A stretch of DNA of 62,793 nt, the filler included. It is 10 parts of 10 records of this genome, joined end to end, with 100 filler letters (N's around TTAATTAATTAA, not from the genome) between each part and the next. Parts side by side here need not be neighbours in the genome. Positions count along the whole stretch, not along the records: positions 17,771 to 20,225 come from SRR11831585_481; 9 more parts are not named here. One strand, given 5' to 3'. The position numbers were made by a program, and so were the translations under genes. The number at the start of each line of letters is the position of its first letter. The stretch's first letter is position 1. The notes beneath the pieces were generated by a model that was not told the origin of the DNA, did not search any database, and worked only from the letters and a program-made list of their open reading frames with translations. Shown here piece after piece: positions 1 through 62,793 of the stretch.

Positions 1-1411
1 AAAACAATCAGTTGCCCCACAATGCGGCAAATTTTGGCATCTGCAATTTAAGAAGCTGCATTGTCGCCAGCAGTGGAAAGAGAAACAGTAAAAATTGCCA
101 CAGATCGCTAATCTGGACCATCAGACCAAATTTGACCACAAAGCTGAATAGCGAAAGTAACACCAGCGTGCGCATCAGAAGTGACAACGACTTAAACGGT
201 GCTGCGACGGCGGAGTAGAGTACGCAGCTAATTGCTGCCAGCGTTAATGCATTGGCACCGGCATCCCATTGCGAAGCAATACTCCATGCGCCAATCATCA
301 TCAACGTACAAAATGTACGCAGCCCGCTCCACATAGCTTCGGCGTTATCGGTATGACGAGCCAGGCCGGATGTCCGTGGGAGTCTGGTATGATCATCTAC
401 ACCGCTTTGCAGACGATGTAATTCCTGACTACTTTGCAGATAAAGGCGGCAAAAATAACGTAGTCGCTGCCAGAAGGCGACGTGCCGATAGTCGGCGACG
501 TTGGTCGGGCGTAGCGGGGCGATAATACGTGCGACGGTGTAAACATCTGTTTGCGAACTGGCGAGCGCCGTCAGCAACTGTTCGAGAATTTCTCGTGTGG
601 CACCTGGCGGTGAGGGCCAGTTGAGCAACATACGTCGCAGGCTGGAGATGACACTGGTCATACGTAATTGCTGGTGGAGCAGCGCATTAAGGCGCGCGTT
701 TTGCTGGCGAAAACGATAGTGGCTCCAGAAAGCCTGGATACGCAGCAAATTCATGGTCAGTATCTGCCCAATCACCCCTTCATGTGCTGCACGAATGGCA
801 TCGGTTGTTTCAGGCTGCCAGAGTAAACTGGCATGTTCCAGTAATCGGGCGTGCATGTTTTTCAATGCGGTTAAAAGGGCAGTAGCATCGGAACTGCTCG
901 GCAGGATCATCATCATCATGCCGCCGCACAAAATACCGACTATTACCTCGCAAACGCGCGCCTGAGCGATATCCCACAGCTGGCTGGCCTCAGTAATATT
1001 AACCATCGGAAAGGCGATGATGGCAGCCGTGTAGCCCGCCAGTTGAAATGCATACGCGACGTTATTCGTGAAGTGCGCACAGGCCCAGGTACAAAAGCCA
1101 AGCCACGCCGACATGCTCAATAGAAAAAACCACGGCTCATTGAGCGTATGCCCGGCAAGAAGCAGTGCCGCAATGGCTCCGAGCAAACTGCCAGCGATGC
1201 GTCCGAGGCTTTTGCTGATAACACCGCCAACGGTGGGAAAGCTAACCACTGCAGCCGAGGTCATCGCCCAATAGGGTTCATCCAGATTTAAATAATAGGC
1301 AACCGTCAGCGCCAGACACATGGCAATGGTATTGCGTAACGCATAACGCCATTGCGCCAGCGTGGCCCTGAACCAGGGCAAATTGCGCAAGGACCATGAC
1401 GATGCGTTCAT
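1..1411 (-). CDS. ydhK: FUSC-family efflux transporter subunit, truncated at window edge
   Basis: [15 protein letters not shown]-terminus, many TM segments, follows ydhJ. The apparent stop at 8-10 probably results from a 1-bp G-run deletion near the edge (the other frame reads QLIVF). Confidence 0.93.
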
Positions 1412-2268
1412 TATTGACCTACGGCAATGCTACAGGTGGTGCCCGACACCAACGTGACATCGCCTGGGACTTTATCCAGCGCAAAGCGGACGGGAACGCG
1501 TTGGGCGAGTCGAACCCAGGGGACGTTAGGTTTAACATCCGGAATAAGGCTTGAGTCACTTTCAACGCTCTGATCATAAATCGCCCGACCGATACTGGAA
1601 ACGTGACCCTGTAACGTTTTGTTATCACTATAGAGGGTAATTTGTGCTGGTGCACCTTCGCGGATATGGCGCAACTTGGTTTCTTCAAAATAACCAATGA
1701 CGTAAAACGAGTGGCTGTCGACAAGGGCAAACAGCGGTTTCCCGGTATCAGCGTAATCGCCGATGCGGGTAGTAAGGTTAGTCACCCATCCACTCACCGG
1801 GGCGCGAATTTCCGTTTGCGCCAGTTGCCATTGTGCCTGTTTCAGCGTCGCCTGTGCGGCATCAACACTGGCCTGCATCGCTTTAACATTGAGGTTAGCG
1901 GTATCGAGTTCTTCGGCAGAAATAAAATTTTGTGAGAGATGACGACGACGATTCGCTTCGTTATTGGCTTTTGCGAGGTCAGATTGCGCTTTCGCCAGCT
2001 GAGCCTGTGCGTTCAGCTCGGCGATCTGAAAGGGCGTTTTATCGATCGTGAGCAGAAGATCCCCCGCGTTAACCAGCTGGTTGTCTTTTATATTCAGCTC
2101 AACAATACGTCCCGACACCTGTGGGGTGATAGAAACCTGTTCTGCGCGTATTTTCCCGTCGCGTGTCCACGGAGATTGCATGTAATAATTCCACAGCCAC
2201 CATCCGGCAAGAACCGCAACTACCGCTACAATGATTGTTGAGAAATACTTAATTGTTTTAATTGACAT
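1411..2268 (-). CDS. ydhJ: HlyD-family membrane fusion protein
   Basis: [11 protein letters not shown] start, SPWTRDG and [11 protein letters not shown] motifs, 285 aa. Confidence 0.93.
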
Positions 2269-2270
2269 AG

Positions 2271-2507
2271 TTACCACGCAATCAGTATTGCCAGAGCAAG
2301 GCAAACGCAAATCGCAAACAGCGATAAATCCATTAACAAGGGATGCCAGATGTCACCGGCGTAGATCCAGCCACGAAGCAGGCGGTGTACGACAAGCCAG
2401 ATGACGAATCCAAACGCGAATGCTTTGAAAAACGGAGGAAAGTAGACGGACGCACCGAACACCAGATCTTGTAAGGGCAATCCTGTTGCATTGAGCATAA
2501 ACTTCAC
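2271..2507 (-). CDS. ydhI: DUF1656 inner membrane protein
   Basis: 78 aa, YFPPFF and IWHPLL motifs, first gene of ydhIJK. Confidence 0.9.
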
Positions 2508-2701
2508 AAAGTAGATTCCTTTACGACCGAATATATTGCGTTAGATTAATAAATATTCTTTAAGTGCGAAAAATTTACGCGCAATTTCTGAAAAATATGT
2601 CTGACGGTAACCAAATGCAGCAATACATTTGTTTTAGCAATACAATTGCTGCACACTATTCTAAAAGCCGCATAATATCTTAGCAAGCTAATTATAAGGA
2701 G

Positions 2702-3142
2702 ATGAAATTGGAATCGCCACTAGGTTCTGATCTGGCACGGTTGGTGCGCATATGGCGTGCTCTGATAGACCATCGCCTGAAACCGCTGGAGTTAACACAA
2801 ACCCATTGGGTTACGTTACACAATATCCATCAGTTACCTCCAGACCAGTCGCAAATTCAACTGGCAAAAGCGATTGGCATCGAGCAGCCATCACTGGTCC
2901 GTACTCTGGACCAACTGGAAGAAAAAGGGTTAATTTCGCGTCAAACTTGTGCCAGCGATCGTCGGGCTAAACGTATTAAACTGACGGAAAAGGCAGAGCC
3001 GCTGATCAGCGAAATGGAAGCTGTTATTAACAAAACCCGCGCGGAAATATTACATGGCATCTCCGCAGAGGAACTGGAGCAACTGATTACGCTCATCGCA
3101 AAACTTGAGCATAATATCATTGAGTTACAGGCCAAAGGGTGA
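2702..3142 (+). CDS. slyA: MarR-family transcriptional regulator SlyA
   Basis: [27 protein letters not shown] wHTH motif; divergent from ydhI. Start could be TTG at 2708. Confidence 0.97.
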
Positions 3143-3152
3143 AATGAAGGGG

Positions 3153-3180
3153 GCGTGTGGTCAGTAACCTGACCACACGC
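3153..3180. terminator. Hairpin between convergent slyA and slyB
   Basis: GCGTGTGGTCAG-taac-CTGACCACACGC perfect 12-bp stem. Confidence 0.75.
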
Positions 3181-3188
3181 AAACTTAT

Positions 3189-3656
3189 TTAGCGCGGAGA
3201 AACGGTCACCTGACTGCCATTGCTGGCCAGTACGACACGTTGGCCCGGAGAGAAACGAGTGTTGCCTTGTTTCTGTACCACCATGATGGTATTACCATCG
3301 TCTTTACGAATTTCCAGCTCGACACCCTGCGTTTTGTTCATTGCACTCTGTACGCCCTGACCAGCTACGCCACCTGCAACAGCGCCTGCTGCAGTAGCCA
3401 GAGAACGCCCGGTTCCGCCACCAACAGTATTCCCCAGGAAACCACCAAGAACAGCACCGCCAATTGCACCGATAACGTTGGAATCATCACCGCCCTGAAT
3501 CTGTACCGGACGTACGTTAACGATGGTGCCATAGCTGACATTCTGTACTTGTTTCGCTTCAGAAGCGGTATAAACATCCCCTGACAGGGTGTCGTTATTA
3601 ACACAACCGACAAGAGACAGACCTACCATTGAAACAACCAATACGCGTTTAATCAT
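3189..3656 (-). CDS. slyB: Outer membrane lipoprotein SlyB
   Basis: Lipobox LVGC, glycine-zipper region, 155 aa. Confidence 0.97.
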   Translation of the reverse strand: MIKRVLVVSMVGLSLVGCVNNDTLSGDVYTASEAKQVQNVSYGTIVNVRPVQIQGGDDSNVIGAIGGAVLGGFLGNTVGGGTGRSLATAAGAVAGGVAGQGVQSAMNKTQGVELEIRKDDGNTIMVVQKQGNTRFSPGQRVVLASNGSQVTVSPR

Positions 3657-3929
3657 TGAAAAATCTCCTGTTCACCATGAAACGCCACGCAAGCATCCCT
3701 CATGGTCAAAGTATATGGCATATGTGAATCCATGGTTACATGTTCTACCAAATATGAGCAAATCATAATGAAAGTAGGATCAACCAATTATAAACAAAAC
3801 ATTCATGATGATTATTGATTTGAAGATAATGTTTTACTACCAACGGTAAAAATCGGTCATTCCGCATGGTATTCACGAAAAGTTTATGTTTGAGTGGTGC
3901 GCAAACGTCAGATTGAAAAAGGATGAACT

Positions 3930-5039
3930 ATGAAATCGGGCCGCTTTATTGGCGTTATGTCAGGCACCAGCCTTGATGGTGTTGATGTTGTGTTGGCGAC
4001 AATTGATGAACACCGGGTCGCACAGCTGGCAAGTTTGAGTTGGCCGATCCCGGTATCTCTGAAACAGGCTGTACTGGATATTTGCCAGGGCCAGCAGCTT
4101 ACACTTTCGCAGTTTGGACAGCTTGATACTCAACTCGGGCAACTTTTTGCTGATGCGGTCAATGCCTTGCTTAAGGAACAAAATCTGCAGGCAAGAGATA
4201 TAGTTGCGATCGGTTGTCACGGTCAAACCGTCTGGCATGAACCGACGGGCGTGGCACCACACACTTTACAGATTGGCGATAACAATCAAATTGTGGCACG
4301 CACCGGAATTACGGTTGTCGGTGATTTTCGCCGTCGCGATATTGCCTTGGGAGGACAAGGCGCACCGCTGGTACCTGCGTTCCATCATGCGCTGCTGGCT
4401 CACCCAACCGAGCGACGAATGGTGCTCAATATTGGCGGCATCGCCAATCTGTCACTGCTCATTCCTGGGCAGCCGGTTGGGGGCTACGATACCGGTCCTG
4501 GTAACATGCTGATGGATGCCTGGATCTGGCGTCAGGCCGGTAAACCTTACGATAAAGATGCCGAGTGGGCACGGGCGGGTAAAGTTATTCTCCCACTGCT
4601 GCAAAATATGCTCAGCGACCCGTATTTCTCGCAACCTGCACCGAAAAGCACCGGACGCGAATACTTTAACTATGGTTGGCTGGAGCGCCATTTGCGCCAT
4701 TTTCCGGGTGTTGATCCCCGAGATGTGCAGGCGACACTGGCAGAACTCACCGCCGTGACCATTTCTGAACAAGTTTTGTTGAGCGGTGGCTGCGAACGAT
4801 TGATGGTATGTGGTGGAGGTAGTCGTAATCCGCTACTCATGGCGCGTCTGGCGGCATTACTGCCAGGCACAGAAGTCACCACCACCGATGCCGTTGGCAT
4901 TAGTGGCGATGACATGGAAGCATTGGCTTTCGCCTGGCTTGCCTGGCGGACGCTGGCGGGATTACCAGGAAATCTGCCTTCCGTCACTGGCGCAAGCCAG
5001 GAGACGGTACTGGGGGCTATTTTCCCCGCTAACCCGTGA
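3930..5039 (+). CDS. anmK: Anhydro-N-acetylmuramic acid kinase
   Basis: [17 protein letters not shown] and DTGPGN motifs, 369 aa. Confidence 0.97.
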
Positions 5040-5136
5040 TATCAGAGTTAACTGAATTTTTCTTACCGCGTCTGCCGTTACACTTGGAACGTTAGGGAGG
5101 GCGTATTGCCCTCCAGACCAGGAAAGTCTTCGGGAT

Positions 5137-5466
5137 ATGACTATGAAAAAACTGTTAATTATCATTTTGCCGGTCCTTCTCTCCGGCTGTAGCGCCTTTA
5201 ATCAGCTGGTTGAGCGCATGCAAACCGATACGCTGGAATACCAGTGTGATGAAAAACCGTTGACGGTCAAACTGAATAATCCGCGCCAGGAGGTCAGTTT
5301 TGTTTACGATAATCAACTACTGCATCTCAAACAGGGCATTTCAGCCTCTGGCGCGCGTTACACTGACGGAATCTATGTTTTCTGGTCGAAAGGCGATGAA
5401 GCGACTGTCTATAAACGCGACCGCATCGTCTTGAATAACTGTCAGTTACAAAATCCACAGCGTTGA
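5137..5466 (+). CDS. mliC: Membrane-bound lysozyme inhibitor lipoprotein
   Basis: Lipobox LSGC, SASGARY and FWSKG motifs. Confidence 0.96.
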
Positions 5467-5524
5467 GATTTTTCCAGGGGCGGCGCACAATAGCGTCACC
5501 CACTGACAATCCGTAAAGAAAACC

Positions 5525-5999
5525 ATGTCTGATAACGACGAATTGCAGCAAATCGCGCATCTGCGCCGTGAATACACCAAAGGCGGGTTACGCCGCCGCG
5601 ATCTTCCCGCCGATCCATTAACCCTTTTTGAACGTTGGCTCTCTCAGGCTTGTGAAGCCAAACTGGCGGACCCTACCGCGATGGTGGTCGCTACCGTGGA
5701 TGAACATGGTCAGCCTTATCAGCGCATCGTTTTACTCAAACATTACGACGAAAAAGGCATGGTGTTTTACACCAACCTCGGCAGCCGTAAAGCACATCAA
5801 ATCGAAAATAATCCGCGCGTTAGCCTGCTGTTCCCGTGGCATACCCTTGAGCGCCAGGTGATGGTGATCGGTAAAGCAGAACGACTTTCGACTCTCGAAG
5901 TGATGAAATATTTTCATAGCCGCCCGCGTGATAGCCAGATTGGTGCATGGGTTTCGAAGCAGTCCAGTCGCATTTCTGCCCGCGGTATCCTTGAAAGTA
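5525..5999 (+). CDS. pdxH: Pyridoxine/pyridoxamine 5'-phosphate oxidase (5' part, contig end)
   Basis: LRREY, RIVLLK and FYTNLGSRK motifs. Confidence 0.96.
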
Positions 6000-6099
6000 N
6001 NNNNNNNNNNNNNNNNNNNNNNNNNNNNNNNNNNNNNNNNNNNTTAATTAATTAANNNNNNNNNNNNNNNNNNNNNNNNNNNNNNNNNNNNNNNNNNNN
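6000..6099. other. Artificial contig linker (N44-TTAATTAATTAA-N44)
   Basis: Stop codons in all six frames. Identical copies at 17671-17770, 20226-20325, 28691-28790, 30911-31010, 44017-44116, 50154-50253, 53959-54058 and 58912-59011. Confidence 0.99.
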
Positions 6100-6304
6100 T
6101 TTTCAAATAGCCATGCGTTGCGCCATGCTACGCCGCGCCACACTGCGAGTATAGAGTATGGTCGAGTTAAACCTGCTCTTTCAACCTTAACTCACGATTT
6201 CTTAAGCAAAAAATCGTTTTGCTGCCGTATATATCGCCATTATTCCCATTTCTGCCTGCGAATGCGCTGAAAAGACATTCTCTGTTTGGTTTACATGACA
6301 AATA

Positions 6305-6332
6305 TGAATGCGTATATTTCTCATTTGCATTT
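6305..6332. promoter_or_regulatory. Probable Fur operator of fhuE
   Basis: AT-rich GCGTATATTTCTCATTTGCA upstream of a siderophore receptor known to be Fur-regulated. Confidence 0.5.
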
Positions 6333-6421
6333 ACAAACAAAATTATTCGCACACTAAATATAATCGCTCATCACCCTCCTCCGGCATGAGCCTGACGACA
6401 ACATAAACCAAGAGATTTCAA

Positions 6422-8611
6422 ATGCTTTCAACACAATTTAACAGGGATAATCAATATCAAGCCATCACCAAACCGTCACTACTTGCCGGTTGCATAGCAC
6501 TGGCACTATTACCTTCTGCCGCTTTTGCTGCACCAGCCACTGAAGAAACGGTGATTGTTGAGGGTTCAGCCACAGCTCCAGATGATGGCGAAAATGATTA
6601 CAGCGTAACGTCTACCTCTGCGGGTACCAAAATGCAGATGACTCAACGTGATATTCCTCAGTCGGTCACTATTGTTAGCCAGCAGCGGATGGAAGATCAG
6701 CAGTTACAAACGCTGGGCGAAGTGATGGAAAACACGCTGGGGATCAGCAAAAGTCAGGCGGATTCCGATCGTGCTCTTTATTATTCCCGCGGATTCCAGA
6801 TCGATAACTATATGGTTGATGGTATCCCCACCTATTTTGAATCGCGCTGGAATCTGGGCGACGCACTTTCTGATATGGCACTCTTTGAACGCGTAGAAGT
6901 AGTGCGTGGCGCGACAGGACTCATGACCGGGACGGGTAATCCATCTGCGGCAATTAATATGGTTCGAAAACACGCGACCAGTCGTGAATTTAAAGGCGAT
7001 GTCTCGGCGGAATACGGTAGCTGGAACAAAGAACGGTATGTGGCGGATTTACAAAGCCCACTCACCGAAGACGGTAAAATCCGCGCGCGAATTGTCGGCG
7101 GCTACCAGAATAACGACTCATGGCTGGACCGCTACAACAGTGAAAAGACCTTCTTCTCGGGCATTGTCGATGCTGATTTAGGCGATCTTACGACGCTTTC
7201 AGCCGGTTACGAATATCAGCGCATTGATGTTAATAGCCCTACCTGGGGCGGTTTACCGCGCTGGAATACTGATGGCAGCAGCAACAGTTACGATCGCGCA
7301 CGCAGTACCGCACCTGACTGGGCGTACAACGATAAAGAGATCAACAAGGTCTTTATGACCCTGAAGCAGCAGTTTGCTGATACCTGGCAAGCGACACTGA
7401 ATGCCACCCACTCTGAAGTCGAATTTGACAGCAAAATGATGTATGTCGATGCCTATGTAAACAAAGCGGATGGTATGCTGGTTGGGCCATACAGTAATTA
7501 TGGACCTGGCTTTGATTATGTCGGCGGCACCGGTTGGAACAGTGGCAAACGTAAAGTTGATGCGCTGGATTTGTTCGCTGACGGTAGTTATGAATTGTTT
7601 GGTCGTCAGCACAATCTAATGTTTGGTGGCAGTTACAGCAAACAAAACAATCGTTACTTCAGTTCATGGGCCAACATCTTCCCGGATGAAATTGGCAGTT
7701 TCTACAACTTTAATGGCAATTTCCCACAAACCGACTGGTCACCACAGAGCCTGGCGCAGGACGATACCACACATATGAAATCGTTATATGCTGCCACTCG
7801 TGTCACCCTTGCCGATCCGCTGCATCTGATCCTCGGCGCACGTTATACCAACTGGCGGGTTGATACGCTGACTTACAGCATGGAGAAAAACCACACCACG
7901 CCTTACGCTGGTCTGGTGTTTGACATCAATGACAACTGGTCGACCTACGCCAGCTATACCTCTATTTTCCAGCCGCAAAATGATCGTGACAGTTCAGGCA
8001 AATATCTGGCTCCAATCACCGGTAACAACTACGAGCTGGGTCTGAAATCGGACTGGATGAATAGCCGTCTGACCACCACGTTAGCCATCTTCCGTATTGA
8101 GCAGGATAATGTCGCTCAGTCCACCGGTACACCTATCCCCGGCAGCAACGGCGAAACCGCCTATAAAGCGGTGGATGGGACAGTCAGTAAAGGGGTGGAA
8201 TTTGAACTCAACGGCGCAATTACCGACAACTGGCAGCTGACATTTGGCGCAACGCGCTATATTGCAGAGGATAACGAAGGAAACGCCGTTAATCCTAATC
8301 TGCCACGCACCACGGTTAAAATGTTCACCAGCTATCGGTTGCCTGTCATGCCAGAGTTGACGGTCGGCGGTGGTGTTAACTGGCAAAATCGCGTGTATAC
8401 CGACACCGTGACGCCGTATGGCACCTTCCGCGCCGAGCAAGGTAGCTACGCGCTGGTGGATCTCTTCACCCGCTACCAGGTGACGAAAAACTTCTCGTTA
8501 CAGGGGAACGTCAATAACCTGTTCGACAAAACCTACGATACCAACGTGGAAGGTTCTATCGTCTACGGCACACCGCGTAATTTCAGCATTACCGGCACGT
8601 ATCAATTCTGA
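6422..8611 (+). CDS. fhuE: TonB-dependent ferric-coprogen receptor FhuE
   Basis: TonB box ETVIV, DIPQSV and ERVEVVRG plug motifs, C-terminal YQF, 729 aa. Confidence 0.97.
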   Translation: MLSTQFNRDNQYQAITKPSLLAGCIALALLPSAAFAAPATEETVIVEGSATAPDDGENDYSVTSTSAGTKMQMTQRDIPQSVTIVSQQRMEDQQLQTLGEVMENTLGISKSQADSDRALYYSRGFQIDNYMVDGIPTYFESRWNLGDALSDMALFERVEVVRGATGLMTGTGNPSAAINMVRKHATSREFKGDVSAEYGSWNKERYVADLQSPLTEDGKIRARIVGGYQNNDSWLDRYNSEKTFFSGIVDADLGDLTTLSAGYEYQRIDVNSPTWGGLPRWNTDGSSNSYDRARSTAPDWAYNDKEINKVFMTLKQQFADTWQATLNATHSEVEFDSKMMYVDAYVNKADGMLVGPYSNYGPGFDYVGGTGWNSGKRKVDALDLFADGSYELFGRQHNLMFGGSYSKQNNRYFSSWANIFPDEIGSFYNFNGNFPQTDWSPQSLAQDDTTHMKSLYAATRVTLADPLHLILGARYTNWRVDTLTYSMEKNHTTPYAGLVFDINDNWSTYASYTSIFQPQNDRDSSGKYLAPITGNNYELGLKSDWMNSRLTTTLAIFRIEQDNVAQSTGTPIPGSNGETAYKAVDGTVSKGVEFELNGAITDNWQLTFGATRYIAEDNEGNAVNPNLPRTTVKMFTSYRLPVMPELTVGGGVNWQNRVYTDTVTPYGTFRAEQGSYALVDLFTRYQVTKNFSLQGNVNNLFDKTYDTNVEGSIVYGTPRNFSITGTYQF

Positions 8612-8622
8612 ATAACACCTGT

Positions 8623-8650
8623 AAAAAAGGCAGCCATCTGGCTGCCTTAG
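8623..8650. terminator. Intrinsic terminator between convergent fhuE and ptsG
   Basis: AAAAAGGCAGCCA-tc-TGGCTGCCTT hairpin with a U-tract on the minus strand. Confidence 0.75.
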
Positions 8651-8670
8651 TCTCCCCAACGTCTTACGGA

Positions 8671-10104
8671 TTAGTGGTTACGGATGTACTCATCCATCTC
8701 GGTTTTCAGGTTATCGGATTTAGTACCGAAAATCGCCTGAACACCAGAACCAGCAACCACTACGCCCGCTGCGCCCAGTTTCTTCAGGCCGGCCTGATCC
8801 ACTTTAGACACATCAGCAACGCTGACGCGCAGACGGGTAATACATGCGTCGAGGTTAGTAATGTTTTCTTTACCACCAAATGCAGCAACCAGAGCCGGTG
8901 CCATTTCGCTGGTACCTGTCGCTTTTGCATCTTCAGTCGCGTCTTCACGACCCGGCGTTTTCAGATCCAGTGCTTTAATCAGCACGCGGAAGATGGTGTA
9001 GTAAACAATCGCATAACCGATACCGACGATCGGGAACAGCCACAGTTTGCTGCTGTTACCAGACAGAACGATGAAGTCGATCAGACCGTGCGAGAACGAC
9101 GTACCGTCACGCATCCCCAGAAGAATACAGATTGGGAATGCCAGGCCTGCCAGAATCGCGTGGATGATGTACAGGATCGGCGCAACGAACATGAAGGAGA
9201 ACTCGATCGGCTCGGTGATACCGGTCAGGAACGAGGTCAGCGCCGCGGAGATCATAATACCGCCCACTTTCGCGCGGTTTTCTGGTTTAGCAGAGTGCCA
9301 GATAGCAATTGCGGCAGCTGGCAGACCGTACATTTTGAACAGGAAGCCACCAGACAGTTTACCCGCAGTCGGGTCACCCGCCATATAACGCGGAATGTCG
9401 CCGTGGAAAACCTGACCTGCTGCGTTGGTGTATTCACCAATCTGCATCTGGAAAGGTACGTTCCAGATGTGGTGCAGACCAAACGGTACCAGGCAACGTT
9501 CGATGAAACCGTAAATGCCAAACGCAACTACCGGGTTCTGGTAAGCAGCCCACTGAGAGAAGGTCTGGATTGCAGAACCAATCGGCGGCCAAATGAAGGA
9601 CAGCACAACGCCAGTAAAGATGGCAGCCAGGCCAGAAATGATCGGCACAAAGCGTTTACCGGCAAAGAAGCCAAGATACTCAGGCAGCTTAATACGGTAG
9701 AAACGGTTAAACATGTACGCTGCGATCGCACCGGAGATAATCCCTCCGAGTACGCCAGTATCCGCCAGGTGTTTAGAGGCGATTTCTTCAGCAGGTAAAT
9801 GCAGTACCAGTGGCGCAACCACGGCCATGGTTTTAACCATGATGCCATAGGCAACAACTGCGGCCAGCGCGGATACGCCATCGTTATTGGTAAAGCCGAG
9901 GGCGACACCGATCGCAAAAATCAGTGGCATGTTTGCAAAGACGGAACCGCCTGCTTCTGCCATAACATGCGATACAACGGCGGGCAGCCAGCTGAAATTC
10001 GCGGAACCGACGCCCAGCAGAATACCTGCGATAGGCAGTACGGATACCGGCAGCATCAGCGATTTACCGACCTTTTGCAGGTTAGCAAATGCATTCTTAA
10101 ACAT
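8671..10104 (-). CDS. ptsG: PTS glucose EIICB
   Basis: GITEPIEF and DACITRLR motifs, 477 aa. Confidence 0.98.
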
Positions 10105-10199
10105 AATTGAGAGTGCTCCTGAGTATGGGTGCTTTTTTTACGTTCTCACGCGTGGCAAGGGGGGAGAGCCTCGCCGTGTACAGGGCATCTAAGCGCCCT

Positions 10200-10260
10200 T
10201 TATTTATTACACAGAGTAAAATAATTCAGTGCCAATTTGTTTGACGGCTATCACGTTTCA
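10200..10260 (-). promoter_or_regulatory. ptsG control region (Mlc operator and CRP-like site)
   Basis: Quasi-palindrome TTATTACACAGAGTAAAATAA and TTTGA-N6-TCACG; known Mlc/CRP regulation of ptsG. Confidence 0.6.
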
Positions 10261-10398
10261 ACTTCAGATCATTGGAGAAGTTGCACATTTTGACAAAACA
10301 TATGTCACAATATTTCAAACGTGGTTATTCACCGCCCAATTTTCGGCGGTGAACTTTACTCGTTTTAGCCATTAATTACGAGCTTTAAAAAAACTCAT

Positions 10399-11196
10399 TC
10401 AACGGATGGATTGAAGGCGGGAAGCGTCGATGTGAAACAGACGGGCGAAGTTATCGGTGGTTACCTGCGCCAGTTCTTCAACGGCAACACCTTTCAACAC
10501 AGCCATGTATTCTGCAACGTCACGAACCATCGCAGGTTGATTCTCTTTTCCTCGATGCGGTACCGGCGCAAGGTAAGGTGAGTCAGTTTCCACCAGTAAC
10601 CGATCCAGGGGGACATAACGCGCAGCATCGCGCAGTTGCTCCGCATTACGGAAGGTCACAATGCCGGAAAAGGAGATGTAAAATCCGAGATCCAGTAATT
10701 TACCCGCCGTTTCTCTGTCCTCTGTAAAACAGTGTAGTACGCCACCGCAATCCGTCACTTTTTCTTCGCGCAGAATTGCCAGCGTATCGGCACGGGCGTC
10801 ACGGGTATGGACGATAACCGGCTTGTTCAGTTCACGACCAATCTGGATATGATGGATGAAGGACTCTTGCTGACGTACTTTAGTTTCCGGCGTGTAATAA
10901 TAATCCAGCCCGGTTTCACCCAGCGCTACAACACCCTCTTCTGCCGCCAGACGGCGTAAATCTTCTACATCGTAGGGATCATTCTGGTTGAGTGGATGCA
11001 CGCCACAAGAAAATACGACGTTGTCACGTTCGCCTACCAGATCCCGCATATGTAAATAATCCGGTAATGTTGTGGCGACTGCCAGACAAAATTTCACATC
11101 GCGTGCGGCGGCTTTCGCCAGAACGTCATCCACGTCCTTATGCAAAGATTCATAATCCAGACCATCGAGATGGCAGTGTGAGTCGACTAAAAACAT
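10399..11196 (-). CDS. ycfH: TatD-family metal-dependent nuclease
   Basis: DSHCH, GETGLD and ETDSPYL motifs, 265 aa. Confidence 0.96.
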
Positions 11197-11206
11197 GATG
11201 TCTCTC

Positions 11207-12211
11207 TTAAAGATGAGGAACCGGTAGCACAACGCCCGGTTGCAGGTAATGCTCAATACGCAGTAAAAGATCGGTGATGAGAAGCTCGCGGTTGATGCCT
11301 GTAACAGACATTAACTGTTCACGAATGTGGCAAACATCCCCCAGTATAGCCTGCAGGCGCGAGGGAGAAAGATGGTTTGCCAGTTCGGCGACCAGGCCCG
11401 GCACATCAACATTGGTCACCTGCGCAGCACCATGATGGCGTTTTAGCGCATCCATCAGCAACGTTGCCAGCCAGTGTAAACGCGCCGGAGCTTGTTCATG
11501 ATTAAGGGCCGCTAGCAGCGAATACCAGTCGCCCGATGGCACGCTATATGCCAACGCCTGACACAATGTTTCACGAGCCTGCCAGTTATCTCCCTGAAAC
11601 AACGCCAGTGCCGCGCCAGGCGAACCGGCGCTTAAGCGCAATGCGGCAAGTAATGCATCCTGTGACATTGTCACTTCGCGTGAAAGCCAGGTCACGGCGT
11701 ACTGTTCCGGCGGCGGCGCAAGGTAATGTAACCGACAACGACTACGTAATGTTGCCAGTAAACGTTCAGGCTCGCGGGTAGCCAGGAAAAACCAAGTTTC
11801 TGCTGGTGGCTCTTCAAGCGTTTTCAGCAATGCGTTAGCCGCGGCGTCGGTTAGTAAGGCAGCATCGGTTACCCAAACGACTTTCGCACCACCTAAGCGT
11901 GCGTGCTCATTCAGCTTTTCGGTGACCTCACGTACCGCATCAACGCCCAGCGTATTTTTTCCTTTTTCGGGAGCCAGGGTGTAGTAATCGGGATGCGTGC
12001 CAGCCTGCATCAACTGACATCCACGACAGTGACCGCAACTTTTGTGGCCCTGCGGTTGTTGGCAGAGTAAATAACGGCTCAGGGCGTAGATTAAAGCATC
12101 ATCGCCCATGCCCGGTAACGCCTGAATGAGTAGCGCATGGTGACCTCTTCCGGCCTGATAGCTGGCTACCAGTTTTTCGAAATCAGGTCGTAACCATGGA
12201 TACCATCTCAT
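11207..12211 (-). CDS. holB: DNA polymerase III delta' subunit
   Basis: CGHCRGC zinc site, [14 protein letters not shown] motif. Confidence 0.98.
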
Positions 12212-12849
12212 GCGTCCAACTCCTTCACCCAGTGGGTCACGGTAGTGCGGATTGCATCCATCACGGCCTCCAGCGGCTGGGTGGCATCAATGGTATGAAT
12301 GCTTTTATCTTGTGCTGCCAGTTCCAGATAGCGGGCGCGGGTGCGATTAAAGAAATCGAAAGATTCTTGCTCAATACGATCCAGCTCGCCGCGCGCACGC
12401 GCGCGTTTTAAGCCAACTTCCGGGGTAACATCGAGATAGAGCGTTAAGTCGGGGCGAAAATCCCCGAGAACAGCATCACGCAGTGTTGCCAGCATATGTT
12501 GGTCAATACCACGTCCGCCGCCCTGATACGCCTGAGTGGAGAGATCGTGGCGATCGCCAATCACCCAGGTGCCGTTAGCCAGAGCTGGTTTGATGACCGT
12601 TTCTACCAGTTGAACGCGCGCGGCATAAAACATCAGAACTTCGGCTTTATCGGTAATGACTTCATCGCCTACCGATTTGATATCCAGCACCAGGCTTCTT
12701 AACTTTTCGGCAAGTTGCGTACCGCCAGGTTCCCGAGTGAAAACCATGTCGCGGATACCCAGTTGCTCGAGCGTCTCAACCACCACATTACGCGCGGTAG
12801 TTTTGCCTGCGCCTTCCAGCCCCTCAATGACGATATACTTACTGCGCAT
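12208..12849 (-). CDS. tmk: Thymidylate kinase
   Basis: [11 protein letters not shown]-loop, REPGG. Confidence 0.98.
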
Positions 12850-13861
12850 TTTTTTCCTTAAGCACTTTCAGATAATCCTGCACAGACTTGTTATGACTGG
12901 CAAGATTGGTATTAAACGTGTGACCACCTTTACCATCGGCCACAAAATAGAGATACGGCGTTTTTGCCGGATGCGCAGCAGCCTTCAGCGAATCCGCCCC
13001 CGGCGTCGCTATCGCACCTGGCGGCAGACCGGTAATGGTATAGGTGTTATACGCTGTCGGCGTTTCCAGGTCTGCACGAGAAAGTTTGCCATTATAACGC
13101 TCTCCCATCCCGTAAATCACGGTCGGGTCGGTCTGCAGGCGCATACCAATGCGTAAACGGTTGATAAATACTGAGGCAACCTTATCGCGTTCACTGGCAA
13201 CGGCGGTTTCTTTTTCGATAATTGATGCCATCGTCACCAACTGGTTTTTATCTTTATAAGGCAGACCGTCCGCACGCCCTTCCCAGGCGCTATCGACCGC
13301 TTTCACCATTTTCTTGTGCGCTCGCTTGAGTAACGCGACATCGGTGGTATTGGCGGTATACATCCAGGTGTCTGGCCAGAACCAACCTTCAATCCACTCC
13401 GGGTTTTCCAGTTCAAGTGCCTGCGCTACGGTGGCGTACTTATCATCGCTCAGCGTATGCTTGATATACGGGGCCTCACGCAATTGCTTGAGGTAATCGC
13501 TCAGACGCATCCCTTCTACCAGTCGCAGAGGGAACTGTGCTTCTTTACCGCTTTCCAGCAATTTCAGCATCTCGCGCACGGTCATCTGCGGTGTAAAGCG
13601 GTAAGTCCCGGCTTTAAAGTGAGAAAGATCCGGTTCGATACGCAGCAGCCATTGAAAAACCCGTGGACGATTGATGATCTTATCGGCATAAAGCTGTTCA
13701 CCGAGCGCCAGACGTCCGGTCCCTGGCTTCAGGGTAAATATCGTCTCTTCTTTGATAAGCAATTTGCTGTCGGCAAGATGGCGAACCTTCCAGACGCCCA
13801 CACCAGCGGCGATACCCAGTACCACCAGCAATAACAAGATTATCAATAACACTTTTTTCAT
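12839..13861 (-). CDS. mltG: Endolytic murein transglycosylase MltG (YceG)
   Basis: [21 protein letters not shown] and GLPPG motifs. Confidence 0.97.
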
Positions 13862-13863
13862 GA

Positions 13864-14673
13864 CTAATTCGGGCGCTCACAAAGTGGGGCTAAATATTCA
13901 TATAACGTTGCTGACGAAAAGGAGACATCGCCACAGGCACATACGGGCATCACTGGCATTAACGCATTACAAATAACCATCTCATCTGCCTGCAACGACT
14001 CTTCCAGAGAGGCTTGCACTTCGACAAGCTGATAAGAGGATTGTGCCAGCAAACGGATACAGAATTGTCGCATAATGCCGTTAACACCTGCCTGATCCAG
14101 TCGCGGCGTATAAACTACGTTGCCCTTCCGCCAGAACAAATTAGCCGCACAGCATTCCGTAACCCACCCTTCGCTGTCAAGGACCAGCGCCTCATCAGCG
14201 TTTGTCTGCTCAAGATGAGAGCGAATCAATACTTGCTCAAGACGATTGAGATGTTTAATACCTGCAAGATGAGGATTGCGCCCCAGCCGCACCGGGCTTA
14301 GCGCCAACGTAATCCCCTCGTTACGCAAACGGTCGTAATGTGCAGGATAAGCCGTAACGGAGAGAATCCGCGTTGCCGGTCCGCTGTTCAATGTGCTGTA
14401 CCCTCGCCCGCCACTACCGCGACTGATCACGACTTTCAGCACACCATTTTGCTGTTCTGCTGCCAGCGTTTTCATCTCTTGTTCAAGCTGAGGCCAGAAG
14501 TCACAGGAAATCATCAACCGCTGACAAGCATCCTGTAGTCGCTGGATATGCGCCGATAACAAACTGACTTTACCGTCGATAACTCTGGCGGTGGTAAAAC
14601 AACCATCACCAAACTGCGTTGCCCGATCGCTTACTGCCAGCGATTCCTGCTTATGACCGTTAATTAAGAACAT
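13864..14673 (-). CDS. pabC: 4-amino-4-deoxychorismate lyase
   Basis: FGDGCFTT and KHLNRLEQ motifs. Confidence 0.97.
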
Positions 14674-14745
14674 ACCGGCTCCTTATCAGAGAATTGTTAG
14701 TGTGGCAGCATGTTCACTACGGAACAAGTCGGAATAAAAGCTAAG

Positions 14746-14771
14746 AAAAAAGGCCCGCAAGCGGACCTTTT
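14746..14771 (-). terminator. Intrinsic terminator after fabF
   Basis: AAAAAAGGCCCGC-aa-GCGGACCTTTT hairpin. Confidence 0.7.
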
Positions 14772-14792
14772 ATAAGGGTGGAAAATGACAAC

Positions 14793-16064
<1,272 letters not shown>

Positions 16065-16121
16065 CTAGTGGGACAAAAAGATAAAACTCAGGCGGTCGAA
16101 CGACCGCCTGGAGATGTTCAC

Positions 16122-16358
16122 TTACGCCTGGTGGCCGTTGATGTAATCAATGGCAGCCTGAACGGTGGTGATTTTCTCAGCTTCTTCGTCCGGAATCTCA
16201 GTATCAAACTCTTCTTCCAGAGCCATTACCAGCTCAACGGTGTCAAGAGAATCCGCGCCCAGGTCTTCAACGAAAGAAGCATTGTTGGTAACTTCTTCCT
16301 GCTTAACGCCCAGCTGTTCGCCGATAATTTTCTTAACGCGTTCTTCGATAGTGCTCAT
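16122..16358 (-). CDS. acpP: Acyl carrier protein
   Basis: LGADSLD phosphopantetheine site, 78 aa; downstream hairpin at 16089-16110. Confidence 0.99.
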
Positions 16359-16568
16359 ACTCTTAAATTTCCTATCAAAACTCGCTTTCGCGATGGTTTT
16401 CGTAGTGTATAAAATGTTGAAAAATTTGCAACTAAATCCCGGCAGGTCTTACCACGATTTTACGTTATTTTGAGGCCTTACCCCCCAATAACGCAAATCA
16501 TTTTGCACTAATTATTACTCATAACCACGCAGACTGCGCGCAACATGAGCATTTTGTGCAAATCGCGG

Positions 16569-17303
16569 TCAGACCATGTACATCCCGCCGTTCACATGCA
16601 AAGTTTCACCCGTGATGTAAGCTGCTTCGTCGGATGCCAGGAATGCAACCGCGTTGGCGATTTCCTGTGCGCCGCCGAGGCGACCCGCAGGAACCTGCGC
16701 CAGGATACCCGCACGCTGGTCATCGCTCAGCGCACGTGTCATGTCCGTTTCAATAAAGCCCGGAGCAACAACGTTTACAGTAATACCGCGTGACGCAACT
16801 TCGCGCGCCAGTGATTTACTGAAGCCGATCAAGCCCGCTTTCGCCGCAGCGTAGTTGGCCTGACCGCCATTTCCCATGGTACCAACCACAGAACCGATAG
16901 TGATAATACGACCATGACGCTTTTTCATCATAGCGCGCATTACCGCTTTTGACAGACGGAAAACAGATGAAAGGTTGGTTTCGATAATATCGTTCCACTC
17001 TTCATCTTTCATTCGCATTAACAGGTTATCACGAGTGATACCGGCATTATTGACCAGGATATCCACTTCACCAAATTCTGCGCGAATTTTTTCCAGAACA
17101 GATTCGATAGATGCCGGGTCGGTCACATTCAACATCAGACCTTTGCCGTTGGCACCTAAATAATCACTGATCGCCTGAGCGCCATTTTCACTGGTCGCAG
17201 TGCCAATAACTTTCGCGCCACGGGCTGCGAGCGTTTCAGCAATTGCGCGGCCAATTCCGCGGCTTGCACCGGTTACCAGTGCGATTTTTCCTTCAAAATT
17301 CAT
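16569..17303 (-). CDS. fabG: 3-oxoacyl-ACP reductase
   Basis: TGASRGIG, NNAG and YAAAK motifs. Confidence 0.98.
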   Translation of the reverse strand: MNFEGKIALVTGASRGIGRAIAETLAARGAKVIGTATSENGAQAISDYLGANGKGLMLNVTDPASIESVLEKIRAEFGEVDILVNNAGITRDNLLMRMKDEEWNDIIETNLSSVFRLSKAVMRAMMKKRHGRIITIGSVVGTMGNGGQANYAAAKAGLIGFSKSLAREVASRGITVNVVAPGFIETDMTRALSDDQRAGILAQVPAGRLGGAQEIANAVAFLASDEAAYITGETLHVNGGMYMV

Positions 17304-17315
17304 GATTTTCCTCTT

Positions 17316-17670
17316 TTAAAGCTCGAGCGCCGCTGCCATCGCTGAAGGTTCGTTCAGCGCCGAGGCGGTCAGGGTGTCGACAATGCGTTTCGTCAGGCCA
17401 GTAAGCACTTTGCCCGGGCCGACTTCATAGAGATGTTCTACGCCTTGCGCTGCCATGTACTCAACAGACTTCGTCCACTGAACCGGGTTATACAACTGAC
17501 GTACCAGTGCGTCACGGATGGCATCACCATTGGTTTCGCATTTCACATCAACGTTATTCACAACAGGAACTGTTGGTGCGTTAAAGGTGATTTTCGCTAA
17601 TTCTACTGCCAGTTTGTCGGCTGCTGGTTTCATCAGCGCACAGTGAGACGGTACGCTCACTGGTAACGGC
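17316..17670 (-). CDS. fabD: Malonyl-CoA:ACP transacylase (3' part)
   Basis: VSVPSHC, QLYNPVQW and EVGPGKVL; directly upstream of fabG. Confidence 0.96.
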
Positions 17671-18081
17671 NNNNNNNNNNNNNNNNNNNNNNNNNNNNNN
17701 NNNNNNNNNNNNNNTTAATTAATTAANNNNNNNNNNNNNNNNNNNNNNNNNNNNNNNNNNNNNNNNNNNNAATGCCGAAGGTCTACCGAGCTAGCCAACA
17801 CATGAGGGACATTTCTGTATGCAGATTTCTGTCAAGCTGTACAGAGTATATTCCCGGAAATTTCCTATGAACGCACGGTGTCAGAGATCTATTTTAGGAA
17901 GTTTTGACGTGAATATTCTGCTAAGGACCTATCTTATGACATTCCGGCGAAAACGAAAAAAATAGCTGACAGCAAATTCGGCGAATGTGCGCACGTCTTA
18001 TGACGGCCATACGGGCGAAAGTGCACACATATTTGCTGCAAATTGGCCGAGCTCAGTCCATTGTGGAAGCGTATCGAGAAC

Positions 18082-18795
18082 ATGTCCCAACCGCAGTCGC
18101 AAATTGTATCTCAAAATGGCCGATCGGGTGCATCTCAGATGCAGATGCAGATGGGGCCTGGTGCCTCGGGGAGCGAGAAGAAACGAGGCACGTACGTAGT
18201 GTTCCCGAAGGAGTACAAGTGTGCGGTGCTTCGCAGATTAACGGAAGAAGCGCAGAAGAGAGGATCGGACAACCCTCTGAATCTCTTCAATGCGGATATT
18301 GCAAAGATCTCGGAGGATGAACGACAACGCTACAATAGACAGCATCCAACTGCCATGTTACTGTCCGCTTGGGCCCCACCTCAGATCCGCGATTCGGTGC
18401 GCGGACATCATGAGCGCGTCAAGAAGAGAAAGGAACGCGACGGTGACGCTGCTGGCTTCGATGAATATGATGCGCTTGTGGAAAACATGTTCCGGGACAA
18501 AGAACAGGCCATGCGCACCGTGGACGACAACACACTGAATCCGGACGCCGATGGCAGGGAGGCGGAGCGTGTTTTCGCGGAACCGCAGAACGGTGCGCAG
18601 CGGAGAAAGCGTGACGATCTGTACGATGCGCAGCTAGAGCTGTACCGTTCCCACAAAGTCATGGTGGACATGATTGTGGACGCGATCCTTCCAGGTATGC
18701 AGCAAGTGCAGTCCTCAATGCAAGAGATTGCCCGTCGCGTCACCCGCGTGCTGCCTGCGGTCAACACACCCCCCCCTGCGGTCAACATCGAGTAA
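18082..18795 (+). CDS. Transposon accessory protein, putative Myb/SANT (trihelix)-like DNA-binding ORF2
   Basis: Intact 237-aa ORF from the first ATG; basic NLS-like KKRG, RVKKRK and RRKR; helical core with W...QIRD; position opposite the transposase. The domain call is inferred from context. Confidence 0.6.
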   Translation: MSQPQSQIVSQNGRSGASQMQMQMGPGASGSEKKRGTYVVFPKEYKCAVLRRLTEEAQKRGSDNPLNLFNADIAKISEDERQRYNRQHPTAMLLSAWAPPQIRDSVRGHHERVKKRKERDGDAAGFDEYDALVENMFRDKEQAMRTVDDNTLNPDADGREAERVFAEPQNGAQRRKRDDLYDAQLELYRSHKVMVDMIVDAILPGMQQVQSSMQEIARRVTRVLPAVNTPPPAVNIE

Positions 18796-18967
18796 TGTAT
18801 GTTACTGTCATGAGGGCTCTCGATTAAGTGTTTATTCGTACGTGTACATATGCTACAACTGCCAATTTTTACAACGCTACAATAAATGAGAATGGACCGC
18901 ATGTAGCGCCTTCATACTCACACAGATGCGCGACTGTACATGCGTCACATCATATTGGTTGGCGCGG

Positions 18968-20089
18968 TCACGTGTCACCAGCGCCCCTTCGGATCCACGC
19001 GCGGCGGAGGCGCATCCAGCGATTGGTCAGGATAATGCAACAGCGGAAAAACAAGGGAGCGTACATGGGATTGCCCTTGTACGGGCGGCTCACAAACGGA
19101 TACTGCTCCTTGAGGCGCGCGTGCACGTTCTCATCCTGCGCTCTGACCCTCCCCACACCGAGATTGAAGCACAGCCGATGGGAGAAGCCAAGGTCGGTGA
19201 TCAGGTACTCCCCCGCAGAGAACAGCTCGTTCGCACGCGCCGCGATGCTGCGGCTGAAGTGCCCCTGATCGTTGGTGACGCCACCCGGCACATACGAGTG
19301 GAAGATGCACACGCCGCGGTAGTCGGTCACCATCAGGTGCAGCCACAGCGCCTTCCTCTGCATGCCACTCAGGTACACGAGCTTGTTCTTGGGCCGGTGC
19401 TGCATCTGCAGGTACTGGTACGTGCCGTCCACGAACCCGATCGCTGAGGGGTGCCCATCTATGCGGTTGCGGTACTGCGTGCGGCGCGCCTCGGCGTCGG
19501 GCCAGGCGATCTCGTACGCCAGCGTCTCCACCATCGCAGACACCGTGCGGTGCACAATACGGCGCACCGTCTCCTTGTGCAGACCTGTCTGTGTCGCCAG
19601 ATAGCTCAGCTTCACGTGGCTGGCCAAGCGAGCGAGCGTGATGTAGATCTGCTCGCGGAGACCAAGCCTGCATCGAACGCCGCTCAGCGTGGGAGCCAGC
19701 TCGCGCACAAGGTCATCCAATTCACCCGGGCTGAACCGCACATTCTCTTCGTACGTGGCTTCGTGCGTGCGGATGAGCGAATCTAGAGACAGCTGGGTTT
19801 GCACCGGGTAAAAAATACGATCGTCGCGATACCCCACAGCAGAGTAACCCTTCCCACAGTTCCGCGGAGCAAGAGGGGGCACGATCATTCCGGCGATGGC
19901 CATCAGCAGCACGCGCTGAAGAAAATCTAGAACACTCAATAAATCAATACAGAGCAACAGAAGATACCAATTCCGGCCGCCCACGCCCTCCACATCGGCC
20001 GCATCTGATGACTCCATTTCACGGACCAGAACTTTGCTGGGTGCACATTCGCACGACCCCGAGAATGCCGACTCGCATGTTCGTTTCAT
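18968..20089 (-). CDS. DDE transposase, HARBI1/IS5-like (HTH_Tnp_4 + DDE_Tnp_4)
   Basis: HTH LREQIYITLARLAS...LATQTGLHKETVRRIV; IAWP; AIGFVDGT; YLSG..RK; PGG..ND; LITDLGF; R..DENVHARLK. Start uncertain (ATG 20089, 20182 or later). Confidence 0.85.
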   Translation of the reverse strand: MKRTCESAFSGSCECAPSKVLVREMESSDAADVEGVGGRNWYLLLLCIDLLSVLDFLQRVLLMAIAGMIVPPLAPRNCGKGYSAVGYRDDRIFYPVQTQLSLDSLIRTHEATYEENVRFSPGELDDLVRELAPTLSGVRCRLGLREQIYITLARLASHVKLSYLATQTGLHKETVRRIVHRTVSAMVETLAYEIAWPDAEARRTQYRNRIDGHPSAIGFVDGTYQYLQMQHRPKNKLVYLSGMQRKALWLHLMVTDYRGVCIFHSYVPGGVTNDQGHFSRSIAARANELFSAGEYLITDLGFSHRLCFNLGVGRVRAQDENVHARLKEQYPFVSRPYKGNPMYAPLFFRCCIILTNRWMRLRRAWIRRGAGDT

Positions 20090-20325
20090 CGTCAGTACGC
20101 TATTTGAGCGGAAATGGTGGCCCTGCAACAAATTCCGGGAAATTCGGCTGTCATGGGTACGGCCGAATTTTTCGACGAACATTCAGTCACTGTCATAAGA
20201 CGTGGAAAATCATGTTCGGCCGAATNNNNNNNNNNNNNNNNNNNNNNNNNNNNNNNNNNNNNNNNNNNNTTAATTAATTAANNNNNNNNNNNNNNNNNNN
20301 NNNNNNNNNNNNNNNNNNNNNNNNN

Positions 20326-20350
20326 GCCTGATAAGCGTAGCGCATCAGGC
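20326..20350. repeat. REP (PU) element at contig start
   Basis: GCCTGATAAGCGTAGCGCATCAGGC. Confidence 0.9.
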
Positions 20351-20401
20351 AGTTTGGCGTTTGTCATCAGAGCCAACCACGTCCGCAGACGTGGTTGCTA
20401 T

Positions 20402-21154
20402 TCAGATAACGTCGATTTCAGCGACTGACGGGTAAATCCAGCTGGGGCGGAAAGGCATACTGTCGATATCGTCGAGCGACGAAACACCAGAAAGCACCAG
20501 AATCGTCTCCAGACCTGCCTGGAAGCCGGCCAGAATATCGGTACGCAGGTTATCGCCGACAATCACCGTTTCTTCCGAATGCGCCTGCATTTTGTTTAAT
20601 GCTGCGCGGATGATCCACGGGCTGGGCTTACCAACATAGAACGGTTTGCGCCCGGAGATTTTCTCAATCCCTGCACACAACGCGCCACAAGCGGGATAAA
20701 AACCGCGCCCGTGGGTGTCCGGATTGGTGGCGATAAAACGTGCACCGTTAGCGACGAAATAGGCTGCTTTATGCATCATGTCCCAGTTGTAGGAACGCGT
20801 TTCGCCAACAATCACGAAATCAGGGTTCACATCGGTAATAGTGAAACCGGCTTTGTACAGTTCATGAATCAGTGCGCCTTCGCCCACCACATACGCTTTC
20901 TTGCCTTCCTGGCGACGCAGGAAATCGGCAGTCGCCATCGCAGAGGTATAAAACACGCTGTCAGGTACATCGACACCTGCGGTGGCAAAGCGGTTCGCCA
21001 GATCTTGCCCAGTCTGCGAAGGATAGTTGGTCAGCAACACCAGCGGCAGGCCTTTATCCATAATCCCGTGCAAAAATTCCGCTGCACCCGGTACGGCGAC
21101 GTTATCGTGCATCAGCACGCCGTCGATATCGCAAATTACATTTTTAATGGTCAT
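20402..21154 (-). CDS. nagD: HAD-family UMP phosphatase NagD
   Basis: DIDGVL, GKP and GDNLRTDI motifs. Confidence 0.97.
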   Translation of the reverse strand: MTIKNVICDIDGVLMHDNVAVPGAAEFLHGIMDKGLPLVLLTNYPSQTGQDLANRFATAGVDVPDSVFYTSAMATADFLRRQEGKKAYVVGEGALIHELYKAGFTITDVNPDFVIVGETRSYNWDMMHKAAYFVANGARFIATNPDTHGRGFYPACGALCAGIEKISGRKPFYVGKPSPWIIRAALNKMQAHSEETVIVGDNLRTDILAGFQAGLETILVLSGVSSLDDIDSMPFRPSWIYPSVAEIDVI

Positions 21155-21201
21155 GGACTACCCAGAATATTGACAACAATAAGCGCCACTATAAAAGCAC
21201 A

Positions 21202-22422
21202 TTAATTTTCCAGCAAATGCTGGAGCAAAATACCGTTGAGCATGGCGCGTTTTACCAGCGCAAAAGCGCCGATTGCCGAGCGGTGATCCAGCTCAGAACG
21301 TACCACCGGCAGATTAGTGCGAAACGCCTTCAGCGCCTGGGTATTAATGCAGCTTTCAATAGCAGGGAGCAGCACTTTATCGGCTTCGGTGATTTCACCG
21401 GCAATAACAATTTTTTGCGGATTAAATAAGTTGATAGCAATGGCGATGGTTTTACCCAGATGACGACCGACATACTCAATTACTTCCGACGCCAGACTAT
21501 CGCCTTTGTTCGCGGCTTTGCAGATAGTTTTGATGGTGCAGTCGTCCAGCGGCACGCGGCTCTGGTAGCCCTGCTTTAACAGATTCAACACCCGTTGTTC
21601 AATGGCAGCGTTGGCAGCGATAGTTTCCAGGCAGCCAAAGTTGCCGCAGTGGCAGCGTTCACCCAGCGGTTCGACCTGAATATGGCCAATTTCACCGACG
21701 TTGCCGTTGCGGCCAATAAAAATGCGCCCGTTAGAGATAATCCCGGCCCCGGTTCCGCGATGGACACGCACCAGAATGGAGTCTTCGCAATCCTGACTTG
21801 CACCGAAGTAGTGCTCCGCCAGCGCCAGACTACGGATATCGTGACCAACGAAACAGGTCACTTTAAAACGTTCTTCCAGAGCTTCTACCAGCCCCCAGTT
21901 TTCTACCTGAATATGCGGCATGTAATGAATTTTGCCGCTGTCCGGGTCAACAAGCCCTGGCAGGATCACCGAAATCGCGATCAGCTCGCGCAGTTTGCGC
22001 TGGTAGCTATCAATAAACTGAGCAATGGCATTCAACAGGGCATGTTCCAGCGTTTGCTGGGTACGTTCCGGCAGCGGGTAATGTTCTTCTGCCAGCACTT
22101 TGCTGCTGAGATCAAACAGAGTGATGGTGGCGTCATGACGACCAAGCCGTACGCCGATTGCGTGGAAATTGCGGGTTTCGGTGACGATGGAGATAGCGCG
22201 GCGGCCCCCGGTGGAGGCCTGCTGATCAACTTCTTTGATCAGCCCGCGTTCGATAAGCTGACGCGTAATTTTGGTTACGCTGGCGGGGGCAAGCTGGCTT
22301 TGCTCGGCAATCTGAATCCGCGAGATTGGCCCGTACTGGTCAATCAGGCGATAAACCGCCGCGCTGTTAAGCTGTTTTACGAGATCAACATTACCTATCT
22401 GAGCTTGTCCGCCTGGTGTCAT
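21202..22422 (-). CDS. nagC: ROK-family repressor NagC
   Basis: HTH plus GEIGH...CHCGNFGCLE, 406 aa. Confidence 0.98.
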   Translation of the reverse strand: MTPGGQAQIGNVDLVKQLNSAAVYRLIDQYGPISRIQIAEQSQLAPASVTKITRQLIERGLIKEVDQQASTGGRRAISIVTETRNFHAIGVRLGRHDATITLFDLSSKVLAEEHYPLPERTQQTLEHALLNAIAQFIDSYQRKLRELIAISVILPGLVDPDSGKIHYMPHIQVENWGLVEALEERFKVTCFVGHDIRSLALAEHYFGASQDCEDSILVRVHRGTGAGIISNGRIFIGRNGNVGEIGHIQVEPLGERCHCGNFGCLETIAANAAIEQRVLNLLKQGYQSRVPLDDCTIKTICKAANKGDSLASEVIEYVGRHLGKTIAIAINLFNPQKIVIAGEITEADKVLLPAIESCINTQALKAFRTNLPVVRSELDHRSAIGAFALVKRAMLNGILLQHLLEN

Positions 22423-22430
22423 ACTTTCTC

Positions 22431-24439
<2,009 letters not shown>

Positions 24440-24529
24440 TATTCACCTCAATAAGTAAAATGTAAGCCGTTGGCGGATTAGGCATCTTTAAGCGTAACCT
24501 GGATTTGCGCAGACAGGCGTCAATCCGAC

Positions 24530-24655
24530 CTGATTTTTTGAATGATAAAATAAGTTTTCTGGTTTAGCCAGTAAAAGGGAGTGATAATAACGATATTTGG
24601 TGACAAAACTCACAAAAGACACGCGTTTAATTTGCGATACGAATTAAATTTTCAC
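24530..24655. promoter_or_regulatory. Divergent nagB/nagE control region with CRP site and NagC operator
   Basis: GGTGA-N6-TCACA CRP-like site at about 24599-24614; TTAATTTGCGATACGAATTAA quasi-palindrome at about 24627-24647. Confidence 0.7.
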
Positions 24656-24771
24656 ACACTCTGTAGCAGATGATCTAACAATCTGATTACAGAACATCGG
24701 CAGTACAATTTGCAGCAAAATAAAAATACGGCTTGAAACGAGCCAAATAGGGTTCTCGTAGGGGGAATAAG

Positions 24772-26718
24772 ATGAATATTTTAGGTTTTTTCCAGCGACT
24801 CGGTAGGGCGTTACAGCTCCCTATCGCGGTGCTGCCGGTGGCGGCACTGTTGCTGCGATTCGGTCAGCCAGATTTACTTAACGTTGCGTTTATTGCCCAG
24901 GCGGGCGGTGCGATTTTTGATAACCTCGCATTAATCTTCGCCATCGGTGTGGCATCCAGCTGGTCGAAAGACAGCGCTGGTGCGGCGGCGCTGGCGGGTG
25001 CGGTAGGTTACTTTGTGTTAACCAAAGCGATGGTGACCATCAACCCAGAAATTAACATGGGTGTACTGGCGGGTATCATTACCGGTCTGGTTGGTGGCGC
25101 AGCCTATAACCGTTGGTCCGATATTAAACTGCCGGACTTCCTGAGCTTCTTCGGCGGCAAACGCTTTGTGCCGATTGCCACCGGATTCTTCTGCCTGGTG
25201 CTGGCGGCCATTTTTGGTTACGTCTGGCCGCCGGTACAGCACGCTATCCATGCAGGCGGCGAGTGGATCGTTTCTGCGGGCGCGCTGGGTTCCGGTATCT
25301 TTGGTTTCATCAACCGTCTGCTGATCCCAACCGGTCTGCATCAGGTACTGAACACCATCGCCTGGTTCCAGATTGGTGAATTCACCAACGCGGCGGGTAC
25401 GGTTTTCCACGGTGACATTAACCGCTTCTATGCCGGTGACGGCACCGCGGGGATGTTCATGTCCGGCTTCTTCCCGATCATGATGTTCGGTCTGCCGGGT
25501 GCGGCGCTGGCGATGTACTTCGCAGCACCGAAAGAGCGTCGTCCGATGGTTGGCGGTATGCTGCTTTCTGTTGCTGTTACTGCGTTCCTGACCGGTGTGA
25601 CTGAGCCGCTGGAATTCCTGTTCATGTTCCTTGCTCCGCTGCTGTACCTCCTGCACGCACTGCTGACCGGTATCAGCCTGTTTGTGGCAACGCTGCTGGG
25701 TATCCACGCGGGCTTCTCTTTCTCTGCGGGGGCTATCGACTACGCGTTGATGTATAACCTGCCGGCCGCCAGCCAGAACGTCTGGATGCTGCTGGTGATG
25801 GGCGTTATCTTCTTCGCTATCTACTTCGTGGTGTTCAGTTTGGTTATCCGCATGTTCAACCTGAAAACGCCGGGTCGTGAAGATAAAGAAGACGAGATCG
25901 TTACTGAAGAAGCCAACAGCAACACTGAAGAAGGTCTGACTCAACTGGCAACCAACTATATTGCTGCGGTTGGCGGCACTGACAACCTGAAAGCGATTGA
26001 CGCCTGTATCACCCGTCTGCGCCTTACAGTGGCTGACTCTGCCCGCGTTAACGATACGATGTGTAAACGTCTGGGTGCTTCTGGGGTAGTGAAACTGAAC
26101 AAACAGACTATTCAGGTGATTGTTGGCGCGAAAGCAGAATCCATCGGCGATGCGATGAAGAAAGTCGTTGCCCGTGGTCCGGTAGCCGCTGCGTCAGCTG
26201 AAGCAACTCCGGCAACTGCCGCGCCTGTAGCAAAACCGCAGGCTGTACCAAACGCGGTATCTATCGCGGAGCTGGTATCGCCGATTACCGGTGATGTCGT
26301 GGCACTGGATCAGGTTCCTGACGAAGCATTCGCCAGCAAAGCGGTGGGTGACGGTGTGGCGGTGAAACCGACAGATAAAATCGTCGTATCACCAGCCGCA
26401 GGGACAATCGTGAAAATCTTCAACACCAACCACGCGTTCTGCCTGGAAACCGAAAAAGGCGCGGAGATCGTCGTCCATATGGGTATCGACACCGTAGCGC
26501 TGGAAGGTAAAGGCTTTAAACGTCTGGTGGAAGAGGGTGCGCAGGTAAGCGCAGGGCAACCGATTCTGGAAATGGATCTGGATTACCTGAACGCTAACGC
26601 CCGCTCGATGATTAGCCCGGTGGTTTGCAGCAATATCGACGATTTCAGTGGCTTGATCATTAAAGCTCAGGGCCATATTGTGGCGGGTCAAACACCGCTG
26701 TATGAAATCAAAAAGTAA
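24772..26718 (+). CDS. nagE: PTS N-acetylglucosamine EIICBA
   Basis: [16 protein letters not shown] and VHMGIDT motifs, 648 aa. Confidence 0.98.
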   Translation: MNILGFFQRLGRALQLPIAVLPVAALLLRFGQPDLLNVAFIAQAGGAIFDNLALIFAIGVASSWSKDSAGAAALAGAVGYFVLTKAMVTINPEINMGVLAGIITGLVGGAAYNRWSDIKLPDFLSFFGGKRFVPIATGFFCLVLAAIFGYVWPPVQHAIHAGGEWIVSAGALGSGIFGFINRLLIPTGLHQVLNTIAWFQIGEFTNAAGTVFHGDINRFYAGDGTAGMFMSGFFPIMMFGLPGAALAMYFAAPKERRPMVGGMLLSVAVTAFLTGVTEPLEFLFMFLAPLLYLLHALLTGISLFVATLLGIHAGFSFSAGAIDYALMYNLPAASQNVWMLLVMGVIFFAIYFVVFSLVIRMFNLKTPGREDKEDEIVTEEANSNTEEGLTQLATNYIAAVGGTDNLKAIDACITRLRLTVADSARVNDTMCKRLGASGVVKLNKQTIQVIVGAKAESIGDAMKKVVARGPVAAASAEATPATAAPVAKPQAVPNAVSIAELVSPITGDVVALDQVPDEAFASKAVGDGVAVKPTDKIVVSPAAGTIVKIFNTNHAFCLETEKGAEIVVHMGIDTVALEGKGFKRLVEEGAQVSAGQPILEMDLDYLNANARSMISPVVCSNIDDFSGLIIKAQGHIVAGQTPLYEIKK

Positions 26719-26727
26719 TCTGCTTTA

Positions 26728-26760
26728 TGCCTGATGCGACGCTTGAGCGTCGCATCCAAC
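26728..26760. repeat. REP element
   Basis: TGCCTGATGCGACGCTTGAGCGTCGCATC. Confidence 0.8.
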
Positions 26761-26921
26761 AATGACAAGCGGTGGAGATCTTCTCTGCCGCTTTTTTTTT
26801 CATTCAATCATCCCCATAATCCTTGTTAGATTATCAATTTTAAAAAACTAACAGTTGTCAGCCTGTCCCGCTTATAAGATCATACGCCGTTATACGTTGT
26901 TTACGCTTTGAGGAATCCACG

Positions 26922-28586
26922 ATGAGTGAGGCAGAAGCCCGCCCGACTAACTTTATCCGTCAGATCATCGATGAAGATCTGGCCAGTGGTAAGCACACCA
27001 CAGTACACACCCGTTTCCCGCCGGAGCCGAATGGCTATCTGCATATTGGCCATGCGAAATCTATCTGCCTGAACTTCGGGATCGCCCAGGACTATAAAGG
27101 CCAGTGCAACCTGCGTTTCGACGACACTAACCCGGTAAAAGAAGATATCGAGTATGTTGAGTCGATCAAAAACGACGTAGAGTGGTTAGGTTTTCACTGG
27201 TCTGGTAACGTCCGTTACTCCTCCGATTATTTTGATCAGCTCCACGCCTATGCGATCGAACTGATCAATAAAGGCCTGGCGTACGTTGATGAACTGACGC
27301 CGGAACAGATCCGCGAATACCGCGGCACCCTGACGCAACCGGGTAAAAACAGCCCGTACCGCGACCGCAGCGTTGAAGAGAACCTGGCGCTGTTCGAAAA
27401 AATGCGTGCCGGTGGTTTTGAAGAAGGTAAAGCCTGCCTGCGTGCGAAAATCGACATGGCTTCACCGTTTATCGTGATGCGCGATCCGGTGCTGTACCGT
27501 ATTAAATTTGCTGAACACCACCAGACTGGCAACAAGTGGTGCATCTACCCGATGTACGACTTCACCCACTGCATCAGCGATGCCCTGGAAGGTATTACGC
27601 ACTCTCTGTGTACGCTTGAGTTCCAGGACAACCGTCGTCTGTACGACTGGGTACTGGACAACATCACGATTCCTGTTCACCCGCGCCAGTATGAGTTCTC
27701 GCGCCTGAATCTGGAATACACCGTGATGTCCAAGCGTAAGTTGAACCTGCTGGTGACCGACAAGCACGTTGAAGGCTGGGATGACCCGCGTATGCCGACC
27801 ATTTCCGGTCTGCGTCGTCGTGGTTACACTGCGGCTTCTATTCGTGAGTTCTGCAAACGCATCGGCGTGACCAAGCAGGACAACACCATTGAGATGGCGT
27901 CGCTGGAATCCTGCATCCGTGAAGATCTCAACGAAAATGCGCCGCGCGCAATGGCGGTTATCGATCCGGTGAAACTGGTTATCGAAAACTATCAGGGCGA
28001 AGGCGAAATGGTTACCATGCCGAACCATCCGAACAAACCGGAAATGGGCAGCCGTCAGGTGCCGTTTAGCGGTGAGATTTGGATTGATCGCGCCGATTTC
28101 CGCGAAGAAGCTAACAAGCAGTACAAACGTCTGGTGCTGGGTAAAGAAGTGCGTCTGCGTAATGCTTATGTGATTAAGGCAGAACGCGTCGAGAAAGATG
28201 CCGAAGGTAATATCACCACCATCTTCTGTACTTATGACGCCGATACCTTAAGCAAAGATCCGGCAGATGGTCGTAAAGTCAAAGGTGTTATTCACTGGGT
28301 GAGCGCGGCACATGCGCTGCCGGTTGAAATCCGTTTGTATGACCGTCTGTTCAGCGTGCCTAACCCAGGTGCTGCGGATGATTTCCTGTCGGTGATTAAC
28401 CCGGAATCGCTGGTGATCAAACAGGGCTTTGCTGAACCGTCGCTGAAAGATGCGGTTGCGGGTAAAGCATTCCAGTTTGAGCGTGAAGGTTACTTCTGCC
28501 TCGATAGCCGCCATTCTACGGCGGAAAAACCGGTATTTAACCGCACCGTTGGGCTGCGTGATACCTGGGCGAAAGTAGGCGAGTAA
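26922..28586 (+). CDS. glnS: Glutaminyl-tRNA synthetase
   Basis: [14 protein letters not shown] and MSKRK motifs, 554 aa. Confidence 0.99.
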
Positions 28587-28600
28587 TTTTAAGTTTCGCT

Positions 28601-28690
28601 ATGCCGGATGGGGCGTTTACGTCGCATCCGGCAAGGAACAGACAAACAGTTTCAAACGCTAAATTGCCTGATGCGCTACGCTTATCAGGC
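28601..28690. repeat. REP pair (BIME) at contig end
   Basis: GCCGGATG...CATCCGGC and GCCTGATGCGCTACGCTTATCAGGC. Confidence 0.88.
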
Positions 28691-28790
28691 NNNNNNNNNN
28701 NNNNNNNNNNNNNNNNNNNNNNNNNNNNNNNNNNTTAATTAATTAANNNNNNNNNNNNNNNNNNNNNNNNNNNNNNNNNNNNNNNNNNNN

Positions 28791-29123
28791 AACCTGTGAC
28801 AGATCGCGAATGAGTTTTCCTGTGATATGGGTCAAACCTGTACCCTCTACTGTGGCAGTACGCATATCAGAACCACCGCTGCTTTGAGGGCTTACAGCGC
28901 ATTGCATAGCAAAGATAGGCAATTGTACGGAATCTAACAATCTTGATACTGCATCTTTCTGAGTGATATCCACTTTTTCCCAGCGAACACGACCGTCTTG
29001 CGCTTGTGGTACATGGGAGAGATAAGTTCCCACTACCTGCGTCTCGGGAGGAATCAGCGTTGAGCGAAGGACCGCAGAACCGAGCTCGCCACTTGCACCA
29101 AACACAACGATAGTGCCTGTCAT
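28791..29123 (-). CDS. NAD(P)-dependent epimerase/extended SDR (RmlD-like), 5' part, eukaryotic contig
   Basis: MTGTIVVFGASGELG Rossmann motif, VVGTY, VDIT and VEGT; possible intron GTTTGA...TCACAG near the contig end. Confidence 0.7.
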
Positions 29124-29375
29124 TCGAAGCACATCAAGCGCAGACTGTGCTCTGCTAAGAGTCGAGAAACCCGACATAACATGCGTGTGTGTTGGAACTT
29201 TCCACCGCCACGTTTGTGTGATGAGTTTTAATGCATATCAGTAGGACACTGAGCAACGCAGCCGTAACCCCGCCACAACATATCCCCTACAACAACGCGG
29301 TCGCACTCATACACATGCTCCTCACATAAACATCCGCACATGCGTCCACTCACTCCACTCCCACCGTGCACTGAG

Positions 29376-30733
29376 TTACGCAACAGAGGAGCACGACACC
29401 GCAGAGGCACCCACAACGCCCACCACTCCCGCACAGCGCGCACACAAGCACGCCTCTGTGACGGCGTTATGTTTCCAGCAGCGTGGGCACTTGTGTTCGT
29501 TGGCGGTGGGCGCGGTGACTGCAATGCCGAGCGAGCTGAGAGAGCCTGGGACGGGTAGGGGCGATGAGTAAAGGGGTGTGTGATAAGAGTGAGGGCACAA
29601 ATATAGGGAAACATTGGAAAGAAAAACAAGTAACAAGAACGAGCGACGATAGACTCACAGCGACGAACGGGCGTCACAGAAGCACGGGGCAGGGACCACA
29701 TAGCACAACCTCCAGCAGCAACTCTACCATGCGCCCAACCACCACGAGACAACCATCATCAACTGTGACACGCGTCGCAACAGTAGTTGCATACCAGTGT
29801 GGTTCTTCACAGAGACGGTGCTTGTGTACGGGGAGGCGGGCAGTGTGGACTGTATCGTGGTCTTTGATGTGATAAACACAGAGTTCAGCTCCGCACGGCC
29901 GCTGTTGACGGAGGTCAAGAGGGGAAGTAGAGCATCTGACGGGTCGAGCGAGAGATGCACGGACGCTTCGTTGCTGGCACCGATCGTTCTGCGACAAGAC
30001 AGTATCAGCATAATTATCACGTACATCCTGCACCACATGAAGATTTGTCGCACGGAAAGGCAACGGAAAAGCCGCACACGCCCACACCAAACCTGCAGAC
30101 CAGCACGAGTTGACGCGCAATGAAAACCTACACATACAGACACTAACACACACATAACACACTCTCTCTCACTCACTCACTCACACAAAATGTAGGCACG
30201 TACTGGTGTTTGCGTGCACTCTCCAGCACCTTCTGGACCTCAGAACGCACTCGCTCCACGGCCTCCCACTCCAGAACCAGTGCGTCATTGCGGAAATGAG
30301 CGGGCTGGGGTGTGATACACACAAGCAATGTGAGTGTGTAACTCAATACAAACAAGCAATTTTTGTGTGCAGATTCAATACTTAGACGCAGTGTGCATTT
30401 CACACGATAGATACAGGCAGAATGAGGCCAGGTCGAATACAACGCCCACTGACGCAAGAAGCAAACAGACACGATAACGACCCGCCGCCCCCGCCGCTCC
30501 ATAGCGTCCCGTGACCCCACCGAACCAGCCGCCCCAGTAGAGCAAGATACGTGACGATACATACAGGCTGTGCACACAGACACAAAAGGTATCGATATTT
30601 GCCATCGTACTGTTTCTAGCAGCCAGTGCTGTCGAAACACGCTGGTAGCGGTGCGTTGTGTGGTGAACTGGTGTATGTCCTCTGCCAGATGCACACAGAT
30701 AGGGGCGATGGACTGGGTGAACCGCCGAAGGAT
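29376..30733 (-). CDS. Isoleucyl-tRNA synthetase, bacterial/mitochondrial type, 3' exons 30733-30611, 30304-30204, 29988-29795, 29545-29376
   Basis: Splicing three GT-AG introns gives in-frame IAPICVHLAEDI, VRSEVQKVLESAR, IGASNEA, ELNSVFITS and the C-terminal zinc finger KCPRCW...LCARC. Confidence 0.88.
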
Positions 30734-31010
30734 CTACAGACCGCCAATTACGTCAAGTCAACTCAAACACACAGAACGCGGGGGCGATGGGTGCGAAAGG
30801 TCACAACAGAGAGAAGAAAAGGGTAACAAATGGAATGACGCAATAGAAGCATCATGAACGGCAGACTGTACATACGAATATACAAGAGCACATAGAAAGC
30901 GAACAAAAGANNNNNNNNNNNNNNNNNNNNNNNNNNNNNNNNNNNNNNNNNNNNTTAATTAATTAANNNNNNNNNNNNNNNNNNNNNNNNNNNNNNNNNN
31001 NNNNNNNNNN

Positions 31011-31423
31011 GACTGCCCATTGACTGCAAATTCAGTAACATCGGTAACCCACTTCTCGTTTGGCCGCGTAGCCTTGAAATCTCTTTGGAGAACATTAGGG
31101 GCGGTTTGCCCTACCTCTCCTCTGTAAGAGCGGTATCGCTTGACCTTAATCGCTGCTTTAAGTGAGAGGGTTCCCATCAGGCGCTGAACAGCTTTATGGT
31201 TAATCTGTTTCCCTTCTCGATGAAGAGACAGCGTTACCCTACGGTATCCGTATCGGCCTCTATTCTCGTGATAAATCTCACTAATACGCTTTTTAACGTC
31301 CGCATACTTGTCAGGCTTGCTGAGAGCCTTTAGATGATAATAAAACGTACTGCGCGGTATCTCCGCAGCCCTGAGAAGCTCATCAAGAGGATAAAACTGC
31401 CTTAGCTCGTTGAGTACTTTCAC
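31011..31423 (-). CDS. insK: IS150 transposase OrfB (partial)
   Basis: YGYRRV HTH and [10 protein letters not shown] integrase-core start. Confidence 0.94.
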
Positions 31424-31941
31424 TTTTTCGTGGGATGAGCTAAGGCTTTCAGCTTTTTTAGATACATAAGCCGCGTTTCAAGAAATCGAACTTGCCTTTC
31501 AAGATCCTCAATGCGTCGGTCTTTTGACAGCTCCAATGCTGATGCCGCTTTTTCTGGATCAACTGATATTGCAATGTTTCTTTTGGTGCCAATCTTGAGC
31601 GCGCGTAAACCAGCTTCTCCGCGCTCTTCATAGACCTTCAGCCACCTGGCTACAGAACCACTACCAGCAAGCATAAAGTGAGCAGCAGCCTGATTAAGGG
31701 ACATGTGCTGCTCGATCACAGCTTTCACGACCTTAATACGCAACTCTGGATCAGCACTAACGCCTTTAGGTTTGGGAATTAAACCTTTTTCTCCATGTTT
31801 TTCATAGAGGGCAACCCATGTCCTGACCTGGGTTCGGGGGACACCAAAACGTGCCGAGATGATCCTGTAACCATCATCAGTTGTGAAGTAGTGATTCACG
31901 ACTTCAAGGCGCTTTTCAAAAGGGTATTTTGGCTTTGACAT
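31420..31941 (-). CDS. insJ: IS150 OrfA
   Basis: MSKPKYPFEKRLEVV, 173 aa. Confidence 0.95.
   Translation of the reverse strand: MSKPKYPFEKRLEVVNHYFTTDDGYRIISARFGVPRTQVRTWVALYEKHGEKGLIPKPKGVSADPELRIKVVKAVIEQHMSLNQAAAHFMLAGSGSVARWLKVYEERGEAGLRALKIGTKRNIAISVDPEKAASALELSKDRRIEDLERQVRFLETRLMYLKKLKALAHPTKK
31453..31459 (-). other. -1 ribosomal frameshift heptamer A_AAA_AAG of IS150
   Basis: CTA AAA AAG near the end of orfA; known IS150 frameshift mechanism. Confidence 0.8.
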
Positions 31942-32020
31942 ATTAGGGGCTATTCCATTTCATCGTCCAACAAAATGGGTGCAGTACATACTCGTTGGAA
32001 ATCAACACAGGAGGCTGGGA

Positions 32021-32173
32021 ATGCCGCAGAAATATAGATTACTTTCTTTAATAGTGATTTGTTTCACGCTTTTATTTTTCACCTGGATGATAAGAGATTC
32101 ACTGTGTGAATTGCATATTAAACAGGAGAGTTATGAGCTGGCGGCGTTTTTAGCCTGCAAATTGAAAGAGTAA
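32021..32173 (+). CDS. hokA: Hok/Gef-family small toxin
   Basis: MPQKYRLLSLIVICFTLLFFTWMIRDSLCELHI, 50 aa; IS150 lies 32 bp upstream. Confidence 0.93.
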   Translation: MPQKYRLLSLIVICFTLLFFTWMIRDSLCELHIKQESYELAAFLACKLKE

Positions 32174-32359
32174 GAGTCTTCGGCGGGAAATTATTCCCGC
32201 CTTACTTACGGCGTTGCGCATTCTCATTGCACCCAAATTTATTCTTCACAAAAATAATAATAGATTTTATTACGCGATCGATTATTTATTTCCTGAAAAC
32301 AAATAAAAAAATCCCCGCCAAATGGCAGGGATCTTAGATTCTGTGCTTTTAAGCAGAGA

Positions 32360-32572
32360 TTACAGGCTGGTTACGTTACCAGCTGCCGGGCCTTTAGCGC
32401 CGCTTTCGATGGTGAAGGACACTTTCTGACCTTCGTCCAGAGATTTGTAACCATCGTTCTGGATAGCAGAGAAGTGTACGAACACATCTTTAGAGCCATC
32501 GTCAGGAGTGATGAAGCCGAAGCCTTTGTCAGCGTTGAACCATTTTACGATACCAGTCATTTTACCGGACAT
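32360..32572 (-). CDS. cspA: Major cold-shock protein
   Basis: KGFGFI and VFVHF RNP motifs, 70 aa. Confidence 0.99.
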
Positions 32573-32732
32573 AGTGTATTACCTTTAATAATTAAGTGTG
32601 CCTTTCGGCGATATGGCGTGCTTTACAGATTTTGAAGCGTTAAAGGAATGTGCACTACGAGGGGTATCAACGATAACTCTTGAAGGGACTTGCCTTACTA
32701 CACTGCTTTAATGGTCTGTACGTCAAACCGTT
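32573..32732 (-). promoter_or_regulatory. cspA 160-nt 5' UTR thermosensor with cold box
   Basis: Begins AACGGTTTGACGTACAGA; length matches the known cspA leader. Confidence 0.85.
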
Positions 32733-32852
32733 GATGTGCATTAAGCCACGCATTGGCGGGTGATGCAACAATTATTTTTCATATTTATGATTAATCGGTT
32801 GGAAAACGGTCCTGTCATCAGGACCGTAAACAGCAATAAAGTGGATAAAAGT

Positions 32853-33143
32853 CTATTCCATCAACTGCTTACTTAATGCCGGGTTGGCTTGAATCAAACG
32901 CATCAATTTTAGTTCGGCACTTGAAGGCTTCACGCGTCTGGATTCCCATTCCTTTACCATGGCGACTGATACGCCCAAAACCCGGGCGAAATCATCGATT
33001 TTTAATCCTGTCCCTTTTCGTAACTGCTCAATTTCGGTACAGGACGTTGTTCTGTGCGTCAGGGTAATTTTCTGCGTTTCATCTTTAAAAACAATCTGTT
33101 CCAGGCTGCTCAACAGCTCATGCATTGGATCTTTATATTCCAT
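32853..33143 (-). CDS. yiaG: HTH (Cro/C1) regulator
   Basis: 96 aa, FARVLGVS...WESRR HTH. Confidence 0.94.
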   Translation of the reverse strand: MEYKDPMHELLSSLEQIVFKDETQKITLTHRTTSCTEIEQLRKGTGLKIDDFARVLGVSVAMVKEWESRRVKPSSAELKLMRLIQANPALSKQLME

Positions 33144-33576
33144 TGAAAACTCCTCAAATCACACTGCGGGATCGTGAATTGCATCGAAGCTCATTAAGAA
33201 TAGTCGGGAAAAGCAGACACAGCGGGGTGAAGTCAGGGCATGCTCTGGCTATGATTCGATTCAGCCTGTCATTTAGCGTGACTTATAGCCACCTAACGAT
33301 CTGATAAATGCCGATATATCTCTTACCACTCCTGTTTTGTAAAGATTTCGAAAATCTAACCTTCTGCGAAGGCGTAAATCTCTGGCTACAAAAAAGGCAA
33401 CGGCACTATCATTTTTTAACAATGAAACAACAAATTAACCTTGTTTCATTTTCTCCATGATTTTACCAGGAAGATTACGTAGAAAGGGTATCCTGCAAGC
33501 CTGTCCTGGACTATCCTTGTCACGTCAGACACGCGTGTGTCGTTGTGCGCTTTTTTTGGGTGAAAGGAGTAAGAAA

Positions 33577-34287
33577 ATGGCGACAGGAAAGTCCTGCTCT
33601 CGCTGGTTTGCGCCTCTTGCGGCGTTATTAATGGTAGTTAGCCTGAGTGGGTGTTTTGATAAAGAAGGCGATCAGCGTAAAGCGTTTATCGACTTCCTGC
33701 AGAATACAGTGATGCGTAGCGGTGAACGTCTACCAACCCTGACTGCCGATCAGAAAAAACAGTTTGGTCCTTTTGTCTCTGATTACGCGATTCTGTATGG
33801 TTATTCTCAGCAGGTGAATCAGGCGATGGATTCCGGTCTGCGCCCGGTTGTAGACAGCGTTAACGCAATTCGCGTACCGCAGGATTACGTTACGCAAAGC
33901 GGTCCGCTGCGTGAAATGAACGGTTCGCTGGGTGTGCTGGCGCAACAACTGCAAAATGCGAAGTTGCAGGCCGATGCTGCGCACTCTGCGCTAAAACAGA
34001 GCGATGATTTGAAACCGGTCTTTGATCAGGCATTCACCAAAGTGGTAACGACGCCAGCTGATGCATTGCAACCGTTGATTCCGGCGGCACAAACTTTCAC
34101 GCAACAACTGGTGATGGTTGGAGACTACATTGCTCAGCAAGGTACTCAGGTGAGCTTTGTCGCAAATGGCATCCAGTTCCCGACTTCACAGCAGGCAAGT
34201 GAATATAACAAACTGATTGCGCCATTACCGGCACAGCATCAGGCGTTTAATCAGGCCTGGACTACAGCAGTTACTGCAACCCAATAA
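33577..34287 (+). CDS. yiaF: DUF3053 lipoprotein
   Basis: Lipobox LSGC, 236 aa, synteny. Confidence 0.92.
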   Translation: MATGKSCSRWFAPLAALLMVVSLSGCFDKEGDQRKAFIDFLQNTVMRSGERLPTLTADQKKQFGPFVSDYAILYGYSQQVNQAMDSGLRPVVDSVNAIRVPQDYVTQSGPLREMNGSLGVLAQQLQNAKLQADAAHSALKQSDDLKPVFDQAFTKVVTTPADALQPLIPAAQTFTQQLVMVGDYIAQQGTQVSFVANGIQFPTSQQASEYNKLIAPLPAQHQAFNQAWTTAVTATQ

Positions 34288-34336
34288 AGAGTAAAAGCCC
34301 GAGCGATTATCGGGCTTTACTCTACGCAGTCGCGGC

Positions 34337-35311
34337 TTAGTCCGCGACGTGCGGATTCACACAGTTCTTCTCAACCTTTCCTTGTAACGCATCAATCAAA
34401 TTATCCACGGCACAGGCGGCCATGCCATAACGCGTCTCATGGGTGGCAGATCCAATATGCGGTACTGCGACGACGTTGGCCATTGAGAGCAACGGCGAAT
34501 CTACGGACAGTGGCTCTTGTTCGAAGACATCCAGCCCGGCAGCGTGAATTTCGCCTTTCTGCAATGCTGCGATCAGTGCATTTTCGTCAACCACCGGGCC
34601 ACGTCCGGCATTAATGAAAATGGCGGAGGATTTCATTTTGGCGAATTGTTCTGCGCCAAACAGATGATGCGTCTCATCAGTTAACGGCAGGATCAGGCAA
34701 ACGAAATCTGACTCTTGTAACAGAGTATCCAAATCGCAGTAGCGGGCGTTGAAGCGTTCTTCTGCTTCTTTATGGTGGCGGCGCGCGTTATAGAGGATGG
34801 GCATGTTGAAGCCAAAGTGCGCACGTTGTGCCAGCGCCATGCCGATCCGTCCCATCCCGACAATGCCCAGTGTTTTATGGTGAACGTCAGTGCCGTACCA
34901 GTCCGGGCCTATGCTCGCGGTCCATTCGCCTGCTTTTACCCGTTCTGCTACCTCCACAACCCGACGAGCGGTAGACAACACCAGCGCCATCAGCGTATCG
35001 GCGACGGTTTCTGTTAATACGGTTGGCGTGTGCATCAGCAGAATTTTTCGGGCGGTAAGCGCATCGACATCAAAATTGTCATAGCCGACGGAGATCGTTG
35101 ATGTGGCACGCAGTTTCGGCATTTTTTCCAGCAATGCGGCATTTACATTCTCGTTTGAACCCAGTAAACCTTCAGCTTCGGCAAAAATTGCTGCATTTTG
35201 TTCGACGGTTTGTGGGCTGAGGTTTGCCACCTGGTGAACGGTGAAATGCTCTTGCAGGCGTTGCAGTAAATCATCAGGTAAGGCTTTGTAGAGGATAACG
35301 GACGGCTTCAT
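34337..35311 (-). CDS. ghrB: Glyoxylate/hydroxypyruvate reductase B
   Basis: GMGRIG, INAGRG and PHIGSAT motifs. Confidence 0.96.
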
Positions 35312-35414
35312 GCTTCTCTCCATTCACTGATAAGGCGATCACCTTAGCCTGAAATATGATGAAGGAAAACTGAAGAATGCCAGGTGATTTCTGCATCACC
35401 TGGCATGAAAGGGA

Positions 35415-36074
35415 TTACAGCGGGCTTAAGGTAATTTCTACACGGCGGTTTTGCGCCTTACCTTCTGCGGTGCTGTTGCTGGCGATTGGGTTAGCCGGGC
35501 CAAGGCCCTGAGTACGGATGCGGCTGGCGTCCACGCCCTGGGTGATCAACGCGCTGGCAACGGAATCCGCACGTTGCTGGGAGAGACGCATGTTCAGGTC
35601 GTGACCACCCGTGCTGTCGGTATAACCAATCACGTTAACCGCCGTTTTCGGATACTCTTTCAGTACCATTGCCACGCCGGTCAGGGTGTTAGCGCCCGCC
35701 GGTTTCAGGGTCGCGCTGCTGCTGTCGAAGGTCACATTGTTCGGCATATTGAGGATAATGTTATCCCCGCTGCGGGTTACGCTAACACCAGTGCCGCGCA
35801 TTTTGTCGCGCAGCTTCGCTTCCTGCACATCCATGTAATAACCAACGCCGCCGCCCAGAGCTGCGCCTGCTGCTGCGCCAATCAGCGCGCCTTTACCGCG
35901 ATCTTTCTTCGAAGAAGAGAGCGCACCAATACCCGCGCCCACGAGAGAGCCCAGACCTGCGCCGATAGCAGATTTACCTGCTTCGCGTTCGCCGGTGTAA
36001 GGGTTAGTTGTGCAGCCAGATACCGCCAGAGCGCCACTCACTACGGCGGCAATAAGATAAACACGTTTCTTCAT
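35415..36074 (-). CDS. yiaD: OmpA-domain lipoprotein
   Basis: VSGC lipobox, GYTD and NRRVEI motifs. Confidence 0.96.
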   Translation of the reverse strand: MKKRVYLIAAVVSGALAVSGCTTNPYTGEREAGKSAIGAGLGSLVGAGIGALSSSKKDRGKGALIGAAAGAALGGGVGYYMDVQEAKLRDKMRGTGVSVTRSGDNIILNMPNNVTFDSSSATLKPAGANTLTGVAMVLKEYPKTAVNVIGYTDSTGGHDLNMRLSQQRADSVASALITQGVDASRIRTQGLGPANPIASNSTAEGKAQNRRVEITLSPL

Positions 36075-36226
36075 TGTTAATCCTTAATAACCTTTTTATT
36101 CTTTGCCACGGGTTCCGTGGCGGGAGATTATGCCGCGTGAACATGAAGATTATTCCTGGGAATACTCGGAAATTTGTAAGTAATATTTAACTGCTCAATA
36201 CATCTAACCTTTCAGGAGTCTTCGGT

Positions 36227-50253: not shown

Positions 50254-53200
50254 CGCTTGTGTACTCGTTTGCTAATCAAAGAGAGGTTTTTTGCGGCGCT
50301 GACCCCATTGCTCCCATCCGAATCGACTCCACGGCTGCTCGTATTACCTTCACTTCGGACAACTCTGTCACTCGCCCGGGTTTCCACATCTCGTACCAGC
50401 CCTTCATCATTCCTGGCGGTGGTATGTCACCACCACCTTGAACGTTTGTTTGTGCGTACAGGATGCGGATTCTGTAGTGCTTAGAGATTACAGTGTGAAC
50501 ATTATTGGAGGCGTCTTCGTGTTATTTTGATGTTGATTCGGTCTCTGTGCGCTTATAGGTGGATATTGTTCGGGGGCTGTTACATTAACGGCATCCAGTG
50601 GTGTCATAACCGACGGTTCTGGTCTCGGAGACTACCTCAACGATCTAGCGTGCTCGTGGGAGATCACGCCTGCAGACGGGTCGACTTACACCATCATGTA
50701 TCTGTGGGCAGCGGACGTGGAGCATGAATATGACTATGTACGCGTCCTTGTACAGTGCTGTTTGATTTTTCACTAACACATCTTCTTGATGGTGTGCACG
50801 ATATTGTAGGTTCGAGTTGCTCTTCAGTCCAATCCCTCGTCGTACATCTACGAGCTCACGGGCAGTGTACGCTCGGGCGATATGTACGACGGTATATACG
50901 ATTTCGGCAACCAGCTCGTGACCATTTCCTTTGAGACTGACAGCAGTGTCACCGAGCCTGGCTTCAGCCTTGCGTATCAGACATTTCACGGAGGTGCGTA
51001 TATTTGTTACTGCCCGTGCAAAATGTACACGTGGGTCGGTAACATTCCGGACGCTGTTTTGTGTAGGCATCCCGGAGCTATTTGACTATATTCCGCAGAC
51101 GCACAGCGTTGGGTTCCTGGAGATTGCGCTATGGTCTTACACACTTAGCCCCGACGCTCCCACAGAGAAACTGGTTTTCACGGTCCAATCACACTCAGAA
51201 GCGCGTGCATTCGATATCTTTGTGCAGTACGTTCGTTTACAATCCCATCACCATTGACTCACGCCACTGTCCTGCTAGAGCGTGGGGATATCCTGAGCCA
51301 CGACACTCATGGGGCTATATTGCCCGTAGCTTTACCGGGCCCACGTACACGCTGACTGTCGACAAGCCAGTCGCAGGTGCTACCTACTATATCTTGGTCA
51401 CAGGCGCGTATGGATCGGACACGTTTGATGTCACCGCACATGCCGATTATCTGGAGAACTGCGCACCGTTTGCTGTGTTTACCAACGTGAGCAACACCAT
51501 TACCGACGGCAGCGGCTCCTCGTTTAACTATCCCAACAACTTGGATTGCGCGTTCCTGCTACGACCGCCCATGGAACCGCCCTACGCAGCTGTGATTTCG
51601 TTCCGTGACTTTCACGTGGAGTGGACTGAGGACTGCTCTTTCGACTCGGTACTTATTACACATTGCATACACATTTCTTTCTATATGCGTATACACTGTC
51701 TGCGTTGAACTCTAACCATCGCTTTCATTTTCCCGCAGCTGTCCGTGTTCAATGGCGAGAATGAAAGCAGCCCGCTGGTGGCTCATCTCTGCGGATACTC
51801 ACCGCCGCCTAACGTGATTGTGCTTGACACCCCCGCCTTTGTGTTCTTCCACTCAGACCAGTCCAACACGTTTGGCGGGTTTACCATTGATTATACTTTC
51901 TACCGTACGTGAGCGCTAAGTGCGATTATCTGTCAGCCAATAGCGTGATGGAGTTTAATTGCCTTTCTGATTCGTTTCTGCGTGTGTAGCGAGCCCCGTT
52001 CTTCCGATTGACGGCACACCGATCAGCTCCTACATCGACCCTTTCACGTACAAGTGGTATATTTACCGCTTTGAACTGCCCTCCAACCAATTCCTCCGCA
52101 ATCTCGTCGTGCAGGTCGTGACTGCGGTCAGCAACACCGACCCGTTTGACGTGTATCTTCAGTACGTTTCGCTCGTTTGTTGCTCTGTTTGTTTTAGAAG
52201 AGAATATTCTAATCGCGCTGATATTTTTTGTTGCTGTGATCTTCTTGCAGAGCGGGCAATATTCCCACCACCACACAGCACGTTACGTACCGAACCCAAC
52301 AGCAGATCAACAAATACACGCTGCCCGTGTTGTCTCCCGTGGCAGGATTGTGGTTTGTCGGTATCTGGTCAGACCAAGGCGGAGGAAACTTTACTGTGCG
52401 AGTCAGCGTGGAGCAGACAGAGCTCTGCGAGGGACTCTCCAACCTGAACACGCTGTCCGGTTCCTTCCAGGTGGGGTCGGGTGCGCGTCAGTACAACAAC
52501 TCCATGGACTGCAACTGGGTCGTGCAGCCGTCGGTTCCTGTCAGCACCATTGTTGTGTACTTCTCCGCGTTCGATGTGGAGTACTCACCGGCCTGCACTT
52601 ACGACTGTCTTCGCATCTACGCAGAGGGCGATCAGCTCTTGGCCCCGCTCGGTACACAGCATTCGTTGTCACTCAGATTGCACGATGGCTTATCGTTTCC
52701 TGTGTGTATTGTAGCGTCGCTGTCTGGGCAGACGGTTCCCAACCCAATTCTGTTCCAAGGATCCTCGCTGTTGATGTCGTTCACATCGGATGACAGCGGT
52801 ACAGGCACTGGGTTCACAGGAGGGTACCGCGCCTACCCCAACGGTATGTCACCTGTCTTGCGTGATACCCGCTGTGAGGTGTTTGATGATTGAGGTACCT
52901 CTCACCCGTTGCGATCACTGACTGGGAGGTGTTGTGCAATGGGCAGGTATTCCTGCGCTGGGTGTGGCCAACGTGACTTCATTGATAACGGGAGGTGAGG
53001 TGGCGTTCTACCGTGTGGATGTGCCGCGCACCCGCCCCGTTCCCAAGCTCGTCATCAGCGTTACGGTCGCTATTCCGCACAATCTGCAAGTGCTCGTTGC
53101 GTACGTGTCCCCTTTGTATCGATGATTGTTTGCGGGGAATATGCACTCATCACAAACGCTGCGGCTGTGTGTACATGTTGCAGGCATGAGCGGATCCCGT

Positions 53201-53958
53201 CCTCTCGAAACTTTGACGACCAGGCAACGTCGACCGACGGGCGCACCTATTCGCTGGCGCTATCGTGGCCAGACTCGGGCACGTGGTACATCGCGGTGCA
53301 GTCAATCTTTGAGAACGACAACTACACCATCGCGGCCTCGCTCGGCCCCTTTGCGGCGCTGGCTCCACTCTCTCCCTCTATACTGCAGCCCGACGGCGTC
53401 GGGACAACACGTCTGGATATCATCTCCACCTTCCCCAACGACACATCCACCATGCGGCTGTCGTTCGCGTGGCAGGTGCAGGCGTTTTGTGAGGGTTCGC
53501 TCTCGCTGTCCGTCTTCTCGCAGGGCGTGGCGGTCCCCACGTTCTTCCAGACCAAACGCCATGGAACCATCCTGGGTGCCGTTGTGCTCCCCCTCAGCCC
53601 CGTTCTGCACAACATCAACGTCACGGTGGTTGCTCGCTACACCGCACTCACCAACGAATCATGCGCCGTGCAGTCGATGGTCACCCCCGTGTTCCCCATC
53701 ACCAACCGCGCCACCGTTCAGATCAACGACCCCAACCTGTTCCCTATGCTTATCGGCCGACAAATGAGCCAGCCGTTGCTTGTGAACGTGGAGGGTCTCA
53801 GCAGCGGCGATGTGACCGCGCTCACGTCCAACCCGTCCGATCTGGACGTCATCACCAACAACGTCACCTTGACCGCATCCGCCGGCACCTCGCTCAATCA
53901 CATCTTCCCACCTGGCAATGCGGGTGTCTTTGTGACAAGCTTTGCTGCGGTTGGCCCC
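50254..53958 (+). CDS. Eukaryotic multi-exon extracellular protein with CUB and PPC-like repeats (internal fragment); exons 50254-50421, 50559-50737, 50810-50993, 51067-51226, 51279-51648, 51739-51904, 51990-52161, 52251-52651, 52715-52843, 52947-53100, 53184-53958
   Basis: Ten GT-AG introns of 52-137 nt splice into one open frame. CUB motifs: Y.N...C.W/F, C.YD/FD.L, F.SD.S....GF...Y. PPC-like motifs: FD.Y/F.Q...P, G.WY/YY.V. Confidence 0.85.
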
Positions 53959-54058
53959 NNNNNNNNNNNNNNNNNNNNNNNNNNNNNNNNNNNNNNNNNN
54001 NNTTAATTAATTAANNNNNNNNNNNNNNNNNNNNNNNNNNNNNNNNNNNNNNNNNNNN

Positions 54059-56417
54059 ACCGCCAGTCTGTACCGAGCGCGCGCAGCACTATACCGAGAT
54101 GTATCAACAACATCTCGATAAGCCGATCCCGGTACGTCGCGCGCTGGCACTGGCGCATCACCTGGCGAATCGCACCATCTGGATCAAACACGATGAGTTG
54201 ATCATTGGCAACCAGGCAAGCGAAGTTCGCGCCGCGCCGATCTTCCCGGAATATACTGTCTCGTGGATCGAAAAAGAGATTGATGATCTGGCAGATCGTC
54301 CCGGTGCTGGCTTTGCGGTGAGCGAAGAGAACAAACGCGTTCTGCATGAAGTGTGCCCGTGGTGGCGCGGTCAGACCGTACAGGATCGCTGCTACGGCAT
54401 GTTTACCGATGAGCAAAAAGGTCTGCTGGCGACCGGAATCATTAAAGCGGAAGGCAATATGACCTCCGGCGATGCGCACCTGGCGGTGAATTTCCCGCTG
54501 CTGCTGGAAAAAGGGCTTGATGGTCTGCGCGAGGAAGTAGCGGAACGTCGCTCGCGCATCAACCTGACGGTGCTGGAAGATTTACACGGTGAGCAATTCC
54601 TGAAAGCGATTGATATCGTGCTGGTGGCAGTCAGTGAACACATTGAACGTTTCGCTGCCCTGGCGCGTGAAATGGCCGCGACCGAAACCCGCGAAAGCCG
54701 TCGCGATGAACTGCTGGCGATGGCAGAAAACTGCGATCTTATCGCCCACCAGCCGCCGCAGACTTTCTGGCAGGCGCTGCAACTGTGTTACTTCATCCAG
54801 TTGATTTTGCAGATCGAATCTAACGGTCACTCAGTATCGTTTGGTCGTATGGACCAGTATCTCTACCCGTACTATCGCCGCGACGTTGAACTCAACCAGA
54901 CGCTGGATCGCGAACACGCCATCGAGATGCTGCATAGCTGCTGGCTGAAACTGCTGGAAGTGAACAAGATCCGCTCCGGCTCACACTCAAAAGCCTCTGC
55001 GGGAAGTCCGCTGTATCAGAACGTCACTATTGGCGGGCAAAATCTGGTTGATGGTCAACCAATGGACGCGGTGAATCCACTCTCTTACGCGATCCTCGAA
55101 TCCTGCGGTCGCCTGCGTTCCACTCAGCCTAACCTCAGCGTGCGTTACCATGCAGGAATGAGCAACGATTTCCTCGACGCCTGCGTACAGGTGATCCGTT
55201 GCGGCTTCGGGATGCCGGCGTTCAACAACGACGAAATCGTGATCCCGGAATTTATTAAACTCGGTATTGAACCGCAGGACGCTTATGACTACGCAGCGAT
55301 TGGTTGTATAGAAACCGCCGTCGGTGGCAAATGGGGCTATCGCTGTACCGGCATGAGCTTTATCAACTTCGCCCGCGTGATGCTGGCGGCGCTGGAAGGC
55401 GGGCATGATGCCACCAGCGGCAAAGTGTTCCTGCCACAAGAAAAAGCGTTGTCGGCAGGTAACTTCAACAACTTCGATGAAGTGATGGACGCGTGGGATA
55501 CGCAAATCCGTTACTACACCCGCAAATCAATCGAAATCGAATATGTCGTCGACACCATGCTGGAAGAGAACGTGCACGATATTCTCTGCTCGGCGCTGGT
55601 GGATGACTGTATTGAGCGAGCGAAAAGTATCAAGCAAGGCGGCGCGAAATATGACTGGGTTTCTGGCCTGCAGGTCGGCATTGCCAACCTCGGCAACAGC
55701 CTGGCGGCAGTGAAGAAACTGGTGTTTGAACAAGGTGCGATTGGTCAGCAACAGCTTGCTGCCGCACTGGCAGATGACTTCGACGGCCTGACTCACGAGC
55801 AGCTGCGTCAGCGGCTGATTAACGGTGCGCCGAAGTACGGCAACGACGATGATACTGTCGATACGCTGCTGGCTCGCGCTTATCAGACCTATATCGACGA
55901 ACTGAAACAGTACCATAATCCGCGCTACGGTCGTGGTCCGGTTGGCGGCAACTATTACGCGGGTACGTCATCAATCTCCGCTAACGTACCGTTTGGCGCG
56001 CAGACTATGGCAACACCGGACGGGCGTAAAGCCCACACCCCGCTGGCAGAAGGCGCAAGCCCGGCCTCCGGTACTGACCATCTTGGCCCTACTGCGGTCA
56101 TTGGCTCAGTGGGTAAACTGCCTACGGCAGCGATTCTCGGCGGCGTGTTGCTCAACCAGAAACTGAATCCGGCAACGCTGGAGAACGAATCTGACAAGCA
56201 GAAACTGATGATCCTGCTGCGTACCTTCTTTGAAGTGCATAAAGGCTGGCATATTCAGTACAACATCGTTTCCCGCGAAACGCTGCTGGATGCGAAAAAA
56301 CATCCCGATCAGTATCGCGATCTGGTAGTGCGTGTCGCGGGCTATTCCGCGTTCTTCACCGCGCTCTCTCCAGACGCTCAGGACGATATCATCGCCCGTA
56401 CTGAACATATGCTGTAA
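54059..56417 (+). CDS. ybiW: Glycyl radical enzyme (PFL-like), 5' end missing
   Basis: GCIE active-site Cys and RVAGYS glycyl-radical motif; upstream of ybiV/ybiU. Confidence 0.95.
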
Positions 56418-56562
56418 TCTCCTCGGCCCGGCGGCGTCGTCGCCGGGCTAAATCATTCACATCATCAATTTCATCCTTACTTTCATTCGAAATATAATTT
56501 GTGCTCTGCGTCACATTGTTATTACACTGTTACGGTTTCATTTTCGAGCCAGGAGCACACCT

Positions 56563-57378
56563 ATGAGCGTAAAAGTTATCGTCACAGACATGGACGGTAC
56601 TTTTCTTAACGACGCCAAAACGTACAACCAACCACGTTTTATGGCGCAATATCAGGAACTGAAAAAGCGCGGCATTAAGTTCGTTGTTGCCAGCGGTAAT
56701 CAGTATTACCAGCTTATTTCATTCTTTCCTGAGCTAAAGGATGAGATCTCTTTTGTCGCGGAAAACGGCGCACTGGTTTACGAACATGGCAAGCAGTTGT
56801 TCCACGGCGAACTGACCCGACATGAATCGCGGATTGTTATTGGCGAGTTGCTAAAAGATAAGCAACTCAATTTTGTCGCCTGCGGTCTGCAAAGTGCATA
56901 TGTCAGCGAAAATGCCCCCGAAGCATTTGTCGCACTGATGGCAAAACACTACCATCGCCTGAAACCTGTAAAAGATTATCAGGAGATTGACGACGTACTG
57001 TTCAAGTTTTCGCTCAACCTGCCGGATGAACAAATCCCGTTAGTGATCGACAAACTGCACGTAGCGCTCGATGGCATTATGAAACCCGTTACCAGTGGTT
57101 TTGGCTTTATCGACCTGATTATTCCCGGTCTACATAAAGCAAACGGTATTTCGCGGTTACTGAAACGCTGGGATCTGTCACCGCAAAATGTGGTAGCGAT
57201 TGGCGACAGCGGTAACGATGCGGAGATGCTGAAAATGGCGCGTTATTCCTTTGCGATGGGCAATGCTGCGGAAAACATTAAACAAATCGCCCGTTACGCT
57301 ACCGATGATAATAATCATGAAGGCGCGCTGAATGTGATTCAGGCGGTGCTGGATAACACATCCCCTTTTAACAGCTGA
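56563..57378 (+). CDS. ybiV: Cof-type HAD sugar phosphatase
   Basis: DMDGTFL and GDSGND motifs, 271 aa. Confidence 0.95.
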
Positions 57379-57529
57379 CCTCTCTACCGGAGCCGTGCGC
57401 TCCGGTTTTCCCTTCTTTTTACATCCTGTACATCACATCAAATCATTAAACTTGCATTAACTTATTTATAACTTATATTGTCACATGCAAATCAGAATGG
57501 TTTCGAATGAAAGTTAATGAGAGGTGGTT

Positions 57530-58795
57530 ATGGCTTCTACTTTTACCAGCGACACATTGCCTGCCGATCACAAAGCAGCTATCCGTCAGATGAAGCACGC
57601 GCTGCGGGCGCAGCTTGGCGACGTCCAGCAGATCTTTAATCAGCTAAGCGATGACATTGCCACGCGAGTGGCTGAAATCAACGCACTCAAAGCACAGGGC
57701 GATGCCGTCTGGCCGGTGCTGTCTTATGCCGATATCAAAGCAGGTCATGTTACTGCAGAGCAGCGCGAACAGATTAAACGTCGCGGTTGTGCGGTGATAA
57801 AAGGCCATTTCCCCCGCGAACAAGCGCTAGGCTGGGATCAGTCGATGCTGGACTATCTGGACCGCAACCGCTTTGACGAGGTCTACAAAGGCCCCGGCGA
57901 TAATTTCTTCGGGACGCTCAGCGCTTCACGTCCCGAGATTTACCCCATCTACTGGTCGCAGGCGCAAATGCAGGCCCGCCAGAGTGAAGAAATGGCGAAT
58001 GCGCAGTCGTTTCTCAATCGTCTGTGGACATTTGAAAGTGATGGAAAGCAATGGTTTAACCCGGATGTGAGCGTCATCTACCCTGACCGTATCCGCCGCC
58101 GTCCGCCCGGAACGACCTCCAAAGGTCTTGGAGCGCATACCGACTCCGGGGCACTGGAACGCTGGCTGCTTCCAGCGTATCAGCGCGTTTTCGCCAACGT
58201 CTTTAATGGCAATCTGGCGCAATATGATCCCTGGCATGCGGCACATCGTACGGAAGTTGAAGAGTACACGGTGGACAACACCACCAAATGTTCCGTGTTT
58301 CGGACATTCCAGGGCTGGACAGCGCTCTCTGATATGCTGCCTGGTCAGGGGCTGCTGCACGTCGTGCCCATTCCTGAAGCTATGGCGTACGTACTGTTAC
58401 GTCCGCTGCTTGATGATGTGCCGGAGGATGAACTGTGCGGCGTAGCGCCCGGAAGAGTATTGCCGGTATCAGAGCAATGGCATCCACTGTTGATTGAGGC
58501 GTTAACCAGCATTCCAAAACTCGAAGCCGGAGACTCCGTCTGGTGGCACTGCGACGTCATCCATTCCGTTGCCCCCGTTGAAAATCAACAAGGTTGGGGC
58601 AACGTGATGTACATTCCTGCGGCACCGATGTGCGAGAAAAATCTTGCCTACGCGCACAAGGTGAAGGCCGCACTGGAAAAAGGCGCATCGCCGGGCGACT
58701 TCCCGCGCGAGGACTATGAAACAAACTGGGAAGGACGCTTTACGCTTGCCGACCTCAACATTCACGGTAAGCGAGCGTTGGGCATGGATGTTTGA
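57530..58795 (+). CDS. ybiU: DUF1479 putative oxygenase
   Basis: HTDSG and WWHCDVIH motifs, 421 aa. Confidence 0.94.
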   Translation: MASTFTSDTLPADHKAAIRQMKHALRAQLGDVQQIFNQLSDDIATRVAEINALKAQGDAVWPVLSYADIKAGHVTAEQREQIKRRGCAVIKGHFPREQALGWDQSMLDYLDRNRFDEVYKGPGDNFFGTLSASRPEIYPIYWSQAQMQARQSEEMANAQSFLNRLWTFESDGKQWFNPDVSVIYPDRIRRRPPGTTSKGLGAHTDSGALERWLLPAYQRVFANVFNGNLAQYDPWHAAHRTEVEEYTVDNTTKCSVFRTFQGWTALSDMLPGQGLLHVVPIPEAMAYVLLRPLLDDVPEDELCGVAPGRVLPVSEQWHPLLIEALTSIPKLEAGDSVWWHCDVIHSVAPVENQQGWGNVMYIPAAPMCEKNLAYAHKVKAALEKGASPGDFPREDYETNWEGRFTLADLNIHGKRALGMDV

Positions 58796-58876
58796 GAATT
58801 AATGGAAGTGAATTGATGTGGGATTAAGAAAATCGATTCGACGTTACTCAGATTGCTGACAAATGCGCTTTGTTAA

Positions 58877-58911
58877 TGCCTGATGCGGCGTTAACGCCTT
58901 ATCCGGCCTAC
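58877..58911. repeat. REP element at contig end
   Basis: TGCCTGATGCGGCGTTAACGCCTTATCCGGCCTAC. Confidence 0.9.
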
Positions 58912-59011
58912 NNNNNNNNNNNNNNNNNNNNNNNNNNNNNNNNNNNNNNNNNNNNTTAATTAATTAANNNNNNNNNNNNNNNNNNNNNNNNNNNNNNNNN
59001 NNNNNNNNNNN

Positions 59012-60987
59012 CTTTCCGCCAGGACCGGCAGCCATCACCATGCCTTCAGAGATACCGAAGCGCATTTTACGTGGTGCCAGGTTAGCCACCATAATGGTGT
59101 GACGACCAATCAGTGCCTGCGGATCCGGGTAAGCAGAACGAATACCGGAGAAGACATTGCGTTTTTCACCGCCGAGATCCAGCGTCAGGCGCAGCAGTTT
59201 GTCAGAACCTTCAACAAACTCTGCGTTTTCAATCAGCGCCACGCGCAGGTCAACTTTAGCGAAGTCGTCAAAGGTGATGGTTTCCTGAATCGGATCATCT
59301 GCCAGCGGGCCAGTTACCGGCGCGGCAGCGGCTTTTACTTCTTCTTTAGAGGCTTCCACCAGTGCTTCAACCTGCCTCATATCGATGCGGTTATACAGCG
59401 CCTTGAACGGATTCACTTTGTGGCCCAGCAGCGGTTGCTGGATACCATCCCAGGTCAGTTCCGTATTGAGGAATGCTTCTGCACGCTCGGTCAGTTTCGG
59501 CAGTACCGGCTTCAGGTAAGTCATCAGCACGCGGAACAGGTTGATGCCCATTGAGCAAATTGCCTGCAGGTCGGCATCGCGGCCTTCCTGTTTCGCCACC
59601 ACCCACGGAGCCTGTTCATCGACATAGCGGTTAGCCAGATCAGCCAGCGCCATGATTTCGCGCACGGCTTTACCAAATTCACGGCTTTCCCACGCTTCAC
59701 CAATCACTTCAGCGGCATCAGTGAAGGTTTTGTACAACTGCGGGTCAGCCAGTTCGCTTGCCAGCACGCCGTCAAAACGCTTGTTGATAAAGCCCGCATT
59801 ACGGGAGGCCAGGTTAACCACTTTGTTAACGATATCGGCATTCACACGCTGAACGAAATCTTCCAGGTTGAGATCGATATCATCAATGCGCGAAGAGAGT
59901 TTCGCAGTGTAGTAGTAACGCAGGCTGTCTGCGTCAAAATGATTCAGCCAGGTGCTGGCTTTAATAAAGGTGCCGCGAGACTTGGACATCTTTGCGCCGT
60001 TCACCGTCACATAGCCATGAACAAACAGGTTGGACGGCTTGCGGAAGTTGCTGCCTTCCAGCATGGCAGGCCAGAACAGGCTGTGGAAGTAAACAATATC
60101 TTTACCGATGAAGTGGTACAGCTCGGCGGTGGAGTCTTTCTTCCAGTATTCATCGAAGCTTACGCTGTCGCCGCGCTTGTCGCACAGATTCTTGAAAGAA
60201 CCCATGTAGCCAATCGGTGCGTCCAGCCAGACGTAGAAATATTTGCCCGGCGCGTTCGGAATTTCAAAACCGAAGTAAGGGGCGTCGCGGGAGATATCCC
60301 ACTGTTGCAGGCCAGATTCAAACCACTCCTGCATTTTATTTGCCACCTGCTCCTGCAACGCACCGCTGCGGGTCCATGCCTGCAACATTTCGCTGAAAGA
60401 GGGCAGATCAAAGAAGAAGTGTTCAGAATCACGCATTACCGGCGTAGCGCCAGAAACCACCGATTTCGGCTCGATCAGTTCAGTCGGGCTGTAGGTCGCG
60501 CCGCAGACTTCGCAGTTATCGCCGTATTGATCCGGGGATTTACATTTCGGGCAGGTGCCTTTCACAAAACGGTCCGGCAGGAACATGCCTTTTTCCGGAT
60601 CGTACAGCTGAGAGATGGTGCGGTTTTTAATAAAACCGTTTTCTTTCAGGCGAGAGTAGATAAGTTCTGACAACTGGCGGTTCTCTTCGCTGTGCGTCGA
60701 GTGATAGTTGTCATAGCTGATGTTAAAGCCTGCGAAATCAGTCTGATGCTCCTGACTCATTTCGCCAATCATCTGCTCCGGGGTGATACCAAGCTGCTGA
60801 GCTTTCAGCATGATCGGTGTACCGTGGGCATCGTCGGCGCAGATGAAGTTGACCTCGTGGCCGCGCATTCGCTGGTAACGGACCCAGACATCAGCCTGGA
60901 TGTGCTCCAGCATATGGCCGAGGTGGATTGAGCCGTTAGCGTACGGCAGTGCGCACGTCACCAGAATTTTCTCGCGACTTGAGTCAT
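59012..60987 (-). CDS. metG: Methionyl-tRNA synthetase (3' end cut; apparent 1-bp frameshift at codon 6)
   Basis: [13 protein letters not shown] and KMSKS motifs; the true start ATG ACT CAA GTC GCG at 60987 is out of frame with the body. Confidence 0.96.
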
Positions 60988-61118
60988 AGTAGGCATTACT
61001 TCTTAATAGTGAAAAGGGGTTAGATAGTACCAAATGGGAAAATGTTAAGTAAGTACTTCTCTATATTCTTCAGGTAAACTATCAGCTGATGGTTTATCTA
61101 TACAAAAAAGGAGTCGGG

Positions 61119-62228
61119 ATGAACGAACAATCCCAGGCCAAATCACCAGAAGCCTTGCGCGCAATGGTCGCCGGGACACTGGCCAATTTTCAGCACCCAA
61201 CCCTGAAGCATAACCTCACCACGCTGAAAGCGTTGCACCATGTCGCCTGGATGGACGACACGTTGCATGTGGAACTGGTTATGCCGTTTGTCTGGCATAG
61301 CGCGTTCGAAGAGTTAAAAGAGCAATGTAGCGCCGAACTGCTGCGCATCACCGGGGCGAAAGCTATCGACTGGAAACTGTCGCATAACATAGCCACTCTG
61401 AAACGCGTGAAGAATCAGCCGGGAATTAACGGTGTGAAGAACATTATCGCGGTGAGTTCCGGTAAAGGCGGCGTGGGTAAATCGTCCACGGCGGTAAACC
61501 TGGCACTGGCGCTGGCGGCAGAAGGGGCGAAAGTCGGCATTCTGGACGCCGATATCTACGGCCCATCAATCCCAACAATGTTGGGCGCAGAAAATCAGCG
61601 TCCAACTTCGCCGGACGGTACCCATATGGCACCGATTATGTCTCATGGCCTGGCAACCAATTCAATTGGTTATCTGGTCACTGACGACAATGCGATGGTG
61701 TGGCGTGGACCGATGGCGAGCAAGGCGTTAATGCAGATGTTGCAGGAAACCTTGTGGCCGGATCTCGACTATCTGGTGCTTGATATGCCGCCAGGCACCG
61801 GTGACATTCAATTGACGCTGGCGCAAAACATTCCAGTAACCGGTGCAGTCGTGGTCACCACCCCGCAGGACATCGCGCTGATCGATGCGAAAAAAGGCAT
61901 TGTGATGTTCGAGAAAGTCGAGGTTCCGGTGCTCGGTATTGTCGAGAACATGAGTGTGCATATTTGCAGTAACTGTGGTCACCATGAACCGATTTTCGGT
62001 ACCGGTGGTGCAGAGAAACTGGCTGAAAAATACCATACACAGCTGCTGGGGCAGATGCCGTTACACATCTCCTTACGTGAGGATCTCGATAAAGGTACGC
62101 CAACGGTTATCAGCCGTCCGGAGAGCGAATTTACCGCTATCTACCGCCAGCTGGCTGACCGCGTTGCAGCTCAGCTCTACTGGCAGGGTGAAGTCATTCC
62201 AGGCGAGATTTCCTTCCGCGCGGTCTAA
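61119..62228 (+). CDS. mrp: Mrp/ApbC Fe-S cluster carrier ATPase
   Basis: GKGGVGKS, DMPPGTGD and CSNC motifs, 369 aa. Confidence 0.97.
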   Translation: MNEQSQAKSPEALRAMVAGTLANFQHPTLKHNLTTLKALHHVAWMDDTLHVELVMPFVWHSAFEELKEQCSAELLRITGAKAIDWKLSHNIATLKRVKNQPGINGVKNIIAVSSGKGGVGKSSTAVNLALALAAEGAKVGILDADIYGPSIPTMLGAENQRPTSPDGTHMAPIMSHGLATNSIGYLVTDDNAMVWRGPMASKALMQMLQETLWPDLDYLVLDMPPGTGDIQLTLAQNIPVTGAVVVTTPQDIALIDAKKGIVMFEKVEVPVLGIVENMSVHICSNCGHHEPIFGTGGAEKLAEKYHTQLLGQMPLHISLREDLDKGTPTVISRPESEFTAIYRQLADRVAAQLYWQGEVIPGEISFRAV

Positions 62229-62490
62229 CGCCTATTAACCATTCTGGTTATTCTTCATACACCGCAGAGATGTTACATTGATGCGGTGTATTAGTTTTTG
62301 CCGCATTAATGAACACTTATTTAATACTGCGAATATTCTGCGGACCTTCGTCCGAAACTCTACAAAGTCGATTGATCATACAGGCAATGCTTCATTATCA
62401 TCCTTCGTGGCTGTGTAGTGGATGTACAGCTATAGTTTGTTATGCACTCATTCTATCCAGGCATAACCTTTACTACAGGGATAACGTTCA

Positions 62491-62772
62491 ATGAATAAGT
62501 ATTGGCTGTCAGGAATTATTTTTCTTGCCTATGGATTGGCTTCTCCCGCATTCTCTTCAGAGACTGCCACATTAGCGATTAATGGCAGGATCAGTCCCCC
62601 AACATGCAGTATGGCTATGGTTAATGGTCAACCTCAACAGCATTGTGGTCAGTTAACGTATAATGTTGACACCCGTCATCTGTTTTCTTCGCCCGTCAAA
62701 GGTGTAACGACAGAAGTGGTTGTTGCAGGTAGCGATAGCAAACGTCGAATCGTGTTAAATCGCTACGATTAA
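62491..62772 (+). CDS. yehE: DUF2574 secreted protein
   Basis: 93 aa with signal peptide, downstream of mrp as in K-12. Confidence 0.88.
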   Translation: MNKYWLSGIIFLAYGLASPAFSSETATLAINGRISPPTCSMAMVNGQPQQHCGQLTYNVDTRHLFSSPVKGVTTEVVVAGSDSKRRIVLNRYD

Positions 62773-62793
62773 TTTGGCAACCTGATTTTAATT

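Follow-up and report, generated by a model that had tools for sequence, protein, structure and literature searches.

Two uninterrupted reading frames lie on opposite strands of a contig of 2455 bp and face each other tail to tail, as originally predicted: a minus-strand frame of 404 aa (ORF1), which matches DDE transposases, and a plus-strand frame of 237 aa (ORF2) (Table 1). An AATAAA hexamer is found downstream of each stop codon within the 172-nt gap between the two genes (18881-18886 on the plus strand behind ORF2 and 18831-18836 on the minus strand behind ORF1). The outer parts of the contig are noncoding and contain repeated and inverted motifs. No intrinsic-terminator-like sites were detected, and nothing relevant turned up inside these 2455 bp when the contig was scanned for tandem repeats and the complete window for Rfam families.

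The window, i.e. the whole stretch of DNA that was analysed (62,793 nucleotides), consists of small contigs joined by linkers, hence biological linkage should not be read into 'genes' on different sides of a linker. Of the ten contigs, seven match laboratory strains of E. coli K-12 at 99.9-100% identity, and because the record is concatenated and mostly made of E. coli contigs, the host of the element is not to be assumed. This composition of the record is the practical lesson of the analysis. The linkers on both sides of the contig (17671-17770 and 20226-20325) have the artificial structure N44-TTAATTAATTAA-N44 each. Therefore, TAA/TTA at the contig borders does not represent a target duplication; the TAA/TTA duplications that had been expected are not readable, and the neighbouring TTAATTAATTAA belongs to the assembly linker. 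Likewise, what had been taken for the right end of the element, position 20225, is only the place where the contig stops. The right terminus lies at or beyond this point and the left one is undefined, which leaves no basis for a complete element of about 2.35 kb as initially proposed.

Table 1. Features of the element contig; positions refer to the whole window, "." stands for no strand.
Feature	Position	Strand	Evidence or remark
Stand-alone contig with the whole finding	17771-20225	.	2455 bp, G+C 0.553; artificial linkers on both sides
Left subterminal region	17932-18058	+	two degenerate tandem units, ~64-68 bp
Left arm of 13-nt perfect inverted repeat CACGTCTTATGAC	17992-18004	+	repeat search and simulation
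ORF2, 237 aa from first ATG	18082-18795	+	orphan; proposed accessory/DNA-binding partner
Spacer between the two stop codons	18796-18967	.	172 nt, G+C 0.44
ORF1, 404 aa, DDE_Tnp_4 transposase	18968-20182	-	uninterrupted frame and Pfam
DDE_Tnp_4 domain, residues 251-387	19022-19432	-	Pfam; model strands and helix
Catalytic codons D252, D330, E351	19427-19429, 19193-19195, 19130-19132	-	alignment
Helix-turn-helix region, residues 171-221	19520-19672	-	weak HTH_Tnp_4 match and model
Right subterminal region	20136-20225	-	one inverted unit copy

An open frame of 404 codons occurred in none of 2000 first-order Markov simulations of the contig, and the G+C content of ORF1 by codon position (.60/.44/.75) is of the coding type, the noncoding parts having.44-.45. 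Regarding the proposed combination of HTH and DDE domains, the latter was confirmed by a Pfam DDE_Tnp_4 match of 31.6 bits (E 1.5e-7; curated cut-off 24.8). The HTH part was recovered less firmly, with an HTH_Tnp_4 match of 18.3 bits (E 0.0017), which is under the Pfam cut-off of 27, and with confident helices at residues 175-220 of the structural model. Among the 87 proteins formed by ORF1 and its 86 hits, 82 match DDE_Tnp_4, 30 match the plant transposon family Plant_tran and 57 also touch DDE_Tnp_1. The catalytic columns are occupied in 68 of the 87 alignment rows, and 64 of these 68 show D-D-E. In a 13-sequence alignment, D252 and D330 are invariant, whereas E351 and R347 are conserved to at least 90%.

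The gap between D330 and E351 comprises 20 residues in ORF1, which is the second shortest among the 64 rows (median 37.5). Furthermore, ORF1 is without the Pro of the PHIS signature as given in PMC4122938. Hence, the short linker together with the missing Pro could mean that ORF1 is catalytically impaired. However, the clade mates of ORF1 also have short linkers of 26-29 residues, and because of this common occurrence we regard the short linker as a lineage trait and not as decay. The suggestion that the element was possibly recently active finds no backing in the single copy seen and the unusually short D-to-E linker.

The AlphaFold2 model of ORF1, which was built on the 87-protein alignment, reached a pLDDT of 78.2, with values >90 for most of residues 130-400. 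It shows strands at 247-259, 277-286, 292-299 and 326-328 and a helix at 343-360, and it places D252 within a strand, D330 directly after a strand and E351 in the helix. The same strand/strand/helix layout of D-D-E is described for PHIS transposases (PMC4482050), and the RNase-H-like core of ORF1 is modelled with confidence. Foldseek returned no PDB match for the model at E<=0.001. The best-ranked rows are weak and consist mainly of DDE transposases and retroviral integrases (ISCth4, Tn5, Mos1, SETMAR, intasomes), which suggests a fold class only. ORF1 may in truth start at an internal Met (M32 or M56), as its residues 1-67 align with no relative and are modelled with a pLDDT <50.

The exhaustive HMMER search was made with ORF1, and the protein searches for ORF2 were word-index searches among near-length proteins. 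The best ORF1 relative among 1.84 billion representative proteins shows 40% identity (E 1e-24), and five matches have E <1e-10. No match to ORF1 appeared in the word-index search of near-length proteins, and PDB sequence searches gave nothing informative.

The ORF2 frame is open from 18043 and encodes 250 aa if counted from a TTG. A frame of 263 codons was reached in 43 of 2000 (2.15%) first-order Markov simulations of the contig, i.e. the ORF2 frame is longer than 97.85% of the simulated longest frames, and a second frame of at least 263 codons was seen in 0 of 2000. Its G+C content by codon position (.64/.40/.63) is of the coding type and unlike that of the flanks. The protein had been described as basic and helical. 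However, with 36 K+R and 35 D+E it is near neutral, and the predicted helices (three short ones of low confidence within residues 43-94 and a long C-terminal one at 171-227) derive from a single-sequence AlphaFold2 model, which with a pLDDT of 46.9 is too poor for use. The suggested AlphaFold/Foldseek check ended there, with 0 PDB matches at E<=0.001. The N-terminus is rich in Q/S/G/M and includes (CAGATG)3, a KKRK motif is located at residues 114-117 (18421-18432), the middle part is acidic, and the whole protein has only one Trp.

Pfam found no Myb/SANT/MADF match in ORF2 even at E<=10, NCBIfam no family, and the word-index search no near-length relatives of ORF2 or its residues 33-122. The proposed Pfam check of both frames thus gave DDE_Tnp_4 above and HTH_Tnp_4 below the cut-off, and was negative for Myb, MADF and YqaJ. 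The language-model Atlas named Myb_DNA-bind_3/4 and MADF for ORF2 with scores <=0.88, which by the rating of the tool is a lead only; Myb/SANT-like families recur as its named neighbours in two runs, again with weak scores. The prediction of an ORF1-ORF2 complex scored 0.00, which speaks neither for nor against binding. Most PHIS groups have two ORFs according to PMC4482050, where a motifless second ORF is also described for Pangu, and sequence searches are known to miss Myb-like partner proteins, which diverge too quickly (PMC9710019, PMC9392472). Given these precedents, the claim of a new partner protein is not supported.

The noncoding ends carry related motifs. On the left, each of the two units begins with the 9-mer TCTTATGAC (17932-17940 and 17996-18004). 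Behind it come one motif similar to CAT.C.GGCGAAA and another similar to GCAAATT.G.CGA. On the right, TCTTATGAC is found on the minus strand at 20192-20200 and the right arm of the 13-nt repeat at 20192-20204, 21 nt inside the contig end, accompanied by ATTCGGC-type motifs at 20142, 20162 and 20219. Two of 1000 simulations gave an inverted repeat as long as 13 nt across the two end zones. Exact TCTTATGAC occurs three times in the 62.8 kb, each time within a noncoding end and with opposite orientations on the left and on the right; with one mismatch allowed, it is not enriched in the whole window (16 sites vs 9.9 expected, and at least 16 in 6 of 100 shuffles). ATTCGGC has nine sites in the window, four of them in these ends. 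The inverted repeat appears to be subterminal. Its arms are flanked by unlike triplets (GCG and GAA), and the order of the motifs is not cleanly mirrored from one end to the other. Neither a TSD nor a defined terminus was readable at the noncoding ends of the contig, and a second copy of the element was not found within the window. A TAA/TTA duplication beside the TCTTATGAC copies was also considered and rejected: both arms of the inverted repeat contain this TTA, which therefore results from the symmetry of the repeat rather than from a direct duplication.

We consider it likely that the contig represents one cut-and-paste transposon of the PHIS type (PIF/Harbinger-ISL2EU-Spy), which belongs to a small and very divergent clade and stems most likely from a eukaryote whose DNA was co-assembled with that of E. 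coli K-12. The ORF1 transposase can be aligned across the DDE_Tnp_4 core with its D-D-E triad, the feature that marks PHIS membership. Together with the convergent ORF2 and the inverted end motifs, this agrees with the two-ORF PHIS/PIF-Harbinger-type element of the original prediction. The element is a new family within the known PHIS (PIF/Harbinger) superfamily, but otherwise an ordinary kind of mobile element. If this is true, a well-known transposon superfamily would gain a very divergent family, and the compact transposase-partner pair with its candidate 9-bp binding sites would be directly testable for mobility. In analogy to Harbinger3_DR and Ping/Pong, the ORF2 protein, with its KKRK nuclear-import-type motif and its predicted three-helix N-terminal region, would bind the subterminal TCTTATGAC candidate sites. 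It would also bind ORF1, import it into the nucleus and guide it to the element ends. There ORF1 would cut the element out at its termini, and its integration would produce a short target duplication, probably of 3 bp. We give little credence to the more far-reaching view that the element is the founding member of a compact PHIS clade (together with the relatives P0001, P0002 and P0009) whose transposases have a D-to-E linker only about half as long as usual and whose accessory is not a Myb/SANT protein but a new helical one that binds DNA or acts as an adaptor, with as host a protist lineage whose DNA transposons are barely known.

For the 2455-bp contig, no match was obtained by megablast and blastn in 5,426 complete E. 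coli genomes, two pattern scans of one genome per species (185,579 species) gave no prokaryotic relatives, tblastn against 72,556 plasmids gave no plasmid match, and no NCBIfam model was hit at E<=1. Because of these missing matches and the AATAAA after both stops, we favor a non-prokaryotic reading. The sequence comparisons support an origin outside E. coli and outside any detectable prokaryote, and indirect evidence makes a eukaryotic source probable. It is very improbable that the contig is a prokaryotic insertion sequence of the IS5 family, brought in by E. coli, another bacterium or a plasmid in the sample, although DDE_Tnp_4/PHIS is related to bacterial IS5 (PMC4122938), E. coli accounts for most contigs of the window, and DDE_Tnp_1 is touched by 57 of the 87 proteins. 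Besides the negative searches in E. coli, species-representative prokaryotes, plasmids and NCBIfam, the two convergent genes, the 172-nt spacer, the lack of intrinsic-terminator-like sites and the Plant_tran matches of 30 of the 87 related proteins argue against such an insertion sequence.

It appears unlikely to us that the locus is an immobile relic or a Harbinger-derived gene pair that was domesticated like HARBI1/NAIF1, ALP1/ALP2, HDP1/HDP2 or the linked pairs of insects, with host selection preserving both frames while transposition has ceased. Domesticated transposases often lose the D-D-E triad, which is intact in ORF1. Moreover, the repeated 9-mers and the 13-nt inverted repeat are located exactly in both noncoding ends, and they speak against a host gene pair because such a pair has no reason to retain them. 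The shortened catalytic linker and the lost conserved Pro would fit a relic, but the linker is a trait of the lineage as its clade mates show. Also in favor of a relic are the missing TSD, the lack of an evident terminal inverted repeat at any defined terminus, the single copy seen within the window, and the linked co-domesticated pairs of transposase and MADF protein that are on record (PMC9710019). Nevertheless, the contig breaks at its repeat-bearing end, as assemblers presumably do at multi-copy DNA. There is similarly only a small chance that ORF2 is no transposon gene at all, i.e. that it is either an unrelated gene or a frame left open by chance in DNA of high G+C content, with the element having one gene, like Spy. 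The searches made gave no homologue or domain of ORF2, its poor model (pLDDT 46.9) had no fold match at E<=0.001, and frames of at least 263 codons arose in 2.15% of the simulated contigs. Two ORFs are, however, usual in PHIS and partners diverge fast (PMC4482050, PMC9710019, PMC9392472). Furthermore, ORF2 has the codon-position G+C of coding DNA, unlike its flanks, it is flanked by the left subterminal repeats on one side and by the transposase stop on the other, it is followed by an AATAAA of its own, and it has recurrent, weakly scored Myb/SANT-like Atlas neighbours.

Elements of the PIF/Harbinger type encode a DNA-binding Myb/SANT/MADF (trihelix) protein in their second ORF and have TIRs of 12-50 bp at their ends and a 3-bp TWA target-site duplication, and such duplications define groups within PHIS; Pangu, NuwaI and NuwaII are set apart by ANT, CWG or C|TNA|G duplications and by clade membership in the reference tree. 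The element shares with PIF/Harbinger (for example Harbinger3_DR of zebrafish, Ping/Pong of rice and the MtPH families of Medicago) a DDE_Tnp_4 transposase of ~400 aa with an upstream HTH, the presence of a second ORF, and short inverted repeats with repeated subterminal motifs. In Harbinger3_DR a 9-bp subterminal site is bound by the Myb-like protein, and the partner binding documented there (PMC9710019) has its counterpart here in candidate sites of the same length. The contig size also falls in the reported range: in Medicago, the smallest complete elements measure 2,180 bp, and their TIRs have a length of 12-22 bp (PMC2213677). In contrast to PIF/Harbinger, ORF2 is without detectable Myb/SANT/MADF and has 237 aa instead of about 300-400 aa, no TWA duplication is readable with the contig end cutting the right side, the D-to-E linker has about half the usual length, and the transposase is <=40% identical to anything found.

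Similar to Pangu, whose transposase has DDE as the sole recognisable motif and whose second ORF is motifless, the contig has two ORFs; for Pangu, 5'-ANT-3' duplications and a tree position beside IS5 are reported (PMC4482050). However, PMC4482050 in its Discussion also counts Pangu as a group whose second ORF is of the Myb/SANT type, and therefore this precedent is not clear-cut. ISL2EU likewise has a related DDE core and two ORFs, but its transposase carries a THAP finger, its second ORF a YqaJ exonuclease domain and its duplications are of 2 bp (PMC4122938, PMC4482050), whereas Pfam finds neither THAP nor YqaJ in ORF1 or ORF2. Spy resembles the element in its related DDE core and N-terminal HTH, but it has one ORF and inserts between AAA and TTT with no duplication (PMC4122938), whereas two ORFs with coding signatures are present here. 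The fold of bacterial IS5 transposases is distantly related, but the two convergent genes and the lack of any prokaryotic, NCBIfam or plasmid relative in our searches separate the element from them. A transposase-derived protein that works together with a gene-2-derived partner is also known from HARBI1/NAIF1, ALP1/ALP2 and HDP1/HDP2. As host genes, these pairs are conserved, present in a single copy and free of terminal repeats, whereas the end motifs are repeated here.

The trinucleotide signature provides no tie between the element contig and two other non-E. coli contigs of the window (28791-30910 and 50254-53958), since r is 0.57-0.63 for the element contig against these two and 0.83 between them. 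A weak Anticodon_1 match at 30173-30733 (16.2 bits, below the cut-off), where the upstream frame is closed, was weighed as a clue to the host and set aside. The other non-E. coli contigs contain long CA/TG- and pyrimidine-rich intergenic DNA, which we take to be typical of kinetoplastids. In these organisms, Merlin elements are the only DNA transposons reported according to PMC8101967.

The 62,793-base window contains 18 runs of exactly 44 N in nine pairs, with the 12-mer TTAATTAATTAA inside each pair. These nine artificial linkers have stops in all six frames and split the window into ten contigs, which are unrelated, and their side-by-side placement is without biological meaning. Therefore, fabG/fabD and nagD/nagC, which flank the element contig (contig 3), are unlinked to the transposase gene ORF1 and its proposed partner ORF2.

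As predicted originally, contig 3 carries two uninterrupted frames tail to tail, with 172 nt between the stop codons of the convergent genes; gene order is variable in the elements covered by the account in PMC2213677. A first-order Markov model of the contig, simulated 2000 times, never gave a frame of at least 404 codons; 2.15% of the simulations gave one of at least 263 codons, and none gave two frames of the latter size. At the three codon positions, G+C amounts to.60/.44/.75 (ORF1) and.64/.40/.63 (ORF2), compared to.44-.45 in the three noncoding stretches. Hence, both ORFs look like real genes.

Positions of contigs, linkers and sequence features in the window
Feature	Position	Strand	Remark
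Contigs 1-5	1-5999, 6100-17670, 17771-20225, 20326-28690, 28791-30910		1, 2 and 4: E. coli
Contigs 6-10	31011-44016, 44117-50153, 50254-53958, 54059-58911, 59012-62793		6, 7, 9 and 10: E. coli
Linkers N44-TTAATTAATTAA-N44, first five	6000-6099, 17671-17770, 20226-20325, 28691-28790, 30911-31010		artificial
Linkers N44-TTAATTAATTAA-N44, last four	44017-44116, 50154-50253, 53959-54058, 58912-59011		artificial
ORF1	18968-20182	minus	404 aa
ORF2	first ATG 18082, end 18795	plus	237 aa; frame open from 18043
Inverted repeat CACGTCTTATGAC	17992-18004 and 20192-20204		perfect, 13 nt; repeat search
TCTTATGAC copies	17932, 17996	plus
TCTTATGAC copy	20192-20200	minus
ATGACA ... AAAAAT pair	17936-17963	plus	sigma-70-type scan
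ATGACA ... AAAAAT pair	20167-20196	minus	sigma-70-type scan; mirrored
Start of Rossmann-type/epimerase-like ORF	29183 to 28791	minus	weak Pfam match; runs off contig 5
cspA thermoregulator RNA element	32305-32732	minus	contig 6
tRNA-Pro(CGG)	43929-44005	plus	contig 6
Long open stretches, contig 8	51067-51708, 52240-52893, 52999-53958	plus	one shared frame, stop-containing gaps between

Regarding the proposed HTH+DDE transposase, ORF1 matched the Pfam family DDE_Tnp_4 past the curated cut-off (31.6 vs 24.8 bits, E 1.5e-7), but HTH_Tnp_4 only under its cut-off (18.3 bits vs 27). An exhaustive HMMER search of 1,835,955,588 representative proteins resulted in 86 matches at E<=1e-3, five at E<=1e-10 and none at E<=1e-30, the closest having 40% identity over approximately 140 residues (E 1.1e-24); for ORF1, a quicker word-index search across 5.8 billion clusters gave no match. 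Among ORF1 and these 86 matches, 82 of 87 match DDE_Tnp_4, 57 DDE_Tnp_1, 30 Plant_tran and 18 HTH_Tnp_4. An alignment of 13 sequences has D252 and D330 invariant and R347 and E351 conserved to at least 90%, and the 87-row alignment shows D-D-E in 64 of the 68 rows with residues at all three catalytic columns. The confident AlphaFold2 model calculated from the latter (pLDDT 78.2, pTM 0.70; most of residues 130-400 above 90, 1-67 and 102-129 below 50) places D252 within a strand, D330 just past one and E351 within a helix, a layout that PMC4482050 describes for PHIS (PIF/Harbinger-ISL2EU-Spy) transposases.

In a quick maximum-likelihood tree of ORF1 residues 141-404 and the 65 matches of at least 250 aa, which excludes 21 shorter matches such as P0003, ORF1 forms a four-row clade with its relatives P0001, P0002 and P0009 (SH-aLRT 96), joined by P0004 at 93. 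The D330-to-E351 spacing of 20 residues is the second shortest among the 64 D-D-E rows (median 37.5), with 26-29 residues in the clade mates. Furthermore, ORF1 differs from the PHIS signature D..K..D..D..P..R(3)E, as quoted in PMC4122938, by the absence of its Pro. The short linker looks like an extreme form of a clade trait, but it may impair catalysis by ORF1. A weaker coding signature over the first 55 codons, which also lack aligned relatives, suggests that the actual start of ORF1 may be M32 or M56.

ORF2 is not the basic protein it was thought to be, because 36 K+R are balanced by 35 D+E (with a single Trp). For this protein, described earlier as not recognisable as a canonical Myb, Pfam gave no family at E<=1, nor any at E<=10 when the full length and two portions were tried, the sole rows being sub-threshold HTH_Tnp_Tc3_1 and TetR_C_28. 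Likewise, no NCBIfam model, no PDB sequence relative and no word-index match (whole protein, or residues 33-122 at E<=5) were found. In a protein-language-model atlas all scores stayed below 0.9 and are rated as leads only; at this level, Myb/SANT-like families (Myb_DNA-bind_4, Myb_DNA-bind_3, Myb_DNA-bind_5, MADF) were named in six of six listed rows with a family name for the whole protein (0.82-0.87) and in four of five for residues 33-125 (0.81-0.86). A poor single-sequence model (pLDDT 46.9) is all-helical, with three short helices within 43-94 and long ones at 100-120, 127-150 and 171-227; a fold search with this poor model found nothing at E<=0.001. Inspection by eye shows KKRK as a motif at residues 114-117, and an N-terminus rich in Q and M, which (CAGATG)3 encodes. 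According to the summaries in PMC9710019 and PMC9392472, Harbinger partner proteins, which BLAST hardly detects, diverge far more quickly than the transposases do, and the Pangu group of PHIS, as portrayed in PMC4482050, has a second ORF without known motif. Therefore, an unrecognisable ORF2 is in itself nothing unusual.

The noncoding ends share the perfect inverted repeat CACGTCTTATGAC, the right arm of which lies 21 nt from the contig end; a perfect inverted match of at least 13 nt between the two end zones appeared in 2 of 1000 simulations. All three exact copies of the 9-mer TCTTATGAC in the window fall within these ends (approximately 0.5 expected by chance in simple arithmetic). If one mismatch is allowed, the count over the whole window lacks significance (16 vs 9.9 expected; 6 of 100 shuffles reach 16). 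The left end can be read as two degenerate tandem units of approximately 64-68 bp, and the right end has one inverted copy of this unit and motifs of the ATTCGGC type; of the nine ATTCGGC sites that the window holds, four are in the two ends. Hence, the ends carry repeated motifs in inverted orientation, such as would be expected where a transposase or its partner binds. The triplets beside the 13-nt arms differ (GCG vs GAA), and a direct duplication of 3 bp cannot be read there. TTA beside each TGAC was rejected as target duplication, as it is part of the inverted-repeat symmetry. The mirrored pair from the sigma-70-type scan was rejected as bacterial promoter; it represents the inverted subterminal repeat. 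True termini, TIR length and TSD are, according to PMC4482050, group-defining within PHIS.

Altogether, transposase family, D-D-E triad and fold, second gene and inverted end motifs are established, and in these parts the prediction of a two-gene PIF/Harbinger-like transposon holds, but not in its right end at 20225, which is the plain end of the 2455-bp contig. Quite probably, contig 3 holds a single copy of a cut-and-paste transposon that falls into a small, divergent clade within the PHIS superfamily. The element represents a new, very divergent family of an already known kind of transposon. On the model of Harbinger3_DR, for which PMC9710019 gives a summary, ORF2 would bind the 9-bp subterminal sites as well as ORF1 and supply nuclear import, and ORF1 would cut and then integrate the element with a short duplication. 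A domesticated or immobile gene pair is unlikely: the lack of a second copy within the window favours it, but the inverted motifs at the ends speak against it. It is about equally improbable that ORF2, which lacks a Pfam family and shows a gene-like codon composition, is spurious or unrelated to the element.

A prokaryotic IS is hardly credible, because no relative was found in two pattern scans of 185,579 species (one genome per species), by tblastn against 72,556 plasmids or among NCBIfam models. Megablast against 5,426 complete E. coli genomes found nothing for contigs 3, 5 and 8, and a more sensitive blastn of contig 3 against E. coli was also empty. Moreover, the A+T-richer spacer has AATAAA downstream of both stop codons, a search for intrinsic-terminator-like sites was negative, and Plant_tran, matched by 30 of the 87 sequences, is a plant transposon family; all three were counted towards a eukaryote. 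Thus, a eukaryotic origin of the transposon is likely, although the evidence is indirect.

The trinucleotide signature connects contigs 5 and 8 (r 0.83), but contig 3 (r 0.57-0.63 to these two, 0.49-0.66 to E. coli contigs) is not clearly tied to them. Contig 8, with CUB-domain matches in two open stretches (52.2 bits, and a sub-threshold 16.8 bits), resembles a multi-exon gene of a eukaryote, or else a pseudogene. Upstream of the epimerase-like ORF, contig 5 has a noncoding stretch of approximately 1 kb, rich in GT/CA and pyrimidines, the style of which may resemble intergenic regions of kinetoplastids.

The seven remaining contigs align along their full length (100%) with complete E. coli genomes, at 99.9-100% identity. 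For six of them the best matches are K-12 laboratory strains (DH5alpha, MG1655, ER1709), and for contig 10 a human-derived O176:H45 isolate (99.9%), which suggests that cloning-host or culture DNA was co-assembled with DNA of another organism. The cspA element and the tRNA gene of contig 6 are ordinary. IS150-family and IS1-family transposases are annotated in the best E. coli matches under contigs 6 and 10, and the match of contig 10 is in two pieces, split around IS1.
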